The notes under the pieces were generated by a model. That model was given only the letters and a program-made list of their open reading frames with translations. It searched no databases and had not been told where the DNA came from. This document shows positions 1 to 64,000 of a stretch of 64,000 nt of DNA, in pieces; positions within the stretch are counted from its first letter, which is position 1; each line of letters starts with the position of its first letter. Source of the stretch: an uncultured bacterium. Its GTDB lineage: Bacteria > Krumholzibacteriota > Krumholzibacteriia > LZORAL124-64-63. The stretch is from NCBI GenBank assembly GCA_937864225.1, contig CALMJK010000004.1, positions 137,949 through 201,948 of the forward strand, in the 5' to 3' direction. The position numbers and the translations under genes are program-made.

Positions 1-202
1 CGCTCCACAACGGCAGGCGCTCGCCGAGTCCCGGATGGTGCTCGGCGTCGTCACCGTGTCGCGTGGGCCCGTTGTGCGCGGCGGGCGTGTCGGGACCGGC
101 GAAGGCAAGAGTTGCCGGTACACAGGTCCACGCCAGGAGCAGGGCCAGGACGAGCGTCGTTGCGGGCGGCAATCTCCGACGCGAGACGGTCAAGGAACGC
201 AT
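1..202 (-). CDS. N-terminal fragment of a secreted protein (runs off the window)
   Basis: Not in ORF track. Manual translation from ATG at 202: MRSLTVSRRRLPPATTLVLALLLAWTCVPATLAFAGPDTPAAHNG..., a Sec-type signal peptide. GGAGG lies just upstream, and there is no stop before position 1. Confidence 0.6.
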   Translation of the reverse strand, partial: MRSLTVSRRRLPPATTLVLALLLAWTCVPATLAFAGPDTPAAHNGPTRHGDDAEHHPGLGERLPLWS

Positions 203-367
203 GCAGCCTCCGGAAATGATCGTGCGCATCGGGAGCTGAAGGACAGGGCGGACGGCCCGCCCGTCACCGGCGGGCTCGCTTTCAAGTTGAGCGATTCGCC
301 CAACCTAGGCTAGGCTCGTCGCGCTGTCAACCGCCGCGGATCCCCCTCGATGCCCGTGTGGGGGCGC

Positions 368-1480
368 ATGACCATCGCGTTTCTGAGCACCCGCTCCGGC
401 CTGTGGGGCGGCGAGATCCACCTGCTGCAGCTGGCGAGCGGGCTGGCACGGCGGGGACACGACGTGGTCTGCTGCGTTCGCCCCGACGGCGAACTGGCCC
501 CGCGCCTGCGCGCGGCGGGGTTGGAGGTCCAACCGCTGCCGCTCGTCGACTGGTTCGAACCGTTCGGCACCGCCCGCTTGGCGCACTGGCTGAGGCGTCG
601 GCGCGTGGCGATCCTGCACTCCCACTGCCCGCGCGACCACTACCTGTCTGCGGTGGCCACCCTGGGCTCGGACACGCGCAACGTGGGCACGCGGCATCAG
701 CTGCGTCCCATCGGCTGCCCGGCGCTCAAGCGCCCGTTCTTCCGGCGCTTCGCCGCCATGATCGCGGTGTCGGAGGCCGTGCGGGCGGCGTTCGTCGCCT
801 CCGGCGTCATGGACCCGCGGCGCGTGGTCACGATTCCCAACGGCATCGATGACCGGCGTCGCTTGCCCCGCCGCGACGGGCTGCGCCGCCTGGCGGGCCT
901 CGACGCGGACGTGCCCGTGATCGGTTACGTCGGGCGGCTCAGCCGCGAGAAGGGGATCGAGACGCTGCTCGAGGCCGCGGCGCGCCTGCGCGGGCCGGAC
1001 GGCGCCGCGCCCTGGCTGTTCATCGTGGGCCGGGAGCCGGACGCGGGGAAGGGGTACACCGTACGCTTGGCGGCCATGGCGACCCGGCTGGGGATCGGCC
1101 CGACGACCAGGTTCTTCGGCTGGGTCGAGGACGCCGCCTCCGCGAGCGCCGACTTTGACGTGCACGTCGTGCCGTCCCAGGCGGAGCCGTTCGGGCTGAG
1201 CACGCTCGAGGGCATGGCGCACGGACACGCCGTGATCGCCACCGCCAGCGGCGGCAGTCCCGAGATCCTGCGCCACGGCGTCGACGGCCTGCTCGTGCCG
1301 CCTGGCGACCCGGAGGCGCTCGCGGCGGGCCTGGCGCGCCTGTTGGCGGACCCGGCGCTGCGCGAGCGGCTGGGCGCGCGGGCGCGACAAAGGGTTCAGG
1401 AGTCGTTTTCGCTCCGCGGGATGGTCGAGGCGGTGGAGGCCGTCTACGCCGGGGCGCGCGCGGGCGCGGCGCCAGCCTGA
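368..1480 (+). CDS. Glycosyltransferase family 4 (GT-B fold)
   Basis: N-terminal GGE..L..LA.GL..RGHDV, GRLSREKG and EPFGLSTLEGMAHG motifs. Start could be 350 or 368. Confidence 0.9.
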   Translation: MTIAFLSTRSGLWGGEIHLLQLASGLARRGHDVVCCVRPDGELAPRLRAAGLEVQPLPLVDWFEPFGTARLAHWLRRRRVAILHSHCPRDHYLSAVATLGSDTRNVGTRHQLRPIGCPALKRPFFRRFAAMIAVSEAVRAAFVASGVMDPRRVVTIPNGIDDRRRLPRRDGLRRLAGLDADVPVIGYVGRLSREKGIETLLEAAARLRGPDGAAPWLFIVGREPDAGKGYTVRLAAMATRLGIGPTTRFFGWVEDAASASADFDVHVVPSQAEPFGLSTLEGMAHGHAVIATASGGSPEILRHGVDGLLVPPGDPEALAAGLARLLADPALRERLGARARQRVQESFSLRGMVEAVEAVYAGARAGAAPA

Positions 1481-1500
1481 GCCGCCGGGGGCGATGCTCG

Positions 1501-2172
1501 TCAGCGATCCGCGACGCCGCCGAGCAGCCCGCGCAAGAACGGCTCCAGGCCGTTCATCAGCAGCTGCACGGCGATGACCGTGACCATCAGTCCCATCAAT
1601 TTTTCCATGATGCGCAGACCGGTCTGTCCCAGGCGGCGCATGACGGCGTCGCCCCCCACGAGGATCAATCCGGTCGCCGCGAGCACGCCGACGATGCTGG
1701 CGAGCACCGCGATGCGCCCCGGCATGCCGGGCGCTTCCGCCATGAGGACCATGACGGTCGTGATCGAGCCGGGACCGGCCAGCAGCGGAATGGCCAGGGG
1801 CGTCACCGAGGGGTCCTCTTCCAGGCTCTCCTCCGGGTGGTCGTAGGAATGGGCGCTCTCGATGCCGGTGCGCCAGCGCCTCTGCCGCGACTGCAACATG
1901 TCGAGCCCGATCCCGAAGAAGATCACGCCGCCCGCGATGCGGAAGGCCGGGAGCGTGATGCCGAACAGGCGCAGGAGCGTGCCTCCCAGCACGGCGAAGC
2001 CCACGAGCACGGCGAGGGAGACCAGCAGCGCCCTGACCAGGATCGTGCGGCGTCGCCGGCGCGGCAGTTCCGCCGTGAGTCCGCTGAAGAAGGGTATGCA
2101 CCCCAGCGGATCGATCACCGCGAACAGCGAGGAGAGCGCGAAGACGCCAAATGCCCAGAGTTCCATCACCAT
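1501..2172 (-). CDS. marC: MarC family integral membrane protein
   Basis: LFAVIDPLG, FGITLPAFRIAGG, PLAIPLLAGPGSI and MGL..TVIAVQ MarC signatures. Start moved from 2277 to the ATG at 2172 (or 2166). Confidence 0.9.
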   Translation of the reverse strand: MVMELWAFGVFALSSLFAVIDPLGCIPFFSGLTAELPRRRRRTILVRALLVSLAVLVGFAVLGGTLLRLFGITLPAFRIAGGVIFFGIGLDMLQSRQRRWRTGIESAHSYDHPEESLEEDPSVTPLAIPLLAGPGSITTVMVLMAEAPGMPGRIAVLASIVGVLAATGLILVGGDAVMRRLGQTGLRIMEKLMGLMVTVIAVQLLMNGLEPFLRGLLGGVADR

Positions 2173-2350
2173 AATGAACCGCCCCGGCGCGTAGCCGGCG
2201 GAATCCTCTTCAAGGTGCGGGGCTGGGCGTCGGCGGGCAAGCGGATTTCCTTTGCTTGCGGTCCCTCGCGAAACCAAATTTCCGGTTTGAGGACCGTATC
2301 CGCGGCCCTCGGGGCAGGGCTGCGCGGCCAGCGCCGCAGGAGGTTCCGGG

Positions 2351-4600
2351 ATGGCTATCCGCGATCAAGACGCTCTCAATTATCACGCTCATCCACGGCC
2401 CGGCAAGACTGAGGTCGTCCCGACCAAGCCGTGCGTCACGGCGCAGGATCTGTCCCTGGCCTACACGCCCGGGGTGGCGATCCCCTGCCTGGCCATCGAA
2501 AAGCAGCCATCTGACGCGTTCACGTACACGAACAAGGGCAATCTCGTGGCCGTCGTTTCCAACGGCACGGCCGTGCTGGGCCTGGGCGACATCGGCGCGC
2601 TGGCCGGCAAGCCGGTGATGGAGGGCAAGGGGGTCCTGTTCAAGCGGTTCGCCCACGTGGACGTCTTCGACATCGAATTGGACACCCACGACCCCGACGA
2701 AGTCATCAAGGTTTGCCAACTCCTCGAACCGACGTTCGGCGGCATCAACCTCGAGGACATCAAGGCGCCGGAGTGCTTCTACATCGAGGAAACGCTCAAG
2801 AAGACCATGAAGATCCCGGTCTTCCACGACGACCAGCACGGCACGGCCATCATCTCGGGCGCGGCCCTGTTGAACGCGTGCGAGATCACCGGTCGCGATC
2901 TCAAGTCGGTCAAGGTCGTGGTGTCCGGCGCCGGCGCCGCCGCGATCTCGTGCGCGAAGTTCTACGAGATGCTCGGCGTGCCGCGCGACAATTTCCTGCT
3001 TGTCGACACCAAGGGCGTGGTTTACCGGGGGCGCAAGGAGGGGATGAACCCCTACAAGGAGTACTTCGCCCAGGACACGAAGCTGCGAACCCTGGCGGAC
3101 GCGATGCGGGGCGCGGATGTTTTCCTGGGACTCTCCGCCAAGGGGCTCGTCTCGCCGGACATGCTGCGTTCCATGGCGAAGAGCCCCATCGTCTTCGCCA
3201 TGGCCAATCCCGATCCGGAGATCACCTACGACGACGCCAAGGCTGCGCGCAAGGACGTCATCATGGCGACCGGCCGCTCCGATTTTCCCAACCAGGTCAA
3301 CAACGTCCTCGGCTTTCCCTTCATCTTCCGCGGCGCGCTCGACGTGCGGGCAACGGCGATCAACGAGGAGATGAAGCTGGCGGCCGCCAAGTCGCTCGCC
3401 GAACTGACGCGCCAGCCGGTACCGGACAATGTCTGCGCCGCCTATGGCGGTCAGCGCTTCGAATTCGGGCCCGAGTACATCATTCCCAAGCCGTTCGATC
3501 CCCGCGTGCTGGTCTGGGAGGCGTACGCCGTCGCCAAGAAGGCGTGCGAGACGGGCGTGGCCCAGCGCCCCATCGAGGATTGGGAGGCCTACCGCGAGCA
3601 TCTGGAGGGGCTGATCAGCAAGAGCGTGGAAGTCATGCGCACGATCCGCGCCAAGGCCCACCGGCAGCAGAAGCGCGTGGTGTTCGCGGAGGGCGACAAC
3701 CCGCGCGTGATCGAGGCCTGCCACACGGTCGTCGAGGAAGGGCTGGCCAGGCCGATCCTGATCGGCAGCGTCGACGCGATCCGGCCGCACGCGGAGCGGG
3801 TCGGCCTCGACCTGGGCCGCGTCAGCATCGTGGATCCGGAGACCTCGCCGCACAACGAGAAGTACGCCAAGGCGTTGTACGAATGGTCCGCCCGCAAGGG
3901 CTACACGCCGCAGAAGGCGGCGTTGATGGTCCGCCGGCCGCACCACCACGCGATCATGATGCTGCGGGTGGGGCACGCGGACGGCATGGTCGCCGGCGGT
4001 GACCGACCCTACGTGGACACGATCCGCGCGTTGTTGCCGCTCGTGGAACTCAAACCCGGCGTGAAGCACGCCGCCGGGATGCACGTGCTGCTCGTGGAAG
4101 GCAAGGTGTTCATCTTCGCCGACACGACGGTCAATATCGAACCCGACGCGTCGCACTTGGTCGAGATCTCCCTGCTGGCGGCCGAGGTCGCGCGCTACTT
4201 CAACCTGGAGCCCCGCCTGGCCTTGCTCAGCTTCTCCAACTTCGGCGACAACAACCATCCCAAGGCCAGGAAGGTGCGCGAAGCCGTGGCGATCCTGCAC
4301 CGCGACCATCCGGACCTGATCGCCGACGGCGACATGCACGGCGACGTGGCCGTGCTGCCCGAGTTCAGCGCTCAGAATTTTCCGCACAGCCGCGTGCGCG
4401 GACAGGCCAATGTGCTCATCTTCCCCGATCTGATGAGCGGAAACATCGCTTACAAACTGGTGGGCAACATCGGCCGCCGCGAGGTGATCGGGCCGCTGTT
4501 GATCGGTCTGAAGTATCCGATCAACATCATCGCCTACAACTCGGACGTGCGCGAGATCGTGAACATGACGGCGCTGTCGGCGTTCCAGGCCGGCGACTGA
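2351..4600 (+). CDS. maeB: NADP-dependent malic enzyme with C-terminal phosphotransacetylase-like domain
   Basis: [36 protein letters not shown] and NQVNNVL motifs, plus a PTA-like C-terminal third. 749 aa. Confidence 0.97.
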
Positions 4601-4624
4601 TCCGTCGTTTTTGTCGCGTCGCGC

Positions 4625-4691
4625 CGCCGCTCGGTGAGCGGCGACGAGCTGAATGGGAACGGGCGCGGGTGCTACGACATGGACCCGCGCC
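4625..4691. terminator. Two GC-rich hairpins between convergent maeB and dnaE2
   Basis: CGCCGCTC-GGT-GAGCGGCG (4625-4643) and GGCGCGGGT...ACCCGCGCC (4662-4691). No clear U-tract after either. Confidence 0.45.
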
Positions 4692-4698
4692 GCCAGAA

Positions 4699-7600
4699 TC
4701 ATAGCAATTTCACCCGCTCGGCCGTCACCGACAGCGAGCCGTGGTCGTTTTCGACGCGGCCGGTCACGACGTAGGGCCCCCGCGTCAGCAGCAGCCGGCC
4801 CCAGCGCGCGTACTCCCGCGGGAAGAGCGTGATCTCGCACAGGGCTGTCTCGTCTTCGAGGGTCAGGAACTTCATCCGCTCGCCGGTGCTGCGCACGTGC
4901 GCGCCCTTGGCCGCGACGATCAGGCCCGCGACCTTCACCCGGCGGCCGGCGCGGCGTTCCAGGTCGGCCGCCGGCACCACGCCGGCGCGCTGCAGCCGCG
5001 GCCGCAAGGCGGCCAGAGGGTGCGCGCTCGGCGTGAAACCGAGCACTTCCATTTCCTGGTCCAGCCGCTCGTCCGGCGAAAACTCGCGCAGACCGGCGCC
5101 GTCCGACGGCGCGGGCGGGAGGCGGAGGGCCGGCGTGGCGGCCGGCGCCGTCGCGCCGGGGGGCGGGAAGAGCGAGGGGACGGGCGAAAGCGCCGCGCCG
5201 CGCCGCCTCGCGCGCAGGGCGACGTGGCGCCACAGCAACTGCGGTCGGGTGGGTCCGAGACCGTCGCAGGCCCCGCAACGGATCAGATTGTCGACCTCCG
5301 GGCGCGTCAGCGCCGGCGCGCGCGCGAGCAAGTCGTCGAGGGAACCGAACGGTCCGTTCGCCCGTCGCGCCGCCAGGAGGGCGGCGAGGGAGCGTCGCGA
5401 GAGGCCGCGCACGCGCCCGAGTCCGACACGGATCGCGCCGTCGCCGCCGGTGAACCCGGCTTCGCTCTCGTTCACGTGCGGCAACAGGATCCGCAGGCCG
5501 AGACGGCGCGCCTCTTCGAGATAGGTGGCCGAAGCGTAATAGCCGCCGCCGTTGTCCAGGACGGCGGCCATGAACTCGGCCGGGTAGTGCGCCTTGAGCC
5601 ACGCGGCCTGGAAGGAGAGGACGGCGTAGCTGGCGGAGTGCGCCTTGCAGAAGGCGTAACCAGCGAAGGTGCTGATCTGGCGCCAGAGCTCGGCGATCGC
5701 CGCGTCCCCGACGAGCGCCGCGGCGCCGGTGCGGCGCGCGCCCGCGAGGAAGCGTTCCTTGAGGGCCAGGAAGTCGGCCGGATCGCCCTTGAAGCTCATC
5801 GCGCGGCGCATGATGTCGGCCTCGCCGAGGGACATCCCCGCCACCGCGGCGAGGGTCCGCATGACGTCCTCCTGGTAGACCATCACGCCATAGGTCTCGT
5901 TCAGGAACCCGAGCGCCGGGTGAGGCAGGCGAGCCGGTTCGAGGCCGAGGTGGCGGCGTACGAAAGAGCGTCCCATGCCGCTGTCGGCGGGACCGGGGCG
6001 GATCACGCTGCTGGCCGCGACGACGACCGGGAAGGTGTCGGCCTTGAGCCGGCGCAGCAGCGAGCGCATGCCGGGCGACTCGACGTAGAAGCAGCCGAGC
6101 GTTTCCCCTTCCCGCATCAGGCGGCGCGTGGCGGGGTCGTCGTCGAGCGGGCGGCCCAGGTCGAGCGCGACACCATGGCGGCGCGCGACGGCGCGCGCGG
6201 TGTCGGCGATGACGGACAGGCCGCGCTGGGAGAGCAGGTCGATCTTGACGAGCCCCAGCGCCTCGACGGCGTGCATGTCCATCTGGCTGACCTGCAGGCC
6301 CTTGCGGGCCCACTGCAGGGGGAACAGGCGGGTGAGCGGGGCGTCGCCGATGACCACCCCGCCGGCGTGCACGCCGAGGTGGCGCGGGAAGTCCGCCAGC
6401 GCGCGGGCCGCGCGCAGGAGCGAGCGGTAGGGCTCGCGCTGCAGGGGAAGCGCCGCCGCCTCGGGCACGGTCGCCACGGCGTCGGGGTCCTCGAGAGCGC
6501 GCCGGGGCAGGCGGCGGGCGATTGCGCCGATCTCGGCGGCGCTCCAGCCGTGCGCCCGGGCCGTCTCGCGCAGGGCCGAGCGGGCGCTGAAGCGGTTGAT
6601 GTTGCAGATCATCGCGGTGCGGTCGCGGCCGTATTTACGGTAGATGTACGCGAGCATCGCGTCGCGGTCCTTCCAGCCGAAATCGAGATCGATATCGGGC
6701 GGCGAGATCCGCTCCGGGTTGAGGAACCGCTCGAAGTAGAGGTCGTGGGCCAGTGGATCGACGTGCGTGATGCCGAGCGCGTAGCAGACGAGCGAGTTCG
6801 CCGCCGATCCGCGGCCCACGGAGGGCACGCCGCGCTCGCCGGCGTGCCGCACGATGTCCCAGACGATGAGCAGGTAGCCGGCGAAACCCAGTTTTGCGAC
6901 GACCGCCAGCTCGCGGTCGAGCCGCTCGCGCGCCGCGTCGGAAACGCGGCCGCGCCCGCGGCGCGCCAGCCCTTCGCGGCAGAGACGGGCCAAAAGAGCG
7001 TCGGCGTCTTCGCCCGGCGGCAAGGGAAAGACGGGATAGCGCCAGGCGCCGAGCTCGAAGCGGAAGCGGCAGGTGTCGGCGATCGCCTCCGTCTCGACGC
7101 AGGCGCGCGGAAACTCGGAGAGCAGGATCTCCATTTCGACGGGCGGGCGCAGCCAGGCGCCAGCCGGGGCGCACGCCGCCTCGTCCAGGGAGTCAAGCGT
7201 GCGGCAGGTGCGGATGGCCGACAGCAGCCGCTGCAGCGCCAACCCGCCGGGCGCGTCGGCCCACGCGTCGCCTCCCGCGACCACCGGCACCTGTCTGGCC
7301 TCAGCCCACTGCGCCAGGCGGCGCAAGCGGCGGTAGTCCGGACCGGCCTGTCCGCCGGCGGTCACGAGCAGCACCCGCGGGATGTCGCCCAGGGCGGCCA
7401 GGTCGCCGGGGCGGGCGGTGAGCGCGCCCAGCAGCTCCTCGGAATCGGTCAGGCAGAACAGGCGGCCCGGCCCGCCCGCCGCGTGTTCCCGCAAGAAGGG
7501 GGGCAGGTCGCGGCAGAGGTCGAAGTCGGGCCGGAGTTGGCGCGCGGTGACGAGGCGGCAGATGGCGGCGTACCCCTCGGCGTCGCGCGCCAGCAGCACC

Positions 7601-7911
7601 GCGCGGCGGCGGCCGGGGGCCAGCGAGCCGGGCACGAGCCGGGGCGGCGGCGCGGCGGCGCGGCGGGAGTTCCAGGGGCGATCGCCGGTGGGAAGGCCGC
7701 CGGGGCGGTCGTCGGTGATCTCGACACCGTGGATGGCGCGGATCCCGGCCGCGTCGCAGGCCTTCTGGAAAGCGACCGCCCCGTGCAGGGCGTTCAGGTC
7801 GGTCAGGGCGAGCGCCGGCTGGCCGAAGCCGGCCGCCCGCCGCACGAGCTGTTCGGGTCGCGCGGCGCCGCAGAGCAGCGAATAGTGGCTGTGGCAGTGC
7901 AGGTGGATCAT
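4699..7911 (-). CDS. dnaE2: Error-prone DNA polymerase III alpha subunit, DnaE2-like
   Basis: PHP motif HLHCHSHYSLL, GRGSAANS, FERFL, catalytic PDIDLDF, HAGG, KIDLL, F.KAHS and a C-terminal OB fold. GGAGGAG RBS precedes the ATG at 7911. It lacks the long tau-binding C-terminus of the replicative DnaE. Confidence 0.85.
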   Translation of the reverse strand: MIHLHCHSHYSLLCGAARPEQLVRRAAGFGQPALALTDLNALHGAVAFQKACDAAGIRAIHGVEITDDRPGGLPTGDRPWNSRRAAAPPPRLVPGSLAPGRRRAVLLARDAEGYAAICRLVTARQLRPDFDLCRDLPPFLREHAAGGPGRLFCLTDSEELLGALTARPGDLAALGDIPRVLLVTAGGQAGPDYRRLRRLAQWAEARQVPVVAGGDAWADAPGGLALQRLLSAIRTCRTLDSLDEAACAPAGAWLRPPVEMEILLSEFPRACVETEAIADTCRFRFELGAWRYPVFPLPPGEDADALLARLCREGLARRGRGRVSDAARERLDRELAVVAKLGFAGYLLIVWDIVRHAGERGVPSVGRGSAANSLVCYALGITHVDPLAHDLYFERFLNPERISPPDIDLDFGWKDRDAMLAYIYRKYGRDRTAMICNINRFSARSALRETARAHGWSAAEIGAIARRLPRRALEDPDAVATVPEAAALPLQREPYRSLLRAARALADFPRHLGVHAGGVVIGDAPLTRLFPLQWARKGLQVSQMDMHAVEALGLVKIDLLSQRGLSVIADTARAVARRHGVALDLGRPLDDDPATRRLMREGETLGCFYVESPGMRSLLRRLKADTFPVVVAASSVIRPGPADSGMGRSFVRRHLGLEPARLPHPALGFLNETYGVMVYQEDVMRTLAAVAGMSLGEADIMRRAMSFKGDPADFLALKERFLAGARRTGAAALVGDAAIAELWRQISTFAGYAFCKAHSASYAVLSFQAAWLKAHYPAEFMAAVLDNGGGYYASATYLEEARRLGLRILLPHVNESEAGFTGGDGAIRVGLGRVRGLSRRSLAALLAARRANGPFGSLDDLLARAPALTRPEVDNLIRCGACDGLGPTRPQLLWRHVALRARRRGAALSPVPSLFPPPGATAPAATPALRLPPAPSDGAGLREFSPDERLDQEMEVLGFTPSAHPLAALRPRLQRAGVVPAADLERRAGRRVKVAGLIVAAKGAHVRSTGERMKFLTLEDETALCEITLFPREYARWGRLLLTRGPYVVTGRVENDHGSLSVTAERVKLL

Positions 7912-8123
7912 CGGCTCCTCCGCCACCGGGCGCTGGACGGTGACGTCGGACAGCGTAGGCGAAAAAAAGGCGAAAATCAAGAAAAAGCGCCGCGCACTCG
8001 CGGTAACCCGGCGCCCGGCCGCGTCTTTTGTCGCGGCGCGGGAAGCGGTTTTGTTCTATTATTAGAGTTGGTTCAGCGAAACAACGGACCGGCCCCTCCT
8101 CTTGGGGCGGGAAGGGACGTGTC

Positions 8124-10880
8124 ATGCCCCGAGGCATTTTCTCTGCTATTGCCATCGTCTACCTCGCGGTCGCGGGCCCGGCCGGCGCCCAGGTCCGGAC
8201 CATCGAGCTCGTGCCCGGCTCGCCGGCGCTGGCGGTGGTCGGGCAGTCCGGGAGCGAGGTCGCCTTTCGGGTCGACGTGCGCCAGCTGCAGACCGTGCCG
8301 GTCACGACGCGCGAGGGTTCGTTCACGCGCCTGTTGATCCCCGGCTTTCACGGGTCACAGCGCGTGGGGGCGCCCGAGTTGCCGATGATGAATCGCCTGC
8401 TCGCCCTCCCGCTCGGCTGCCGGCCCAGGATCGAGGTCAGGTCGCTGCGCAGCCGCGACCTCGACCTCGGCGCCCACGGCGTTACGACGCCGCTGTGGCC
8501 CGTCCAGCCGCCCGTCTCCAAGAGCCCCGACGCCGACGCGCCGCCGTTCGCGTACGACCGCGCGGTCTACCAGGCCGCCAGGATCGCGCAGGACCTCGTG
8601 AAAGTCGTTCCCCTGGGCCGTCTGCGGGCGATGGACATGGGGCGCGTCGAGGTCTCTCCGGTCGAGTACTTCCCGGCCGAGAATCGCGTGCGCGTGCACG
8701 AGGAGATCGAGTTCAAGATCGTGTTCGAGGAAGCAGACCCGCGGGCGACGAGCGATCTGCTCGCGCGCACGCACAGCCCGTACTTCGAGGTCGTGTACGG
8801 ACAGGTCGCCAACGCGCTGAGCTTCCACGACAGCTACCCGGATCACGTGCGCGACGTCGTGACGATGGCCGTGGTGACGCCGCCGGATTTCGCGGCGCAA
8901 TTGGCGGAATTCGTGGCCTGGAAAACGCGGCGAGGCTTCCACGTCGTAGTCGGCGTGATCGGCGATCCCGAAGTCGGCACGACCACGGACACGATCGGCG
9001 CCTGGCTGCAGTCGCTCTACGAGAACGCGACGCCCGACCTGCCGGCGCCGAGCTTCGTGCTGTTCGTGGGGGACGTCGCGCAGATGCCGACGTTCAGCAT
9101 TGGGGGCGACCCCACCGACCGGCCGTACTGTTGCGTCGACGGCGACCTGATGCCCGACATGTACTATGGCCGGCTGCCGGCGGCCAACAGCGAACAACTG
9201 CAGGCCATCCTCGATAAGACGATGATGTACGACCAGTTCACGATGCCCGACCCGAGCTACCTCGAAAAGGCGGTCATGATCGCCGGCGTGGACGCCACGT
9301 ATGCGTCCGTGTGGGCCAACGGCCAGATCTACTACGGCGTCTCCAATTATTTCAACGCCGCCCACGGCATCGCCAGCAACACCTATTATTACCCCGCCTC
9401 CGGCTCCTCCGACGCGCAGATCATCGCCAACGCCAGCGAGGGGCGCGCGTACATCAATTACACGGCGCACGGCTCCAAGATCGCCTGGTCGGACCCGACC
9501 TTCACGCAGGCCGACGTGAACGGCCTGGCCAACGACGGCGAGTACGGTCTGGTCGTGGGCAACTGCTGTCTGACCGGCTGCTACGACTGGCCCGAGTGCT
9601 TCGGCGAAACGTGGCTGCGCGCGCCGCACAAGGGCGCGATCGGCTACGTCGGCGCCAGCAACAACAGCTACTGGGACGAGGACTATTGGTGGGGCGTGGG
9701 CTACCGCGCCGTGATTGTCGCCCAGCCGACCTACGACTCCGGCGCCCTGGGCGCCTACGACGGCCTGTTCCACGACCACGGCGAGGACATGAGCCTGTGG
9801 TACGTGACCAACGACGCCCTCGTCTTCTGCGGCAATCTGGCCGTGACCCAGGCGGGTTCGAGCCTCACGGAATATTACTGGAACATCTACAACCTCCTGG
9901 GCGACCCCAGTCTGAGTCCCTATCTGGGCGTGCCCTACCCGAATCCGGTCGCGCATCCGGCGGAGATCGCCGCCTCCAGCGTGTCGCTGCCGGTCTGGGC
10001 CGTGCCCAACAGCTACATCGGTCTCACCCAGGGCGGCGCGCTGGTCGGCGCCGGCACCACCGACGCGACGGGCGCCGCGACGCTGGCGTTCACGCAGACA
10101 GCGCTGATTTCGGGTGAACCGCTGCACATCGTGGTCACGGCGCAGAACCGCGTGCCCTACGAGGCCGACATCGCCGTGACGGACGGCGACGTCCTGGACG
10201 CCTGCGCGAATCCGAACGGCGCCATTCCCGACAACGATCCCGCGGGGATCACGAGCACGCTGGCGGTGCCAGACGTGGGTGTGATCGACGACATCCAGGT
10301 CTATGTGAACATCACGCATCCCCGCCGCGGCGATCTTCTGGTCCAACTGATCTCGCCGACGGGCGTCGTCGTCACCCTGCACGACGTCACCACCGAAGAA
10401 ACCGACGATCTCGTCGGCTGGTATCCCGTTCAGTTGACGCCGAGCCAGCCGCTGTCCGCGCTGGTGGGCCAGGGCATGCAGGGCGATTGGCTGCTGACGG
10501 TGAGCGATCGGGTCGCGACGAACCTGGGCGTTTTGAACGAGTGGTGCCTCAGGATCACGCACTTTGCCTCGGCGACCGGCGTCGGCGACGGCTTGCCATC
10601 TGCCGCGGTGGTGCTCTTCTCGGCGTGGCCCAATCCCTTCAATCCATCCGCCCGGATCGCCCTCTCGCTGCCGCGCGCGCTCGACGTGGATCTCGCGGTC
10701 TACGACGTGAGCGGGCGTCGGATCGTCACGCTGGGGCGCGGCGAGTGGTCGGCAGGCCGGCACGAGGTCGATTGGAACGGACGCGACGCGCGAGGGCGCG
10801 CCGTCCCCAGCGGCGCCTACTTTTTCCGTCTCGCGGCCGACGGGCGCGCCCTCGTCCGCAAGGCGGTGCTGTTGAAGTAG
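8124..10880 (+). CDS. Gingipain-family (C25) cysteine peptidase, Kgp-like: propeptide, catalytic domain, Ig-like domain, P-domain, FlgD/T9SS-like CTD
   Basis: Signal peptide; AGVD, NYTAHGS (His), GNCC (Cys) and NSYWDED motifs; P-proprotein domain (IPDNDPAGITS...HPRRGDL); PNPFNP...SGAYFFRL...VLLK tail. Confidence 0.88.
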   Translation: MPRGIFSAIAIVYLAVAGPAGAQVRTIELVPGSPALAVVGQSGSEVAFRVDVRQLQTVPVTTREGSFTRLLIPGFHGSQRVGAPELPMMNRLLALPLGCRPRIEVRSLRSRDLDLGAHGVTTPLWPVQPPVSKSPDADAPPFAYDRAVYQAARIAQDLVKVVPLGRLRAMDMGRVEVSPVEYFPAENRVRVHEEIEFKIVFEEADPRATSDLLARTHSPYFEVVYGQVANALSFHDSYPDHVRDVVTMAVVTPPDFAAQLAEFVAWKTRRGFHVVVGVIGDPEVGTTTDTIGAWLQSLYENATPDLPAPSFVLFVGDVAQMPTFSIGGDPTDRPYCCVDGDLMPDMYYGRLPAANSEQLQAILDKTMMYDQFTMPDPSYLEKAVMIAGVDATYASVWANGQIYYGVSNYFNAAHGIASNTYYYPASGSSDAQIIANASEGRAYINYTAHGSKIAWSDPTFTQADVNGLANDGEYGLVVGNCCLTGCYDWPECFGETWLRAPHKGAIGYVGASNNSYWDEDYWWGVGYRAVIVAQPTYDSGALGAYDGLFHDHGEDMSLWYVTNDALVFCGNLAVTQAGSSLTEYYWNIYNLLGDPSLSPYLGVPYPNPVAHPAEIAASSVSLPVWAVPNSYIGLTQGGALVGAGTTDATGAATLAFTQTALISGEPLHIVVTAQNRVPYEADIAVTDGDVLDACANPNGAIPDNDPAGITSTLAVPDVGVIDDIQVYVNITHPRRGDLLVQLISPTGVVVTLHDVTTEETDDLVGWYPVQLTPSQPLSALVGQGMQGDWLLTVSDRVATNLGVLNEWCLRITHFASATGVGDGLPSAAVVLFSAWPNPFNPSARIALSLPRALDVDLAVYDVSGRRIVTLGRGEWSAGRHEVDWNGRDARGRAVPSGAYFFRLAADGRALVRKAVLLK

Positions 10881-10945
10881 TGGAGACCGGGGCCGGGGTC
10901 GCGCGGCTGGGCGGTGGTTGCCCCGCCGAGGAAGGACCGGAATCG

Positions 10946-13258
10946 ATGCCGTTGGCGGGCTCTGCGATGCGGCGAAGCGCCCTGCTGGCGGCGGTGGGCT
11001 TGCTGATGTTGCTCTCGCCGCCCCTGCGGGCCGCGGACATCCCGACCGACGCCGCGGGCCTGCCGCACTGGGTCCCGCGCGTATGGACCGATTTCCCGGT
11101 GCGCATCGAACTGGCCGACCAAGCCGCGCTGGCGGCTTTGCTGGCCCGAGTGCCTGTCGCCTCGTTCGACCGCGAACAACTGAGCCGCGTGCGCGCCGGG
11201 GAGACGACCGTTCGGCTCGTCTGGCAGCCCCGCGTGACGGAAGAGGAGGCCGCCGCGCTCGCCGCGGCGGGCGCCGAGTTCGAGCGTCTGCGCGACGTCG
11301 ACCGCGAGGCCCGCGAGGCGGCCGAGGCCGTGTGGGCCGCGCAGGCCGCGAAGGGCGGCGAGGTCCTGAAGAGCGGCGAGGCCGGCGTGTACCACACTCA
11401 GGCCCAGATCGGGGCCATCCTGCAGCAGGCGCAGGTCGATCACCCGGCCCTGGCCGCCTATTACAGCCTCGGCAATTCCGTGCTGGGCAGGCCGCTGCAC
11501 GCCATCGTGATCAGCGACAACGTCGGCGTGGAGGAAGCCGAGCCGGAAGTGCGACTCACCGCCAACATCCACGGCGACGAAACCGTGCAGATGGAAAACC
11601 TCGTCGCGCTCGTCGAGCACCTCACCAACAACTACGGCACGGACCCGGTGGTGACCGATCTCGTGGACAACACGGAGATCCACGTCGTGCCGTCGCTCAA
11701 CCCCGATGGAAACGCGGCGCTGACGCGAACCAACGCCAACGGCGAGGACCTCAACCGCGACTACCCGGTTCCCGACGGCACGATCGGCGACGACGGCGAC
11801 TGGACGCTTGAACCCGAGACCGTGCTCGTCCACAACCATGCGGCCGCTCGCAACTTCGTGATCAGCGAGGTCGGTCACGGCGGAGCGCTCGTGGTGAACT
11901 ATCTCTGGGACCACACCTACACGCTGGCGCCCGACAACGACGGCATCGTGGAACTGGCGCTCGAATACAGCCGCTACAACCCGCCGATGTACGCCAGCAC
12001 GATCTTTCTCCTGGGCATCACCAACGGCGCCGACTGGTACCTCGTCAAAGGAACCGTGCAGGACTGGGCGTACCACGAAACGGGTTGCTGGGATTTCACG
12101 ATCGAAGTCAGCACGGTCAAGAATCCCGACGCGAGCACCCTCGAACAGTACTGGCTCGACAACAAGGAGAGTCTGCTGCACTTCATCAAGGCCGCCCGCT
12201 ACGGCGTGCACGGCCGCGTGACCTCGTCCGTCACGGGCTTGCCGCTGGCCGCCACGGTGGCCGTGACCGGCATCAGCAAGACCGTGCGAACCGATCCCGA
12301 TTTCGGCGACTACTACAAGATCCTGCCCGCTGGCGCCTGGGATCTGACCTTCTCGGCGGACGGGTACGCGAGCCGCACCTTTGCCGGCGTGTCCACGGTT
12401 TGGGGCGCTGGCACGCCGCTCGACGTGCAGCTAACTCCGGCCGAGGAGGCGGACCTGGCCGTGGACACGTTCGAGGACGGCCCGGACGGCTGGACCGGCG
12501 GGTGGGCGCTCACCACGGCGCTGAGCCACAGTCCCAGCACCTCGCTCACCGACAGCCCGGACGGCAGCTACGCCAACAACGCGACGGATGTCGCGACGCG
12601 CGCGGCGCTTGATCTGTCGGCGGCGTGCGCAGGGACGGTCTCGTTCTGGGCGCGCTGGGATCTCGAGTTGAACCGGGACGGCGTCTTCTTCGAGATCTCC
12701 GCGGACGGCGGCGCGACGTGGCTCGCCTTGGCCACGGCCTACACGCAGCCCGCCAGCGGCCAGGGCAGTCAACTCCCGACCGGCACGCCGCTGTTCGAGG
12801 GGACGCAGACGGCGTGGGTCGAGAACAGCGCCGATCTCGGCCCCTTCCTGGGCGAACCCGACGTGCGGTTCCGTTTCCGCCTGCAAAGCGACAACTTCAG
12901 GACCTACGACGGCTTCTACGTGGACGATTTCGTCGTGCACGTCGCGCGGCCCCTGGTTGTGGGCGCGGGGGACACGCCCGCCGTCGCGCGGCACCTGACC
13001 GCGGCGCCCAACCCGTTCAACCCGCGGACCGAGCTGCGGTTCGTCCTCGCGCGGGCCGGCGTGGCGCGCCTGACGATCCATGACTTGAGCGGGCGCCGCG
13101 TGCGCGCGCTGCTCGACACGGAACTGACGGCCGGCGAGCAGATCGTGCCCTGGGACGGCCGCGACGACCGGGGCGCGCCGTTGCCGAGCGCGGCGTATTT
13201 CGCGCGCCTGGCGGTCGGAGCCCAGAAATGGACCGTGAAGGTGATGCTGTTGAAGTGA
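10946..13258 (+). CDS. Secreted M14 zinc carboxypeptidase (CPD/E type) with transthyretin-like domain, jelly-roll domain and FlgD/T9SS-like CTD
   Basis: HGDE zinc motif, NPDG, DLNRDY, HGG, catalytic FTIEVS, GDYYKIL transthyretin-like domain and PNPFNP...VMLLK tail. Start is 10946 or 10967. Confidence 0.88.
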   Translation: MPLAGSAMRRSALLAAVGLLMLLSPPLRAADIPTDAAGLPHWVPRVWTDFPVRIELADQAALAALLARVPVASFDREQLSRVRAGETTVRLVWQPRVTEEEAAALAAAGAEFERLRDVDREAREAAEAVWAAQAAKGGEVLKSGEAGVYHTQAQIGAILQQAQVDHPALAAYYSLGNSVLGRPLHAIVISDNVGVEEAEPEVRLTANIHGDETVQMENLVALVEHLTNNYGTDPVVTDLVDNTEIHVVPSLNPDGNAALTRTNANGEDLNRDYPVPDGTIGDDGDWTLEPETVLVHNHAAARNFVISEVGHGGALVVNYLWDHTYTLAPDNDGIVELALEYSRYNPPMYASTIFLLGITNGADWYLVKGTVQDWAYHETGCWDFTIEVSTVKNPDASTLEQYWLDNKESLLHFIKAARYGVHGRVTSSVTGLPLAATVAVTGISKTVRTDPDFGDYYKILPAGAWDLTFSADGYASRTFAGVSTVWGAGTPLDVQLTPAEEADLAVDTFEDGPDGWTGGWALTTALSHSPSTSLTDSPDGSYANNATDVATRAALDLSAACAGTVSFWARWDLELNRDGVFFEISADGGATWLALATAYTQPASGQGSQLPTGTPLFEGTQTAWVENSADLGPFLGEPDVRFRFRLQSDNFRTYDGFYVDDFVVHVARPLVVGAGDTPAVARHLTAAPNPFNPRTELRFVLARAGVARLTIHDLSGRRVRALLDTELTAGEQIVPWDGRDDRGAPLPSAAYFARLAVGAQKWTVKVMLLK

Positions 13259-13306
13259 TCGTGAGGAAAGCTCTCACCTGGGCTCGCTGATCTCCCAGCG
13301 GCCCGA

Positions 13307-13349
13307 CCGGCGCCGGATGGAGTCCCCCCTCTGCCGGCGCCGGCTTTTT
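13307..13349 (+). terminator. Intrinsic terminator of the peptidase pair
   Basis: CCGGCGCCGG x2 stem (13307-13316/13334-13343) followed by CTTTTT. Confidence 0.65.
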
Positions 13350-13404
13350 CCCAGGCGGCCGGCGGCGGCGCGCGCGGCGCCGCACTCCGGTCCCCGGCCG
13401 AACG

Positions 13405-14376
13405 TCACTGCGCCAGCCGGTCCCACACCGGATCCATGCGCATGCCGGCCTGTTGGGCGCGCAGCGCGTGCTCGCGAGCGGCGCCCTCCTCGCCCTGATA
13501 GGCGTAGGCGATCCCGAGGTAGGCGTGTGCGAGCGCACAGTCCGGATCGCAGGCCAAGGCGGCCAGACACGCGGCGGTCGCCGCGTCGAATTGTCCGAAG
13601 CGGCAGTACAGGCGGCCGCGACGGGCATGGGCCCCGGCGCTCTGGTCGTTCGCGGCGAGCGCGCGCCCGTAAGCATTGAAGGCGTCGCGCAGCTTCTGCT
13701 GCGCTTCGAGCGATTCGCCGAGTCCGATCCAGAGGTCGGCGTTGGCGGCGGATGCTTCAAGATACGCGCGACACTGTCTTTCGGCGGCCGCCGCGCGTCC
13801 CGCCGCGATCAGCCCCATGACGAGCGCGCATTGCCCCGTCGCGTCCTGCGGCGCCTGGGCCACGGCCTTCTCGTAACACTCGACGGCGCTTTCCGTCCAG
13901 CCGATCAGCTCGTAGATCCTTCCCAACTGCAACTGGGCGCCGGGCGTCGTCTGGTCCAACTGCAGGGCAGCCTGGGTGGCCTCTTCGGCGTCCGCCAGAC
14001 GATTGAGGAGGATGTAAGACTCGCCCAGCGCGACGAGCAGCGCGGGGCAGGGCGTGGCGTTGCGGCGGCCGTCCTCGAGTGTCTGGGCTGCGATGGCGGG
14101 GTCGCCGGCCTGGCGGGCGAGCTTGGCCAATTCCAGGTAGGCTGCCGGATCCGCCGGCGAGGACGCCAGGCGCGCGCGTGCCTCGGCCGTCGTGCTGGCG
14201 CTGACCGGACAGGAGTCGCGCTCCATCTCCGCGAGAGGACCGCGCGGCGTTGGCGCGGGCAGGACAGTCGGCGCGGCGGATTCCGGTTTGGGAACGGCGC
14301 GACAGGGCAAGGCGCCCAGCAGCACCAACGAAAGAATCGTGGCCGCGCGGGCCAGACGCAGGGCAAAATGAGACAT
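13405..14376 (-). CDS. Secreted tetratricopeptide-repeat protein
   Basis: Signal peptide MSHFALRLARAATILSLVLLGALPCRA and about 6-7 TPR repeats (A...LG..Y, A..A...AL..DP). Confidence 0.8.
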   Translation of the reverse strand: MSHFALRLARAATILSLVLLGALPCRAVPKPESAAPTVLPAPTPRGPLAEMERDSCPVSASTTAEARARLASSPADPAAYLELAKLARQAGDPAIAAQTLEDGRRNATPCPALLVALGESYILLNRLADAEEATQAALQLDQTTPGAQLQLGRIYELIGWTESAVECYEKAVAQAPQDATGQCALVMGLIAAGRAAAAERQCRAYLEASAANADLWIGLGESLEAQQKLRDAFNAYGRALAANDQSAGAHARRGRLYCRFGQFDAATAACLAALACDPDCALAHAYLGIAYAYQGEEGAAREHALRAQQAGMRMDPVWDRLAQ

Positions 14377-14513
14377 GGCGGACAACCCCCCGGGGATGCG
14401 GATTGCAGATTGAAGGTCTTCCGGTCGGGAACCGGCCTGCCCGAGGTCGACTAACAAGCGGCGTGCCGCGCCGCCCCAGCGCCCGCGCGCGGGCGGCCGT
14501 CGCGGGAGGTGAC

Positions 14514-15503
14514 GTGAAAGCCAGCGACAAGGACGGACGGGAACAAGGCGACCGGCCGATCAGAGTCGGCGTCAGTGCCTGCCTGCTCGGACAGAAGGTC
14601 CGCTACGACGGAGGGCACAAGCACGATCGGTATCTCACGGACCTTCTGGGCGCGCACTGCGAGTTCGTGCCGGTCTGTCCCGAGCTGGAGGTCGGCATGG
14701 GAGTGCCGCGCGAGGCGGTGCGTCTGCTCGGGAGCGTCGAGGCCCCGCGCATGGTGGGAAGGCGCACCGGCGAGGACTGGACGGCGCGGATGAACCGGTG
14801 CGTCGCGCGCCGCGTGGCGCAACTCGAGACGATGGAGCTGAGCGGCTACATCCTGAAGAAGGACTCGCCGAGTTGCGGCATGGAGCGCGTGAAGGTCTAC
14901 GGCGAGGGCGAGGGCGCCTTGCCCGACAAGACGGGCAGGGGGCTGTTCGCGCGCGCGCTCATGGAGCGGCTGCCCCTGCTGCCGGTCGAAGAGGAAGGCC
15001 GGCTCAACGATGCCCGCCTGCGCGAGAACTTCATCGTCCGCGTGTTCTCCTACCACCGCCTCCAAGACCTTTTCCGCGGGCGCTGGAAGCGCGGCCGGGT
15101 CGTGTCCTTCCACGCCGCGCACAAGCTGCTGCTCATGGCCCACAGTCCGGCGCACTACGCCGAGCTGGGACGCCTGGTCGCGCGCGTGAAGGACCTGCCG
15201 CCGGCGGAATTCCGCGCGCGCTACAGCGCCGCCTTCATGGCTGGCCTGCAGGTTCGGGCCACGGCGAGCAAGCACGCGAACGTGCTTCAGCACGTCGTCG
15301 GCTACCTGCGAGATCACGTGGATCCGGCGGAACGGGACGACATCCTGTCCGTCATCGAGGACCACCGCCGCGGCATCGTGCCGCTCATCGTGCCGATGAC
15401 GCTCGTGCGGCACTACGTGCGCAAGCACGCGATTGCGTACATCGCGGACCAGACGTACCTGAACCCGCACCCCAAGGAATTGATGCTGCGCAACCACGTT
15501 TGA
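14514..15503 (+). CDS. DUF523(TudS)-DUF1722 fusion, YbgA/RudS-like [4Fe-4S] thio-nucleobase or tRNA desulfidase
   Basis: GVSACLLG, VCPE and KKDSPSCG cluster-ligand motifs; C-terminal HKLLLMAH...YL.PHP DUF1722. GGAGG precedes GTG at 14514. Confidence 0.85.
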   Translation: MKASDKDGREQGDRPIRVGVSACLLGQKVRYDGGHKHDRYLTDLLGAHCEFVPVCPELEVGMGVPREAVRLLGSVEAPRMVGRRTGEDWTARMNRCVARRVAQLETMELSGYILKKDSPSCGMERVKVYGEGEGALPDKTGRGLFARALMERLPLLPVEEEGRLNDARLRENFIVRVFSYHRLQDLFRGRWKRGRVVSFHAAHKLLLMAHSPAHYAELGRLVARVKDLPPAEFRARYSAAFMAGLQVRATASKHANVLQHVVGYLRDHVDPAERDDILSVIEDHRRGIVPLIVPMTLVRHYVRKHAIAYIADQTYLNPHPKELMLRNHV

Positions 15504-15523
15504 CGGCGGCCCCCGCGCGCGCC

Positions 15524-16057
15524 TCAGTCGCGCGGCAGCAGCGTGTCGGCCCGCTCGACGATCTCGAGCAAGCGCGGGCCATGCAGCGCGATCGCCGCGA
15601 AGGCGGCCGCGAGGAAGGGGAAAGCTCGCTGCGGCGGGTGGCCCAGGAACACGAGCAGCACGCCGAACATCCCGGCCGACTCGAAGCAGGCCCAGGCGAC
15701 GACGCAGCGGGTCTGTCCGTACGTCGCCACGGCGAACAACTTCTGTTCGCGCGGCGTGGCGGCGGCGGGGACGGCCGGGGCCGGAGTGATCGTCGTCGCG
15801 GCGTGCGGGGCCTTGCGCAAGGCCGCGTCGGTGAACGAAATCCGCCAATAGAAAACGCCGCCGGCCAGCGCCGCGATGGCCAGCGACGCCAGCGCGAGCA
15901 GAGCGAACGACGGCGTCGCCGGCGGGACCGGACGCTGCGACGCGACCAGGAAGGCGACCGCGGCGTAGAGGGGTGGGCCCGCGAGGAACGCGCCCCAGAT
16001 GATGAACGTCGTGCGCGCCGGCTTGGCGAGTTGCGCCCTGAACTGCGGCGAGATCAT
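15524..16057 (-). CDS. Hypothetical 4-TM membrane protein (177 aa)
   Basis: ATG overlaps the upstream stop (ATGA). Four hydrophobic segments and a WACFESAGMFG motif. Confidence 0.7.
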   Translation of the reverse strand: MISPQFRAQLAKPARTTFIIWGAFLAGPPLYAAVAFLVASQRPVPPATPSFALLALASLAIAALAGGVFYWRISFTDAALRKAPHAATTITPAPAVPAAATPREQKLFAVATYGQTRCVVAWACFESAGMFGVLLVFLGHPPQRAFPFLAAAFAAIALHGPRLLEIVERADTLLPRD

Positions 16058-17301
16058 GCCTGCACTCCCTTGAGCGGGTCCTTCAGTCCGTGGCCCGTGA
16101 TCAGCGCGACGACGGTCTCGTCCGGCCGGACGAGACCCGCGTCCCTCGCCGCAATCACGCCGGCCAGCGCCGCCGCGGCCGAGGGCTCGGCCCAGACGCC
16201 GGCGAGACGGGCGAGCAGCCCGATCGCCTCGAGGATGGAGGAATCGGTCACGCTCAGGAACCCGCCGCCGGACGCGGCGACCTGACGCCACGCCTTGACT
16301 CGGTTGCGGGGCACGCCGACGGCGATCGAGTCGGCGACGGTGCGCGCGACCACGGGCGTCACCGCCCGCAGGATTGCGGGACCGTCGAGGCGCGTCGGGT
16401 CCGGTATCGCGGCCCAGGCGCGGACGAGCGGCGCGGCTCCCGACGCCTGCACGCCATAGACGCGCGGCCGCTTCGCGATCAGGCCCAGCTCCTCCAGCTC
16501 GGCGAACGCCTTGCCCGTCGACGACACGATGCACCCATCCCCCACGGGCGCGAACACGGCATCGGGCGCCGCGAAGTCGAGCGACAGCGCGATCTCGAAG
16601 GCGGCGGTCTTCTTGCCCTCGACCAGGATCGGGTTGTGCGCGCAGTTGCGGCTGTACCAGCCGTGCGCCGCGATCTCGCGCAGCGAGATCGCGAAGGCCT
16701 CGTCGTAGGTGCCGTCCACCTTCACCACGTCGGCCCCGTGCACGGCAAGCTGCGCGAGTTTGGCGGCGGGCGCGGCCGCCGGCACGAAGATCGTCGCGGG
16801 CAGGCCGGCGCGGGCGGCCAAGACGGCGAGGCTGGCGGCCGCGTTGCCGGTGGAGGCGCAGGCCAGGCGCGTTGCGCCCGCCTGCAGCGCGTGCGCCACG
16901 CCCACGGCCGCGGCGCGATCCTTGAGGCTGGCCGAAGGCAGGCCCGTGTCGTCCTTGAGCAGCAGCCCCGGCAGGCCGAGCGCCGCGCGCAGGCGCGCCG
17001 GCGCATGCAGCGGCGTGTCGCCCAGCGACCAGGCCGCGTGCGCGGCGATGGGGCGCAGCGGCAGCAGGGGGGCGAAGCGCCAGAGGTCGGGGCGCCCGCG
17101 CGCGGGAAAGGGGCGCTCGCGGTCGAGGTCGCGCGCGACACCAGCGTAATCGTAGACGGCATCGAGAATGCCGTCGAGGCCGCAGCGGTCGCAAACCCAG
17201 CCGGCATGCTCCCGCGGAAACTCGCGGGCGCAGACCACGCAGCGCCAGCCGAGCCAATGGCGGTTGAAGACGGCCACTTCCCGGCCGCTCGTCGCGCTCA
17301 T
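16054..17301 (-). CDS. Threonine-synthase-like PLP-dependent enzyme (fold type II)
   Basis: N-terminal CxxC...CxxC, SASLKDR PLP-lysine, CASTGN, GKKTAAFEI, VGDG and ITGHGLKD. Confidence 0.88.
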   Translation of the reverse strand: MSATSGREVAVFNRHWLGWRCVVCAREFPREHAGWVCDRCGLDGILDAVYDYAGVARDLDRERPFPARGRPDLWRFAPLLPLRPIAAHAAWSLGDTPLHAPARLRAALGLPGLLLKDDTGLPSASLKDRAAAVGVAHALQAGATRLACASTGNAAASLAVLAARAGLPATIFVPAAAPAAKLAQLAVHGADVVKVDGTYDEAFAISLREIAAHGWYSRNCAHNPILVEGKKTAAFEIALSLDFAAPDAVFAPVGDGCIVSSTGKAFAELEELGLIAKRPRVYGVQASGAAPLVRAWAAIPDPTRLDGPAILRAVTPVVARTVADSIAVGVPRNRVKAWRQVAASGGGFLSVTDSSILEAIGLLARLAGVWAEPSAAAALAGVIAARDAGLVRPDETVVALITGHGLKDPLKGVQA

Positions 17302-17549
17302 GCCTTGCCGCCGCCGTCCGGCGGCTCTCCCCCGCGGTAGTGCTCCTCGGAGATGCGGCGGATGCGATCCCGCAGGTCTTCGTGCGTGATGACGCCCCTC
17401 TCCACGAGGAGCTGCACCATGGCATCGTGGGCGAGTTTGGTGCCCACGGCGAGCTCGCCCACCGTGACGTCGCGACGTCGGCCGTCCTGCACGATGGTCA
17501 GGGCGATCTCGTCGCGAGCGTGCCGGCGGCGTTTCAGGAAATCGAACAT
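17298..17549 (-). CDS. Small hypothetical protein (83 aa)
   Basis: ATG 2 nt after the ygeW stop; its own stop overlaps the next ATG. MFDFLKRRR...AMVQLLVERGVITHEDL. Confidence 0.7.
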   Translation of the reverse strand: MFDFLKRRRHARDEIALTIVQDGRRRDVTVGELAVGTKLAHDAMVQLLVERGVITHEDLRDRIRRISEEHYRGGEPPDGGGKA

Positions 17550-17551
17550 GG

Positions 17552-18529
17552 CTACATCGTCAGGGCCATCAGGCCCTTCGCGGTGTGCAGACGGTTCTCG
17601 GCCTGGTCCCAGACCGCGGACTGCGGGCCGTCGATGACCGCGTCGGCGACCTCGAGGCCGCGACTGGCCGGCAGCGGGTGCATGTAGATCGCCTCCGGTC
17701 GCGCGAGCCTCATGCGGCGCTCGTCGCAGATCCAGCCGGGATACTTTTCGATCGTCTTGACGGCCGCTTCGCGCCGCGGCTCGTGCACCAGGCAGCCCCA
17801 CGACTTGGGGTACACGACGCTCGCGCCCGTGAAGGCCGCGTCCATGTCGTCGACGACCTCGAACCTCGTGCCCATACGGGCGGCGTTGGCCGCCGCCTGC
17901 GCCAGGATCTCCGGCTCGAGCCTGAATTCGGGCGGGTGGGCGAGCACGACGTCCAGTCCGGCGCGCGTCATGATCAGGATCTCCGATTGCGGCACGGAGA
18001 GCGGACGGACGTAATTCGGGGCGTACGTCCACGTCACGGCGATCCTCCGCCCGCGCAGGTCGGCGCCGAATTTCTCGCGGACCGTCATGAGATCGGCCAC
18101 GGCCTGGCAGGGATGGTAGCGGTCGCATTGCATGTTGATGACCGGCACTCGGCTGATGGCCGCCACGTCGCGGATGAAGGTGTTGCCCTTGCCCCAGTCG
18201 CAGTTGCGGATGGCGATGCCGTGGCCATACCGCGACAGCACCAGCGCCGTGTCCTTGGCGGTTTCGCCGTGACTGACCTGCAGCTTCTCCGGCGTGAGAT
18301 CGTGAGCGTGCCCGCCGAGTTGGGTCATCCCGGCCTCGAACGAGTTGCGCGTTCGCGTGCTCTGTTCGAAGAACAGCATGAACAGCGTGCGGTCGCGCAA
18401 CAGGGCGTGCGGCTCGTCGCGGTGGAATTTGCGCTTGAGGTCGGCGGAGGTCTCGATCAGCAGCTCGATCTCCCGGTCGCTCCACTCCTGCGTATCGATG
18501 AAATGCCGCCCGCGCATCGGCTTGCTCAT
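17552..18529 (-). CDS. ygeW: YgeW-like carbamoyltransferase (OTCase superfamily)
   Basis: STRTR, HPCQ and MHPLP motifs, plus the YgeW-type segment TWTYAPNYVRPLSVPQS...LAHP. GAGGAGG RBS. Confidence 0.8.
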   Translation of the reverse strand: MSKPMRGRHFIDTQEWSDREIELLIETSADLKRKFHRDEPHALLRDRTLFMLFFEQSTRTRNSFEAGMTQLGGHAHDLTPEKLQVSHGETAKDTALVLSRYGHGIAIRNCDWGKGNTFIRDVAAISRVPVINMQCDRYHPCQAVADLMTVREKFGADLRGRRIAVTWTYAPNYVRPLSVPQSEILIMTRAGLDVVLAHPPEFRLEPEILAQAAANAARMGTRFEVVDDMDAAFTGASVVYPKSWGCLVHEPRREAAVKTIEKYPGWICDERRMRLARPEAIYMHPLPASRGLEVADAVIDGPQSAVWDQAENRLHTAKGLMALTM

Positions 18530-18579
18530 GTTCGTCTGGTCCTCCTCGTTCGGGCCGGCGCCGCGCCGCCGGCGCTCTC

Positions 18580-19797
18580 TCAGGGGCGAGGGGCCGCGGC
18601 GACGAAGGCGTCCGGGAACGCGGCGTAGAACGCGCAGGCCGCCACGAGGTCGTCGACGGGCACGTGCTCGTCGGGCGCGTGCGCCTGCGCCTCCTGGCCA
18701 GGGCCGAAGCCCACGCAGGGAACGCCGTGCAGCCCGTTGATCGCCACGCCGTTGGTGCTGAAGGTCCAGCGCCCCACTTGGGGAGTTCGGCCGTGCACCG
18801 CGGCGTGCGCGGCGACGCCGGCCCTGACCGCGGGGTGATCCTCGGCCAGCACCCAGGTCGGGTAGTACTTCTCCATCGGATAGACGAGGCCCGTGTAGGA
18901 AGGGGTCTCGTAGGCGAGCGTGCGCACGTCGGCCTCGACCCCGGCGGTCTCGAGCGCCTCGCGCACCTCGCGCAGGGCGGTTTGCCGGTCCTCGCCCGCG
19001 GTCAGGCGGCGGTCGATGTGCAGCTCGCAGCGGTCGGGAATCGCGCAGAGGGAAGGGGATTCGGAGCCGATCCAGGTCACCGCGCAGCTCCCCCGGCCGA
19101 GGAACGGGTCGTCGGCGAGGCGCTCGTGGAGCGCCGCGATGGCGGGAACCGCGGGTGCGAGGCGGTAGATGGCATTCACGCCGCGCTCGGGCGCCGAACC
19201 GTGGCAGGATCTGCCGCGCGTCGCGACGCGGATCTCCATCCGGCCCCGCTGGCCGCGCGTGAGCGCGAGTCCCGTGGGCTCGGTGGACACCACGACTTCC
19301 GGCCGCAGTACACCCTCCTGCAGGATGTAGTGCCAGCAGAGGCCGTCGCAGTCCTCTTCCATGATCGAACCGACCAGCCAGACCTGGCAGTCCGGAGCGA
19401 GGTCCATCTCCTTGATGAGGCGCGCGGCGCCCAGCATGGCCGCCATGCCGCCCTTCTGGTCGGCCGCGCCGCGCCCGTAGACCCGTCCGCCGTCGATTTC
19501 GCCGCCGAACGGATCGCGAGTCCATTGCCGGGGGTCGCCGGGGCCGACCGTGTCGAGATGGGCGTCGAAGGCGATGACACGCGGCCCGTCGCCGATCCGC
19601 CCCAGCACGTTGCCCAGGCCGTCGATCTTCACCTCGGCGAAGCCGAGCGCCCGCATCTGCTGCGCGACGCGGCTGACGATCGCCGATTCCTTGCCGGTGG
19701 GGCTGGGGATGGCCACCAGTTCGCTCAGCAGCTGGGCCAGCGGATCGCGCAGCCGTCTCGCGGCGGCCAGGATGGCGGCGCCGCCGTCGCGGCTCAC
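18580..19797 (-). CDS. ygeY: YgeY family M20 amidohydrolase
   Basis: FDAHLDTV, GRGAADQKGG, YgeY signature EEDCDGLCW, TEPT and FGPG.E..AH. GTG start overlaps the ssnA stop. Confidence 0.9.
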   Translation of the reverse strand: MSRDGGAAILAAARRLRDPLAQLLSELVAIPSPTGKESAIVSRVAQQMRALGFAEVKIDGLGNVLGRIGDGPRVIAFDAHLDTVGPGDPRQWTRDPFGGEIDGGRVYGRGAADQKGGMAAMLGAARLIKEMDLAPDCQVWLVGSIMEEDCDGLCWHYILQEGVLRPEVVVSTEPTGLALTRGQRGRMEIRVATRGRSCHGSAPERGVNAIYRLAPAVPAIAALHERLADDPFLGRGSCAVTWIGSESPSLCAIPDRCELHIDRRLTAGEDRQTALREVREALETAGVEADVRTLAYETPSYTGLVYPMEKYYPTWVLAEDHPAVRAGVAAHAAVHGRTPQVGRWTFSTNGVAINGLHGVPCVGFGPGQEAQAHAPDEHVPVDDLVAACAFYAAFPDAFVAAAPRP

Positions 19798-21173
19798 GTC
19801 TTCGCTCCCCGCCGCAGGCCGCGCATCGCGTCCCAGACGCGCCGGGCCGCCGCCTGGCAGCGGGCCGCCTCGACGGGGGCCGGATCGCCCGCGCGGTGGA
19901 TCCGGCGCCCGCCGACCCACACCTCGGCCACGTGCTGGGCCTGGATCCCGAAGAGGATCATGCTCAGCCAGTTGTCCGTCGCCAGCGGCGAGCGCATGAA
20001 CGGGTGGCAGACGAGGAAATCGGCGGGTGCGCCGGCGTCGAGCGTGCCGAACGGTTCGCGGAAGCACTCGCGCGCCAGGCGGAAGCCGCCCAGCCAGAAG
20101 CGCTGTGCACCGCGGAAGCCGAGCGGGCCGCGCCCCGGCTCGTTGCCCCGGAAGAACGTCGCGCGCATCTCGGCCCACATGTTGTCGTCCACGCCGTCCG
20201 TGCCGAAGCAGGCGCGGTCGGGGAAACGGTCGACCGGCGCCCGTCCGACGCCGTTGTTCATGTTGGAGCGGCCGTTGTGCACCAGCCACGCGCCGCGCTC
20301 CTCGATGGCCTGCAGGTCGAGCGGCGTCAGGTCCACGCCGTGGGCGAACAGGCTGCCGGGGCGTACGAGTCCATGCGCCACCAGGCGCTCGACCGGATCC
20401 TTCCAGCCGCGCTCCTGGCACACCTCGCGGTCGGTGGTGCCTTCGCACAAGTGCATGTGCACGCCGGCCTGGTGCTTTTCGCACAGCTGCGCCAGGTCGT
20501 CCAGCGTGTCGTCTTCGAGCGTGAATCCCGCGTGGGCTCCGACCAAACCGCAAAACCGTGGCACGTCGCCGGTTCTGCGCTGCGCGACTTGGCGCAGCCA
20601 GCGATCGTTCTCCTCGAGCGTGGTGTCGCGGCTGCCTGGCCCGCCGCGGTCGGTGACCTCGTAGCAGAGACAGCCGCGCAACCCCACCAGGGACAGGCCC
20701 TCGGCGATCCGGTCGAGCGAGCCGCCGACGGAGGTGAGGCTGGAGTGATGATCGAACAGGAGTGTCGTGCCGACGCGCGCCGCCTCCCACGCGCCCGCCG
20801 CCGCGCTCAGGAAGACCGCTTCCGCGTCGAGAGCGCGATCCAGTGGCCACCAGATCTCCGTGAGGATCTCGGTGAAGCTGCGCGGCACATTGCGCGGGGC
20901 GGGCATGCCCGGCGCGAGCGACGAGTAGAGGTGCGTGTGCCCGTTCACATTGCCGGGCATGACAACGGCGCCGTCGAGGTCGCGGACATCTTCGCCCGCC
21001 TCGGGCGTCAGGCCGCTCCCGCGCGCCACGATCCGATCGCCGCGCACCCGCAAGTCCACGCTTTCAACGCGGGGGGACGGGTCCGCGGACAATTCGGGGG
21101 GGAAATAATCCAGGACGCGTCCGTTGCGCAGCAAGAAGCCCGGCCCGTCGCCGGAGGGAGTCTTCGCGGCCAA
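19794..21173 (-). CDS. ssnA: SsnA-like metal-dependent amidohydrolase
   Basis: GHTHLYS, GLRGCLCYEVTDR, GAHAGFTL.D, HMHLCEG, HNGRSNMNNGVG and FGTDG. GAGGAGG lies 7 nt before TTG at 21173. Confidence 0.85.
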   Translation of the reverse strand: MAAKTPSGDGPGFLLRNGRVLDYFPPELSADPSPRVESVDLRVRGDRIVARGSGLTPEAGEDVRDLDGAVVMPGNVNGHTHLYSSLAPGMPAPRNVPRSFTEILTEIWWPLDRALDAEAVFLSAAAGAWEAARVGTTLLFDHHSSLTSVGGSLDRIAEGLSLVGLRGCLCYEVTDRGGPGSRDTTLEENDRWLRQVAQRRTGDVPRFCGLVGAHAGFTLEDDTLDDLAQLCEKHQAGVHMHLCEGTTDREVCQERGWKDPVERLVAHGLVRPGSLFAHGVDLTPLDLQAIEERGAWLVHNGRSNMNNGVGRAPVDRFPDRACFGTDGVDDNMWAEMRATFFRGNEPGRGPLGFRGAQRFWLGGFRLARECFREPFGTLDAGAPADFLVCHPFMRSPLATDNWLSMILFGIQAQHVAEVWVGGRRIHRAGDPAPVEAARCQAAARRVWDAMRGLRRGAKT

Positions 21174-21268
21174 GGATCGGCCTCCTCGGAAGCGGGAAAC
21201 GGCGGTGAACGCTGCGGCCAAGCCCGTCTACAATCAACCCGCGGGAGCCAAAGTTCAAGCCCGGAACT

Positions 21269-21302
21269 GCGCAGGGCCGGCCCCGAAGGACCGGCCCTGC
21301 GC
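21269..21302. terminator. 12-bp perfect hairpin between the Gld-like operon and ssnA
   Basis: GCGCAGGGCCGG-N10-CCGGCCCTGCGC; no U-tract. Confidence 0.5.
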
Positions 21303-21337
21303 TTGCTACCGGACGCGGGCGACCGGCGACCGCGGCC

Positions 21338-22390
21338 TCACGGGGTTCGCAGCTCCTCCGGCTTGACGAAGATGGCGTTGACGACCGATTCGCGAACCAC
21401 CCAGACGGAGTTGTCCAGGGAAGTGCGCATGTAGATGCCGGCCGGCTGATCCCCCGCCTCGGCCCGCGCGGCGCCGAAGAACAGCGTGACGCTCGTGCCG
21501 TCGCGCAGGCCGAGATCGATCTTGCGTCGCGCCTTCCAAAGGCCATAGGCCAGCGGATCCCCGTCGGGGTCGGCCACGTCGATCGCGCGGACCGTGGAGG
21601 CAGAGTTGAGGATGGCGTCGACCTTTGTCTTCAGGGCCGCCGCCTCGCGCGGACGCTTCAGGCGCCACTCGTAGATGCTCCGGTCCTGGGCCGGGGGCGG
21701 GGTGGCTTGGCCCGTGTCGGCAACGGCGGGTGCGGGCGGCGGCGGCGGGAACACTTTCACCAACTCCGTGATCTTGCCGCCGTCGTCGATGACGAGCGAC
21801 TCGATGTCGTTGCGCTCGCCCTTGTACGCCTGCAGGTCCACGAAGTGGCTCGACTTCGGGCGGGCCGGGCCGTTCCAGAGGCCCAGGGGCGAGAGCAGGC
21901 TGACGCTGCTCAGGTACACGGCGCTGCTGTCGCGCCGGCGCACGAATTCGCCGACCGAACCGAGCGGCTTGCGCCCAACCAGCAACCGGAGCTGCGGCTG
22001 GAAATCCTGGCCGAAGACCGTGATCGCGACCGCCCCGTCGCCGGCCAGGCCGTAGTCGGCCAGCACCTCGGCCTTGTCGGAGCGGAATTCACCCCTCAGG
22101 TCGCCCAGGTTTCGCAAAAGGTCGTCGATCCGCTGCTGGCTGGCGGGATAGCTGTACGACGTGCGCACGACCCAATGGTCAGGCAGGCGTTCGATCACGA
22201 CCGCAGTGCTGTCGGGGCCCCAGCCCAGAGTGATCCGGGTGATCGCGGTCAGATCCAGCGTCTGGTCCGAGAGGAGCGCTTGAACCGGCCGGCTGACGGC
22301 GCGGCGGTGCGTGACACGTTGCGCGACGCTCAGCGCCACGAGAACCACCAGGGCGGCCAGCAACCACCACAGGACGCGTTGTTTCAACAT
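21338..22390 (-). CDS. DUF4340 domain protein (membrane-anchored)
   Basis: N-terminal TM and two DUF4340-like repeats (SYPASQQRIDDLL..L; LADYGL / PLAYGL). Follows a GldG-like gene. Confidence 0.75.
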   Translation of the reverse strand: MLKQRVLWWLLAALVVLVALSVAQRVTHRRAVSRPVQALLSDQTLDLTAITRITLGWGPDSTAVVIERLPDHWVVRTSYSYPASQQRIDDLLRNLGDLRGEFRSDKAEVLADYGLAGDGAVAITVFGQDFQPQLRLLVGRKPLGSVGEFVRRRDSSAVYLSSVSLLSPLGLWNGPARPKSSHFVDLQAYKGERNDIESLVIDDGGKITELVKVFPPPPPAPAVADTGQATPPPAQDRSIYEWRLKRPREAAALKTKVDAILNSASTVRAIDVADPDGDPLAYGLWKARRKIDLGLRDGTSVTLFFGAARAEAGDQPAGIYMRTSLDNSVWVVRESVVNAIFVKPEELRTP

Positions 22391-22404
22391 TGTGCATCGC
22401 CTCC

Positions 22405-24150
22405 TCAGACCTGCGTCTCGCCGCGAATGGCGAGCGAATCGCGGTAGGCCTGGGCTTCTCGCCGTCGCATCGCGGCGCGGGAAATGCCATAGACGGCCAG
22501 CAGCACCGGCACCAGCGCGACCGCCAGCAATCGGAACAGGAGCTTCTCGCCGGCGCTCACCGCCCGGATCGTGCGGTCGGTGCTGGCCTTCGAGCGGATC
22601 GAGATCAGTTCCGCGCCGTGCGCGAGCGCGTCCACGGCGTTGAGCAGCAGCGACGCGTTGTCCGCGGCCGAGATGACGCTGTCGTCGAACATCTTGGCGT
22701 CGCCGATCAGCACCAGCTGTGCCGGTTTGGGATCCAACGCCGGAGCGCTGTCGCCGGCGAGACGCCCGGCGGCGCTGGTGTCCGGCCACGCGGGCAGCGG
22801 ACGTCCCTGGAAGGCGTCCGGGAACACGCCGGCGACGTGCACGGCGAGCGGCTGCTGGCCCAGGAAAGCGCGCTCGGAGGCGTCGAAGTAGCTCCCCGGC
22901 ACGACGCCGTCGTTGAATTTTTCGCGCCAGCTGCGGTCGCTGGAGCTGAAGAGCGGCGTGGCCTCGAGCTTGAGACGCTTCAGCTCGGAAGCGCTCATGT
23001 TGATCGGTGTGCCCCACAAGAAGAGCAGGCTGCCGATGCGATTGGTGAGCGACGAGGCCTCGTTCATCTGCGGCTGCGTGACGAGTATCTGCATCGGAGC
23101 CCGCACCGGTTCGCTGGTCTGGAAGCGCAGGCCTCCCACGTTTTGGGTGCGCGGGATGCTGAGCACCTGGGTGCTGGCGTCGAAGAAATGGTCGGTCATG
23201 ACCTCGAGGCCGAAGGACCTGAGCATCTCTTCCAGGCCGGACTGGCGGCCGGTGGCGCTGATCGTGAAGCCCCCGCGCGCTCCCGGCGCGTAGTCGTACT
23301 CGTGGGCCTGGACGGCGAAGACGGCGTTCATGCCGTTGCTCAACGCCCTGTTGATCTCGAAGACCTGTCGCTCGTTGAGGTCGGACGGGTTGACGACCAG
23401 CAGGACCGTCGCGTCGTCCGGTATCTTCGAGTCCCTGGTAAGCTCGATCGGTTCGACCTCGTAGTGTTCCTCGGCGAGCAGCTGGCGGATGCCCTGGTGG
23501 ACATCGCGCGGCTCCGGCGGCTGCACGCCCGCCTGCAGGTACATCATCATGGTCTGCTGGTCGATCGCCTGGCGGGGGGCGTACACGGCGACCTTGGCCT
23601 TGGTCTCCGAGGTCAGGCGGTACACGCGCGAGACGAGCTCGTACTCCAGCGTCGCCAGCGACTGCGGAAAGACCTGTGGGATGACCTCCTCCGGTTTGTC
23701 CATGTAGGCGATGGTCATCGCGCTCCAGATGATCTTGACGCCAATCTCGTCGCGCTCCACCGACTGCACCTGGAAGGGACGGATCCCCTTCTGGGCGAGC
23801 TGTTTTTGCAGCTCCTCGTCATCCTGTGGATTGATGACCTGGAACTGCAGCATGCCGTTGCTCGCGCCCTGATAGTCGCGCAGCTTGTCGGTGACGTCGC
23901 GCTCGAGGGTCTTGAGCTCCGTGGGCATCTTGTCCGGGAGCGTGACGTAGTACTTCACTTGCACGGGGACCTTCAGGTCGCCGAGGATCTTCACGGACGC
24001 GGGCGACATCGTGTAGAGCCCGTCCTCCGTCAGGTCGAGACGGGCTCCCGGCATGCCGCCCAGGACGATGACGAGGAAGACCGCGATCGCCAGCAGCAAA
24101 ACCGCGGCTACTCCGAAGGTCACGCGGAAATTCGTGCGCTTGCGAGTCAT
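22405..24150 (-). CDS. GldG-like ABC-transporter auxiliary/substrate-binding protein
   Basis: RLDLTEDGLYTMSPAS, LEYEL, LLVVNP and N...LLNAVDAL motifs; N- and C-terminal TMs. Confidence 0.85.
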   Translation of the reverse strand: MTRKRTNFRVTFGVAAVLLLAIAVFLVIVLGGMPGARLDLTEDGLYTMSPASVKILGDLKVPVQVKYYVTLPDKMPTELKTLERDVTDKLRDYQGASNGMLQFQVINPQDDEELQKQLAQKGIRPFQVQSVERDEIGVKIIWSAMTIAYMDKPEEVIPQVFPQSLATLEYELVSRVYRLTSETKAKVAVYAPRQAIDQQTMMMYLQAGVQPPEPRDVHQGIRQLLAEEHYEVEPIELTRDSKIPDDATVLLVVNPSDLNERQVFEINRALSNGMNAVFAVQAHEYDYAPGARGGFTISATGRQSGLEEMLRSFGLEVMTDHFFDASTQVLSIPRTQNVGGLRFQTSEPVRAPMQILVTQPQMNEASSLTNRIGSLLFLWGTPINMSASELKRLKLEATPLFSSSDRSWREKFNDGVVPGSYFDASERAFLGQQPLAVHVAGVFPDAFQGRPLPAWPDTSAAGRLAGDSAPALDPKPAQLVLIGDAKMFDDSVISAADNASLLLNAVDALAHGAELISIRSKASTDRTIRAVSAGEKLLFRLLAVALVPVLLAVYGISRAAMRRREAQAYRDSLAIRGETQV

Positions 24151-24151
24151 C

Positions 24152-24877
24152 TTAGTACTTCCTCCCTTCCAGCCAGATCGTGTTCAAGGCCAGGAACGCG
24201 ACCGTCAGAGCGAGAAAGTAGGTCACGTCGCCCAGGCTTATCACGCCGCGGATCATCGACTGGTAGTGGGGCAGCAGGCCGATCGCGTTTTGCAGAAAGG
24301 ATCCGAATCCGGAGAACCAGCCGTCGATGGTGGCGGCCACCGCCGGGATTCCCAGCAGGAAGAACAGGAAGCAGGCGACCATGCCGAGAATGAAGGCGGA
24401 GATCTGGTCCCGCAGCAGGCCCGAGCAGAAAATGCCCACGCTCATGTAGAGCGCCCCGAGAAGGGCGGCGCCGATGTAGCCGCTGGCGATCATGCCGCCG
24501 TCCGGATCGCCCAGCAGGCCCACCATGAGCGGAACCGTGAGCGTGCCCGCCAGCGCCACCAGGTAGAAGGCGGCGGCTGCGAAATACTTGCCGAGCATGA
24601 CCTCCGACGCGCGCATCGGGAGGGTCATCAGCAGCTCGAACGTGCCGCTGCGTTTGTCCTCCGCCCACAACCGCATCGTGAGCGCCGGGATGAAGAAGAT
24701 GAGGAACAGCGGCAGGTTGCCGAAGAAATCGCGCATGTCGGCCTGGCCCTGGAGGAAAAAGGGCGTCATGAACAGGCCGCAATTGAGGACCAGAAAAACG
24801 ATGATGAAGATATAGGCGATCGGGCTGTTGAAGTACGCCGCGAACTCGCGCCGGAAGATCGTGCCGATGTTACGCAT
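24152..24877 (-). CDS. GldF-like ABC-2 permease
   Basis: FRREFAAYFNSPIAY, PALTMRLWAEDKRSGTFELLMTLP and GKYFAA. Confidence 0.88.
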   Translation of the reverse strand: MRNIGTIFRREFAAYFNSPIAYIFIIVFLVLNCGLFMTPFFLQGQADMRDFFGNLPLFLIFFIPALTMRLWAEDKRSGTFELLMTLPMRASEVMLGKYFAAAAFYLVALAGTLTVPLMVGLLGDPDGGMIASGYIGAALLGALYMSVGIFCSGLLRDQISAFILGMVACFLFFLLGIPAVAATIDGWFSGFGSFLQNAIGLLPHYQSMIRGVISLGDVTYFLALTVAFLALNTIWLEGRKY

Positions 24878-25709
24878 GGAGCCCGACCCCCTTCCCGCGC
24901 CCGCCCTGCTTGGTCAGCGCGATGAAAGTGTCTTCGAGGGCGAGACGCGCCTTCTGCATGGCCACCGCCTCGGCCGCGTGCCCGCGCGCCAGCGCCGCGG
25001 CGGCCGCCTCCAGATCCCGCTCGAACTGCGAATCCGCGCCGAAGGCCTGGCGCGTGAGCTCGGCGATTTTGCCGTCCGCCACGATGCGCCCCTCGTTGAT
25101 GATGATCACGCGGTCGGTGACCGGCGGCACCTCCTGCAGGATGTGCGTCGAGAAGATGATGCTCTTCTGGCTCGCCAGGCTGCGGATGAGGTCGCGGATG
25201 CCGAGGATCTGCAGCGGGTCGAGGCCGCTGGTGGGCTCGTCGAGGATCAGGATGTCGGGGTCGTGGATGAGCGCCTGCGCGAGCCCCGTCCGCTGGCGGA
25301 AGCCCTTGGACAGCTCGTTGATGGGGCGTTTCAGTTCGGTGACCAGTCCGCACGCCTGCACGCACCAGTCGAACCGGGTCTTCAGGCGGGCTCCCTCGAG
25401 CCCGCGGGCCCGGCCCACGAACTCCAGGTACTCCTGGACGTTCATGTCCACGTACAGCGGCACGCTCTCCGGCAGGTAGCCGATGCGGCCGCGCACCGCC
25501 AGCGGTTGCTCCAGGACGTCGACCCCATCCACGGTCACGGTGCCTTCGTCGGGCGCCAGGAACGTGGTGATGATCTTCATCGCCGTGCTCTTGCCCGCGC
25601 CGTTGGGACCCAGGAAGCCGAGGATCTCGCCCTGGTCCAGGCGGAACGACACGGAGTTGAGCGCGACGGTCGTCCCGAAACGTTTCGTGACGTCGCGTAC
25701 CTCGATCAT
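24870..25709 (-). CDS. GldA-like ABC ATP-binding protein
   Basis: GPNGAGKST Walker A, LSKGFRQR signature, LILDEPT Walker B and STH. Confidence 0.92.
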   Translation of the reverse strand: MIEVRDVTKRFGTTVALNSVSFRLDQGEILGFLGPNGAGKSTAMKIITTFLAPDEGTVTVDGVDVLEQPLAVRGRIGYLPESVPLYVDMNVQEYLEFVGRARGLEGARLKTRFDWCVQACGLVTELKRPINELSKGFRQRTGLAQALIHDPDILILDEPTSGLDPLQILGIRDLIRSLASQKSIIFSTHILQEVPPVTDRVIIINEGRIVADGKIAELTRQAFGADSQFERDLEAAAAALARGHAAEAVAMQKARLALEDTFIALTKQGGRGKGVGLHA

Positions 25710-26029
25710 CGCGTGACTCCTCAGGGAACGGTTAACAGGTTAAGGGGACACCCTTGGGGCAAGGCGAGCGCCAGGTTGCCTCCCGCCGCCCCGCGGGCGG
25801 AACGCGCAATATACATGAATGAGGGCGCTCGGTTCCAGTTTGCGGTCGTCGCGATCCCGAAGCGAACGCCATTAAATGCTGTTTTTTGATTTTTCATGCC
25901 CGCCGCAGGGAGGAACTGGCCGACATTTTTGCGGGCCCTAGGGAAAAGTCCAGGCCGGGCGTTATGATACCGTGCGGCCCCCGGGGTCCGCGCCGAGTCG
26001 CCGACCGCCGACGGCCGTGGGAGAGCATC

Positions 26030-26446
26030 GTGACGGATGGACGACGCGGACCGCCGCCCCCGCCGCGCCTCTGGGAATACGTGCTGCCCGGGGGCTGGAT
26101 CGTGCTCGCGGGGCGCACGGACGCCGACAACGAGCGCCTGAGCCTGCACCTGGCGCGGCCCGACGACTGGTGGTTCCACCATCGGGGCGCGCCGGGCAGC
26201 CACGTCGTCCTGCGAGCCCGCGACGATGTCGAGCCCGACCGGCAGACGCTGCGCGCCGCGGCGGCCATCGCGGCCTGGCACAGCAAGGGAGGGCGTGGCG
26301 GCGTGCAGGCGGTGTCGTGCACGCGCGCGAGATTCGTGAGCAAGCCGCGGGGCGCGCCGCTGGGCACCGTGGAGATCAGGCGCGAGACCGTGCTGAAGGT
26401 GCGACCGGCGCTGCCGCCGGGCGCCGAAGCGCCGGAGGACGAGTGA
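26030..26446 (+). CDS. Stand-alone NFACT-R (DUF814) RNA-binding domain protein
   Basis: GRTDADNE.L, DDWWFH..GAPGSHVVL, AA.IAAWHSK, V..T..RFV.KP.GAP.G.V. GTG at 26030 follows GGAG. Confidence 0.82.
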   Translation: MTDGRRGPPPPPRLWEYVLPGGWIVLAGRTDADNERLSLHLARPDDWWFHHRGAPGSHVVLRARDDVEPDRQTLRAAAAIAAWHSKGGRGGVQAVSCTRARFVSKPRGAPLGTVEIRRETVLKVRPALPPGAEAPEDE

Positions 26447-27873
26447 CGGGACGTCGCACGAAGATCGTCGGCACGCTCGGGCCGGCCAGCCGCGGCCCGC
26501 AAGCCGTGGCGCGCCTGGTCGAGGCGGGCCTGGACGTGGTCCGCCTGAACTACGCGCACGGCTCGCCCGACGAGCACGCGCAGGCGCTGGCCGACGTGCG
26601 CGCGGCCGCGTCGCGCGGCGGGCGTCCGCTCGCGGTGCTGCAGGATCTCGCCGGCCCCAAGATCCGCACGGGGCCGCTCGCGGCGGGCGAGGTCGAGTTG
26701 GAGCCCGGGGCGGCCTTCACGCTCACGGGCCGCGACGTGCCGGGCGACGCGCGCGAGGTGAGCCTGACCTGGCCGACCCTGGCCCGCGACGTGCGCCCGG
26801 GCGACCGCCTGCTGCTGGCGGACGGCATGCTGGAGCTGGAGGCCGTCGCGGTCGCCGAAAGCGACATCGACTGCCGCGTGATCACCGGGGGGCGGCTGGG
26901 CGCCCACAAGGGGATCAACGTGCCGGGCCGCGCGATCGCGGCGCCGAGCCTCACCGCGAAGGACCGCGCCGATCTGGCGCTGGGAGTCGCCGCGGGCGTC
27001 GACGCGGTCGCCCTCTCCTTCGTGCGCTCGCGGCGCGACGTCGAGGCGGCCCGCGCCGCGGCGCGCGCCGCCGGCGGCGACGTGCTCATCGTGGCCAAGA
27101 TCGAGCGCCCGGAAGCGCTGTCCGACCTGGACGGCATTCTGGAGGCGGCGGACGGCATCATGGTCGCGCGTGGCGATCTGGGCGTGGAGATCCCGCTCGA
27201 GCGCGTGCCCGTCGTGCAGAAGTCGCTGATCGAAAGGGCCAACCGCGCCGGCAAGCTCGTCATCACCGCGACGCAGATGCTGCGCTCGATGGTCGACAGC
27301 CCCCGCCCGACGCGAGCCGAGGTCGCCGACGTGGCCAACGCCATCCTCGACGGCACGGACGCGGTGATGTTGTCGGAAGAGACCGCGACCGGCGCCTGGC
27401 CCGCCGAAGCGGTCGCGACGATGGCGCGCATCGCCGTCGAGGTCGAGACGATCTTCCCGCACGATGTCTGGGCGCGCCGCGTCCAGCGACGGCCGCGCGA
27501 GAGCGACGCCGAGGCGGTGGCGCACGCGGCCTGCGAGATGGCCGAGCGGCTGCAGGCCGAGGCGATCCTGACCTTGACGCGGACGGGCGAGACGGCGCGG
27601 CTGGTGGCCAAGTTCCGCCCGGCGCAGCCCGTGCTGGCGCTCACGCCCGACGAGGCAACGTATCGGCGGCTGGCCGTTGTCTGGGGCGTGACGCCGGCCC
27701 TCGTGCCCGCCGTGGACGATGTCGCGGCCCAGGAGCGGGAAGCGGTGCGGCGCGCCCTGGCCGCGGGCCTGCTGCGGCCGGGCGGGCGGGCTGTCCTGAC
27801 GGGAGGCGCGCCTCCCTCGGCGGGCGGCACGAACCTGATTCGGATCGTGATGGCCGCGCCGGCGGCGCAGTGA
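26443..27873 (+). CDS. pyk: Pyruvate kinase
   Basis: RTKIVGTLGP, RLNYAHG, DLAGPKIR, AKIE, MVARGDLGVE, ATQML, PTRAEVADVANA and MLSEETA. Confidence 0.96.
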   Translation: MTGRRTKIVGTLGPASRGPQAVARLVEAGLDVVRLNYAHGSPDEHAQALADVRAAASRGGRPLAVLQDLAGPKIRTGPLAAGEVELEPGAAFTLTGRDVPGDAREVSLTWPTLARDVRPGDRLLLADGMLELEAVAVAESDIDCRVITGGRLGAHKGINVPGRAIAAPSLTAKDRADLALGVAAGVDAVALSFVRSRRDVEAARAAARAAGGDVLIVAKIERPEALSDLDGILEAADGIMVARGDLGVEIPLERVPVVQKSLIERANRAGKLVITATQMLRSMVDSPRPTRAEVADVANAILDGTDAVMLSEETATGAWPAEAVATMARIAVEVETIFPHDVWARRVQRRPRESDAEAVAHAACEMAERLQAEAILTLTRTGETARLVAKFRPAQPVLALTPDEATYRRLAVVWGVTPALVPAVDDVAAQEREAVRRALAAGLLRPGGRAVLTGGAPPSAGGTNLIRIVMAAPAAQ

Positions 27874-27913
27874 GCGGGTCGCCGGCGGGCGCCGCGCACG
27901 GGAGTGACAGCTC

Positions 27914-28696
27914 ATGTTCGGCCTGACGAAACGGCGGCGGCAGCGGCTGCTGGCCACCCCGCTACCGGCGGCGTCCCTGTCGATTCTCAAGCGCCGGGTT
28001 CCGCTCTACCGCCGCCTGCCGCCGACGGAGCGGGAGAAACTGCCCGGACTGGTGCAGGTCTTCCTGGCCGAGAAGCGGTTCGAGGGGTGCGGGGGGCTGG
28101 CGATCACGGAGGAGATCAGCTTGACGATCGCCTCCCAGGCGTGCGTCCTGCTTCTGGGCCGGCGGCATGATTTCTACCCTCTGCTGCGCTCGATTCTGGT
28201 CTATCCCGCCGGCTTCGTGACGAACGAGGAGCTGGAGGAGGTGGAGGGGATCGTCGGCGTGGACGACGGGGAGCGCACCGGCGAGTCCTGGGCCCAGGGC
28301 GCGATGGTACTGTCGTGGCAGGACATCCTGGACGATCTCGCGGCCCCCGGCGACGGATGGAACGTCGTGCTGCACGAGTTCGCGCATCAACTCGGCGATG
28401 AAACCGGGGACGACGACGGGGTGCCCACGCTGTCCGAGCCGGCGGCGCAGGCGCGTTGGGCGGAGGTCCTGGACCGGGAATTCGCCGCGCTCGTGCGCGC
28501 CAGCGAGCGCGGCCGCCGGACCATGGTCGACGACTACGGGGCCGACAGCCCGGCCGAATTCTTCGCGGTGGTCACGGAGCATTTTTTCACGGAGCCGGCC
28601 CGGCTCAAGATCCGCCACCCCGATCTCTACGCGCAATACCGCATCTTTTACGGCCTCGACCCGCTATCCTGGCCCGCCGACCCGCTTCGGCCGTGA
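27914..28696 (+). CDS. M90 family zinc peptidase (MtfA-like)
   Basis: FLAEKRFEGC, GESW..GAMVLSW, HEFAHQL zinc motif, YGA.SPAEFFAV.TE.FF and P.LY. Confidence 0.88.
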   Translation: MFGLTKRRRQRLLATPLPAASLSILKRRVPLYRRLPPTEREKLPGLVQVFLAEKRFEGCGGLAITEEISLTIASQACVLLLGRRHDFYPLLRSILVYPAGFVTNEELEEVEGIVGVDDGERTGESWAQGAMVLSWQDILDDLAAPGDGWNVVLHEFAHQLGDETGDDDGVPTLSEPAAQARWAEVLDREFAALVRASERGRRTMVDDYGADSPAEFFAVVTEHFFTEPARLKIRHPDLYAQYRIFYGLDPLSWPADPLRP

Positions 28697-28800
28697 GCGC
28701 GGCGGCCGCGGCGCCGTGGCGGAGTTGTCCGTCCGGCGCCACCATGTGACGGGCATGGCGCGCCGGCGCCGGCGACGCGCGGGAGGCTGATTTGGTTCGG

Positions 28801-29367
28801 ATGGGATCCACGAGAGCGGCGGGAGCCGCCGGATCGGCCGCCGCCGTGCGGGCCCGCACGGGGCGGACCTGGGCGCAATGGTTCGCCGTGCTCGAGCGCG
28901 CGGGCGCGGCGGATTTGCCGGCGCCCGAGGTCGCGAGGCTGCTCCTGGCTCGCTACGGCCTCGATCCGTGGTGGAGTCGGATGGTGGCCGAGGCCTACGA
29001 GCGGACCCGCGCCGGCCGCGCGCGAGACGAGCAGGGCGGCGGCTTCCGGGCCGCCTTGAGCCGAACCCTGCCAGCTGGGACGGAGCGCGCGTGCGCGGCG
29101 TGGCGCACGGCGCGCGCCAGGGCGCGCTGGCTGGGAACCGAAAAGGTGACGGTGCGCGCCGTGCAACCGGGGCGCGCCCTGCGCTTGACCCGCGTCGACG
29201 GAGGCGTGATCGAGGTTCAGTTCTATGGGACGCCGGGCGGCGGGACCCGTTGCAGTCTACGGCAGCGCCGGCTGCCCAGCGAGGCGGCCGTGCGCTGCTT
29301 CAAGGAGGAGTGGGGGGCGGCCCTCGGGCGGCTGCGCGCCCTGCTCTCCACGCCTCACGCCCGTTGA
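28801..29367 (+). CDS. Hypothetical protein (DUF4287-like N-terminus, SRPBCC-like C-terminus)
   Basis: AV..RTGRTW.QWF..L...WW..MV...YER pattern followed by a beta-rich domain ending in W..AL..L..LL. Confidence 0.55.
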   Translation: MGSTRAAGAAGSAAAVRARTGRTWAQWFAVLERAGAADLPAPEVARLLLARYGLDPWWSRMVAEAYERTRAGRARDEQGGGFRAALSRTLPAGTERACAAWRTARARARWLGTEKVTVRAVQPGRALRLTRVDGGVIEVQFYGTPGGGTRCSLRQRRLPSEAAVRCFKEEWGAALGRLRALLSTPHAR

Positions 29368-29398
29368 GGGGGAGTCGCTGTCGCGGCCGATCGCCGCC

Positions 29399-30175
29399 TC
29401 AGTTCATCTTGAAGGTCACGGGCATCAGCACCCAGACCTCGACCGGCGTCGCCTGCAGGATGGCGGGCCGGAAGACCGCCGTCCTCGCGCAGGCGATCGC
29501 CGCCTGCTTCAGCGGCTCCGGTCCCTCGATCACGAGCACTTCTTTCACCCGCCCATCCTTGCCGACCAGGACGCGCGTCAGCACGGTGCCCTCGATTCCC
29601 GCCTGCTGAGCCGCCGCCGGGTAGATGGGCGGGTCGATGCGCAAGCGCACCGGCTCCTCGTCCACCGGCACGAAGTCCTCGGGCGCCGGGGAGGCGATCT
29701 CGGTCGGGATGTCGACGTCGATGACGAGCGAGTCGCCGCCTTCGCCCAGACCCGTCGTCGTGATGGGAGCGAGCGCCTCGCTCGCCTGTTCGACGGTCGC
29801 GATCGTCTGCTGCGCGGCCTGTTCGTCCGCGACCGGCTCGGGCACGGCGATGCGGGGGGGGGCGACCGCGCGCGACACGGCCTGCGCGATGTTCAACTGC
29901 GGCGCGGTCGGGCGCGCGATGGACGGCGGCACGCCCAGCTCGGTGTAGCGCACGATTCTCACCTCGCGCATCGTCGGCGGCGGCGGTTGGCGGTGAGTCC
30001 ACCACTGCCAGATTCCGAAGAGCGCCAGCCCGAGCAGAAGGGCCGTGCCGTTGGCGCCAAAGAGCCTCTTTCCCGCCTCGCGTCGGACGGGGTGTCCCTC
30101 GCCGGTGAGCGGCAGCCGCGCCGCGTCCGCGAGCGAAAACGCCCACGGGATGCGCAGAGGGTCACGACCGGTCAT
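29399..30175 (-). CDS. tonB: Energy transducer TonB
   Basis: Single TM, Pro-rich linker and C-terminal P.YP..A..AGIEGTV...VLVGKDGRV domain. Confidence 0.9.
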   Translation of the reverse strand: MTGRDPLRIPWAFSLADAARLPLTGEGHPVRREAGKRLFGANGTALLLGLALFGIWQWWTHRQPPPPTMREVRIVRYTELGVPPSIARPTAPQLNIAQAVSRAVAPPRIAVPEPVADEQAAQQTIATVEQASEALAPITTTGLGEGGDSLVIDVDIPTEIASPAPEDFVPVDEEPVRLRIDPPIYPAAAQQAGIEGTVLTRVLVGKDGRVKEVLVIEGPEPLKQAAIACARTAVFRPAILQATPVEVWVLMPVTFKMN

Positions 30176-30672
30176 CGCGGAACCTCCAGAGTGGCGGCCT
30201 CCGCCTCGGCCAGAGGAATCAGGCTGAACCGCTGCATGTGCGCGTCGTCGAGCGCGTCCATCATGTCGACCATCGCCTCGTAGCGGGCGCTCCGGTCGAT
30301 CTTGACCAGGACGATGAGGTCCGGATTGGCGTCCTCCTGCGCGCGGAACGTGCCGGCCAACTCGTTCCAGGCGAGCGGCTGCAGTCCGTTCCGCCCGAGG
30401 CGGAAGGCCATCCGGCCGTCGCGGTCCACATAGACGGTCATCACGTTGGACTCCGGCACCTCGATCTTCGCGCCGGGCTCCGGCATGTTGACCTCCATGG
30501 CCAGCGGCCTGCGGAACACTGTCGTGACCATGAAGAAGATCAGCAGCAGGAATGCAACGTCGACCATCGGCGTCATGTCGATGCGGACGCCGGTCCTGCG
30601 CTGGGGGCGGCCCAGACCGGCCTTGAACGGTCCGCTCGCGCCACCCTTCTCGGCTACGACGACTTCCGCCAT
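30172..30672 (-). CDS. exbD: ExbD/TolR biopolymer transport protein (2)
   Basis: IDMTPMVDVAFLLLIFFM with the essential Asp; IDRSARYE.MVDMMD. Confidence 0.92.
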   Translation of the reverse strand: MAEVVVAEKGGASGPFKAGLGRPQRRTGVRIDMTPMVDVAFLLLIFFMVTTVFRRPLAMEVNMPEPGAKIEVPESNVMTVYVDRDGRMAFRLGRNGLQPLAWNELAGTFRAQEDANPDLIVLVKIDRSARYEAMVDMMDALDDAHMQRFSLIPLAEAEAATLEVPR

Positions 30673-30674
30673 GG

Positions 30675-31142
30675 TCAACTCCTCGCTTCGCCCGCCGCGG
30701 GGCGAGGCTCGGTGGATGCCGCGCCGGCCGGCTTCCGCTTGAGGTCCGTCATCAGGTTGAAGCGCAGGGTCTTGGCGTTGGCGAGCGCGTCCATCAGGTC
30801 GGCCATCTCGCCGAATGCCACGTCGCGATCGCCCTTGACGATGACGACGGCGCCGGGGTTGCGACTGCGCCAGTCCACGATCGCGCGCAGGATGTCCTCC
30901 TTCGCGATCTCCTGGGTGTCGGTGACGCTCTCGGTCGAGATGAACAGCCGTCCCTCGCTGTTGAGCGTGACGATGATCGTGTCGGTCTCGGGGACCCGCA
31001 CGTCGGCGGTGGAGGCCGGCAGCCGGACGGCGATGCGCTCGGGCGGTTTGAACTGCGTTGTGGACATGAAGAAGATGAGCAGCAGGAAGGCCACGTCCAC
31101 CATGGGCGTCATGTCGATGCGGACGCTGCTGCGGTGCGCCAT
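30675..31142 (-). CDS. exbD: ExbD/TolR biopolymer transport protein (1)
   Basis: IDMTPMVDVAFLLLIFFM; KGDRDVAFG. Confidence 0.92.
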   Translation of the reverse strand: MAHRSSVRIDMTPMVDVAFLLLIFFMSTTQFKPPERIAVRLPASTADVRVPETDTIIVTLNSEGRLFISTESVTDTQEIAKEDILRAIVDWRSRNPGAVVIVKGDRDVAFGEMADLMDALANAKTLRFNLMTDLKRKPAGAASTEPRPAAGEARS

Positions 31143-31145
31143 GTT

Positions 31146-31862
31146 CTACGACTCCTTCCGCAGCTCCAGCAGCTGCAGCACTTCGAAGGCGGTCTCCTCG
31201 ACCTGCGCGCGGAAGCGGTCCACGCGTTGCGTGAAATAATTGTAGAGCACGGTGCCGAAGATCGCGGTGAACAGGCCGAGCGCCGTGTTCACGAGCGCCT
31301 CCGAGATGCCCAGCGCGAGCTGCGTCGCGTCGGGAGCGCCGGCGTGAGACATCGCGCGGAAGGCGCGGATCATGCCGATCGTGGTGCCGAGCAGTCCGAT
31401 GAGCGTCGCGATGGAGGCGATGGTGGACAGCGCCGTCAGGTTCTGTTCGAGATGCGGCGCTTCGAGAGCGTTCGCCTCCTCGATGGCGCGGCGCGTCTCG
31501 GCCAGCAATTCTTTGCGGTCGGCGGTGGAGGGCTTCTCGTGCTGGTAGCGCTGGAGGCCCGCGCCGATCACGTTCGCGATGCTCCCGCCTTGCCGCTTGC
31601 AGATGTCGAGCGCCTGGGCGATGTCGCCGGCGCGGACCGACTGCTTCAGGCCGCCCACGAACTGCGGCACGCTGCCGCGGCCGCCCGTGCGGTAGAGCAC
31701 CACGAATCGCTCCGTGGCGAACGTCAGCGCCAGGAAGAGGATCGTCAGGCCGAGGACCAGCAGCGGCCCGCCCTGCCTGATGTACTCCGGCGAATTCGTC
31801 CAGATCAGCCAGGACACGATCACCGAGACCAGGAAGACCGGCGCAAGAATGTACTTGTTCAT
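31146..31862 (-). CDS. exbB: ExbB/MotA/TolQ proton channel
   Basis: TLIGLLGTTIGMI and GISEALVNTALGL with both conserved Thr. AAGGAG RBS before ATG at 31862. Confidence 0.92.
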   Translation of the reverse strand: MNKYILAPVFLVSVIVSWLIWTNSPEYIRQGGPLLVLGLTILFLALTFATERFVVLYRTGGRGSVPQFVGGLKQSVRAGDIAQALDICKRQGGSIANVIGAGLQRYQHEKPSTADRKELLAETRRAIEEANALEAPHLEQNLTALSTIASIATLIGLLGTTIGMIRAFRAMSHAGAPDATQLALGISEALVNTALGLFTAIFGTVLYNYFTQRVDRFRAQVEETAFEVLQLLELRKES

Positions 31863-31910
31863 GGAGAAACGCTCCTTGTCGCAGGCGCGGGCGCCGGAAA
31901 GCACCCGCAG

Positions 31911-33770
31911 CTAGGGTTCCTGACGGCCGGCCCGCCGGGCTTGTTCCAGCAGTTCCAGCCCCCGCTTCAACGTGACGTTGTCAGGCTCGATGGCGCCGGC
32001 CCGGCGGAAGGCGGTTGCCGCGGCGTCGAGCTCGCTGCGGCCGAGGTGGGCGTTGCCCAGGCCCGCCCAGCCGTCGGCGTTGCCGGGTTCGGCCTCCGTG
32101 GCGGCGCGGTAGTGGCGCGTGGCCTGCGCATAGTCGCCGCGGCGGATGGCGCAGTAGCCCAGGCCGCGCAGGGCCTTGGCGCTCGTCGGTTCGGCGGCGA
32201 CGACGCGCCGGTACTCGGCCTCGGCCGCGTCGAGCGAGTCGGCCGCGGCCAGCGCCTGCGCCAGCAGCAGGCGCGCCTCCACCCGCGACGTGTCGAGCGC
32301 CACGGCGCGGCGGAAGCCGGCCACCGCCTCCGGCAGGCGCTGCGCCTGGAACAGGGCGATCCCCAGGTTGAGCTGCCAGGTCGCGTCGTCCGGCGCCGCC
32401 GCGACCGCCTGCTCCAGTTCCGCGACGGCCTCGCCGGCGCGGCCCGCCAGCAGCTCGACGAGGCCGAGCTGGTAGCGCGCGGCCGCCAGCTGCGGGTCGA
32501 GCGCGAGCGCGCGTCGCGCCGCGGCGCGCGCGTCGTCCCAGCGCCGGCGGGAAGTCTCATGCTGCGCCAGGGCGAGCCAGTCCCGCGGGTCGCGCCGCAG
32601 GGAGTCCGGCAGAGAGGCGAACAGGGCCGCCGCCTCATCGCGCGCGGCCGGGTCGAGGCCGCGCAGCGCGGTCCGCGCCAGGATCTGTCGTGGGACCGGA
32701 TCGTCCGGGGCGGCCGCGACGGCCTGCCGCGCCGCCGCGACGGCCGCCGCCGGCTGGCCGATTTCGAGGCAGAGATCGCTCAGCTCGCGCAGCGCGTCGA
32801 AATCGCGCGGCTCGAGCTGGGCGTAGCGCAGCAGAGTGCGCGCCGCGCGGTCCTTCTGGCCTGCCAGGCGCAGCAGCCGCGCGAGGTCCTTGAGCGGCGG
32901 CGCGTAGGTGGAATCCGCGGCGGCGGCGCGCAGCCAGGCGTCGCGCGCGTCGTTGTAGCGGCCGACCTGGCGGTAGAGCCCGCCGAGCGCGTGCAGCTGC
33001 GGCGCCGTCGGCGCGACGCCGGGAGCGGCCAGCGCGCGTTCGAGGGCGGGGATAGCCAGCGCCGGCGCGCCGAGGCGGTCGTAGATTTGCGCGGCGAGCA
33101 GCGTGTGCTCCGGATCGTCCGGCGCGATGGCCTGCGCGGTGAGAGCCTCCGTTTCGGCGGCGCGCAGGTCGGCGCGCGCGAGCTGCCAGAGCGCCAGGCC
33201 GTGGTGGTAGAGGTCTTCGCTCTCGGCCGCGCCGCGCCGCTTCGCGCCGCGATCGAGCAGGCGTTTGGCGCCGTCGGCGTCGCCGGCGGCCAGCAGCAGG
33301 CGGGCTCGCCCGTAGAGGGCTTCCCAAAGGTCCGGCTTGGCCAGCAGCGCGGCGTCGATCTCCGTCGCGGCATCGGCCTCGCGCGCCAGGCGCAAGAGCA
33401 GCAGGCCGAGCGCCGCGCGCGCCTCGGCGTACTCCGCGCCGTCGCGCTGGCGGCGCACGGCGATCGCCTCGCGGTAGAGCGATTCGGCCTCGGCGAGGCA
33501 TCCCTCGCGCACGGCGAGCGTGGCCAGGCCGAACTTCGCCTGCGGGACCTGGTACTCCTGCCCGATCGCCTCGAAGTAGCGAGCCCGCGCCTCGTCGAGG
33601 CGCCCCGCGGCAAGGGCCCGGTTGCCCAGGCGCAGCGGATCCTCGTCCAGCGCGTACGTGCGGGCTTGGGCCGCCGCGCGCGCGGGCGGCCACGTGACGG
33701 CGGCCGCCGCGAGCAAGAGCCAGAGGACGCTCGTGGCGGTTGCGCCCCGCGCTCCGGATCGTCCGCTCAT
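31911..33770 (-). CDS. Secreted multi-TPR protein
   Basis: Signal peptide and more than 12 TPR repeats; operonic with exbB. Confidence 0.85.
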   Translation of the reverse strand: MSGRSGARGATATSVLWLLLAAAAVTWPPARAAAQARTYALDEDPLRLGNRALAAGRLDEARARYFEAIGQEYQVPQAKFGLATLAVREGCLAEAESLYREAIAVRRQRDGAEYAEARAALGLLLLRLAREADAATEIDAALLAKPDLWEALYGRARLLLAAGDADGAKRLLDRGAKRRGAAESEDLYHHGLALWQLARADLRAAETEALTAQAIAPDDPEHTLLAAQIYDRLGAPALAIPALERALAAPGVAPTAPQLHALGGLYRQVGRYNDARDAWLRAAAADSTYAPPLKDLARLLRLAGQKDRAARTLLRYAQLEPRDFDALRELSDLCLEIGQPAAAVAAARQAVAAAPDDPVPRQILARTALRGLDPAARDEAAALFASLPDSLRRDPRDWLALAQHETSRRRWDDARAAARRALALDPQLAAARYQLGLVELLAGRAGEAVAELEQAVAAAPDDATWQLNLGIALFQAQRLPEAVAGFRRAVALDTSRVEARLLLAQALAAADSLDAAEAEYRRVVAAEPTSAKALRGLGYCAIRRGDYAQATRHYRAATEAEPGNADGWAGLGNAHLGRSELDAAATAFRRAGAIEPDNVTLKRGLELLEQARRAGRQEP

Positions 33771-33798
33771 GCGTTCGCCTCCCTTCCGGCGCGCCGGG

Positions 33799-34749
33799 TC
33801 AGCCCGGAGAGCGTCGCGTGAGGTGGATCTCGCGCGGCACGCGCCGCTGCGGCAGCCAGCCGGCCCGCTCGATCTGGCGCTGGCCGCGGTCGCTCGTGGC
33901 GTGGGTCACGAACTTCGCGCCCTGGATGCCGCCGCCAGGGCGGCAAGCCACGTACAGGTAGTGGTGCAGCGTGTATTCTCCGGCGGCCAGCGCCGCGTCG
34001 GTCGGCGCGATCGGCGGCGCGCCGGGCGCCGGTCGCAGCGGCAGGATGCGCACGCCCGCGGCGGCGGGATCCGCCGGCAGCGCGAGCGAGCCGACGATGC
34101 CCAGGGCGCCCGGATCGGCGCGCGTCGCGGCGAGCACGGCGGACTCGTCGGCCAGGTACGCCACGCCCGCAGGAGGCGTGGCGCCGGGCGGCGACAGTCC
34201 GAGCGCGGCGTGCAGGGCGTCGGGTAGGCCCAGGTTGGGATCCGGCAACCACACGCGCGCCCAGGGGCGGGGGCCGCCGCCGCAGAGCCGGGCGCGCAGG
34301 TCGTCCGGCGTCACCGCCTCGACGTCGGCTGCGGAGGCCACGGCCAGCAGGATCCCGCCCAGCGCGATCGCGTAGTAGAGAGCGGTGTCGCCGGTGGCGG
34401 CTCGAAAGAGCGCCTGCTCGGCCGCGGTGGGGGGGCGGCTCAGGAAGGCCGCGTCGGCGCGACCGTTGGCGAGCGCCTCGAGCGCGCGCGCGGTGCCGCC
34501 GCCCTCCACGGTCACGGCCAAGCGCGGGTAGTCGCGGCGGTAGTTCTCGACCAGGCGCGCGACCAAACCGGGAGCGAGTTCGGCTCCCGCCAGGGTGAGC
34601 GTCGTGTCAGGGCTGCCGCCGCCGGCCATCTCGCGCGCCACACGCCGCAAATCTGGCGCGCCGCGCCACACGTAGAGGACCGCGATGACGCCGAGGTAGA
34701 CGGCGACGCGGATCAGGACGGGAATGTGGCCTGCACGCGGTCGCGTCAT
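33799..34749 (-). CDS. PstS-fold periplasmic binding protein with N-terminal membrane anchor
   Basis: TM at about residues 10-28; YP...VTVEGGGT..AL..L..G.AD.A..SR and YTLHHYLY PstS-like patterns. Confidence 0.7.
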   Translation of the reverse strand: MTRPRAGHIPVLIRVAVYLGVIAVLYVWRGAPDLRRVAREMAGGGSPDTTLTLAGAELAPGLVARLVENYRRDYPRLAVTVEGGGTARALEALANGRADAAFLSRPPTAAEQALFRAATGDTALYYAIALGGILLAVASAADVEAVTPDDLRARLCGGGPRPWARVWLPDPNLGLPDALHAALGLSPPGATPPAGVAYLADESAVLAATRADPGALGIVGSLALPADPAAAGVRILPLRPAPGAPPIAPTDAALAAGEYTLHHYLYVACRPGGGIQGAKFVTHATSDRGQRQIERAGWLPQRRVPREIHLTRRSPG

Positions 34750-34868
34750 GGGTCGTTTCCCGTTGCGTCCGCCGCCGGTGGGCCGCTAAGATCGGCGTGC
34801 GGCCGGCGGACGTCGTGCGATCCGCCTCGGGGCCGGGTCGCCGGCTCCATCGCGAGGAGTCGTGCCCG

Positions 34869-36341
34869 ATGCCCCTTGCTCCCCCCCACCGGTCTTTCGC
34901 GCGCCGGGCCAGAGGCCGCCTGTGCGCGCTCGCGGCGCTGGCCGCCCTCTGCGCGGCGGGCTGCCGGGGCCGGTCGATCCCCCCAACGTATAACTCATTT
35001 TTGTCCGCTGATGAAACCGTTTTCACGGACGACTTGCAGGAACGCACTTTCCGCTTCTTCTGGGATCAGGCCCACCCCGCGACGGGCCTCGCCCCGGACC
35101 GCTGGCCCACGCGCTCCTTCGCCAGCTCGGCGGCCACCGGCTTCGCCCTGACCGCCTACCCGATCGGCGCGCAGCGGGGCTGGATCACACGCGAGGCGGC
35201 GTGCCGTCGCGCGCTGCGCACCCTGCGGTTCCTGTGGACCGCGCGGCAGGACAGCGCGCGGACGGGGGCGGCCGGCCACCACGGCCTCTTCTACCACTTC
35301 CTCGACCCCGCCACGGGCGCGCGCTTCGCGGACGTCGAGCTGTCCACCGTGGACACGGCGCTGCTCTTGGCGGGAGCACTCTTCTGCCAGTCGTACTTCG
35401 ACCGGCCCGTCGCCGCCGAGGACAGCGTGCGCGCGCTGGCCGACTCGCTTTACGCGCGCGCCGACTGGCGCTGGGCCAGCCCGCGCCCGCCGGCGATCGG
35501 TCACGGCTGGACGCCCGAGGCGGGGCACCTGCCCTACGATTGGCGGGGGTACAACGAGGCGATGATCCTCTACGTGCTGGCGCTCGCCTCGCCCACGCAC
35601 CCGGTCGACCCCGCCGCCTGGGACGCCTGGGTGGCCGGCTACCGCTGGGGAAGCTTTCAGGAGCGGGAACACGTCGGCTTCGGCCCGCTCTTCGGCCACC
35701 AGTATTCGCACGTCTGGCTGGACCTGCGCGGCGTGCGCGACGCGTTCATGGCGGAGCGCGGGCTCGACTATTTCGAGAACGCGCGGCGCGCCGTCGCGGC
35801 CCAGCAGGCCTACGCCCGGCAGAACCCCGCGGGTTGGGCGGGCTACGGCCCCCTGCTGTGGGGATTGAGCGCCTGCGACGGCCCCGTCGACGGCGAGTTC
35901 ACGGTGGCCGGCCGGCCGCGCCGGTTCCACACCTACTGGGCCCGCGGTGCCTCCTTCACCGGCGTGCAGGACGACGGCACGCTCTGCCCTCCCGCCATGG
36001 CCGCCTGTCTGCCCTTCGCTCCCGAACTGGTCGTGCCGGCGCTGCGCCACCTGCGCGAGACGTACGGCGGGCGCATCCTCGGCGAATACGGCCTGCTGGA
36101 CGCCATGAACCCCACCTTCCGCCTGGACGCGCCGGTGCAGCACGGCCGCGTCGATCCGCGACTCGGCTGGTTCGACACGGACTATCTCGGCATAGAGCAG
36201 GGACCGCTGGTGGCGATGTTCGAGAACGCGCGCAGCGGGCTCGTCTGGCGCACCATGCGGCGCAACGCGCACGTCGTGCGCGGGCTGCGCCTGGCCGGCT
36301 TCACGGGCGGTTGGCTCGACTCGCTCGCGGCGGCGCCATGA
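34869..36341 (+). CDS. GH144-like (glucoamylase/DUF3131 family) endo-beta-1,2-glucanase, lipoprotein
   Basis: Lipobox AAGC; LQERTFRFFWD, SSAATGF.L, GLFYHF, ELSTVDTALL, GYNEA, GPLFGHQYS, WGLSA and YLGIEQG. Confidence 0.8.
   Translation: MPLAPPHRSFARRARGRLCALAALAALCAAGCRGRSIPPTYNSFLSADETVFTDDLQERTFRFFWDQAHPATGLAPDRWPTRSFASSAATGFALTAYPIGAQRGWITREAACRRALRTLRFLWTARQDSARTGAAGHHGLFYHFLDPATGARFADVELSTVDTALLLAGALFCQSYFDRPVAAEDSVRALADSLYARADWRWASPRPPAIGHGWTPEAGHLPYDWRGYNEAMILYVLALASPTHPVDPAAWDAWVAGYRWGSFQEREHVGFGPLFGHQYSHVWLDLRGVRDAFMAERGLDYFENARRAVAAQQAYARQNPAGWAGYGPLLWGLSACDGPVDGEFTVAGRPRRFHTYWARGASFTGVQDDGTLCPPAMAACLPFAPELVVPALRHLRETYGGRILGEYGLLDAMNPTFRLDAPVQHGRVDPRLGWFDTDYLGIEQGPLVAMFENARSGLVWRTMRRNAHVVRGLRLAGFTGGWLDSLAAAP
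35012..35025. promoter_or_regulatory. LacI-family operator inside the GH144 coding sequence
   Basis: TGAAACCGTTTTCA, a CG-centred palindrome matching the two operators at 48007 and 48152. It sits in an AT-rich patch of atypical codons. Confidence 0.7.
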
Positions 36342-37648
36342 AGGGGCGTCTGACCCCGGTCGCGTGGCTCGTCGCCGCGGCGGCGAGCGCGGGCTGCGGC
36401 GGCGGGCGCGACGCCGACCCGGTCACGCTGCGCTTCTGGGCGATGGGGCGCGAGGGCGAGGTCGTGACCGAACTGGTCGGGGATTTCGAGCGCGAGAATC
36501 CCGGCGTGCGGGTCGACGTGCAGCAGATCCCCTGGTCGGCGGCGCACGAGAAGCTGCTGACCGGCTACGTGGGGCGGGCGACCCCTGACGTGGCGCAGCT
36601 CGGCAACACGTGGGTCCCGGAGTTCGCCGCCCTGCGCGCGCTCGCGCCGCTCGACGCGCGGATCGCCGCCTCGCGCGAGCTGACCCCCGACGCCTACTTC
36701 GCCGGAATCTGGGAAACGAACCGAGTCGACGGCGCGATCCACGGCGTGCCGTGGTACGTGGACACGCGCCTGCTCTTCTACCGCCGCGACCTGCTCGCGC
36801 GCGCCGGCTACGACTCGGTGCCCGGCGATTGGGCGGGCTGGCGCGACGCGATGGCGGCGCTCAAGCGCGTGGGCGGCCCCGGCACGCACGCGATCCTGCT
36901 GCCGGTCAACGAGTGGGTGCCGCCGATCCTGCTCGGCCTGCAGGCCGGCTCGCCGCTGCTGGCGGACGACGCCACGCGGGGCGCCTTCGCCGAGCCGGAG
37001 TTCCGTCGCGCGTTCGATTTCTACCTCGGCCTGTTCCGCGACGGCCTGGCACCGCCCGTCGCCAACACGGAGATCGCGAACGTCTATCAGGAGTTCGCCC
37101 GCGGCACGTTCGCGATGTACATCACGGGTCCCTGGAACCTCGGCGAATTCGCCCGCCGATTGCCGCCGCAGCTGCAGGACGCGTGGGCCACCGCGCCCAT
37201 GCCGGGCCCGGACGGCCCCGCGTCCGGCGTATCGTTGGCCGGCGGTTCGAGCCTCGTCGTGTTCCGCGGCTCGCGGCGCGCGGACGCGGCGTGGCGTCTG
37301 GTCGAGTACCTGTCGCGTCCGGCCGTGCAGGTGCGATTCTTCGAGCTGACCGGCGACCTGCCGGCCCGGCGCGAGGCATGGGAGATGGCCGGCCTGTCCC
37401 GCGAGCCGCGCGTGCGCGCCTTCTGGGACCAGCTGCAGCGCGTCGTGCCCACGCCCAAGGTGCCCGAGTGGGAGCAGATCGCCTTCTATCGCGTGCAGGA
37501 GCGGGTCGAACAGGCCGTGCGCGGCGCGGTGCCGCCGGACTCGGCCCTGGCGCGCCTGGACCGCGACGCCGATCGCATCCTCGAGAAGCGGCGCTGGCTG
37601 CTCGCGCATCGGCGCGAGGCGGGCGACGCGGCCGGGGAGGCGCCGTGA
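36338..37648 (+). CDS. Sugar ABC transporter substrate-binding lipoprotein
   Basis: Lipobox ASAGC; VQQIPW, PDVAQLGNTW, VPWYVDTRLLFY and GGSSL. ATGA overlap with the upstream gene. Confidence 0.9.
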   Translation: MKGRLTPVAWLVAAAASAGCGGGRDADPVTLRFWAMGREGEVVTELVGDFERENPGVRVDVQQIPWSAAHEKLLTGYVGRATPDVAQLGNTWVPEFAALRALAPLDARIAASRELTPDAYFAGIWETNRVDGAIHGVPWYVDTRLLFYRRDLLARAGYDSVPGDWAGWRDAMAALKRVGGPGTHAILLPVNEWVPPILLGLQAGSPLLADDATRGAFAEPEFRRAFDFYLGLFRDGLAPPVANTEIANVYQEFARGTFAMYITGPWNLGEFARRLPPQLQDAWATAPMPGPDGPASGVSLAGGSSLVVFRGSRRADAAWRLVEYLSRPAVQVRFFELTGDLPARREAWEMAGLSREPRVRAFWDQLQRVVPTPKVPEWEQIAFYRVQERVEQAVRGAVPPDSALARLDRDADRILEKRRWLLAHRREAGDAAGEAP

Positions 37649-38535
37649 GCACGATCCTGCAGCGGCGACAGGCGCGGGCGGCGTGGCTCTTCGTGGGGCC
37701 GGCGCTCGCGCTGGTGACCGCGTTCTTCCTGGTGCCGGTCCTGGGCGGACTCGCGCTGAGCCTGACCGACTTCGATCTCTACGCCATCGGCGCGCCGGGC
37801 ACGGCGCGTTGGGTGGGCCTGCGCAATTACGCCGAGGCGCTCCGCAACCCCGTGTTCTGGCAGGCCGCGCGCAACACGCTCTACTTCGTGCTCGTCGGGG
37901 GGCCGCTCTCGGTGGCCGTCTCGCTGGCGGCGGCGCTGCTGCTCAACGCGCGGACGGTCCGGCTGCGCGGGCTCTTCCGCACGATCTACTTCGCGCCGGT
38001 CGTGACGATGCTCGTCTCGGTCGCGATCGTCTGGCGCTACCTGCTGCACCCGCGCTACGGTCTGATCAACCACGGCCTCGAGGCGGTTGGGCTGCCCGGC
38101 GTGGACTGGCTGGGCGATCCGCACTGGGCCATGCCGGCCATCGTCCTGCTCTCGGTCTGGAAGAATTTCGGCTACAACATGCTCATCTTCCTCGCGGGCT
38201 TGGGCAGCATCCCCGGGGAACTGTACGAGGCGGCGGCGATCGACGGCGCCTCCGCGGCGCGGCGCTTCCGCCACATCACGCTGCCCGGCCTGGCGCCGGT
38301 GTTCCTGTTCGTGGGCGTGACCACGATGATCGGCAATTTCCAGCTCTTCGCCGAGCCGTACGTGATGACGCAGGGCGGCCCGCTTGGCGCGACGCGCACT
38401 CTGATGCTGCTCACGTACGAGGAGGGCTTCCGCTGGTGGCGGATGGGCGTGGCGTCCGCGCTCGCGGCGCTGCTGCTCTTGATCACGCTGGCCGGCGCGC
38501 TCGCGCAGACCCGACTGAAGGGAGGGCGCTGGTGA
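37645..38535 (+). CDS. Sugar ABC transporter permease (MalF-like)
   Basis: VGLRNY, RTIYFAP, WLGDP and EAA motif LYEAAAIDGA. Confidence 0.92.
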   Translation: MSTILQRRQARAAWLFVGPALALVTAFFLVPVLGGLALSLTDFDLYAIGAPGTARWVGLRNYAEALRNPVFWQAARNTLYFVLVGGPLSVAVSLAAALLLNARTVRLRGLFRTIYFAPVVTMLVSVAIVWRYLLHPRYGLINHGLEAVGLPGVDWLGDPHWAMPAIVLLSVWKNFGYNMLIFLAGLGSIPGELYEAAAIDGASAARRFRHITLPGLAPVFLFVGVTTMIGNFQLFAEPYVMTQGGPLGATRTLMLLTYEEGFRWWRMGVASALAALLLLITLAGALAQTRLKGGRW

Positions 38536-39356
38536 GGCGGCGCGACGTCGACACCGCGGTCCGGCACGCGGCCCTGACCTTCGGCGCGGCCATCGCCCTG
38601 ATGCCGTTGCTGTGGATGGTGTCGGCGTCCTTCATGGCGCCCGGCGAGGCGAGCACGCTGCCGTTGCGGGCCCTGCCGCGCCGGCCGACGCTCGAACATT
38701 ACGCGACGCTCTTCACGCGCCTCGATCTGGCTCGGCACTTCCTGAACAGCGTCGTGGTGACCCTGGCCGCCACGCTCGGCTCGCTGCTGGTCACGTCGCT
38801 GGCGGGCTACGGCTTCGCGAAGCTGCGCTTCCGCGGCCGCGACGCCATGTTCCGCGCGTTGGCCCTGGCGCTCGTCGTGCCAGGCCAGGTCGGCATGCTG
38901 CCGCTGTTCCTGCTGCTGCGCGAGTTGGGCCTGGTGAACAGCTACCTCGGCGCGATGCTGCCCTTCTTCGGCAGCGTGTACGCCATTTTCCTGATCCGCC
39001 AATATGCTCTCAGCGTGCCCGACGATCTGCTCGACGCCGCGCGCATCGACGGGGCCGGCGAGTTGCGCATCTTCGCCACGATCGTGCTGCCGCTGATCAA
39101 GCCGATCCTCGTCACGCTCGCCGCCTACACCTTCATGGCGGCCTGGAACGACTTCCTCTGGCCGCTGATCATCCTGAGCGACAGCGCGAAGTACACCCTG
39201 CCGGTGGCGCTGGCCAGCCTGGTCGGCGAGCACGTGCAGGACACCGAACTGATGATGGCCGGCGCCGTCGTGACGGTGTTGCCGGCCCTGGGCGTGTTCC
39301 TCGCGATCCAGCGCCACTACGTGCGCGGCATCATGGCGGGGAGCGTGAAGGGGTGA
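38532..39356 (+). CDS. Sugar ABC transporter permease (MalG-like)
   Basis: GYGFAKLRF, EAA motif LLDAARIDGA, WNDFLWP and YVRGI..GSVKG. Confidence 0.92.
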   Translation: MRRRDVDTAVRHAALTFGAAIALMPLLWMVSASFMAPGEASTLPLRALPRRPTLEHYATLFTRLDLARHFLNSVVVTLAATLGSLLVTSLAGYGFAKLRFRGRDAMFRALALALVVPGQVGMLPLFLLLRELGLVNSYLGAMLPFFGSVYAIFLIRQYALSVPDDLLDAARIDGAGELRIFATIVLPLIKPILVTLAAYTFMAAWNDFLWPLIILSDSAKYTLPVALASLVGEHVQDTELMMAGAVVTVLPALGVFLAIQRHYVRGIMAGSVKG

Positions 39357-42300
39357 GGCGCGTGGGACGCCAGAGGCGGTGCTTGCTCGCCGCGGCGCTG
39401 GCGTTGGCGGTGACAGGCCCGGGCGCGGCGCTCGGCCAGCCGGCGGAGCCTCCGGTCGAGGCCTCTTCGCTGCCGCTGATCCGCTTCCCGGACGATCCGC
39501 CGCTGCCCGGACAGGCCCTGATCGTCGACGACATGGACGACCCGTCGCGCTGGACGGCGCACCCCGCCGACGGCGTCGCCCTCACGCTCGGCCGCGACGC
39601 CGGCGCGCGCGACGGCTCGTTGCGCCTGGACTTCCGCTTCGCGGGCGGCGGCTGGGCCATCGCCCGCCGGACGCTCGACCTGGAGTTGCCCGACAACTGG
39701 GTTTTCACGCTGCGCGTGCGCGGCGCGGCTCCCCCCGAGCATCTCGAGTTCAAGCTGATCGACCAGACCGGCGAGAATGTCTGGTGGCACGTCAAACGGG
39801 ATTTCGCGTTCCCGGACGAGTGGCGCACGATCACGATCCGCAAGCGCCAGGTGAGCTTCGCTTGGGGGCCGGCCGGCGGCGGCGAGCCGCGCCGCGTCGC
39901 GGCCGTCGAACTCGCCATCACCGCCGGCAGCGGCGGCCAGGGCACCGTGTGGTTCGACGACCTCGAACTGCGCGCGCTGCCACCGGCCGGCGCCACGCCT
40001 CCCGCCCCCGTCGCGAGCGCCTCGAGCTGCCGTCGCGGCCGCGGGCCCGCGCGCGTGCTCGACCACGACGCGACGACCGCCTGGGAGCCGCGGCGCGACG
40101 ACGGCGCCCCCTGGCTCGCGCTGGACCTGGGCGAGCCGCGCGAGTTCGGCGGCCTCACGCTCGCTTGGGCGCCGGGCCGCCACGCGGCCGACTACGCGCT
40201 CGAGGGAACGCTCGACGGCGCGACGTGGGACACGCTGGCCGTCGTGTCGGGAGGCAACGGCGGGCGCGACCATCTCTACCTGCCCGACGGCGAGGCCCTG
40301 CGGCTGCGCCTGCGCCCGCGGCGCCCGCCCGGCGCTGCCGCCCCGGCGCTGGCGGCCTTGATTCTGCAGCCCCTCGAGTGGTCGGCCTCCCGCGAGGCTT
40401 TCTTCGCCGCCATCGCGCAGGAACACCCGCGCGGCACTTTTCCCCGCGGCATGTCCGGCGAGCAGGTCTACTGGACGGTGGTCGGTCCCGACGCCGACCC
40501 GCGGGAGGGTCTGCTCAGCGAGGACGGGGCGCTGGAGACGGGCCGGCGGCGATTCACGATCGAGCCGTTCCTGATCGTGGACGGAAGGCTCGTGACGTGG
40601 GCCGACCAGGAGAACCGGCAGGACCTGGACGGCGACGCCCGGGTGCCGAGGGTGACCTGGACCGATCCCGACGTGGGCTTCGAGGTGACCGCGAGCGCGC
40701 TGGGCCCGGCGTCGGGTGCCGCGGCGATCCTTGCCTCGTACCGCGTCAGCAACCCGGCGCGGGTTCGCCGCGAGATCGCGCTCGTTCTGGCGGCGAGGCC
40801 GTTCCAGGTCAACCCGCCGGCTCAATTCCTGGCCACGCCCGGCGGCACGGCGCCGATTCGCACGCTGGCCCGCGAGGCGGTTGGTCTGCGCGTCAATGGC
40901 GAGCTGGCCGTGGCGCTGCCGACCCCTCCGGACGCCTTTGGCGCCGCGACGTTCGCCGGGGGTGACATCGTGGCCGACTGGCTGCGGGCCGGGGCTCTGC
41001 CGCCGGCGCAGGCGGTGGACGATCGGTTCGGCGCCGCTTCGGGGGCCGCGCTGTACCGCCTGGTCCTCGCGCCGGGGGAGTCGCGTTCCTTGGTGGTCAT
41101 CGTGCCCCTGGATCCCGCCGACGAGTCCGCGACGCGCGCGCTGGCCGCGGCCGCCGGCGACGACCCGGTCGGTTGGGCGCGGCGCGAGACGGCGCGCGCG
41201 CGCGCGAGCTCCTGGCGCGGCGAAGATAGGTCCTGCACGCTGGACCTGCCGAGCGCCGCCGGCCGTCTCGCGCGGACCGTGCTGGCCCAGCATGACTGCA
41301 TCCTGGTCAATCGCGCGGGCCCCGCGATCCAGCCGGGCTCGCGTTCCTACGCGCGATCCTGGATCCGCGACGGGGCGCTCACCTCATCCGCGCTGCTGCG
41401 GCTGCGGCATCCCGAGCCGGTGCGTGAATTCATCGAGTGGTATGCCCCGCACCAGTACCCCAGCGGAAAGATCCCCTGCGTGGTCGACGAACGCGGGGCC
41501 GACCCCGTGCCCGAGCACGACAGCAGCGGCCAGTTCATATTCCTGGTCGCCGAGTACTGGCGCTACACGCACGACCGCCCGCTGGCCGAGCGCATGTGGC
41601 CGCGGGTGCGCGCGGCGGTCGCCTACCTGGACTCGCTGCGGCGCACGCGGACGACCGACGAATGGCGCGCGCCCGCACGGGCCGAGTTCTACGGCATCCT
41701 GCCGCCCTCGATCAGCCACGAGGGCTATTCCGCCAAACCGATGCACTCCTATTGGGACGACTTCTTCGCCCTGCGCGGCTTCGCCGATGCGGCCTTCCTC
41801 GCGCGAGAGCTGGGGCGGGCCGGCGAGGCCGCGCGCCTGCAAGCGCTCCACGACGAGTTCGCGGTCGACCTCGGCGCCTCGGTGCGCGCGGCCATGGCGC
41901 GGCACGGCATCGACTATGTGCCGGGCTGCGCCGACCTGGGCGATTTCGACGCGACCTCGACCACCATCGCCCTCGGTCCCACCAGCGCGGCGGCGGTTCT
42001 GCCTCGCGAGGCGATCGCGCGCACCTTCGAGCGCTACTGGGACAATTTCCAACGACGCCGCGCGGGCGAGCCGTGGGAGGCCTTCACGCCCTACGAGCTG
42101 CGCAACGTGGGGGCGTTCGTGCGCCTGGGCTGGCGGGAGCGCGCCCACGAGCTGCTGGACTGGTTCTACGGCTGGCAGCGCCCCGAGGGGTGGTTGCAGT
42201 GGGCCGAGGTCTGCTGGCGCGACGAGCGCCGGCCGCGTTTCCTGGGCGACCTGCCGCACACGTGGGTCGGCTCCGATTTCATCCGCTCCGCGCTCGACAT

Positions 42301-42616
42301 GCTGCTCTACGTGCGCGACGCAGACCAAGCGGTCGTCATCGGGGCTGGCGTGCTGCCGCAGTGGCTGCAGCCTGGATCCGAGGTCCGCGTCGACCTGCCG
42401 ACGCCCTGGGGGTCCGTCGCCTACCGGATGTGGAAGGAGGCGGATCGGTTCCTGGTGAGGGTGGAGGCCGGCATGCCTCCGGGCGGCCTCGTCCTGCAGC
42501 CCCCGCTGCCGGGCCCGCCGCGCGGCGTGACCTGCGACGGCGCGCCGCTGCCGCTCTCGGCCGCTGGCGAGATCGTCGTGCGCACGTCGCCCGCCGAGGT
42601 CGTGATCACGCCGTGA
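39353..42616 (+). CDS. Secreted modular protein: CBM-like jelly roll, discoidin (F5/8C) domain and six-hairpin (alpha/alpha)6 glycosidase-like domain
   Basis: Signal peptide; CBM11/CIA30-like N-domain; LDHDATTAW...WL.LDLG discoidin; YARSWIRDG, EHDSSGQ, YWD and PYE barrel motifs. Confidence 0.72.
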   Translation: MRRVGRQRRCLLAAALALAVTGPGAALGQPAEPPVEASSLPLIRFPDDPPLPGQALIVDDMDDPSRWTAHPADGVALTLGRDAGARDGSLRLDFRFAGGGWAIARRTLDLELPDNWVFTLRVRGAAPPEHLEFKLIDQTGENVWWHVKRDFAFPDEWRTITIRKRQVSFAWGPAGGGEPRRVAAVELAITAGSGGQGTVWFDDLELRALPPAGATPPAPVASASSCRRGRGPARVLDHDATTAWEPRRDDGAPWLALDLGEPREFGGLTLAWAPGRHAADYALEGTLDGATWDTLAVVSGGNGGRDHLYLPDGEALRLRLRPRRPPGAAAPALAALILQPLEWSASREAFFAAIAQEHPRGTFPRGMSGEQVYWTVVGPDADPREGLLSEDGALETGRRRFTIEPFLIVDGRLVTWADQENRQDLDGDARVPRVTWTDPDVGFEVTASALGPASGAAAILASYRVSNPARVRREIALVLAARPFQVNPPAQFLATPGGTAPIRTLAREAVGLRVNGELAVALPTPPDAFGAATFAGGDIVADWLRAGALPPAQAVDDRFGAASGAALYRLVLAPGESRSLVVIVPLDPADESATRALAAAAGDDPVGWARRETARARASSWRGEDRSCTLDLPSAAGRLARTVLAQHDCILVNRAGPAIQPGSRSYARSWIRDGALTSSALLRLRHPEPVREFIEWYAPHQYPSGKIPCVVDERGADPVPEHDSSGQFIFLVAEYWRYTHDRPLAERMWPRVRAAVAYLDSLRRTRTTDEWRAPARAEFYGILPPSISHEGYSAKPMHSYWDDFFALRGFADAAFLARELGRAGEAARLQALHDEFAVDLGASVRAAMARHGIDYVPGCADLGDFDATSTTIALGPTSAAAVLPREAIARTFERYWDNFQRRRAGEPWEAFTPYELRNVGAFVRLGWRERAHELLDWFYGWQRPEGWLQWAEVCWRDERRPRFLGDLPHTWVGSDFIRSALDMLLYVRDADQAVVIGAGVLPQWLQPGSEVRVDLPTPWGSVAYRMWKEADRFLVRVEAGMPPGGLVLQPPLPGPPRGVTCDGAPLPLSAAGEIVVRTSPAEVVITP

Positions 42617-43955
42617 GTGTCGCGCCGTCGCTCGCGATCACGTCCCGGTAGAACGCCCCGCTCGACTTGAGGGTCCGCCGCTGCGTGGCGTGGTCCACGT
42701 GCACGATACCGAAGCGCTTGGCGTAGCCGGCGGCCCACTCGCAGTTGTCGAGCAGCGACCAGACGAAGTAGCCGCGCAGGTCCGCGCCCTGGCCGATCGC
42801 CTCGCGCGCGGCCAGCAGGTGCGCTCGCAGGTAATCGACGCGCAAGGGATCGGGCAGGGGATCGGCCGTCGCGACCTCGGGATCGGGGAACGCCGCCCCG
42901 TTCTCCGTGATGTAGAGCGGCAGGTCGGTCTGCTGCTTCAGCCGCAGCAACGTGTCCGTCAGCGCCCGCGGCCAAACCTCCCAGCCCAGGTCCGTGTAGA
43001 CGCTGCCGGACTGTCGCACGTGCGCCGCGTGGGGGACGGGCGCCGTCGGATCGTGACGCACGACGCCGCGCGTGTAGTAGTTGAGGCCGAGCCAGTCGAT
43101 GGGCGCGCGGATCAAGTCGAAATCTCCGGCCGGGAAGCCGGGCCACGCGCAGAACAGCGCCCGCAATTCTTCCGGATAGCGGCCGCGCAGCAGCCCTTCA
43201 AGGAACCAGCGGTTCATGTAGGCGTCGGCGCGCGCGGCGGCCGCGACGTCGGCCGGATCGTCCGTCGCGGCCAGCTTGGGCTCGATGTTGAGCACGATGC
43301 CGACCGGTCGCGCCGTCTCGGCGCGCAGCGCCTGGACGCCCGCGCCGTGCGCGCGCAGCAGGTTGTGCGCGACACGCGGCGCCTCCGCCGGCGCGCGCCG
43401 GCCGGGCGCGTGCACCCCGTGCACGTAGCCGGCGTCCATGATCACCCACGGCTCGTTGAGCGTCGCCCACATCGCGACCCGGTCGCCGAGCGCCCGCGCC
43501 ACGACCGACGCGTAGTCCGCGAACCAGCCCGCGGCGTCGGGATTGAGCCAACCGCCACGTTCCTCGAGCGCGGCGGGCAGGTCCCAATGGTGCAAGGTCA
43601 GGCTCGGCGCCAGGCCGCTCTCCAGCAGCGCGTCCACGAGCCGGCCATAGAAGGCGAGGCCGGCCGGGTTGATCCGCCCGCGTCCCTGCGGCAGCACCCG
43701 CGCCCAGGCCACGCTGAAGCGATAGGCGTTGAGCTCCAGCCCGCGCATGAGCGCGATGTCCTCGCGCCAGCGCCGGTAGTGATCGCAAGCGACGTCTGCG
43801 GTCTGTCCGCGGAAGGTGCGCCCCGGCGTGTGCGCGAAGACATGCCAGTTGCTCGGCCCGGCCCCGTCCGCCAGCGGCGAGCCTTCGATCTGGTAGGCGG
43901 ATGTGGCCGCTCCCCAGAGAAAGCCGACGGGGAAGCGTGATGGCGCGTCGGGCAC
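42606..43955 (-). CDS. GH1 beta-glucosidase (cytoplasmic)
   Basis: WGAATSAYQIEG, CDHYRRW, TLNEP acid/base, YITENG nucleophile, WSLLDNCEW. No signal peptide. Confidence 0.95.
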   Translation of the reverse strand: MPDAPSRFPVGFLWGAATSAYQIEGSPLADGAGPSNWHVFAHTPGRTFRGQTADVACDHYRRWREDIALMRGLELNAYRFSVAWARVLPQGRGRINPAGLAFYGRLVDALLESGLAPSLTLHHWDLPAALEERGGWLNPDAAGWFADYASVVARALGDRVAMWATLNEPWVIMDAGYVHGVHAPGRRAPAEAPRVAHNLLRAHGAGVQALRAETARPVGIVLNIEPKLAATDDPADVAAAARADAYMNRWFLEGLLRGRYPEELRALFCAWPGFPAGDFDLIRAPIDWLGLNYYTRGVVRHDPTAPVPHAAHVRQSGSVYTDLGWEVWPRALTDTLLRLKQQTDLPLYITENGAAFPDPEVATADPLPDPLRVDYLRAHLLAAREAIGQGADLRGYFVWSLLDNCEWAAGYAKRFGIVHVDHATQRRTLKSSGAFYRDVIASDGATLTA

Positions 43956-43991
43956 GGCTCTCCTTTCCGACTCCCGGGCCGGACGCTGACA

Positions 43992-46900
43992 TCACGGCCC
44001 CAGCGTGATCTCCACGACGTGCCGCGCCCCGTCGCGCGCCAGCGGCACGATCGCCCCGGTCTCGTCGATCGCCAGCGGCACGCCGTCGAGCGTGCCGGCC
44101 GTCACCCGCGCGGAGCACGCCCGGGGGTTCGCGACCCGGAGCGCATAGGTGGTCCGGCCGTCCGGCAGGCGGTAGTCCACCGTGAACGCCGGCCACTCGT
44201 CGGGGATGCACGGTTTCACGACCAGTCGCGCGCCGGCCTCGAGGCGCAGGCCGAGCACGTTCTCGAGCGCGACACGCCAGTACCAGCCGGACGATCCCGT
44301 GTACCAGGTCCAGCCGCCGCGGCCGACGTGCGGCTCGGCGCCGTAGACGTCGGCGCAGATGACGTAGGGCTCCACCTTGTAGCGCGCGACCTGCTCGCGG
44401 GTGCGGGCGTGGTTGATCGGGTTGAGCAGCGCCAGCAGCGCGGCGGCCCGCTGGCGCCGGCCGATCTCGGCCAGAGCGCGCACCACCCACGTTGCGGCGT
44501 GCGTGTATTGGCCGCCGTTCTCGCGCACGCCGGGCACATACCCTTTGATGTAGCCCGGGTCGTGCGGGGTCGCGTCGAACGGAGGAGCCAGCAGGCGGAT
44601 CAGGCCGTCGCGATCGCTGATCAGGTGCTCCTCCACGGCGTCGAGGGCGCGGGCGGCCCGCGCGGGCGCGGCGGCGCCCGAGATGACGGCCCAGGCCTGG
44701 GCCAGCGCGTCGATGCGGCACTCGTCGCTGGCGCGCGAGCCGAGCACGGCGCCGTCGTCGTACCAGCCGCGGCGGTACCAGTCGCCGTCCCAGGCGTGCT
44801 GCTCCAGCGCCAGGCGGTAGGCCTCGCGGCGCTGCCGGTAACGGGCGGCGCGCGCCGCGTCGCCGCGCGCTTCGCACAGCGGGGCGAAGGCGTCGAGCAC
44901 GCCGTAGAGGAAGAAGCCCAGCCAGACGCTCTCGCCGCGGCCCTCGCGTCCGACCCGGTTCATGCCGTCGTTCCAGTCGCCGGCGCCGAACAGCGGCAGG
45001 TCGTGCCGGCCCGCGGTCAGGCCGCGGTCGATGGCGCGGCAGCAGTGCTCGTAGACGCTGCCCAGCTCCCCGGCAGGAAGCGGGAGCAAGTAGGCTTCGT
45101 CCTCGCCCGGGGCGAGCTGGCGCGCCGTCAGATAGGGCACGGCTTCGTCCAGGAGGCCGCGATCGCCCGTGGCGGCCACGTACGCGGCCGTCAGGTAGGG
45201 CAGCCAGAGCAGGTCGTCGGCGAAGCGCGTGCGCAGCCCGCGGCCGGCGGGCGGGTGCCACCAGTGCAGCACGTCCCCTTCGACGAATTGGTGCGCCGCG
45301 TGCAGGATGATCTGCCGGCGCGTCAACTCCGGATCCAGGTGCATCAGAGACGAGGCGTCCTGCAGCTGATCGCGGTAGCCGAAGGCGCCGCCCGATTGAT
45401 AGAAGGCTGCGCGCGCGAAGATGCGGCACCCCAGCGTCTGGTAGGGGAGCCAGCCGTTGAGCAGCACGTCCAGCTCCGGCGCCGGCGTCTTCACGCGCAC
45501 GCCGCCGGTCAGGTCCCGCCAGCGGTCGCGGGCCGCGGCGAAGGCTCGCGGCACGGCGCCCGGGGCGCGCAGCCGCGCGACCAACGCGACGGCGGCGGCC
45601 TCGTCGGATTCTTCGCCGAGCAGGCACGCGACCTCCACCGTCTGACGCGGTCCGACGACGAGCGGCAGACGCTGCGCGAAGCAGGCGTCGAGACCGGGCC
45701 CGACCCGGTCGTCGAGCGGGCCGCCCATCACGACCGCGGCCGGCGCCGCGAGGGAGCCGCCGAGGCCGACGAACGCGGCGCGGTCGCCAGTGGCGGAGAT
45801 CTCGTCGCCGCCGGCGGCGGCGGTCACGATCGCCGCGAAGGCCGCGCCGCCGGCGAAGTCCGCGGCTACGCTGTTGCGGGCCAGCAGGAGCGCCGGCTCG
45901 GCGCCGCGCCAAGTCACCACGAACCGCCCGCTGCTCTGCGGCGTGTCGCCGAGGGCCAGCCGGGCGTAGGTGTACAGCGCCAGCCGGCGCGGGCGGTCGG
46001 CGCCGTTGGTCAAGCGCAGCGCGGCGATGCGCACGGGCGCGTCGCGGTCCACGAACAGCGTCGTTTCGATGTGCAGCCCGTTGGCGGCGTGCCGGAAGCG
46101 GCTGTAGCCCAGACCGTGCGTGACCGTGTACGCGCCCGGGCCCGGCGCGGGGCCGGGCAGGGGCGACCAGACGGCGCCGCTCGCCTCGTCGCGCAGCCAG
46201 AACGCCTCGCCGTGCGGGTCCCGCGCGGGGTCGTTGGCCCAGGGCGTGAGCCTGTGCTCGCGGCTGTTGCCCCGCCACGTGCAGGCCGCGCCGGTCTCGC
46301 TGACGATCAATCCGCACGATTCGTTGGCGATCACGTTCACCCAGGGCAGGGGGGGCAGGCGCAAGGCGCCGTCGCCGTCGCGCGCCAGCGGGATGACGTA
46401 TCCCCTGCCGTCTGCCGTGAAACCGCCGTGGCCGTTCCAGAAGCGCAATGGAGGGGCCTCGTCGACGAGGGCCGCGGGGTCGGCGGCCGCCGCCGGGGCG
46501 ATCGGCGCCGGCGGTGGGCGCCGACCCCGCGGCGGATGGGCGGGAGCCTCCGGCAGCTCGTCCGCGACGACCAGCCGCGCGCTGGTCGCCAGCAGGTCGG
46601 AATCGCCGGGGCCGAGGTCGTCGGCGCGGATCGAAAGCGCCGCGCCGGCGCGAGGGCTGTCCGGCGCCCCGTCGGGCTCCACCACGGCGAGATCGATCGG
46701 CAGGCCGAGGGCGACCCAGTAGCGGTGCGCTTGCTCCACCTCGGCGCGCACGGCCGCGTGGGCGGACCGCCCGGGGTGCAACAGCACCAGCGGCCGCCCT
46801 GGCGACAGGCCGAAACGCGCCAGGCGGCTCGGGTCGCCGGCAGCGCGGGCGAGGACGGCGGGCGCGGCCCGCAGGGCCGGATCGCCGTACAGGATCCCGG

Positions 46901-47870
46901 CCGCGAGCTGCTGCCACCGCAGGGCCTGGCGTGCATCCGCCCCGAGACTGGCTAGGCCGGCGGTGGCGTGCGCGCGCGCCGTTGCGAAGGCGGCGTCGAC
47001 GGAGGCGTCGGTGGCGTAGCGGGCGGGCAGCGCCCGCGCCGCCTCGCGATCCGCGGCGGCGCCCAGCGCGAAGGTCAACCGCGCCTGGCCGCCCGGCGCG
47101 AGGTCGACGGGGCGGCGCAGCGCGACGCAAGGGTCGAGCACGCTGCCCGTCGTGCCCGAGAGCTCGGCCCCGGGTTCGAGCGCGGCCGGTTTGGCGGCGC
47201 CGGCGCGCCGTCCGAGGAAGCGCGCGCGATCGGTTTCGCAGCTGACCGGTCCCGCCGCCGGATCCTGCGCGCAGAGCGCGTGCACGAGCCAGGGGTGGTT
47301 TTCCCCGTTGGCCCGCGGGCGGCGGCGGACCAGCAGCACCGGGCGGTCGCCGTCGCGCTCCGTCTGCAGGAACAGGCGGGCGAAGGCCGGGTGGCTCGCG
47401 TGCGCGACGGGATCCAGCAGCACGACTTCCGCGAAGGTGGTCACGTCCAGCCGGCGCGGCCGGGCGGCGCGATTGATCACCGTCAGGCGGCGCAGCTCGC
47501 CGCCCGCGCCGGGCGGCACCGCGATTTCGAGTCGGCAAGCGACTTCGTGCGACTCGCCCGCGATGGTCAGGCACCCGGGTTCCCACGACGTGGACCAAAC
47601 GTCCGGCTCGGCGGGCAGCGCGCCGCCGCCGACGGACCAGACCGCGCCCGTCTCTCGGTCCCGCAGGCAGAGGAAGAGGCCGTCGGCGTCCTCGACGCGG
47701 TCGCCGGCCCAAGCCGTCAGGGCGAGGCCGCATAGCCGACTGAAGCCCGCGCCGCGGCGCGTGACGAGCGCGACATACTCGCCGTCCGACAGCACGGCCG
47801 CCTGTACGCCGGCCTGCTGGGGGCCGCGCGCGCCCGCGCCGCCAGGCCTGCCTGTGCGCGATTCCCGCAT
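43992..47870 (-). CDS. GH94 glycoside phosphorylase, stand-alone Cgs/NdvB C-terminal type (two GT36-associated domains plus catalytic barrel)
   Basis: LSDGEY, PW.NVIAN, FYQSGGAFGYRDQLQD, HWWH, GDWNDGMNRVG..GRGESVWLG, RENGGQYTH and GRGGWTWYTGSSGW. No TM or GT84 region. Confidence 0.85.
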   Translation of the reverse strand: MRESRTGRPGGAGARGPQQAGVQAAVLSDGEYVALVTRRGAGFSRLCGLALTAWAGDRVEDADGLFLCLRDRETGAVWSVGGGALPAEPDVWSTSWEPGCLTIAGESHEVACRLEIAVPPGAGGELRRLTVINRAARPRRLDVTTFAEVVLLDPVAHASHPAFARLFLQTERDGDRPVLLVRRRPRANGENHPWLVHALCAQDPAAGPVSCETDRARFLGRRAGAAKPAALEPGAELSGTTGSVLDPCVALRRPVDLAPGGQARLTFALGAAADREAARALPARYATDASVDAAFATARAHATAGLASLGADARQALRWQQLAAGILYGDPALRAAPAVLARAAGDPSRLARFGLSPGRPLVLLHPGRSAHAAVRAEVEQAHRYWVALGLPIDLAVVEPDGAPDSPRAGAALSIRADDLGPGDSDLLATSARLVVADELPEAPAHPPRGRRPPPAPIAPAAAADPAALVDEAPPLRFWNGHGGFTADGRGYVIPLARDGDGALRLPPLPWVNVIANESCGLIVSETGAACTWRGNSREHRLTPWANDPARDPHGEAFWLRDEASGAVWSPLPGPAPGPGAYTVTHGLGYSRFRHAANGLHIETTLFVDRDAPVRIAALRLTNGADRPRRLALYTYARLALGDTPQSSGRFVVTWRGAEPALLLARNSVAADFAGGAAFAAIVTAAAGGDEISATGDRAAFVGLGGSLAAPAAVVMGGPLDDRVGPGLDACFAQRLPLVVGPRQTVEVACLLGEESDEAAAVALVARLRAPGAVPRAFAAARDRWRDLTGGVRVKTPAPELDVLLNGWLPYQTLGCRIFARAAFYQSGGAFGYRDQLQDASSLMHLDPELTRRQIILHAAHQFVEGDVLHWWHPPAGRGLRTRFADDLLWLPYLTAAYVAATGDRGLLDEAVPYLTARQLAPGEDEAYLLPLPAGELGSVYEHCCRAIDRGLTAGRHDLPLFGAGDWNDGMNRVGREGRGESVWLGFFLYGVLDAFAPLCEARGDAARAARYRQRREAYRLALEQHAWDGDWYRRGWYDDGAVLGSRASDECRIDALAQAWAVISGAAAPARAARALDAVEEHLISDRDGLIRLLAPPFDATPHDPGYIKGYVPGVRENGGQYTHAATWVVRALAEIGRRQRAAALLALLNPINHARTREQVARYKVEPYVICADVYGAEPHVGRGGWTWYTGSSGWYWRVALENVLGLRLEAGARLVVKPCIPDEWPAFTVDYRLPDGRTTYALRVANPRACSARVTAGTLDGVPLAIDETGAIVPLARDGARHVVEITLGP

Positions 47871-47952
47871 CGCCCGCGCTTCTCTCCGTGGTGGGGGCAG
47901 ACCGGGCGCGAGGCGCCTCATCCCGCCGGCGACGCCTCCCTCGGCTGCCCAG

Positions 47953-47974
47953 TCCAAGTCATTTCCAAGTCATT
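47953..47974. repeat. Perfect 11-bp tandem direct repeat
   Basis: TCCAAGTCATT TCCAAGTCATT in the leader upstream of the GH94 gene. Confidence 0.9.
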
Positions 47975-48006
47975 GTGACGCCCAGCCCCAACGATTGCCA
48001 GCGCTA

Positions 48007-48020
48007 TGGAAACGTTTTCA
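48007..48020. promoter_or_regulatory. LacI-family operator (GH94/GH1 side)
   Basis: TGGAAACGTTTTCA. A perfect TTGACA lies on the minus strand at 48072-48067, but no convincing -10 was found. Confidence 0.8.
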
Positions 48021-48131
48021 GATGATTTCCCCCAGGCACTCATGAGCCGTAAAATATTTAAATCGTTGTCAATAAAGCCATTAAATTCTCAAGGACCCGC
48101 GGCGTCGTGGCGCCGGCGAGGCCTTTTTCGA

Positions 48132-48166
48132 TTGACTTCCCGGGCAAGATGTGAAAACCTTTTCAC
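48132..48166 (+). promoter_or_regulatory. sigma70-type promoter overlapped by a LacI operator (lacI/receptor operon)
   Basis: TTGACT (48132-37)-N17-AAACCT, with palindrome GTGAAAACCTTTTCAC (48151-66) covering the putative -10. Confidence 0.72.
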
Positions 48167-48259
48167 CATCCGCCACCCTCTTCGGCGGAGCCGTCCGCGA
48201 GCCGCGGGGGGAGCCGCCTGGGCCTTGAGGTGGGAGCGCTCGCGCGGGGGAGAGGGCTC

Positions 48260-49321
48260 TTGACCACGATCCGCGATGTGGCGCGCGCCGCCGGGGTTTC
48301 GATCGCGACGGTTTCGCGCGTGTTCAACGGCAATCCGCGCGTCGGCGAGGATACCGCCCTGCGGGTCTGGGACGCCGCGGGGGAACTCGATTACTGGCCC
48401 AACGGGGCCGCCCGCAGCCTCACGACCAGTCGCACCCAGACCCTCGGCGTGCTTCTGCCCGACCTGTACGGCGACTTCTTCTCCGAGGTGATTCGCGGCA
48501 TCGACCAGGCCGCGCGCCGCGCGCACTTTCAGATCCTCCTCTCGAGTTCGCACGCCGACCCCATCGAGATCGTCGCCGCGGCGCGCGCCATGCGCGGCCG
48601 CGTGGACGGGCTGATCATCATGGCCTCGGATCGGGGCACGGCCGAGGCCGTGCTTGGGTTCCTGGGGCGGCAGCCGCTGGTCTTCCTCAACCCGTACCTG
48701 GATCCCGACGGCTGCAGCGCCGTGTCGATCGACAACCGTGCGGGCGGGCGCAGCGCGGTCGAGCACCTGATCGCGCTCGGGCACCGCGTGATCGCCACCG
48801 TGCGGGGGCCGGAGGGGAACATCGACGCCGAAGAGCGGCTGGGCGGCTATCGCGACGCCCTGGCCGGCGCCGGACTATCGGCGAGTCCGCAATTGGAGCT
48901 GCCAGGCGATTTCACCGAGACGGCCGGCTTTCGCGCCGTGAGCGGTCTGCTCGCCGCAGTTCCTCGCCCGACGGCCGTGTTCGCTGCCAACGACGCGATG
49001 GCGGCGGGACTGCTCGGCGGCCTGCGCGACGCCGGCGTGGCGGTGCCGGGCGAGATGGCCGTCGTCGGCTTCGATGACATCGGCGTCGCCCGCTGTCTGA
49101 CGCCGCCGCTGACCAGCGTGCGCGTCGATGTGTGCGAATTGGGTCGTCGCGCCGTGCAGTTGCTGCTGGAAACGGTCGGACCGGACGGACCGGCGCCGTG
49201 TCGCCGGGAGGTGCTGCCCGCGCGGCTCGTGCTCCGGGAATCGTGCGGGTGCAGGAGTCGGACCGAGCTGCCGGTGCTCGCGCGCGGGGCCGGCGACTCG
49301 GGCGAGAGGGACCGGATATAA
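48260..49321 (+). CDS. LacI/GalR family transcriptional repressor
   Basis: TIRDVARAAGVSIATVSRV HTH, YWPN.AARSL, ANDAMA and VVGFDD. TTG start. Confidence 0.95.
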   Translation: MTTIRDVARAAGVSIATVSRVFNGNPRVGEDTALRVWDAAGELDYWPNGAARSLTTSRTQTLGVLLPDLYGDFFSEVIRGIDQAARRAHFQILLSSSHADPIEIVAAARAMRGRVDGLIIMASDRGTAEAVLGFLGRQPLVFLNPYLDPDGCSAVSIDNRAGGRSAVEHLIALGHRVIATVRGPEGNIDAEERLGGYRDALAGAGLSASPQLELPGDFTETAGFRAVSGLLAAVPRPTAVFAANDAMAAGLLGGLRDAGVAVPGEMAVVGFDDIGVARCLTPPLTSVRVDVCELGRRAVQLLLETVGPDGPAPCRREVLPARLVLRESCGCRSRTELPVLARGAGDSGERDRI

Positions 49322-49366
49322 AAAAAGGGGAGCGACCCAGCGGTCGGCAACGGGAGGTCTCGCACA

Positions 49367-51280
49367 ATGAGAAGGGGACTGTTCACAGGATTTCTGCTGG
49401 CGTTGGCGCTCGTCGCCGCGGCGCCCGCCCCGGCGCTGATCCGGCCGGGAATGCCGCGCGAGGATGTCATCTGGGCGCGCGTCGCCGCGGCGCCGCTGAC
49501 GCTCGACGGCGTGCTGAACGAAGCGAGCTGGGCGAAGGCGGAATCGACGATCATCAAGTTCGGCCGCGTCAACGGCATCCCGGGCAGCGGCTGGAAGATC
49601 GAGGCCGGCGGCCTGCCGCAGGACTCGACCAGGGTCACGATCAAGTGGCTGGCGCGCGACAACCAGTTGTACCTGGGCGTGCGCGCGCCGGACAAGTACA
49701 TCGGCGGTTCCTCGGAGTTCAACCGCTTCGACGGCCTGCTGATGGGCGTCAAGAACCATCTCAGCGAAGGCGCGCCCAAGGCCGTGGCGGAGTACTTCTA
49801 CGCCTGGTGGTACCCGCATCTGACCGATCCGCAGCCGGTGGGCCAGCTGCCGCGCTTCATCGGGCTGTTCGGCGAACCGGAGCCCGGCGTGGCGCGCACC
49901 CCGGAGGCGATCGCCGCCTGGGACGCCGTGACCGTCGTGCGGGGCAAGACGAACTCCGACTCGACGCTCGCCGATCTCGACGAGGGCTACACGGTCGAGA
50001 TGCGGTTCGACTGCACAGCCGTGGGCTACGACATCACCCGGCCCGAGGGCGACACTTTCGAGTGGAACATCTCGATCTATGATTGCGACGGATGGTGGCC
50101 CTTGAACCTGGGAATCTTCTCCTCCTCGCGCGTCTGGTGGCAGGGGCCGTGGGGCAATTCCGCTGGCTACAACGAGGTGCGGGTGATGTCGCGACCGGAC
50201 GTGACCGTGAGTTCCGGCGCGGCGCCGCCCGTCCTGCCCGAGGTCGTCTATCCGCGCCTGAACGCCGCCCCCACGATCGACGGCAACCTGAACGACGCTG
50301 TCTGGAGCGATCCGCTCGTCTACTCCTTCGACATTCGCTACGGCGACGACGGCTTGCGGCAGACATACCCTGCGGTGGGGCCTTACGTGGCCGGCGAGTG
50401 GCAGCCGGAGGTCAACGGCGGCCTGGCCTACGTCGTCAACCCGGGCGACGCGACGGTCCGCATGTTCGTCTCCGGCGATCGACTCTACGTCGGCTACGAC
50501 GTGCGCGACGAGGTCGTGCAGTACCACACGAACGAGTTCCGCTGGGACGGCTTCTGGCTGCACATGACGGACATCGACTCGCTCGATTTCATCGACCACA
50601 CGCTCAACGGGCACCGCGTCGGCTTCCAGGTCGGGCCCGGCGGCAGCGTTCTGCCCAAGAACTACTTGATCAACCTGATCAGCCTCGGCAAGGCGCAGAT
50701 AGCGCTGTACCTCAAGCCAGGCACGACTGTCGACACGCTCGGCATCGACGTCGACGCCGGCTATTCGGCCGAGATGTGGGTGGACCTGACCGAGCTCGGC
50801 TACACGCCGGGCGCCGTGTCGGGACCGCTTTTCTTGGGCGTCGTGCTGCTGGACGGCGATTCGTACTTGCCGATCACCGACAGCTACGGCACGAAGACCT
50901 GGTGGTTCCGCGAGTACGACAACACCTGCTGTCCGTCCTGGGGATACATCTCGTCGGTGACGACCGGCGTGGAGCCAGGCGATGATCCGGTTTCGGGCGC
51001 GCGCGGTCGCATCGGCAGCTTCCCCAATCCCTCGCTGCAGCCCCATCTCCGCTACAATCTGCCGGAGCGCAGTCGCGTGACCCTGGAGATCTACGACCTG
51101 CGGGGCCGGCTGATCGAGCGCAGATTGCTCGGCACGCAGGAGGAAGGCGAGCGTACCGAGCAACTGTTCGGCCGGCACAAGCACGGCGCCGGCGTTTACG
51201 TGTACCGCCTGCGGCTCGAAGATCCGGCCACGGGTCAGCTGCGTTCACTGCTGTCGGGCAAAACGGTCCTGCTCGACTGA
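49367..51280 (+). CDS. Secreted protein with two CBM9/DOMON-like domains and a CTD
   Basis: Signal peptide; repeated (LT/PT)(L/I)DG.LN(E/D)..W...LY(L/V)G motifs; C-terminal FPNP...LEIYDLRGRLI...GVYVYRL...VLLD. Confidence 0.7.
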   Translation: MRRGLFTGFLLALALVAAAPAPALIRPGMPREDVIWARVAAAPLTLDGVLNEASWAKAESTIIKFGRVNGIPGSGWKIEAGGLPQDSTRVTIKWLARDNQLYLGVRAPDKYIGGSSEFNRFDGLLMGVKNHLSEGAPKAVAEYFYAWWYPHLTDPQPVGQLPRFIGLFGEPEPGVARTPEAIAAWDAVTVVRGKTNSDSTLADLDEGYTVEMRFDCTAVGYDITRPEGDTFEWNISIYDCDGWWPLNLGIFSSSRVWWQGPWGNSAGYNEVRVMSRPDVTVSSGAAPPVLPEVVYPRLNAAPTIDGNLNDAVWSDPLVYSFDIRYGDDGLRQTYPAVGPYVAGEWQPEVNGGLAYVVNPGDATVRMFVSGDRLYVGYDVRDEVVQYHTNEFRWDGFWLHMTDIDSLDFIDHTLNGHRVGFQVGPGGSVLPKNYLINLISLGKAQIALYLKPGTTVDTLGIDVDAGYSAEMWVDLTELGYTPGAVSGPLFLGVVLLDGDSYLPITDSYGTKTWWFREYDNTCCPSWGYISSVTTGVEPGDDPVSGARGRIGSFPNPSLQPHLRYNLPERSRVTLEIYDLRGRLIERRLLGTQEEGERTEQLFGRHKHGAGVYVYRLRLEDPATGQLRSLLSGKTVLLD

Positions 51281-51293
51281 TTTCCCGCTCGCC

Positions 51294-51336
51294 GCGGCCG
51301 GGGCGGAGGAGACAGCCCTTCTCCGGCCCTGGCCGC
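51294..51336 (+). other. Intra-operon stem-loop
   Basis: GCGGCCGGGGCGGAG...CTCCGGCCCTGGCCGC, about 15 bp with one bulge and no U-tract. Confidence 0.55.
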
Positions 51337-51359
51337 GCGCCGGGCCAATCGCGGGAGGA

Positions 51360-54047
51360 ATGCGCCAGGTGAGCCGTCGGATGCGCAGACCGCCGCTTGG
51401 GTTGCTGGCCGCCGCCGGCCTGCTGGCGCTTTTGCCGGCCGGCGTGGCGGACGCGGGCACCACGGGCAAACTCGCGGGGCGCGTGCTCGACGCGAAGCAG
51501 CAACCTCTCCAGGCCGTCACGGTTCTTCTGGCGGGCACGCGCCTGGGCACTTACTCGAACGCCGAGGGGCGCTACAACATCCTCAACGTTCCGGCGGGCA
51601 CCTATGACGTCTCCTTCAGCCGCCTCGGCTACGCGACGAAGCGCGTCCGGGGCGTGATCATGTCCGCCGATCAGACCACGACTCTCGACGCGTCCCTGGC
51701 CGAGACGGAACTGGTCGCCGAGGAAGTCGTCGTCACGGCGGAGCGGCCGCCCGTCGAGCTGGGCGTGACGAGCACCAAGCAGACGCTGACCGCGGAGCAG
51801 ATCGAGTCGCTGCCCGTCCAGAACCTGCAAGACGTCGTGAACCTGCAGGCCGGCGTCGTGGAAGGCCATTTCCGCGGCGGGCGTCTCGGCGAGGTGCAGT
51901 ACCAGGTCGACGGTGTCAGCGTGAACAACGCGTTCAGCAACACGTCGATGCTCAACCTGGACCGCTCGCTGCTGCAGGAGGTCCAGGTCATCAGCGGCAC
52001 CTTCGACGCCGAGTACGGACAGGCCATGAGCGGCGTCGTCAACGCCGTGCTCAAGCAGGGCACCGAGGACTTGCGCTGGAACGCCGAGATCTACGGCGGC
52101 GGATTCGTTTATCTGGGCGGCAACGACCGCTGGCTGGACGGCGACCCGCTGTCCGAGAGCGCGTATCGGCCCGTCGGGACCCAGAGCTATCAACTGACGG
52201 TCAGCGGACCGCTGCCGCTGCGCGACACGGTCTTCCTGGTCAGCGGGCGCCGCTTCGTGTTCGACGATTTCGTCTACGGCGAGCGCCGCTTCGTCCCGAC
52301 GGACTCTTCCTTCATCAGCCTGGGCGTCCTGCGGGGCACGGGCGACTGGGCGCGGGTGCCGCTCGGCTGGACGCGCGAGTGGTCGGGCGTGGCCAAACTG
52401 ACCAACAGCGGGCTCGCCGACCACAGGTTCAACTACCAGGCGACGTTCAGCCTGAACGAGGGCCGGAACACCGATTTCTCCTTCCGTTACAATCCGGACG
52501 GAGCGACGACCTACGAGAACGACACGGTCTCGCACGGCCCCGATTGGACCTGGACGCTGGGGCCTGCGACTTTCCTCAATTTGAGCCTGCGCCAGAACTA
52601 CGTCCACTACCGCGATTATGCGTTCGAGAGCGTCTGGGACGAGAAGTACGACGCGGCCGGTCCGCCCCAGGGCATCTCGAGCTTCGAACAGGGCGTGATC
52701 GTGGAAGGGGTCAGTTTCGGGCGCTACCTCCAGAAGACCAACGCCTTCGTGGCCAAAGGTTCGCTGACCAGCCAGGTGACGCCGGAGCACTTGATGAAGT
52801 TCGGCGGCGAGTTGGAACTGCCGGCCGTCACGTTCGGCACGCCCGGCTATCTGACCTACCGCACCGACCCGGAGACCGGCGAAGTCGTGCTGACGCGCCG
52901 GGTCGACGAGCCGCCGGACTATCCCGGCCCGCGCACGTATCACCCGATGATGGCCGCCGTTTTCGCGCAGGACCAGTACGAGAGCGAGAGCCTGACCGTG
53001 CGCGCCGGCCTGCGCTTCGACTTCATGGATTCGCGGGCCACCCTGCCGGGCGACTTGGCGAATCCGGCGAACGCGATCGAGGGGGTCGATCCGGTCGCCC
53101 CCATCGAGACCACGGCCAAGACGTCGCTTTCGCCGCGCCTGGGCGTGGCCTATCCCATCGAGGACAAGGCGGCCGTGCACTTCGCCTACGGGCATTTCCG
53201 GCAGTTCCCGCCCGTGGGCGAGATGTTCAACAACGCCGATTACAGCGTGCTCTACAACCTGCAAGCCGGCGTCATCCCCTCCGTTCTGGGCAATCCCGAC
53301 GTGAAGCCGGAGAAGACGGTCCAGTACGAGATCGGCTACAAGCACGCCCTGAGCGCGGATCTCGGCGCCGACCTGACGGTCTTCTACAAGGACGTTCGGG
53401 ATCTCCTGGGCGTGGAGTTCATCGACACGTACAACGACGCCGAGTACGCGCGCCTGACGAACATCGATTTCGGCGACGTGCTCGGCATCACCCTGGCGCT
53501 GGACCACCGGCGCCTCGGCCCGCTCAGCGTGGCGCTCGACTACACCTGGCAGCAGGCGATGGGCAACTCCAGCGACCCGCGCGAGACCCAGGTTCGCGCC
53601 TCCGCGGGCGAGGACCCGCGGCCCCGCCTGATCCCCTTCAACTGGGATCAGCGGCACACGTTCAACCTCACGGCCGCCGTCGACCGGCCGGGCGATTACC
53701 TCGTGAGCGCCATCCTGCGCGTGGCCAGCGGTCAGCCCTACACGCCGGCGCTCAACGTGACCACCGGCTTCGGCCTCAACCAGAACACCGGTCGCAAGCC
53801 GTCGGGGGTCTTGCTGGATCTGCGCGCGGAAAAGAAACTGGGCGGCTCGCCCGACCTCGCGATCTTCGCCCGCGTCTTCAACGTCCTCGACGCGGATTAC
53901 TTCAACGGCTTCGTGTTCGACAGCACCGGCAGTCCGGACTACACGCTCGACCCGGTGGGGCAGTACACGACGCTGCGCAACCCGGGCCGCTACTACCAGC
54001 CGCGCCGCCTCGAGATCGGGGCGCGCTTCGGACTGGGCGCGCCGTGA
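51360..54047 (+). CDS. TonB-dependent receptor with N-terminal carboxypeptidase-regulatory-like domain
   Basis: TTGKLAGRV..., plug QAGVV.GHFRGGR.GEV.YQVDG, GTFDAEYGQAMSGVVN, SPRLGVAY, PEKTVQYEIG and WDQRHT. Confidence 0.9.
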   Translation: MRQVSRRMRRPPLGLLAAAGLLALLPAGVADAGTTGKLAGRVLDAKQQPLQAVTVLLAGTRLGTYSNAEGRYNILNVPAGTYDVSFSRLGYATKRVRGVIMSADQTTTLDASLAETELVAEEVVVTAERPPVELGVTSTKQTLTAEQIESLPVQNLQDVVNLQAGVVEGHFRGGRLGEVQYQVDGVSVNNAFSNTSMLNLDRSLLQEVQVISGTFDAEYGQAMSGVVNAVLKQGTEDLRWNAEIYGGGFVYLGGNDRWLDGDPLSESAYRPVGTQSYQLTVSGPLPLRDTVFLVSGRRFVFDDFVYGERRFVPTDSSFISLGVLRGTGDWARVPLGWTREWSGVAKLTNSGLADHRFNYQATFSLNEGRNTDFSFRYNPDGATTYENDTVSHGPDWTWTLGPATFLNLSLRQNYVHYRDYAFESVWDEKYDAAGPPQGISSFEQGVIVEGVSFGRYLQKTNAFVAKGSLTSQVTPEHLMKFGGELELPAVTFGTPGYLTYRTDPETGEVVLTRRVDEPPDYPGPRTYHPMMAAVFAQDQYESESLTVRAGLRFDFMDSRATLPGDLANPANAIEGVDPVAPIETTAKTSLSPRLGVAYPIEDKAAVHFAYGHFRQFPPVGEMFNNADYSVLYNLQAGVIPSVLGNPDVKPEKTVQYEIGYKHALSADLGADLTVFYKDVRDLLGVEFIDTYNDAEYARLTNIDFGDVLGITLALDHRRLGPLSVALDYTWQQAMGNSSDPRETQVRASAGEDPRPRLIPFNWDQRHTFNLTAAVDRPGDYLVSAILRVASGQPYTPALNVTTGFGLNQNTGRKPSGVLLDLRAEKKLGGSPDLAIFARVFNVLDADYFNGFVFDSTGSPDYTLDPVGQYTTLRNPGRYYQPRRLEIGARFGLGAP

Positions 54048-54082
54048 GGCGCGCCACGGCCGGCAAGCGGGGAGAGAGGGGA

Positions 54083-57000
54083 ATGGTGCTGCGGAGATCC
54101 AGATGGATGTTGCCCGTTCTCACGGTGCTCGCGCTCGCCACGGTCGCGCCCGGCGGCGCGGCGGCCGGCGTGCCGACGCCCGTGCCTCCCGAGCAACGGG
54201 GTCGGATCGACGCCGAGCGCTCGGGGCTCCACGACGCCAACAACATGCGCACGATCTTCTGGAACTACGGCATGGTGGGCGACTACCCGCCCGATCCCGG
54301 CAACGTGGACCTGAGCGTTTTCCACTCCGTCGAGGTGCCCAAGGGCAGCGGCATGAACTACAGCGACGGCGTCACGCCGTTCGTCCTGACCCGCATCGTC
54401 CAACGCAACGGCATCCCGGCCTACATCATGGAGACCGGCTTTCGCGAGCGACAGGCGATCAGCGCGCAATACAACCGACAGATGCGCTTCGAGCCGCGCC
54501 CCGGCTATTTCCAGGCCGATCCAGACTTTAACCTGGCGCGGTCGCCCGCGGTCAGCAGCGACCGGCGCACCTGGCCGAACCTGTGGCCCGATCGCCTCGA
54601 CGACCCGGACGATCCGGGCTGGTCGGACAGTTGGAACGGCTACTTCGGCAAGCAGATCGTCGCGGACCAGGAGAGCTACATGGTCCTGGACGACCAATTG
54701 TACGACTCCTGGGATTTCCGGCCCGACAGCCGCGACTCCACGCGCCTGGGCCTGGGCCTGCGCGTCGAGGTGCGCGGTTTCCAGTGGGCCAATCCGCAGG
54801 CGCGCAACGTGATCTTCTGGCACTACGACATCACGAACGAAAGCACGACCGATTACGAGGACATCGTGTTCGGCCTGTACATGGACTCCGGCGTGGGCGG
54901 CTCGGCCCTCTCCTGCGACGGCATCTACGAGTCGGACGATGACAACGCCTATTTCGACCGCACGCTGAACGACCAGGTGATCAACCTGGTCTACACCTAT
55001 GACATGCACGGGCACGGCCGCGACCTGACCAGCGGCTGCGCGCGCACCGGCTACCTCGGCTACGCGTATCTGGAGACGCCGGGCAAGCCGAACGACGACG
55101 TGGACAACGACGAGGACGGCATCACGGACGAGCGGCGCGACGGCGGCCCCGGCACGCTGGTCGAGGGGCAGGAGGCGATCCTGGCGGCGGCGGCGACCCG
55201 CTACGACCTGGCGCGTTTCACCGCGGCCTACGGGCCCGTCGAGGAGACGCCGGCCTACCTGGTCGGCCGCTGGTGGACGGGGGACGAGGACATGGACTGG
55301 GTCGCCGACGTGCACGACGTCGGCGCCGACGGCCTGCTCGGTTCGGGAGACACGGGCGAGGGCGACGGCACGCCGACCCCGGGCGAGCCGAGCTTCGATC
55401 GCACCGACCTGAACGAATCGGATCAGATCGGCCTGACCGGCTTCAAACTGAGCCGGATCGTGCCGGGCGAAGGCAACGACGCGACGGAAGTCGACAACAT
55501 CTGGTTCTTCACGGACGAGTACAACTGGCCGCAGCGGCTGTACGAGCAGTTCACCGACCCCGACCCGACCGTGCGCTTCGGGGAGGACGTCGCCTCCAAC
55601 TACAACATCGCGTTCCTGTTCGCCTCCGGCCCCTTCGCGCTGCGCGCCGGCCAGACCGAGCGCTTCAGTCTGGCCCTGGCCTACGGCGCCGACCTGACGG
55701 AACTGGCGCGCACCGTCAAGACCGTGCAGACGATCTACAACGCGAACTACCGCTTCGCGGTCCCGCCCACCGAGCCCACCGTGACCGCGGAGGAGGGCGA
55801 CGGTTTCGTGCGCCTGAGTTGGAACGACGTGGCGGAGCACGCCATCGATCCGGTCACCGGGCAGGTCGATTTCGAGGGCTACCGCATCTACCGCTCCACC
55901 GATCCCGATTTCCGCGACCCTAAGGTGATCTTCACGGGCACCGGCTCCGAGCCGATCTACAACGGCCGGCCGATCGCGCAGTTCGACCTCATCGACGGGA
56001 TCAGCGGCTTCTCGGAGCAGGTCGTCGAGGGCGTCGCGTTCTACCTCGGCGCCGAAAGCGGCCTCGCCCACACTTGGACCGACTACAGCGTGACCAACGG
56101 CCAGGAGTACTTCTACGGCGTCTGCGCCTACGACTACGGCGCGGACCCTCCGCTGGACTTCCCGCCCTCGGAAAACGACCTCGCCATCAACCGCACGACG
56201 CGAGGCGGGATCGTGCTGCCGCCCAACATCGTGCAAGTCAGGCCGAACCCGCGGGCGGCCGGTTTCCGCCCGGCGTCCGCCGACAGCGCGCTGCACGTCG
56301 CCGGGCGCGGCTCCGGCAGCGTGGAGGTCGCGGTCGTGAACTCGGGCATCGTGCCCGCCGAGCACGAGTTCCGGATCACCTTCGCCGTGCCGCATCCCGA
56401 CAGCATCCGCGCCTCGACCTACGCCCTCACGGATCTCACGACCGGGGAATTGTTCTTCGACACGGGTCGCGACCTGATCGGGCAGGGCATCGGGCCGACC
56501 GGAGCCGGCCTGCTGCCGATCGTCGCCACGCCGCAGCTGCCGAGCGTCGACGCCCAGCGCACCGGCTTCCGCCCGGGAGGAGCCACCGACGGCGCGCCGC
56601 GCATCTACTTCACCGGTGTGGCGCCGAATCGCCGCGTGACCGGCTACCCCGACGACATCACGGTCGAGTTTTCGGACACGGTGCTCGACACATCGGTCGC
56701 GTACAGCTCGCGCTATCCGCTCGCGCTGCCCGCGAAGTTCCGCGTCGTCGCCCACGGAACGGCCGGCGACTTCCGACTCGACTTCCGTTTTCGCGATCCG
56801 GATCTCGACGGCACGCTGGGCGTGTACGGGGACGAGATCGACATCGTGACCTATCTCCCGGAATACCCAGGGATCCCCGTCTCCATCTGGCGGCTCGATT
56901 TCGCGAGCGCGGCCACCGCGGCCACCGTGCCGCCGACCGCAGGCGATTTCTTCGACCTCTACCTGACGCGTCCGTTCAGCGACGACGACATCTTCGCCTT

Positions 57001-57355
57001 CGCGACCCACGCCGAGGGCATCGACGCGGCGGCCGCGGGCGGGGCTTTCCAGCCGTACGTCGTGCCCAACCCCTACGTCGGCTCCGCCAGCTTCGAGCCC
57101 GAGCGCTACGCCGTCTCGGGCCGGGGCGAGCGGCGGATCGAATTCCGCGGCCTGCCGGCGCAGTGCACGATCCGCATCTACACTGTGCGTGGGGAACTGG
57201 TGCAACTGCTCCGGCACGACGGCACGTACGACGGTTATGAGCCCTGGGATCTGCGGACGCGGGACAATCTCGACGTGGCTCCGGGGCTCTACATTTTCCA
57301 CGTCGACGGGGGCGCGCTGGGCTCGCGCACCGGCAAGTTCGCCCTGATCAAGTGA
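54083..57355 (+). CDS. Large secreted hypothetical protein (1090 aa) with Asp-rich Ca-binding loops, FN3-like domain and distinct CTD
   Basis: SPI signal peptide with no lipobox; DxDxDG loops; VRLSWND...FEGYRIYRS; tail YVVPNPY...RRIEFRGLP..CTIRIYTVRGELV...WDL...APGLYIFHV...GKFALIK. Confidence 0.8.
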   Translation: MVLRRSRWMLPVLTVLALATVAPGGAAAGVPTPVPPEQRGRIDAERSGLHDANNMRTIFWNYGMVGDYPPDPGNVDLSVFHSVEVPKGSGMNYSDGVTPFVLTRIVQRNGIPAYIMETGFRERQAISAQYNRQMRFEPRPGYFQADPDFNLARSPAVSSDRRTWPNLWPDRLDDPDDPGWSDSWNGYFGKQIVADQESYMVLDDQLYDSWDFRPDSRDSTRLGLGLRVEVRGFQWANPQARNVIFWHYDITNESTTDYEDIVFGLYMDSGVGGSALSCDGIYESDDDNAYFDRTLNDQVINLVYTYDMHGHGRDLTSGCARTGYLGYAYLETPGKPNDDVDNDEDGITDERRDGGPGTLVEGQEAILAAAATRYDLARFTAAYGPVEETPAYLVGRWWTGDEDMDWVADVHDVGADGLLGSGDTGEGDGTPTPGEPSFDRTDLNESDQIGLTGFKLSRIVPGEGNDATEVDNIWFFTDEYNWPQRLYEQFTDPDPTVRFGEDVASNYNIAFLFASGPFALRAGQTERFSLALAYGADLTELARTVKTVQTIYNANYRFAVPPTEPTVTAEEGDGFVRLSWNDVAEHAIDPVTGQVDFEGYRIYRSTDPDFRDPKVIFTGTGSEPIYNGRPIAQFDLIDGISGFSEQVVEGVAFYLGAESGLAHTWTDYSVTNGQEYFYGVCAYDYGADPPLDFPPSENDLAINRTTRGGIVLPPNIVQVRPNPRAAGFRPASADSALHVAGRGSGSVEVAVVNSGIVPAEHEFRITFAVPHPDSIRASTYALTDLTTGELFFDTGRDLIGQGIGPTGAGLLPIVATPQLPSVDAQRTGFRPGGATDGAPRIYFTGVAPNRRVTGYPDDITVEFSDTVLDTSVAYSSRYPLALPAKFRVVAHGTAGDFRLDFRFRDPDLDGTLGVYGDEIDIVTYLPEYPGIPVSIWRLDFASAATAATVPPTAGDFFDLYLTRPFSDDDIFAFATHAEGIDAAAAGGAFQPYVVPNPYVGSASFEPERYAVSGRGERRIEFRGLPAQCTIRIYTVRGELVQLLRHDGTYDGYEPWDLRTRDNLDVAPGLYIFHVDGGALGSRTGKFALIK

Positions 57356-57369
57356 GCGTGGGGAGCGGC

Positions 57370-58374
57370 ATGCGAAGAGTGACGGCGGCAGTCCTGGCGA
57401 GCGTGCTCCTGGCGGGCGGCGGGGCCTGTGCGCAGACGAAGACCGGCACGACGATCGGCCAGTTCCTCGCGATCGAGCCCAGCGCCCGTCACGCGGGCAT
57501 GGGCAACGCGGGCGTGGGAGCCATCGGCGGCATCGAATCGGTCTGGTTCAATCCCGGGATCGTCGGCACGCTCGACGGGGCCGCGGTGACCTTCACGCAC
57601 ATCGACTGGTTCGCGGACGTCAACTTCGACTATGCCGCGGCGGCGCTCGCGATCGGCGGCTTCGGCAACCTCTGCCTGGCCGTGACGGCGCTCAATTCGG
57701 GCGACATCGACGTGCGGACCGTGGACGAGCCGCTGGGCACCGGAGAGCGGTACGACGTGGCCAACACGGCGCTGAGCCTGGGCTACGGGCGGCTGATCAC
57801 GAGCCGTTTCGCGGCGGGCCTGCAACTGAACTACGTGCACGAACGGATCTGGCACAGCAGCTACGGCACGATGACGGCGAGCGCGGGCACGGTGTACCGG
57901 CTCAACGAGTCCGGGATGCGCCTGGGCTTCAGCCTCTCCAACCTCGGCACGCGGGCCGGCTTCAGCGGAAGGGATCTGGCGATCCAGTACGACGCCGACT
58001 CGGACGAGTACGGCGACAACAGCGCGCTGCCGGCGGAACAGCTCACCGACGAGTTCCCGGTGCCCCTGGTGTTCCGACTGGGTCTGAGCGTGCCCTACCG
58101 CTTCAGCGACGACAGCGAGCTCTTGCTCCTCGCCGACGCGTTGCATCCCAACGACAACGACGAAGCGCTCAATCTGGGCGCCGAGTGGACGGTGCAGAGA
58201 ATCTTCGCGCTGCGCGCGGGGTACCAGTCGCTCTTCCAGCCCGACTCTGAGCTGGGTCTCACGCTCGGTTTTGGCCTCAGGTTGAACCGCGATCGCCTGC
58301 GGTTCAGCTACGGCTGGGCCGACCATGACCTGCTGGGAGCGACCCATCGCATGACCCTGGCCGTCGGTCTGTAA
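57370..58374 (+). CDS. PorV/PorQ-family outer-membrane beta-barrel
   Basis: FLAIEPSARHAGMG.A.VG, WFNP, alternating barrel strands and C-terminal HRMTLAVGL. Confidence 0.8.
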   Translation: MRRVTAAVLASVLLAGGGACAQTKTGTTIGQFLAIEPSARHAGMGNAGVGAIGGIESVWFNPGIVGTLDGAAVTFTHIDWFADVNFDYAAAALAIGGFGNLCLAVTALNSGDIDVRTVDEPLGTGERYDVANTALSLGYGRLITSRFAAGLQLNYVHERIWHSSYGTMTASAGTVYRLNESGMRLGFSLSNLGTRAGFSGRDLAIQYDADSDEYGDNSALPAEQLTDEFPVPLVFRLGLSVPYRFSDDSELLLLADALHPNDNDEALNLGAEWTVQRIFALRAGYQSLFQPDSELGLTLGFGLRLNRDRLRFSYGWADHDLLGATHRMTLAVGL

Positions 58375-58398
58375 CCGCCGGCCGGGAAGGAGAGCACC

Positions 58399-60006
58399 AT
58401 GAGCATCAACCAGCGCGCGGTCCGGGTCATTGTCGTGGTTTTGGCCACCCTCGCGGCGACGGCGGCCGCGGCTCCCGCCCGCGCCACGACCCTCACCACT
58501 CCGGCGCTGCTCGACACCCTGCAGCGCGCGGCCTTCGATTTCTTCTGGAACGAGGCCAATCCCGCCAACGGGCTGATCAAAGACCGCTCCGCCTCGTGGT
58601 CGCCGTGCAGCATCGCCTCCACCGGATTCGGTCTCACGGCCATCTGCATCGGTATCGACCACGGCTGGATCTCGCGCGAGGAGGGGAGGGCCCGCGTGCT
58701 CACGACGCTCGGCACCTTCTGGAACGGTTCTCAGGGCGCGGCCGCGTCCGGCGTCATCGGCTACCAGGGTTTCTTCTACCACTTCCTCGACATGACCACG
58801 GCCACCCGCACCTGGGACTGCGAGTTGTCGAGCGTGGACACGGCCTGGCTTCTGACCGGTATGCTGGACTGCCGGGAGTACTTCGACACCGACGAGCCGC
58901 TGGATGTCGAGGTCCGCGCGCTGGTCGACAACATCTACAACCGCGTCAACTGGGAATTCATGCGCGATGGCGGCATCGCCCTCAAGATGGGCTGGCTGCC
59001 GGGAACCGGGTTCGCCAACTTCGGCTACTGGATCGGCTACAACGAGGCCATGGCGCTCTACATTCTGGCGCTGGGCTCCCCGACCTACCCCATCCCGACG
59101 ACCTGCTGGAACGTCTGGGTGAGCGGCTACCAGTGGGCGAGCTACTACGGTCAGGAGTATGTGATCTTCCCCCCGCTCTTCGGCCACCAGTACTCCCACT
59201 GCTGGATCGATTTCCGCTACCTGCAGGACTCCTACATGCGTTACCGGGGGATCACCTACCACGAGAACTCGCGGCGCGCGACGTACGCTGCCCAGGCCTA
59301 CTGTGTCGCCAACCCCGGGGGCTTCCTGGGCTACGGACCAGACTGGGGCCTGACCGCCTCGGACGATCCGGTCGTGGGCTACCAGGCGCACGGCGCGCCG
59401 CCCCCCATGAACGACAACGGCACGATCACCCCGACCGCGGCGGCGGCCTCGATCGCTTTCGCGCCGGAGATCGTCGTGCCGACCCTGCACCACTGGTTCG
59501 ATGACTACCGCGGTTGGCTCTGGGGACCGTACGGCTTCAAGGACGCCTTCAATCTCTCGCGCGGCTGGTGGTCGCCGGACGTGATCGGGATCGATCAGGG
59601 CCCGATCATCCTCATGATCGAGAACTATCTCAACCGCGCCGTGTGGGCCCGCTTCATGCGCAACGCCGCGATCCAAACCGGTCTGGCCAGAGCCGGTTTC
59701 ACGCGGACGGTCGGCGTGGCCGCGGGTCCCGGCGAGCAGCCGCCGCGGATCGGGCTGGCGCAGAATTCCCCGAACCCCTTCCGCGGCAGGGCCAAGGTGG
59801 CGCTGGAATTGACGGCCGACGGGCCGGCGCGCCTGGGGCTGTACGACCTGCGGGGGCGCCGCGTGCGCAAGTTTGTCGATTCCCATCTTGTTGCGGGGAA
59901 ACATGTTATCGAGATAGATGGACAGGGGTTGCCAAGTGGGATATACTTCCTCCGCTTGGAAGCCTGTGGCCAAAAAACAGGGAGGCGCTGCGCTATCCTG
60001 GACTGA
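58399..60006 (+). CDS. Secreted GH144-like beta-1,2-glucanase with CTD
   Basis: SPI signal; LQRAAFDFFW, SIASTGFGL, GFFYHF, ELSSVDTAWL, GYNEA, PPLFGHQYS and IGIDQG; tail QNSPNPF...GLYDLRGRRV...SGIYFLRL. Confidence 0.8.
   Translation: MSINQRAVRVIVVVLATLAATAAAAPARATTLTTPALLDTLQRAAFDFFWNEANPANGLIKDRSASWSPCSIASTGFGLTAICIGIDHGWISREEGRARVLTTLGTFWNGSQGAAASGVIGYQGFFYHFLDMTTATRTWDCELSSVDTAWLLTGMLDCREYFDTDEPLDVEVRALVDNIYNRVNWEFMRDGGIALKMGWLPGTGFANFGYWIGYNEAMALYILALGSPTYPIPTTCWNVWVSGYQWASYYGQEYVIFPPLFGHQYSHCWIDFRYLQDSYMRYRGITYHENSRRATYAAQAYCVANPGGFLGYGPDWGLTASDDPVVGYQAHGAPPPMNDNGTITPTAAAASIAFAPEIVVPTLHHWFDDYRGWLWGPYGFKDAFNLSRGWWSPDVIGIDQGPIILMIENYLNRAVWARFMRNAAIQTGLARAGFTRTVGVAAGPGEQPPRIGLAQNSPNPFRGRAKVALELTADGPARLGLYDLRGRRVRKFVDSHLVAGKHVIEIDGQGLPSGIYFLRLEACGQKTGRRCAILD
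59919..59947 (+). promoter_or_regulatory. sigma70 promoter embedded in the 3' end of the GH144-CTD gene
   Basis: TGGACA-N17-TATACT, coinciding with a sharp local drop in GC3. Confidence 0.7.
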
Positions 60007-60138
60007 GCAGCGGCTCAGGGGGTTTTTGCCGAACGAAAGGGGGGTGCTTTTCGTTAGGTTGTGTTCGTGAAGCATGAACGCTTGAGCATTCACTACGAAG
60101 CATCGCGTGGGAGCGACGAGACAAAAGGAGCGACAACC

Positions 60139-60936
60139 ATGCGTACTAACCGTTGGCGTTTGATTGGTATGGCTTTCTTGGTTGCGAGCACCGTGGCGGG
60201 CGCTGCCGTCGCGGCGACGCCTGATGTGAACGGCGCCATCGTCATCGAGCGCGTCTTCAACGACTGCCCGGGCTCGACGCTCACGGTCGTCAACGACTAT
60301 CCGTGGGAGATCATGATCCAGGACGTCGGCTCGAACTGCTACGGCTGGGCGAACCTGCACGTCTGGCGCATGGCCTATGACGGCGCCGAAGTGCTGTTCC
60401 CCAACGACAGCGCCTTCCGCATCTGCGGGAACCTGACGATCACGGGTGACGGCGCGGGCGAAGCCGGCCTGCAGATCGGGCCCTGGTGGTCCGAGGCGGA
60501 CGGGCGCTTCCAAGTGCGCTCGACGGACGGCGAGATCGCCTGCTGGGGCGGCCGTCTGCCGTTCTTCTCGTTCACGGCCACGTTCGGCGTGACCTACGTC
60601 AAGGGCAACACGATCAACCTTTGCATGACGTACCTGCCCGGTGATCTGGACGAGTCGAACCCCGGCACGATCCAGTACCAGGTCTTCTACGACGGCATGT
60701 TCTACAGCAGCGGTCGCCTGCCCTTCGACGAGGGCAACCCCTCCGAGCCCTACGGGCTGTGGGGCATTCTGGACGACGCCAAGGTCGGCGGCTTTTTCCA
60801 GCCGCTGTGGGCCTTGGGCGGCAATCCGAACGCCACGATCGCGGCCACCTTCAACGACATCTGCTGGCAGGACCTGTACGCTGTGCCGACCGAGGAATCG
60901 AGCTGGGGCCAGGTGAAGAGTCTCTACCGAGACTGA
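60139..60936 (+). CDS. Secreted Cys-containing beta-rich hypothetical protein with short C-terminal tag
   Basis: AAGGAG RBS, signal peptide, 6 Cys, ends AVPTEESSWGQVKSLYRD. Confidence 0.8.
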   Translation: MRTNRWRLIGMAFLVASTVAGAAVAATPDVNGAIVIERVFNDCPGSTLTVVNDYPWEIMIQDVGSNCYGWANLHVWRMAYDGAEVLFPNDSAFRICGNLTITGDGAGEAGLQIGPWWSEADGRFQVRSTDGEIACWGGRLPFFSFTATFGVTYVKGNTINLCMTYLPGDLDESNPGTIQYQVFYDGMFYSSGRLPFDEGNPSEPYGLWGILDDAKVGGFFQPLWALGGNPNATIAATFNDICWQDLYAVPTEESSWGQVKSLYRD

Positions 60937-60962
60937 TCGGCCCGGACCGACGAGAAGTCACG

Positions 60963-60990
60963 ACGGCCGCCTTCCCTGGAAGGCGGCCGT
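60963..60990. terminator. Bidirectional hairpin between convergent genes
   Basis: ACGGCCGCCTTCC-CT-GGAAGGCGGCCGT, a perfect 13-bp inverted repeat. Confidence 0.7.
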
Positions 60991-61008
60991 TGCCTTGAGC
61001 TGCGCCTC

Positions 61009-62316
61009 TCAGCACGCGAGCACGCGCCCGCCGACCACGACCGCCTTCGCCGCGGGCGGCTGGCACAGCACGAGGGCCGCCACGCGGTCGCCCACCTGTT
61101 CGTAGGCGGGGCCGTCGAGGGCGAACAACGCCAGGTCGCAAGCGCGGCCCGGCGCGATCGCGCCGATGTCGTCGCGCCCCAGGCAGGCGGCGCCGCCGAG
61201 CGTGGCCAGCTCCAGCGCCTCCTGCACGCGCAGAGCGGTCGGCCCGTGCGCGACCCGGTGCAGCAGGAGCGCCTGGCGCGCCTCGGCCAGCAGATTCGAC
61301 CCGTCGTTGCTGGCCGAGCCGTCCACGGCCAGGCCCACCGCGCAACCCGCGGCCCGCAGTTCGCGCACGCGGCAGATCCCCGAGCCCAGGCGCATGTTCG
61401 AGGTCGGGCAGTGCGCCACGCCGACGCCGGCGTCGCCCAGGCGGGCCACCTCCGCGTCGTCGAAGAAGATCCCGTGGGCCAGCCAGACGTCGGCGCCGAG
61501 CCAGCCGCAGGACTCGAGAAAGTCCAGCGGGCGCTGGCCGTACGTCGCCAAGCAGTAGGCGTCCTCGTCGCGCGTCTCGGCCAAGTGCGTGTGCAGCCTG
61601 ACCCCCAGGAGGCGGGCCAGGAGCGCCGTGTCGCGCATCAATTCGCGGCTGACCGAGAAGGGGGAGCAGGGGGCGAGCCCGACGCGGATCATCGCGCCGG
61701 GGCGCGGGTCGTGCCACTTCGCGACCAGGCGCTCGCTGTCCCTCAGGATCGCATCGGCGTCCTGGACCACGTCGTCGGGCGGCAGGCCGCCGTCCTTGCG
61801 CGAGCGCGACATCGAGCCGCGCGTGGGGTGGAAGCGGATACCGGCCTCGCGCGCCGCCTCGATCGTGATGTCGATGAGCTCGGCGGACGCCCCGCGCGGG
61901 AAGAGATAATGGTGATCGCTCGTCGTCGTGCAGCCGGACCGCATCAGTTCCTGAAAGCCGCACTTGGCGGCGCGGTGGAAGTCGGCGTCGCGCAGGTTCG
62001 CCCAGACCGGGTAGAGCGTGGTCAGCCAGTCGAACAGGCCGGCGTCCAGCGCGCCGGGCCAGGCCCGCGTGCGCGTCTGGAAGAGGTGGTGATGGGTGTT
62101 CACGAGACCGGGCAGCACCACGCAGCCGGCGGCGTCGAGGCGGCGCCAGCGGTCGCGCGGCACGCCGGCGATGACCGGCGGGCTCGGGCCGGCGCCGACC
62201 TGCGCGATCATCCCGTCCACGGCGGCCACCCAGCCGCGGTCGAGCTGCCGGCGGCGCTCGTCCATGGTGACGAGCGGCGCCGCGTTCTCCAACAGGAAGC
62301 GATCGCGATCGGGCAT
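61009..62316 (-). CDS. 8-oxoguanine deaminase-like amidohydrolase
   Basis: PGLVNTHHHLFQT, FHPTRGSM, LAPCSPFSV, HTHLAET, AHCPTSNMRLGSG and VDGSASND. Confidence 0.85.
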   Translation of the reverse strand: MPDRDRFLLENAAPLVTMDERRRQLDRGWVAAVDGMIAQVGAGPSPPVIAGVPRDRWRRLDAAGCVVLPGLVNTHHHLFQTRTRAWPGALDAGLFDWLTTLYPVWANLRDADFHRAAKCGFQELMRSGCTTTSDHHYLFPRGASAELIDITIEAAREAGIRFHPTRGSMSRSRKDGGLPPDDVVQDADAILRDSERLVAKWHDPRPGAMIRVGLAPCSPFSVSRELMRDTALLARLLGVRLHTHLAETRDEDAYCLATYGQRPLDFLESCGWLGADVWLAHGIFFDDAEVARLGDAGVGVAHCPTSNMRLGSGICRVRELRAAGCAVGLAVDGSASNDGSNLLAEARQALLLHRVAHGPTALRVQEALELATLGGAACLGRDDIGAIAPGRACDLALFALDGPAYEQVGDRVAALVLCQPPAAKAVVVGGRVLAC

Positions 62317-62354
62317 GTCTTCCCCGCGACGCGCGGCCGGTCGGACATTCGGCC

Positions 62355-62383
62355 TTGGGCGCGTTTCCCACGTCAGTTATACT
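62355..62383 (+). promoter_or_regulatory. sigma70 promoter of the xanthine-dehydrogenase-family operon
   Basis: TTGGGC-N17-TATACT, 64 nt upstream of the TTG start. Confidence 0.6.
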
Positions 62384-62447
62384 CGCCCGCAGCCGCGGGC
62401 GCCAGCGGCCGGAAGCGTGCCGCGGCCCCGCGCCGCCCGGAGAGACC

Positions 62448-63329
62448 TTGAAGAACCTGAGCGATTACCGCTACGCGCATTCGCCCGCCGAGGCCGTCGC
62501 GCTGCTGCGCGCCGGCCCGGGGCGGGGGCTTTACGTGGCCGGAGGCACCGACCTCTGGCTGGCCATGCCCCCGGGCATCGATTACGTGGTCGACATCAAC
62601 GGCGCCGGCCTTGCCGCCCTCGAGCGCACCGCAGCCGACGACCTGCGCCTCGGCGCGACCGCGACCCTGCAGCGGATCGCGACCTCACCGCTCTGCGCCC
62701 GCTACGCGGGCGGCGCAGTGGCCGACGCGGCGCGGGCTTGCGCCAATCGGCAGGTGCGCACCACGGCGACGCTCGGTGGAAATCTCTGCAATGCTCTGCC
62801 CGCCGCCGACATGGCGCCGATCCTGCTGGCCCTCGACGCGCGGATCCGGCTCGGAGACGGAGAGCGCGAGGAAACGCGGCCGCTGGACGATTTCTTCACC
62901 GGGCCGCGCCGCACCATCCTGGACGGCCGCCTGCTGCTCGCGGTGGAATTGCCGGCGCAGTGGGGCGCGGCGCGGGCCTGTGCCCGCAAGCTCACCCGTA
63001 CGGCCGAGGACATGGCGCTGGTGCACGTGGCCGTGGCTCTCGAACTGGACGGGCCGCTGATCCGCGCGGCCCGCATCGCGCTCGGTGCCGTGGCGCCGAT
63101 CCCCTGCCGCGCCACGGTCGCCGAAGACGCCCTGGTCGGGCTCAAGGTGACCGCCGCCAATGCCCCGTCCGCGATCGCGGCCGCGGCGCAATTGGCCGCC
63201 ATGCGCGCCGAGCCGATCGACGACCACCGCGCCTCGGCGGCCTACCGTCGCGCCATGGTCGCCGTGCTGGTGAAGCGCCTGGTGCGGGAGCTGACCGGAC
63301 TTCCATCGCTCGATGGAGAACGGCCATGA
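62448..63329 (+). CDS. Xanthine/CO dehydrogenase family FAD-binding subunit
   Basis: AGGTDL, VRTTATLGGNLCNALPAAD, RIALGAVAP and DDHRASAAYR. GGAGAG precedes TTG at 62448. Confidence 0.9.
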   Translation: MKNLSDYRYAHSPAEAVALLRAGPGRGLYVAGGTDLWLAMPPGIDYVVDINGAGLAALERTAADDLRLGATATLQRIATSPLCARYAGGAVADAARACANRQVRTTATLGGNLCNALPAADMAPILLALDARIRLGDGEREETRPLDDFFTGPRRTILDGRLLLAVELPAQWGAARACARKLTRTAEDMALVHVAVALELDGPLIRAARIALGAVAPIPCRATVAEDALVGLKVTAANAPSAIAAAAQLAAMRAEPIDDHRASAAYRRAMVAVLVKRLVRELTGLPSLDGERP

Positions 63330-63862
63330 AGGTGGAGCTGACCGTCAACGGCGCGCCGGTCGCCTGGGAGATCGCGCCCGGCGATCGGCTGCTCGATTCG
63401 CTGCGCGCGCACGGCTGCGCGTCCGTCAAGCGAGGCTGCGAGACGGGGGATTGCGGCTGCTGCACGATCCTGCTCGACGGCGAGCCGGCCGCCTCCTGCG
63501 TCGTGGCGACGGCGGCGGCCCGCGGCCGCAACGTCGTGACGCTCGAGGGGCTGCGCGGCGATCCCCTGCTCGCGCGGCTGCAGGAGGCATTTCTGGCCGA
63601 GGGCGCCGTGCAGTGCGGCTACTGCACGCCGGCGCTGCTGCTCGTGGCCTGGACGCTGCTGCAAAGCGGCGGACCCGTGGACGAGGCGACGGCGCGCCAT
63701 GCCCTCTCCGGATCGCTCTGCCGCTGCACCGGCTACGTGAAGCCGCTGCGGGCGCTGCTGGCGGTGGCCGGCCGCCCTGGGGCGCAACTGCGGGGGGGGC
63801 GGGGCGAGAACGGCCTGCGGGGGCGGCCCGCCGCGGCCCCGCGGGGGGAGGAACGGCCGTGA
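63326..63862 (+). CDS. Xanthine dehydrogenase family (2Fe-2S) subunit
   Basis: GCETGDCGCC, SC, VQCGYCTP and CRCTGY. ATGA overlap. Confidence 0.92.
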   Translation: MKVELTVNGAPVAWEIAPGDRLLDSLRAHGCASVKRGCETGDCGCCTILLDGEPAASCVVATAAARGRNVVTLEGLRGDPLLARLQEAFLAEGAVQCGYCTPALLLVAWTLLQSGGPVDEATARHALSGSLCRCTGYVKPLRALLAVAGRPGAQLRGGRGENGLRGRPAAAPRGEERP

Positions 63863-64000
63863 GCGTGGAGGCGCCCGAGCGCGCGGCCGGCCCGAACGGC
63901 GTGGTCGGCGCGAACGCGACGCGCGTGGACGGGCTGGCTCTTGTGCGCGGCGAGCCGGTCTTCACGGACGACGTCCATCCCGAGGGCATGCTCTGGGCCA
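63859..64000 (+). CDS. Molybdopterin-binding subunit, N-terminal fragment (truncated by window end)
   Basis: GTGA overlap; VVGANATRVDGLALVRGEPVFTDDVHPEGMLWA matches Mo-subunit N-termini. Confidence 0.8.
   Translation, partial: MSVEAPERAAGPNGVVGANATRVDGLALVRGEPVFTDDVHPEGMLWA

Follow-up and report, generated by a model that had tools for sequence, protein, structure and literature searches.

The window, by which we mean the whole stretch of 64 000 nt that was analysed, carries six ORFs on the minus strand in the order ssnA-like, ygeY, a carbamoyltransferase (CTase) gene, orf83, a ThrC-like gene and a 4-TM ORF (Table 1). All six lie where an earlier note had placed an operon, and the tight coupling it described was confirmed by 4 nt overlaps at three junctions: GTGA between the ssnA-like gene and ygeY, where the GTG start of ygeY lies over the ssnA-like stop, and ATGA at both the orf83/ThrC-like and the ThrC-like/4-TM ORF junctions. 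A 50 nt gap with GAGGAGG ahead of the CTase gene follows ygeY, and 2 nt separate the CTase gene from orf83. GC3 was of coding type throughout, ranging from 0.86 (orf83) to 0.92 (4-TM ORF).

Table 1. Features of the purine-degradation operon and of related genes at the far end of the window
Feature	Position	Strand	Basis
SsnA-like amidohydrolase	19794-21221	-	NF005540 320 bits; 475 aa from TTG start
YgeY, M20 amidase	18580-19797	-	NF009555 505 bits, TIGR03526 496 bits
Short OTC/AOTC-like carbamoyltransferase (CTase), 325 aa	17552-18529	-	OTC, AOTC and YgeW models, all below cut-off
orf83, 83 aa	17298-17549	-	No Pfam/NCBIfam match
ThrC-like fold-type-II PLP enzyme, 415 aa	16054-17301	-	PALP 227 bits, N-terminal Zn ribbon
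4-TM ORF, 177 aa	15524-16057	-	No family match
8-oxoguanine deaminase	61009-62376	-	NF006055 631 bits, cut-off 532
YgfM/XdhB-like FAD subunit of molybdenum hydroxylase	62271-63329	+	tblastn, E. coli XdhB/YgfM
Fused [2Fe-2S]-molybdopterin XdhD-like gene, 5' part	63295-64000	+	Open frame, tblastn matches

The product of ygeY exceeded its family cut-off of 321 bits (NF009555, model positions 5–397 of 399), is 49 % identical to E. coli YgeY and is a true YgeY, the ureido-group hydrolase of the pathway. The SsnA-like protein missed the cut-offs of both NF005540 (444 bits; model positions 16–440 of 444) and TIGR03314 (294 against 455.5 bits); SsnA was by far its best family, with a full-length match and only 109 bits for the runner-up. 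It is 35 % identical to E. coli SsnA, and relatives conserve it as the first gene of the cluster, with 57–79 % identity. Its true start may lie a little downstream of the TTG. The two small ORFs were present as the earlier note had listed them, but neither is conserved in the cluster elsewhere. The coding frame of orf83 is translationally coupled on both sides. Of the clusters compared, that of L010, the closest relative, alone had a homolog (68 % identity); in all the others the CTase and ThrC-like genes abut, orf83 being a lineage-specific insert between them. The 4-TM ORF had no homolog in approximately 130 related loci or in the rest of the genome.

The CTase gene had been labelled ygeW, a name that did not survive comparison with the YgeW models TIGR03316 and NF005538, for which it scored 192–199 bits against cut-offs of 500 and 453 (192 bits for TIGR03316), with the match ending at model position 331–334. 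The protein is approximately 70 residues shorter than E. coli YgeW (325 versus 396 aa) and only 35 % identical to it, and its identification as YgeW was rejected on these grounds. It scored higher with the OTC (266 bits, cut-off 306) and AOTC (251 bits, cut-off 288) models, although below every cut-off, and its best PDB matches were Xanthomonas AOTCase and OTCs. We also rejected the possibility that it is the OTC of this genome, as a separate canonical OTC is encoded on contig C16. In relatives this short OTC/AOTC-like paralog adjoins the ThrC-like gene, and the two lie within 10 kb of each other in 36 of 80 GTDB loci. YgeW and the short CTase were never found together among 42 Synergistota genomes, and in G119, G128 and G211 the short CTase stands in for YgeW beside YgeY and YgeX. 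It is likely to be a functional substitute for YgeW.

As previously stated, the window contains no ygeX, hyuA or carbamate kinase gene. Its far end does hold other pathway genes, namely 8-oxoguanine deaminase, a pathway-entry enzyme that makes urate, a ygfM-like gene and the start of an xdhD-like gene. The YgfM/XdhB-like gene is a stop-to-stop frame with homology across 62448-63290 (27 % identity to XdhB and 31 % to YgfM by tblastn), whilst the XdhD-like gene (970 aa, C4:201243-204155), cut by the window end, is a single open frame with XdhC-like and XdhA/XdhD-like matches and 38 % identity to XdhD residues 171–955. A hyuA-like gene (328 bits, cut-off 393) is located on the same contig, approximately 18 kb past the window end and 60 kb from the cluster, and the carbamate kinase gene yqeA is on contig C19. 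The genome also encodes YqeB, YqeC and a YgfK homolog comprising the N-domain (model positions 5–398) plus a ferredoxin, below the family cut-off. The possibility that ygeX exists elsewhere was not borne out: the best TIGR01747 score in the genome was 27.5 bits, on another gene, and a tblastn search with E. coli YgeX was empty. Homologs of all members of the reductive urate gene set except YgeX were present, with YgfK partial, HyuA-like below cut-off and the genes scattered. Since the hyuA-like, ygfK-like and yqeA genes are unlinked and the first two are below cut-off, the completeness of the pathway in this genome is something we infer.

The ThrC-like protein combines a PALP domain with a CxxC...CxxC Zn ribbon and fell below all ThrC cut-offs (NF006050, 248.6 against 303; TIGR00260, 154.2–154.7 against 167.1), whereas in the control search all 14 reference genomes yielded a ThrC that exceeded the cut-off. 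Phylogenetic analysis resolved its clade as monophyletic (99/97), with class-I ThrC as the sister group; the clade is distinct from the class-I threonine synthases, widespread and split from them. The PLP lysine K127, within SLKDRA, is invariant across the clade. We take T88, N154/S155, R160 and N188 of Thermus thermophilus ThrC to form the pocket for the phosphate of O-phosphohomoserine; the phosphate-binding residues of ThrC were reportedly described by Omi et al. in J Biol Chem in 2003. We compared 102 clade members with 10 true class-I ThrCs, as a matter of conservation pattern and with numbering verified on the T. thermophilus alignment. T88 was replaced by Ala in 102/102 members, S155 by Ala or Gly in 100/102, R160 by Leu, Met, Cys or Thr with Arg never seen, and N188 and T239 each by Asp in 102/102. 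The protein in the window has A154, A221, L226 and D255 at the phosphate-ligand positions, plus a new D324. Judged by these alignments, the clade no longer has the putative phosphate pocket (Thr, Ser, Arg, Asn) and carries two newly acquired, invariant aspartates in its place. Such a change would suit a cationic β-amino leaving group over phosphate, which is the presumptive role of the new aspartates.

Genomic context provided further evidence on the threonine synthase annotation. The earlier note had allowed that this might be the only thrC and make threonine; the genome encodes no other member of the ThrC family, but the evidence speaks against the second half of that statement. The 98.6 %-complete genome had no PF00742 match for homoserine dehydrogenase, which was found in 14/14 control genomes, and no homoserine kinase (best TIGR00191 score, 22 bits). 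A separate housekeeping thrC, likewise absent here, does accompany clade members in relatives and other genomes (G029, G040, G058, G077 and Synergistota genomes), and in six Synergistota genomes ThrC was confirmed as a separate copy, 34–37 % identical to the ThrC-like protein. Because the threonine partners are missing, the cut-offs are not reached, the predicted phosphate ligands are replaced and true ThrC co-exists elsewhere, the sequence data indicate that the protein is not a threonine synthase.

Throughout the family the cluster of four genes is maintained, and in more than 15 phyla the clade is encoded within clusters for reductive purine degradation (Xdh, YgfK, SsnA, HyuA, YgeY, CTase, YqeA). 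Pathway genes were present within 10 kb in 62 of 80 GTDB loci of the clade; besides CTase these were Xdh in 27, YgeY, SsnA and YqeA in 24 each, and YgfK and HyuA in 8 each, with YgeX in 0/80. Many of the 18 loci without a nearby pathway gene are short contigs. ThrC-like and short-CTase genes were interleaved with XdhD/XdhA, YgfK, SsnA, HyuA, YgeY, YqeA and YqeB in L068, L084, L094, L108, L110, L111 and G085. The earlier note had proposed to ask whether this clade and ygeX exclude one another in yge clusters; the outcome strongly favoured its reading without being absolute. In a cross-phylum sample, YgeX was missing from 30 of 35 ThrC-like genomes and both were present in 5; among 58 YgeY-positive Synergistota genomes, 35 carried only the ThrC-like gene, 14 only YgeX, 5 both and 4 neither, so that 49 had exactly one. 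YgeY was kept in 40 of 41 ThrC-like Synergistota genomes. These counts come from related genomes, and Fisher p-values for them overstate significance. Three f1 genomes had no ThrC-family match: G065 and G069 carry YgeY-YgeW-YgfK-YgeX-like clusters instead, and the window-type cluster of G066 is cut by a contig end. In G138, YgeX, YgeY and YgeW form a cluster and the ThrC-like gene lies away from any pathway gene. All four pairings of CTase type with PLP type (ThrC-like or YgeX) exist, suggestive of shared intermediates and hence of the same substrate as YgeX. The proposed pathway variant is supported for the PLP enzyme but is not a single swap; the CTase has been exchanged as well, independently, giving two enzyme swaps.

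In E. coli and Clostridium, YgeX converts 2,3-diaminopropionate (DAP) to pyruvate and ammonia. The best reading of the gene identities, the lost ThrC hallmarks, the absence of threonine partners and ygeX, the cluster association and the distribution complementary to that of YgeX is that the ThrC-like enzyme may be a non-orthologous DAP lyase replacing YgeX, as the earlier note had suggested and as the genomic data support. On balance, the operon probably represents a variant lower half of reductive (2,8-dioxopurine) uric acid/purine degradation with such a lyase as its PLP enzyme. The SsnA-like amidohydrolase would open the reduced purine ring, and hydantoinase action by the hyuA-like product would then yield 2,3-diureidopropionate. 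The short CTase would phosphorolyse one ureido group to give carbamoyl phosphate, which the carbamate kinase would turn into ATP, whilst YgeY would hydrolyse the other to leave DAP for deamination by the ThrC-like enzyme, with pyruvate and ammonia as putative products. We found no published description of a ThrC-like replacement for YgeX. Points counted against the DAP lyase reading were the genomes with both enzymes, G138, the 18/80 loci without pathway genes and the sub-cut-off SsnA-like score. In addition, the pathway intermediates have been published as (R)-configured (bioRxiv 10.1101/2025.04.24.650524). L-amino acids are the usual substrates of ThrC-type enzymes, among which a lyase for D-DAP would be an exception.

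An unlikely alternative is that the ThrC-like enzyme works in the same pathway on a reaction different from that of YgeX, such as replacement of the DAP β-amino group by water to give serine, direct β-elimination that releases urea from albizziin (3-ureidoalanine), or a stereoisomer-specific step. The cluster association is equally strong for this alternative. ThrC chemistry ends with water addition, which conversion of DAP to serine would echo. Genomes with both YgeX and the ThrC-like gene would fit non-identical roles, and several Synergistota ThrC-like genes adjoin extra YgeY-like M20 paralogs rather than canonical YgeY. Albizziin, with its free α-amine, is an intermediate in one published version of the pathway (PMC12507026). 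However, YgeY retention in all but one of the ThrC-like Synergistota genomes indicates that both ureido groups are still enzymatically removed, and this speaks against a lyase that acts on albizziin directly; of the two substrates that the earlier note had offered, DAP is accordingly favoured and albizziin less so. Moreover, 30/35 and 35/40 carrier genomes have no other candidate for consuming DAP, and the free recombination of CTase and PLP types points to the same interface metabolite.

We consider it improbable that the cluster serves the breakdown or synthesis of a ureido or N-heterocyclic compound other than urate or purines, with the ThrC-like enzyme acting on an unrelated derived amino acid. 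Only four conserved genes are present in this genome and family, with no adjacent Xdh, YgfK or HyuA; both the SsnA-like protein and the CTase are below cut-off, and the latter is closer to acetylornithine/ornithine carbamoyltransferases than to YgeW. Against this, the same genes are interleaved with Xdh, YgfK, HyuA, YqeA, YqeB and others in other phyla, YgeY is a full-score family member, the short CTase replaces YgeW beside YgeY and YgeX in three genomes, and the window itself holds XdhD/YgfM-like and 8-oxoguanine deaminase genes. Finally, a housekeeping threonine synthase of divergent Zn-ribbon type, beside yge genes by chance, would agree with the sole ThrC-family gene, the 'threonine synthase' names of its best family matches and of relatives in public records, and the retained PLP lysine and fold motifs, but is very improbable and already largely refuted by the missing homoserine dehydrogenase and kinase, the replacement of all phosphate-site residues (Arg160 in 0/102), the missed cut-offs, the bona fide ThrC that accompanies clade members within single genomes, and neighbourhoods that are purine-catabolic rather than thrA/thrB.

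The oxygen-free urate pathway was solved only in 2025 and serves searches for purine degraders that matter in gout or in ecology, surveys of which use marker genes including YgeX and YgeW. We are evenly divided on the broader proposal that the cross-phylum 'threonine synthase' clade is a new family of PLP lyases for DAP, arisen from ThrC by charge inversion of the leaving-group pocket (Arg/Asn/Thr to Leu/Asp/Asp), and that together with the short CTase it marks the type of anaerobic uricolysis most common in the environment. Were this so, YgeX/YgeW marker searches would overlook a large fraction of the bacteria that degrade urate, automated annotation would wrongly credit many threonine auxotrophs with threonine synthesis, and the clade would illustrate how a few pocket changes in nature can adapt a PLP enzyme for phosphate as leaving group to an amine. 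The present genome is an example, as it would be credited with ThrC though the rest of the threonine pathway is missing. If the two proteins are equivalents of YgeX and YgeW, thousands of 'threonine synthase' and 'ornithine carbamoyltransferase' entries would be wrong, prototrophy predictions distorted and surveys based on the enzymes of E. coli and Clostridium would under-count the pathway; in YgeY-positive Synergistota genomes, the ThrC-like gene was present in 40 and YgeX in 19.

Compared with known systems, the closest sequence relatives of the ThrC-like enzyme are class-I ThrCs (PDB 2D1F, 2ZSJ, 1UIM, 6CGQ; TIGR00260, NF006050; 175 bits), with which it shares the S-x-K-D-R PLP lysine motif, the STGN loop, EGxKT and a C-terminal TG(H/N)GLKD. 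It differs from them in the new invariant residues D324 and R218 and in its catabolic neighbours, and it is found in genomes that lack hom and thrB or that encode a true ThrC in addition. With YgeX/DpaL (TIGR01747, TIGR03528) it shares the PLP fold type, place in clusters and, putatively, substrate and products, in complementary phyletic distribution among YgeY-positive genomes; however, it has no TIGR01747 match or detectable sequence membership, deriving from the ThrC subfamily with its N-terminal Zn ribbon, whereas YgeX is from a dehydratase-like lineage. The CTase retains the STRTR, HPxQ, KSWG and H-P-L-P type motifs of the knotted transcarbamylases YgeW and AOTC (PDB 3Q98, 3KZC) and can be aligned with AOTCase over its entire length (196 bits). 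Like YgeW it adjoins YgeY, and carbamate kinase comes after it in many phyla; it is the shorter protein, and 2,3-diureidopropionate is its putative substrate. The known cluster of E. coli and Clostridium comprises xdhD-ygfM, ygfK, ssnA, hyuA, ygeW, ygeY, ygeX and yqeA (PMC12507026; bioRxiv 10.1101/2025.04.24.650524). Here a YgeY ortholog and an SsnA-family amidohydrolase at the operon head are retained, and a CTase followed by a fold-type-II PLP enzyme mirrors ygeW-ygeX, with the OTC/AOTC-like paralog in the place of YgeW and the ThrC-derived enzyme in that of YgeX. The hyuA, ygfK, yqeA and xdh counterparts are unlinked, the YgfK homolog is without the GltD-like middle domain, and XdhD/YgfM-like, YgfK-domain, hydantoinase-like, YqeA, YqeB and YqeC proteins are encoded elsewhere in the genome.

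At about 70 % G+C the window gives noisy raw ORF lists, and genes were chosen by third-position GC and family searches, which identified six co-directional genes, all on the minus strand. The gene order and tight coupling described in an earlier note from the sequence alone were borne out, the five junctions being, in order, a GTGA overlap, a 50-nt gap that holds the ribosome-binding site GAGGAGG, a gap of 2 nt, and ATGA overlaps at the last two. The operon was also scanned for riboswitches, promoters and terminators, with no signal exceeding chance. YgeY was the sole operon label to clear its curated cut-off; by profile score the predicted amidohydrolase is clearly nearest to SsnA, though it falls below that family's cut-off. 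A GldA/F/G-like ABC module with DUF4340 (window 21338-25739) lies directly upstream of the SsnA-like gene, and this synteny is kept in loci L010, L011 and L016. An orf83 homolog was found in the closest relative only, and the 4-TM ORF had no homolog anywhere else in related loci or its own genome. This distribution does not support either as a pathway part (accessory subunit or transporter); both look like lineage-specific additions, coding-like by composition.

Features of the operon and of the wider pathway in the window's own genome (window positions unless a contig, C, is named)
Feature	Position	Strand	Score or remark
SsnA-like amidohydrolase	19794-21221	minus	320 bits vs SsnA cut-off 444
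YgeY	18580-19797	minus	505 bits vs cut-off 321
Short carbamoyltransferase, 325 aa	17552-18529	minus	family scores below all cut-offs
orf83, 83 aa	17298-17549	minus	coding-type composition
ThrC-like PLP enzyme, 415 aa	16054-17301	minus	N-terminal CxxC...CxxC Zn ribbon
4-TM ORF, 177 aa	15524-16057	minus	coding-type composition
8-oxoguanine deaminase	61009-62376		631 bits vs cut-off 532
8-oxoguanine deaminase/YgfM-like/XdhD-like block	61009-64000, continuing to C4:204155		41 kb from lower-pathway operon
YgfK N-domain homolog, ~600 aa	C5:~354800-356533		TIGR03315 374 bits, N-terminal 400 residues only
D-hydantoinase-like gene	~60 kb from cluster		328 bits vs cut-off 393
Carbamate kinase	C19		above cut-off
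YqeB, YqeC homologs	C3		

The remainder of the pathway was sought in the window's own genome (2.87 Mb, 98.6 % complete) with E. coli K-12 protein queries and family scans. YgeX was the only pathway component without a counterpart. The earlier note had named a ygeX elsewhere in the genome as telling against a replacement; the E. coli YgeX query and family scan found none. Divergent from the 8-oxoguanine deaminase gene are genes for a YgfM-like FAD subunit and a 970-aa fused [2Fe-2S]-Mo XdhD-like protein, the latter running past the window end, and this block is likely a urate-forming, urate-reducing entry module. The YgfK homolog has a 2x[4Fe-4S] ferredoxin tail and no GltD-like flavin/NADPH domain, and may be a 2,8-dioxopurine reductase of split or alternative form that takes its electrons from a separate donor.

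Close relatives (59-84 % identity) retain four genes, encoding the SsnA-like protein, YgeY, the short carbamoyltransferase (CTase) and the ThrC-like enzyme. In some, other genes separate ygeY from the CTase gene: one for a secreted lamin-tail-domain protein in Krumholzibacteriia (L012:6234-6869, L016:7479-8426, also L014, L015 and L017), or a two-component system (L012, L018). Family f2 keeps the CTase and ThrC-like pair alone, adjoining XdhC, XdhB and XdhD genes. Among GTDB species representatives, 80 ThrC-like loci (41-63 % identity) were recovered from more than 15 phyla, including Chloroflexota, Synergistota, Bacillota, Izemoplasmatales, Atribacterota, KSB1, Acidobacteriota, Ignavibacteriota, Desulfobacterota, Bacteroidota and Thermotogota. 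In 62 of these, one or more pathway genes lay within 10 kb (CTase 36, Xdh 27, YgeY, SsnA and carbamate kinase 24 each, YgfK and HyuA 8 each). Several loci are essentially complete pathway clusters, for example yqeB-hyuA-ssnA-xdhA-xdhC-xdhB-ThrC-like-ygeY-CTase in Izimaplasma and ssnA-hyuA-xdhD-xdhC-CTase-ygeY-ThrC-like in Aminiphilus, and the typical order in Anaerolineae is (YgeY)-CTase-carbamate kinase-ThrC-like. Two Krumholzibacteriia loci, L037 (genome G070) and L038 (G077), hold a yge cluster of canonical appearance, in which YgeY is 72-73 % and YgeW 65-66 % identical to the E. coli proteins, together with a divergent type-C ThrC-like gene whose composition is atypical; the whole cluster looks to have been acquired laterally.

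The mutual exclusivity of the ThrC-like enzyme and YgeX that the earlier note proposed checking held for gene clusters and, as a strong tendency, for genomes. YgeX was found within 10 kb of the ThrC-like gene at none of the 80 GTDB loci, and was absent from 30 of 35 ThrC-like genomes drawn from many phyla. Among 101 Synergistota genomes, 58 were YgeY-positive, and exactly one of the two enzymes was present in 49 of them (ThrC-like only 35, YgeX only 14, both 5, neither 4); the nominal Fisher test (odds ratio 0.04, p = 2e-6) overstates significance because the genomes are related. As a strict rule exclusivity fails, since both enzymes occur in 5/35 cross-phylum and 5/58 Synergistota genomes; G138 has an isolated ThrC-like gene, away from any pathway gene, and a YgeX-YgeY-YgeW cluster. 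Within the window's own family, YgeY was present in 27/27 sampled genomes and a ThrC-family match was missing from three. In one of these (G066) a window-type cluster is interrupted by a contig end, and the other two (G065, G069) carry YgeY-YgeW-YgfK-YgeX-like-Xdh clusters instead, with YgeW 64-66 % identical to E. coli. In G077 the canonical YgeY-YgeW-Xdh-YgfK cluster is followed by the type-C ThrC-like gene, and YgeX is found nowhere in the genome. Separately, three YgeY-like M20 genes of Synergistota each have one TGA in frame (G176:C6:42105-43250, G187:C1:324239-325387, G206:C112:15477-16631), two of them directly adjoining YgeX; they may encode YgeY paralogs with selenocysteine, in a pathway linked to selenium.

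The label 'ygeW' originally given to the short CTase proved wrong: it scores 192-199 bits against YgeW cut-offs of 453-500, has 325 rather than 396 residues and is 35 % identical to E. coli YgeW. It is closer to OTC (266 vs cut-off 306) and N-acetylornithine CTase (251 vs 288), missing all cut-offs, and a canonical OTC (359 bits) on C16 rules it out as the genome's arginine-pathway enzyme. No genome of the same Synergistota sample has both canonical YgeW (present in 12) and the short CTase (present in 30). A strict rule tying the short CTase to ThrC-like and YgeW to YgeX is nevertheless ruled out, as all four combinations were found: short CTase with ThrC-like in 23 genomes and with YgeX in 6, YgeW with ThrC-like in 6, with YgeX in 3 and with both PLP enzymes in 3. 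In G119, G128 and G211 the short CTase directly adjoins YgeY, with YgeX a few kb off on the same contig. Replacement of the CTase is thus a second swap, independent of that of the PLP enzyme. Nine Chloroflexota loci (L061, L065, L066, L071, L086, L101, L104, L116, L124) carry tandem CTase paralogs, ~26-37 % and ~45-56 % identical to the one in the window, and after them come the carbamate kinase and ThrC-like genes; in these lineages phosphorolysis might remove both ureido groups.

We aligned 102 ThrC-like clade members with ten genuine class-I ThrCs (four PDB proteins, six Synergistota housekeeping copies) and listed the positions at which ThrC is invariant and the clade differs; the T. thermophilus numbering was verified on the alignment for each residue. 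T88, N188 and T239 are replaced in 102/102 members by A, D and D (A154, D255 and D324 in the window protein), S155 by A or G in 100/102 (A221), V153 by R in 101/102, R160 by L, M, C or T with R in none of 102 (L226), and R242 by S, A, V or C. The PLP lysine K127 is kept. Reportedly, T88, N154/S155, R160 and N188 are the substrate-phosphate ligands of ThrC. An Arg/Asn/Thr/Ser to Leu/Asp/Asp/Ala pocket would fit a change of leaving group from phosphate dianion to ammonium.

In the proposed scheme, the SsnA-like enzyme would open the reduced purine ring and the hydantoinase the hydantoin ring; the short CTase would phosphorolyse one ureido group to carbamoyl phosphate, giving ATP via carbamate kinase; YgeY would take off the other; and the ThrC-like enzyme would convert 2,3-diaminopropionate (DAP) to pyruvate and ammonia. 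The strongest argument for this last step is that CTase and PLP types recombine freely, so the same intermediates must be passed on and the ThrC-like enzyme should take the YgeX substrate. We consider it somewhat probable that it is a DAP lyase equivalent to YgeX. Pathway intermediates have been reported with (R) stereochemistry (bioRxiv 10.1101/2025.04.24.650524), and such a role would then demand activity on a D-amino acid. Beta-replacement to serine, not elimination, is another possibility. Direct action on albizziin, the alternative first offered, is disfavoured because YgeY is retained (40 of 41 ThrC-like Synergistota genomes).

Least tenable is a housekeeping threonine synthase, which is ruled out by missing pathway genes, the changed active site and paralogy. 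The ThrC-like gene is the sole ThrC-family match in the window's own genome (G000; 154.7 bits vs cut-off 167.1), yet searches there gave no PF00742 match for homoserine dehydrogenase (found in 14/14 reference genomes as control) and no homoserine kinase (best match 22 bits), so the ThrC substrate cannot be made. This gene content implies a predicted threonine auxotrophy, and probably one for methionine too; automated annotation would still list 'threonine synthase'. The separate housekeeping copy that the earlier note advised looking for exists elsewhere: in an 81-genome phylum sample, G029, G040, G058 and G077 encode a high-scoring true ThrC plus a window-type copy, and clade members (at least 457 bits against alignment A1) occur in 41/101 Synergistota genomes, most of which also encode a 350-aa housekeeping ThrC (225-276 bits). 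Six of the latter were confirmed as separate genes, 34-37 % identical to the ThrC-like copy. Two Synergistota ThrC-family paralogs contain one in-frame TGA (G167:C4:43691-44827, G170:C38:41742-42881). Phylogenetically, types A (window), B (family f2) and C form one clade (support 99/97), whose sister group is the crystallised class-I ThrCs; the other Zn-ribbon ThrC homologs of the phylum fall apart from it. Those other matches (~150 bits, families f3-f9) are not the same enzyme: they are 30-36 % identical, keep the Arg, have no CTase gene close by and belong to a different clade. We are therefore highly confident that the ThrC-like protein is a pathway enzyme and not a threonine synthase.

Public records name such proteins threonine synthase or generic PLP enzyme, and our literature search found no paper naming threonine synthase together with ygeY. 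Neither of the two pathway-defining papers (PMC12507026; bioRxiv 10.1101/2025.04.24.650524) mentions a ThrC-like enzyme; in one of them, YgeX neighbours were scored with PF00291, a general Pfam family that would take in the ThrC-like clade unnoticed.

Follow-up and report, generated by a model that had tools for sequence, protein, structure and literature searches.

A conserved trio of a TonB-dependent receptor, a large protein with its own class of C-terminal tail and a PorV/PorQ-family barrel: a possible lipoprotein-free counterpart of SusC/SusD

How might a glycan be captured and imported through a TonB-dependent receptor when the gene behind the receptor does not encode a SusD lipoprotein? 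The question is raised by a locus in a 64,000-nucleotide stretch of DNA from an uncultured member of the Krumholzibacteriota (the window), in which a receptor gene, a gene for a 1090-aa protein with an SPI signal peptide and a gene for an outer-membrane barrel stand in a row, with a GH144 gene behind them (Table 1). The first-pass annotation had recognised these four genes and had proposed that the barrel tethers the large protein beside the receptor in place of SusC/SusD; the genes are confirmed in position, strand and identity, and the interpretation as a whole is partly supported. We found no published description of such a three-gene outer-membrane module, hereafter the triad.

Table 1. 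Positions of the triad and its neighbours in the window
Feature	Position	Strand	Basis or remark
Upstream part of catabolic island: second GH144, ABC permease(s), 1365-aa F5/8-type-C protein	34797..42616	+	
ABC permease(s) of catabolic island	36610-38535		
GH1 beta-glucosidase	42606..43991	-	
GH94 phosphorylase, 1321 aa, divergently transcribed	43992..47957	-	
LacI-family regulator, operon head	48230..49321	+	LacI genes also flank 19 triad loci
637-aa secreted protein with type-A-like T9SS tail	49367..51280	+	TIGR04183 just under cutoff
TonB-dependent receptor, 895 aa	51360..54047	+	Pfam CarboxypepD_reg, Plug, TonB_dep_Rec_b-barrel
Large partner protein, 1090 aa, SPI signal peptide	54083..57355	+	Family called "hypothetical" by sources
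Family-specific C-terminal domain of large protein, aa ~991-1090	57053..57352	+	hhalign, family HMM
PorV/PorQ-family outer-membrane barrel, 334-340 aa	57352 (GTG) or 57370 (ATG)..58374	+	NF033709
GH144 endo-beta-1,2-glucanase homologue with type-A T9SS tail	58399..60006	+	PF10091, PDB matches
Secreted protein, function unassigned, ~265 aa from internal Met	60061..60936	+	Position conserved in orthologous loci

Defined by function, the locus is a PUL: the window holds a TonB-dependent transporter together with a LacI regulator, two GH144 genes, GH94, GH1 and ABC permeases. The GH144 enzyme encoded behind the barrel matches PF10091 at 251 bits and, in the PDB, the endo-beta-1,2-glucanases 8xul (E 4e-113) and 5gzh (E 6e-56), and its tail scores 23.5 bits with TIGR04183 (cutoff 23) and 26.1 bits with PF18962 (cutoff 27), and it is, judging by sequence, probably a surface or secreted depolymerase. 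The second GH144 was searched for a T9SS tail and none was found. The GH94 phosphorylase is nearest to the GH94 domain of cyclic beta-1,2-glucan synthase, and the gene set of the upstream island also borders orthologous triads in Ignavibacteria and Calditrichia. Additionally, the 637-aa protein encoded ahead of the receptor (TIGR04183 21.7 bits, cutoff 23) is probably a surface glycan-binding protein; its orthologues show faint CBM9 and FlgD_ig matches, and its slot in other triad loci is filled by CBM9-CTD, CBM20-CTD or FG-GAP-CTD proteins. Tail-bearing proteins number at least five in the window, a C25 peptidase among them, and suggest a T9SS in this genome. None of the T9SS core genes (SprA/Sov, PorK/L/M/N) was found among the ORFs scanned in the 64-kb window, and for FCB phyla other than this one a T9SS is reported to be a possibility (PMC11285876).

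Is the receptor simply a SusC? Its layout comprises a signal peptide, a carboxypeptidase-regulatory-like N-terminal extension, a TonB box (EEVVVTAERP, aa 121-130, nt 51720-51749), a plug and a 22-strand-type barrel, the last matched by Pfam at 113 bits. Membership of the SusC/RagA family was considered and rejected: TIGR04056 reaches 63.8 bits against a cutoff of 368, in an alignment confined to the N-terminal 125 residues. No SusD/RagB match turned up in the locus. For the product of the gene 3' of the receptor, Pfam yields nothing of SusD type at E<=10; the protein begins with MVLRRSRWMLPVLTVLALATVAPGGAAAG, a signal peptide without a lipobox Cys.

In a census of 165 related loci from genomes and metagenomes, spread over many phyla akin to Bacteroidota, the triad is all but unchanged. 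The forward census started from 88 large genes, which lie in 85 loci of Krumholzibacteriia, Calditrichia, Ignavibacteria/Melioribacteraceae, KSB1, Neomarinimicrobiota, Rhodothermales and Stahlbacteria. A receptor homologue lies immediately 5' of the large gene in 67/69 cases, a barrel immediately 3' in 69/73, and the complete canonical order is found in 54 of 57 loci; the non-canonical loci are rearranged, yet keep all three genes. The reverse census, which started from 81 barrels in metagenome contigs, found the family tail ending directly 5' of the barrel in 66/71 cases and the whole triad at 34 of the 38 barrels with enough room. As a counterpoint, a few loci have another tail-bearing protein of ~1050 aa between large gene and barrel, or a permuted order of genes. 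Overlaps of 1-4 nt are frequent at the gene junctions. The recurrence of the trio in one order in nearly all related loci examined puts the arrangement far beyond chance. The distance matrices of the three proteins are likewise correlated (receptor-large r=0.86, large-barrel 0.73, receptor-barrel 0.84; Mantel p=0.001), and nearest neighbours are concordant between triad genes in 45-59% of cases versus 2% by chance; in other words, the triad duplicates and diverges as one unit. The synteny census for which the first-pass annotation had called was strongly positive, and none of the outcomes that it had named as refuting was observed. The flanking genes encode CAZymes together with regulators and with sugar transporters of the inner membrane, for more than one type of substrate, and the triad loci look like PULs for beta-1,2-glucan (GH144/GH94), laminarin (GH16/GH3/CBM9-CTD with an SSF symporter) and starch (GH13/CBM20-CTD), accompanied by LacI or HK/sigma54 regulators and ABC or SSF importers. 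SusD-like families are absent from the 20 commonest flanking families of the 85 loci.

We therefore read the triad as a lipoprotein-free analogue of SusC/SusD, one outer-membrane unit for glycan capture and import, and hold this reading at slightly better than even odds (a probability of about 0.55). The resemblance to SusC/SusD (RagA/RagB) extends to a transporter gene that comes first and an extracellular partner that comes second, a carboxypeptidase-regulatory-like extension on the transporter, a setting among substrate-specific CAZymes, a regulator and inner-membrane importers, a partner that diversifies by substrate and an extra surface binding protein encoded alongside. However, whereas SusD is a ~550-aa helical lipoprotein, the triad partner has 1000-1600 aa, is all-beta, enters the Sec pathway with an SPI signal peptide and ends in a T9SS-type tail; a third gene, for a PorV-like barrel, is needed; and the hosts are mainly Ignavibacteria, Calditrichota, KSB1, Marinimicrobia, Krumholzibacteria and Rhodothermales. 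A looser parallel is offered by the non-SusD lipoprotein 'lids' of Bacteroides, where non-SusC TonB-dependent transporters also have genetically linked extracellular partners (bioRxiv 10.1101/2023.03.17.533168), but these are lipoproteins of other families with neither a T9SS tail nor a dedicated barrel. In the locus studied here, the three-gene module probably takes the role of the classic SusC/SusD pair. In Rhodothermus marinus a true SusC/SusD pair lies in the same cluster as Rmar_1070-1072 (PMC6987092), and if those three genes are a triad, the module need not replace SusC/SusD everywhere.

How would such a unit work? We propose that beta-1,2-glucan would be cut at the cell surface by the GH144 with its ordinary T9SS tail, and that the 1090-aa protein would cross the inner membrane by Sec and leave through the outer membrane by means of its special C-terminal domain, presumably as a T9SS cargo. 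The cognate barrel would then take over the large protein, bind its tail and keep the uncleaved-tail form on the surface, much as PorZ is retained by PorQ and type-B cargo by SprF-like barrels; that a cognate carrier can anchor cargo with an uncleaved tail is an established principle (PMC10202324, PMC10994853). The large N-terminal domain, which varies from one substrate type to another but little within a type, may bind the oligosaccharide and offer it to the adjacent receptor, as a lid or as a platform. Import by the receptor would be powered by TonB-ExbBD, and the ABC permeases, the GH94 phosphorylase and the GH1 glucosidase would complete catabolism under LacI control.

The large protein matched nothing in Pfam even at E<=10 and nothing in NCBIfam at E<=1 except a weak PorZ-tail match (E 0.06), and its family (3779 clusters at 50% identity with E<=1e-3; 582 with E<=1e-30) is named "hypothetical" throughout. 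Its AlphaFold model (pLDDT 85.5, pTM 0.80) is all-beta, with an N-terminal domain (aa ~30-560) bearing Asp-rich Ca-type loops, an Fn3-like domain, two beta-sandwiches and the C-terminal tail, and no catalytic domain is recognisable in it; a stand-alone enzyme was one of the outcomes by which the first-pass annotation would have been refuted. Foldseek ranked PorZ first and PorU eighth by E-value; the only enzyme matches were to the beta-supersandwich N-domains of GH94/GH116-type enzymes, without their catalytic barrel. Orthologues within one substrate type are 53-79% identical across phyla and paralogues 30-40%, and the differences cluster in aa 750-950 and in some stretches of the N-terminal domain. 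Might the protein still be a barrel-anchored surface enzyme of an undescribed CAZyme or accessory family, with a receptor that imports its products and makes no lid-like contact? We think this unlikely, but it is the rival that fares best, given the family-invariant Asp, Glu and Trp residues in the N-terminal domain, the likeness of that domain to the beta-supersandwich domains of GH94/GH116/GH15-type enzymes and the strong conservation within substrate type. On the other side, Foldseek matched no (alpha/alpha)6 or other known catalytic fold, and most of the invariant acidic residues lie in DxDxDG-type Ca loops that all paralogues share, whatever the substrate. Each locus, moreover, already has a tail-bearing endo-enzyme for its substrate (GH144, GH16 or GH13), and a single catalytic machinery for alpha-1,4, beta-1,3 and beta-1,2 glucans is unlikely.

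The motifs of the tail run in the order VVPNPY, an E..GRGER loop, IRIYT..GELV and a terminal GKFALIK; the model places a beta-sandwich at aa 1019-1088, and the conserved loop at aa 1000-1013 has pLDDT<50. Neither the type-A models (TIGR04183/PF18962) nor the type-B models (TIGR04131/PF13585) matched it. In profile-profile comparison with the type-A T9SS tails of the neighbouring proteins, however, hhalign gave a probability of 95% (E 3.6e-8), by which the tail and T9SS type-A CTDs are remotely homologous, and the large protein thus ends in a beta-sandwich homologous to T9SS CTDs, as a T9SS cargo should. Among these relatives it forms an exclusive class, with a family HMM that scores 96-171 bits on members versus at most 32 bits on everything else; the distinct CTD noted at first pass is real. 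The tail is near-invariant across paralogues whose barrels share only ~40% identity and is therefore unlikely to encode barrel specificity; its invariance agrees better with a shared reader, e.g. the translocon, than with a private lock-and-key, and so counts against the 'private receptor' of the first-pass annotation as far as recognition of the tail is concerned.

Such a signal, read by common machinery, is what one would expect if the barrel were a transient T9SS carrier that picks up the large protein at the translocon and passes it on for cleavage and LPS attachment or release, leaving no standing complex. PorV itself is a shuttle (PMC10994853), and the C25 peptidase in the window bears a tail. 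Yet a shuttle of general use could do without a separate barrel gene for each cargo gene, the barrels co-diversify with their own triad and almost never occur away from one, and the known cognate carriers PorQ and PorP/SprF keep their cargo (PMC10202324), for which reasons we consider transient carriage decidedly improbable. A close precedent for a standing pair is type-B cargo with PorP/SprF (SprB-SprF; PG1035-PorP), in which the gene of a large surface protein that ends in a sorting domain is likewise followed immediately by its own FadL/PorV-like barrel gene, and the carrier probably anchors the cargo with its tail uncleaved (PMC10202324, PMC9143113, PMC10994853). The first-pass annotation had drawn this analogy; its logic stands, but the family membership does not carry over, as the triad tail matches no type-B model, the barrel belongs to PorV/PorQ and not to PorP/SprF, and the cargo is linked to glycan catabolism and a TonB-dependent receptor instead of gliding.

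What, then, is the barrel? It scores 167 bits (cutoff 90) with NF033709, the PorV/PorQ family, over aa 27-332 of 334, and falls below the equivalog cutoffs of both PorV (NF033710, 54 bits versus 250) and PorQ (NF033711, 75.9 versus 220), as well as below the gathering score of PorP/SprF (PF11751, 13.7 bits, E 0.046, versus 22.3). Its single PDB sequence match is F. johnsoniae PorV (6h3i_F, E 1.3e-3). The Pfam PorV family PF19572 gives no match to the window barrel at E<=10 and is present in paralogous barrels of cultured Rosettibacter and of one complete Ignavibacterium genome. The large gene stops at TGA 57353-57355 and the barrel ATG follows 14 nt later, as first annotated; the GTG at 57352, which gene callers choose as the start in orthologues, overlaps that stop (GTGA). 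With a carrier-family gene thus adjacent to the gene of a T9SS-type cargo, we infer that the barrel is the cognate carrier and anchor of the large protein.

The PorZ-PorQ and PorU-PorV pairs of Porphyromonas gingivalis resemble such an arrangement in that the barrels belong to the same NCBIfam family, PorZ and PorU are among the structural matches of the large protein and, in the triad as we picture it, a cargo with a retained CTD would also be held on a PorV/PorQ-type barrel; there, however, the genes are not adjacent and the attachment complex serves cargo processing. A further structural precedent, for the barrel as anchor only, is BamG-BamH of the Bacteroidota BAM, where the extracellular loops of a 14-strand FadL-like barrel hold a surface-exposed protein beside a large barrel (PMC12578637), albeit in outer-membrane protein assembly. 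PorV-family barrels are FadL homologues, and a faint Toluene_X match is recorded for paralogous barrels, so could this one be a FadL-type channel or porin with a transport role of its own, co-regulated with the large protein without binding it? That is very unlikely: the PorV/PorQ match lies well above cutoff, the barrel is no recognisable FadL transporter, its gene sits right behind a tail-bearing gene in >90% of loci, with an overlap or a very short gap between the two, and glucan loci have no obvious hydrophobic substrate. Finally, that the triad is a self-contained TonB-energised device for exporting or assembling the large protein, which the first-pass annotation had offered as its alternative, is scarcely credible despite the tight coupling of receptor and large genes and the TonB-ExbB-ExbD genes near some loci, since the receptor has ordinary import architecture (TonB box, plug, barrel), the loci encode inner-membrane sugar importers and cytoplasmic catabolic enzymes, the neighbours' tails indicate a general T9SS, and we know of no TonB-dependent exporter.

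Our preferred reading, a SusC/SusD-like unit without a lipoprotein, can be taken one step further. More tentatively, and at somewhat less than even odds, the triad may represent a second solution to glycan import that is widespread in the FCB superphylum, in which the transporter has, instead of a lipoprotein, a ~1100-aa partner exported by the T9SS and carrying its own class of sorting domain, permanently tethered to a dedicated PorV-like carrier barrel in a standing three-protein complex. If this is true, type IX secretion would be mechanistically tied to nutrient uptake, and receptor, large family and barrel together would provide a marker set for PULs of those phyla in which SusD-based prediction is blind.

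Three consecutive genes of the window encode a TonB-dependent receptor, a large secreted protein and an outer-membrane barrel of the PorV/PorQ family; this triad lies in DNA of ∼65–77% G+C and is followed by a gene for a GH144 enzyme (table). The first-pass annotation had described the layout as a receptor, a 1090-aa protein ending in GKFALIK, a barrel 14 nt further on and a GH144 protein with a C-terminal sorting domain (tail), and every detail of it was borne out. The receptor has a TonB box, EEVVVTAERP, at residues 121–130 and falls short of the SusC/RagA model (63.8 bits vs a cutoff of 368, with the N-terminal part alone aligned). We rejected its identity as a siderophore or haem receptor, the partial NCBIfam matches all being far below cutoff and the context being glycan catabolism. 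The large-protein gene begins 35 nt past the receptor gene, behind a GGAG-rich stretch; its product lacks a lipobox cysteine in the signal peptide, goes unmatched in Pfam even at E ≤ 10, and has a single, weak NCBIfam match, to the PorZ tail (E 0.06). Identity as a PorZ homologue was likewise rejected, since the resemblance to PorZ is confined to the tail and generic β-domains. Of the two possible starts of the barrel gene, the GTG overlaps the TGA of the large-protein gene and the ATG lies 14 nt after it. The GH144 enzyme bears a type-A T9SS tail.

Features of the window and of related loci (L-numbers, loci of other genomes or metagenome contigs)
Feature	Position	Strand	Remarks
Receptor	51360–54047	+	895 aa; carboxypeptidase-regulatory-like N-terminal domain, plug, barrel
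Large protein	54083–57355	+	exactly 1090 aa; Sec signal peptide; C-terminus GKFALIK
Barrel	57352 (GTG) or 57370 (ATG) to 58374	+	334–340 aa depending on start
GH144 endo-β-1,2-glucanase homologue	58399–60006	+	PF10091 251 bits; PDB 5gzh E 6e-56
Secreted protein, ∼265 aa	60061–60936	+	signal peptide after internal Met; no family match
LacI regulator	upstream of triad
637-aa secreted protein	upstream of triad		type-A-like tail
GH94, 1321 aa	divergent from triad		closest solved relative: cyclic β-1,2-glucan synthase GH94 domain, 834 bits
GH1	divergent from triad, upstream side
1365-aa F5/8-type-C protein	further upstream of triad
Second GH144 paralogue	34797–36341	+	PF10091 251 bits; phmmer 2.4e-108 vs tail-bearing copy
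ABC permease(s)	36610–38535		after second GH144 gene
ExbB (MotA/TolQ/ExbB)	31146–31910	−	within cluster 30675–33905
ABC-type auxiliary protein (PF09822 + DUF7088), ABC-2 permease, ABC ATPase	22405–25739	−	three consecutive genes
Two large secreted peptidases	8007–10880; 10118–13255	+; +	FlgD_ig/Por_Secre_tail-type tails
Paralogous barrels, Rosettibacter and Ignavibacterium	L086:12104–13147; L087:12136–13167		PF19572 (PorV) on record
SurA/PpiD-like protein (example)	L049:14899–16662		∼590 aa
∼1050-aa insert protein	L026:13422–16571; L111:4592–7768; L112:4312–7482; L121:4694–7918		ordinary type-A-like tail (...SRKLLLIK)
Split receptor and large genes	L014:8588–13253		Ignavibacteria MAG; two ORFs each

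Judged by its gene content, the window locus is a β-1,2-glucan utilisation island, in which no SusD was found. No tail was found on the second GH144 paralogue (zero NCBIfam matches, tail model included, at E ≤ 0.1), which may be a periplasmic enzyme working after import. The gene for the ∼265-aa secreted protein is kept directly 3′ of GH144 in the orthologous loci L002–L004. The ExbB cluster may supply the energy of the receptor. In this cluster a small ORF lies downstream of the ExbB gene and one for a 664-aa TPR protein upstream, and the region resembles the TPR-TonB-ExbD-ExbB cluster adjoining the orthologous triad in L004.

Among the ORFs scanned in the 64-kb window, none is a T9SS core gene. 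At least five of its proteins bear tails, a C25 peptidase and an M14 carboxypeptidase among them, and a T9SS is possibly present in other FCB phyla (PMC11285876); together, these observations point indirectly to T9SS use by the window organism. The two tailed peptidases are further evidence that it uses T9SS-type tails; the C25 enzyme is gingipain-like, with propeptide, Ig-like and P domains, and at 57 bits, far short of the cutoff, it partly resembles the sortase PorU. The putative ABC transporter genes have a layout that we take to be that of the Bacteroidota gliding/T9SS-associated GldA/F/G transporter.

How far is the triad conserved? The first-pass annotation had proposed a synteny census, and the order of the genes proved to be kept. 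A pattern scan with a diverse alignment, one genome per species, returned 80 loci from Krumholzibacteriia, Calditrichia, Ignavibacteria/Melioribacteraceae, KSB1, Neomarinimicrobiota, Rhodothermales, Stahlbacteria and assorted 'Bacteroidota' MAGs. Family HMMs built from these loci and run on six-frame fragments gave 88 large genes; where the contig left room, the receptor lay directly upstream in 67/69 and the barrel directly downstream in 69/73, and the full canonical order was found in 54/57. In the exceptions all three genes are still within the locus: the order is large-large-receptor-barrel in L016, where two large-family genes share one receptor and one barrel, and receptor-barrel-X-large in L025, and an additional gene separates the large gene from the barrel in L026. 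In the reverse direction, among metagenome contigs found with 10 closer barrel sequences and thus skewed to one part of the barrel family, family-type tails end directly upstream of 66/71 barrels, and the whole triad is present for 34 of the 38 with enough contig room. Four barrels are preceded by an extra tail-bearing ∼1050-aa protein, encoded between the large gene and the barrel, which means that the barrel there could serve more than one cargo; for one other (L118) no large gene is seen in the 765 nt available upstream. Both censuses were taken from best-scoring matches, not by random sampling. Tandem triads (L042, L060) have a barrel each. The split genes of L014 represent either a decaying triad or assembly frameshifts. 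Around the orthologues the whole locus recurs (GH94 | LacI, tail protein, receptor, large protein, barrel, GH144, small protein), with junctions of 1–4-nt overlaps. By these gene orders, the triad is a conserved module.

The surroundings of the triad speak for glycan uptake. Of the clusters formed by 581 flanking ORFs, the 20 commonest were scanned through representatives, and none of these is a SusD-like family. LacI regulators occur at 19 loci and GH94 at 10, and tailed proteins carry CBM20 (17 loci), GH144 (13), CBM9 (12) or GH13 (10); GH3, GH16 with or without a tail, tailed FG-GAP proteins, sugar ABC binding proteins and permeases, SSF symporters and histidine kinase/sigma54 regulator pairs are also found. 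By our own approximate tally over gene maps, ∼18 loci are of a β-1,2-glucan type (GH144/GH94), ∼13 of a laminarin type (CBM9-tail, GH16, GH3, SSF), ∼19 of a starch type (CBM20-tail, GH13) and ∼5 of an FG-GAP type (FG-GAP-tail). A tailed CBM-like protein is nearly always encoded immediately before the receptor or immediately after the barrel, a slot held in the window by the 637-aa protein. This layout recurs in Rosettibacter firmus, which is in culture, and in an Ignavibacterium whose genome is complete. Unexpectedly, 23 of 85 triad loci encode a SurA/PpiD-like protein with two parvulin PPIase domains, usually just 3′ of the barrel gene or just 5′ of the receptor/CBM9-tail gene (further examples are L016, L018, L019, L021, L023, L024, L036, L073, L076 and L080); the window's locus has none. 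This protein may be a dedicated periplasmic chaperone, and a PPIase subunit is also part of the SprA translocon (PMC10994853).

The three proteins have changed together. Across 51 complete triads, distance matrices correlate (r = 0.86 for receptor and large protein, 0.73 for large protein and barrel, 0.84 for receptor and barrel; Mantel p = 0.001), nearest neighbours coincide in 45–59% of cases vs 2% expected, and mean pairwise identities are similar (38%, 39% and 40%), which implies that the triad was inherited, duplicated and diversified as one unit. Such behaviour would be expected of a complex of cognate partners, and shared history alone gives such correlations too. Same-substrate orthologues of the large protein are 53–64% identical across phyla (L006–L014; ∼50% in another subfamily) and its paralogues 30–40%. 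Conservation among orthologues peaks in the N-terminal domain (0.69–0.88 over residues 51–350); paralogues diverge most at residues 351–400 (a helical insert mostly missing from them), 451–500 and 751–950, and share residues 201–250, 401–450, 551–600 and the tail.

The large protein belongs to a very large family. Of 8000 candidates scored in a word-indexed search, 2317 proved to be relatives, the best 120 being full-length, 63–79% identical and from MAGs labelled Krumholzibacteria, Eisenbacteria, Latescibacteria and Gemmatimonadota; exhaustive HMMER over 1.84 billion cluster representatives gave 3779 clusters at E ≤ 1e-3, of which 582 reach E ≤ 1e-30, mostly of 1000–1600 aa and 33–45% identity. 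Wherever a source gives a name it is 'hypothetical protein', none has a Pfam domain recorded, and all full-length members end in W(D/N)L..KDG.D.A.G.Y.YHV.APG.GEKIGKFA(V/I)IK. Members on two short contigs labelled as non-FCB phyla (L032, Methylomirabilota, 59% identity; L070, Victivallales, 32%) are most likely binning errors. Cultured carriers include Ignavibacterium, Rosettibacter, Melioribacteraceae isolates and possibly Rhodothermus marinus. The nearest trace in the literature is the xylan cluster of R. marinus DSM 4252, in which genes for a TonB-dependent receptor (Rmar_1070), a Por-tail hypothetical protein (Rmar_1071) and a further hypothetical protein (Rmar_1072) adjoin Xyn10A and a true SusC/SusD pair (PMC6987092, Table 1); judged from the published table, this looks like the same triad. 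No R. marinus protein is among the best 120 matches to the Rhodothermaceae family member used as query.

Is the large protein a binder or an enzyme? An AlphaFold run with 40 close orthologues left the N-terminal 560 residues at pLDDT < 50 and was replaced by one with an 89-sequence alignment including paralogues (mean pLDDT 85.5, pTM 0.80), whose pTM is high enough to suggest several domains joined in a fairly rigid body, not strung out like beads. The model is nearly all β: an N-terminal domain (residues ∼30–560) with Asp-rich DxDxDG-type loops (e.g. DNDEDGITDE at 341–350, and an invariant D401...D447 stretch) is followed by an Fn3-like domain, two β-sandwiches and the tail. A PDB profile search with the orthologue alignment returned Fn3 alone (E 0.34). 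Foldseek against the PDB ranks PorZ first and PorU eighth by E-value and gives probability-1.0, low-TM matches to GH94, GH116, ExoMA2 and dextran dextrinase; with whole-model TM-scores ≤ 0.24, low as the protein is multi-domain, only the fold class of the N-terminal domain and tail is readable. Resemblance to these enzymes would speak for a surface enzyme in place of a binder. We read the matches as probably extending to the N-terminal β-supersandwich only, because the model has too few helices for the helical catalytic barrel of those enzymes. The predicted fold would thus suit carbohydrate binding better than catalysis, which is no proof.

The tail itself forms a class of its own. A profile of the last 105 residues matches the type-A tails of neighbouring proteins (95% probability, E 3.6e-8), which makes it a relative of T9SS CTDs, and curated type-A and type-B models are blind to it. 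With a tail HMM, the 82 large-family proteins that it matched all score 96–171 bits, and anything else in the loci scores ≤ 32 bits. An insert with the family-invariant motif E1005...G1013-R-G-E-R1017 is the sole unplaced part of the modelled tail (pLDDT < 50 at 1000–1013), and this conserved loop is a plausible candidate docking element.

Among known T9SS cargoes, type-A proteins go to PorV and type-B proteins to co-encoded PorP/SprF barrels, which afterwards serve as their anchors, and PorQ and PorV go on holding PorZ and PorU, whose CTDs are retained (PMC10994853, PMC10202324, PMC9143113). A PorV/PorQ-family barrel encoded right after a cargo with its own tail class would follow the same carrier scheme. 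We therefore favour, with a probability of roughly 0.55, a large protein that is carried by the barrel and has a SusD-like or surface glycan-binding role at the transporter; it would act beside the transporter through contacts that we infer, a placement suggested by the receptor gene that obligatorily precedes it, by neighbours like those of a PUL and by the way in which the cargo diversifies with substrate. The barrel could instead be a transient shuttle and not an anchor. The first-pass annotation had made it a private receptor; a tail that is near-invariant across paralogues argues for a shared reader. What makes each barrel private may thus lie elsewhere, or be mere co-expression. A reading of the barrel as an unrelated FadL-like channel has to contend with 167 bits against the PorV/PorQ family model NF033709 (cutoff 90). 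The only relative of the barrel with a solved structure is F. johnsoniae PorV; its scores are far below each of the PorV, PorQ and PorP/SprF models, and PF19572 gives nothing on this GC-rich sequence even at E ≤ 10. Pfam-only annotation pipelines would overlook it. A TonB-driven export device, in loci that resemble uptake loci, has the least support of all.

Barrel-carried cargo acting at a transporter would join two known kinds of system, the TonB-dependent transporter with an extracellular partner and the T9SS cargo with a cognate carrier. The combination of components, the tail class and the protein family all appear to be undescribed; full-text literature searches yielded no account of the triad or of the family. 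If the reading is true, this would apparently be the first T9SS carrier barrel used for building a nutrient-uptake complex, as far as we found in the literature, and would come with a class of T9SS-type sorting domain that is both new and exclusive; a large protein family with neither a Pfam nor an NCBIfam model also becomes defined. The discovery of PULs is mostly keyed on SusC/SusD pairs, a reliance that lets it see little in Ignavibacteria, Calditrichota, KSB1, Marinimicrobia, Krumholzibacteria and their relatives. These lineages abound in sediments, soils, bioreactors and the dark ocean. The triad is widespread, bears on PUL recognition beyond Bacteroidia and, as it occurs in cultured strains, makes the hypothesis directly testable. 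As a marker of laminarin, starch and β-1,2-glucan loci, the triad would alter how the carbon-turnover roles of these organisms are read from metagenomes.
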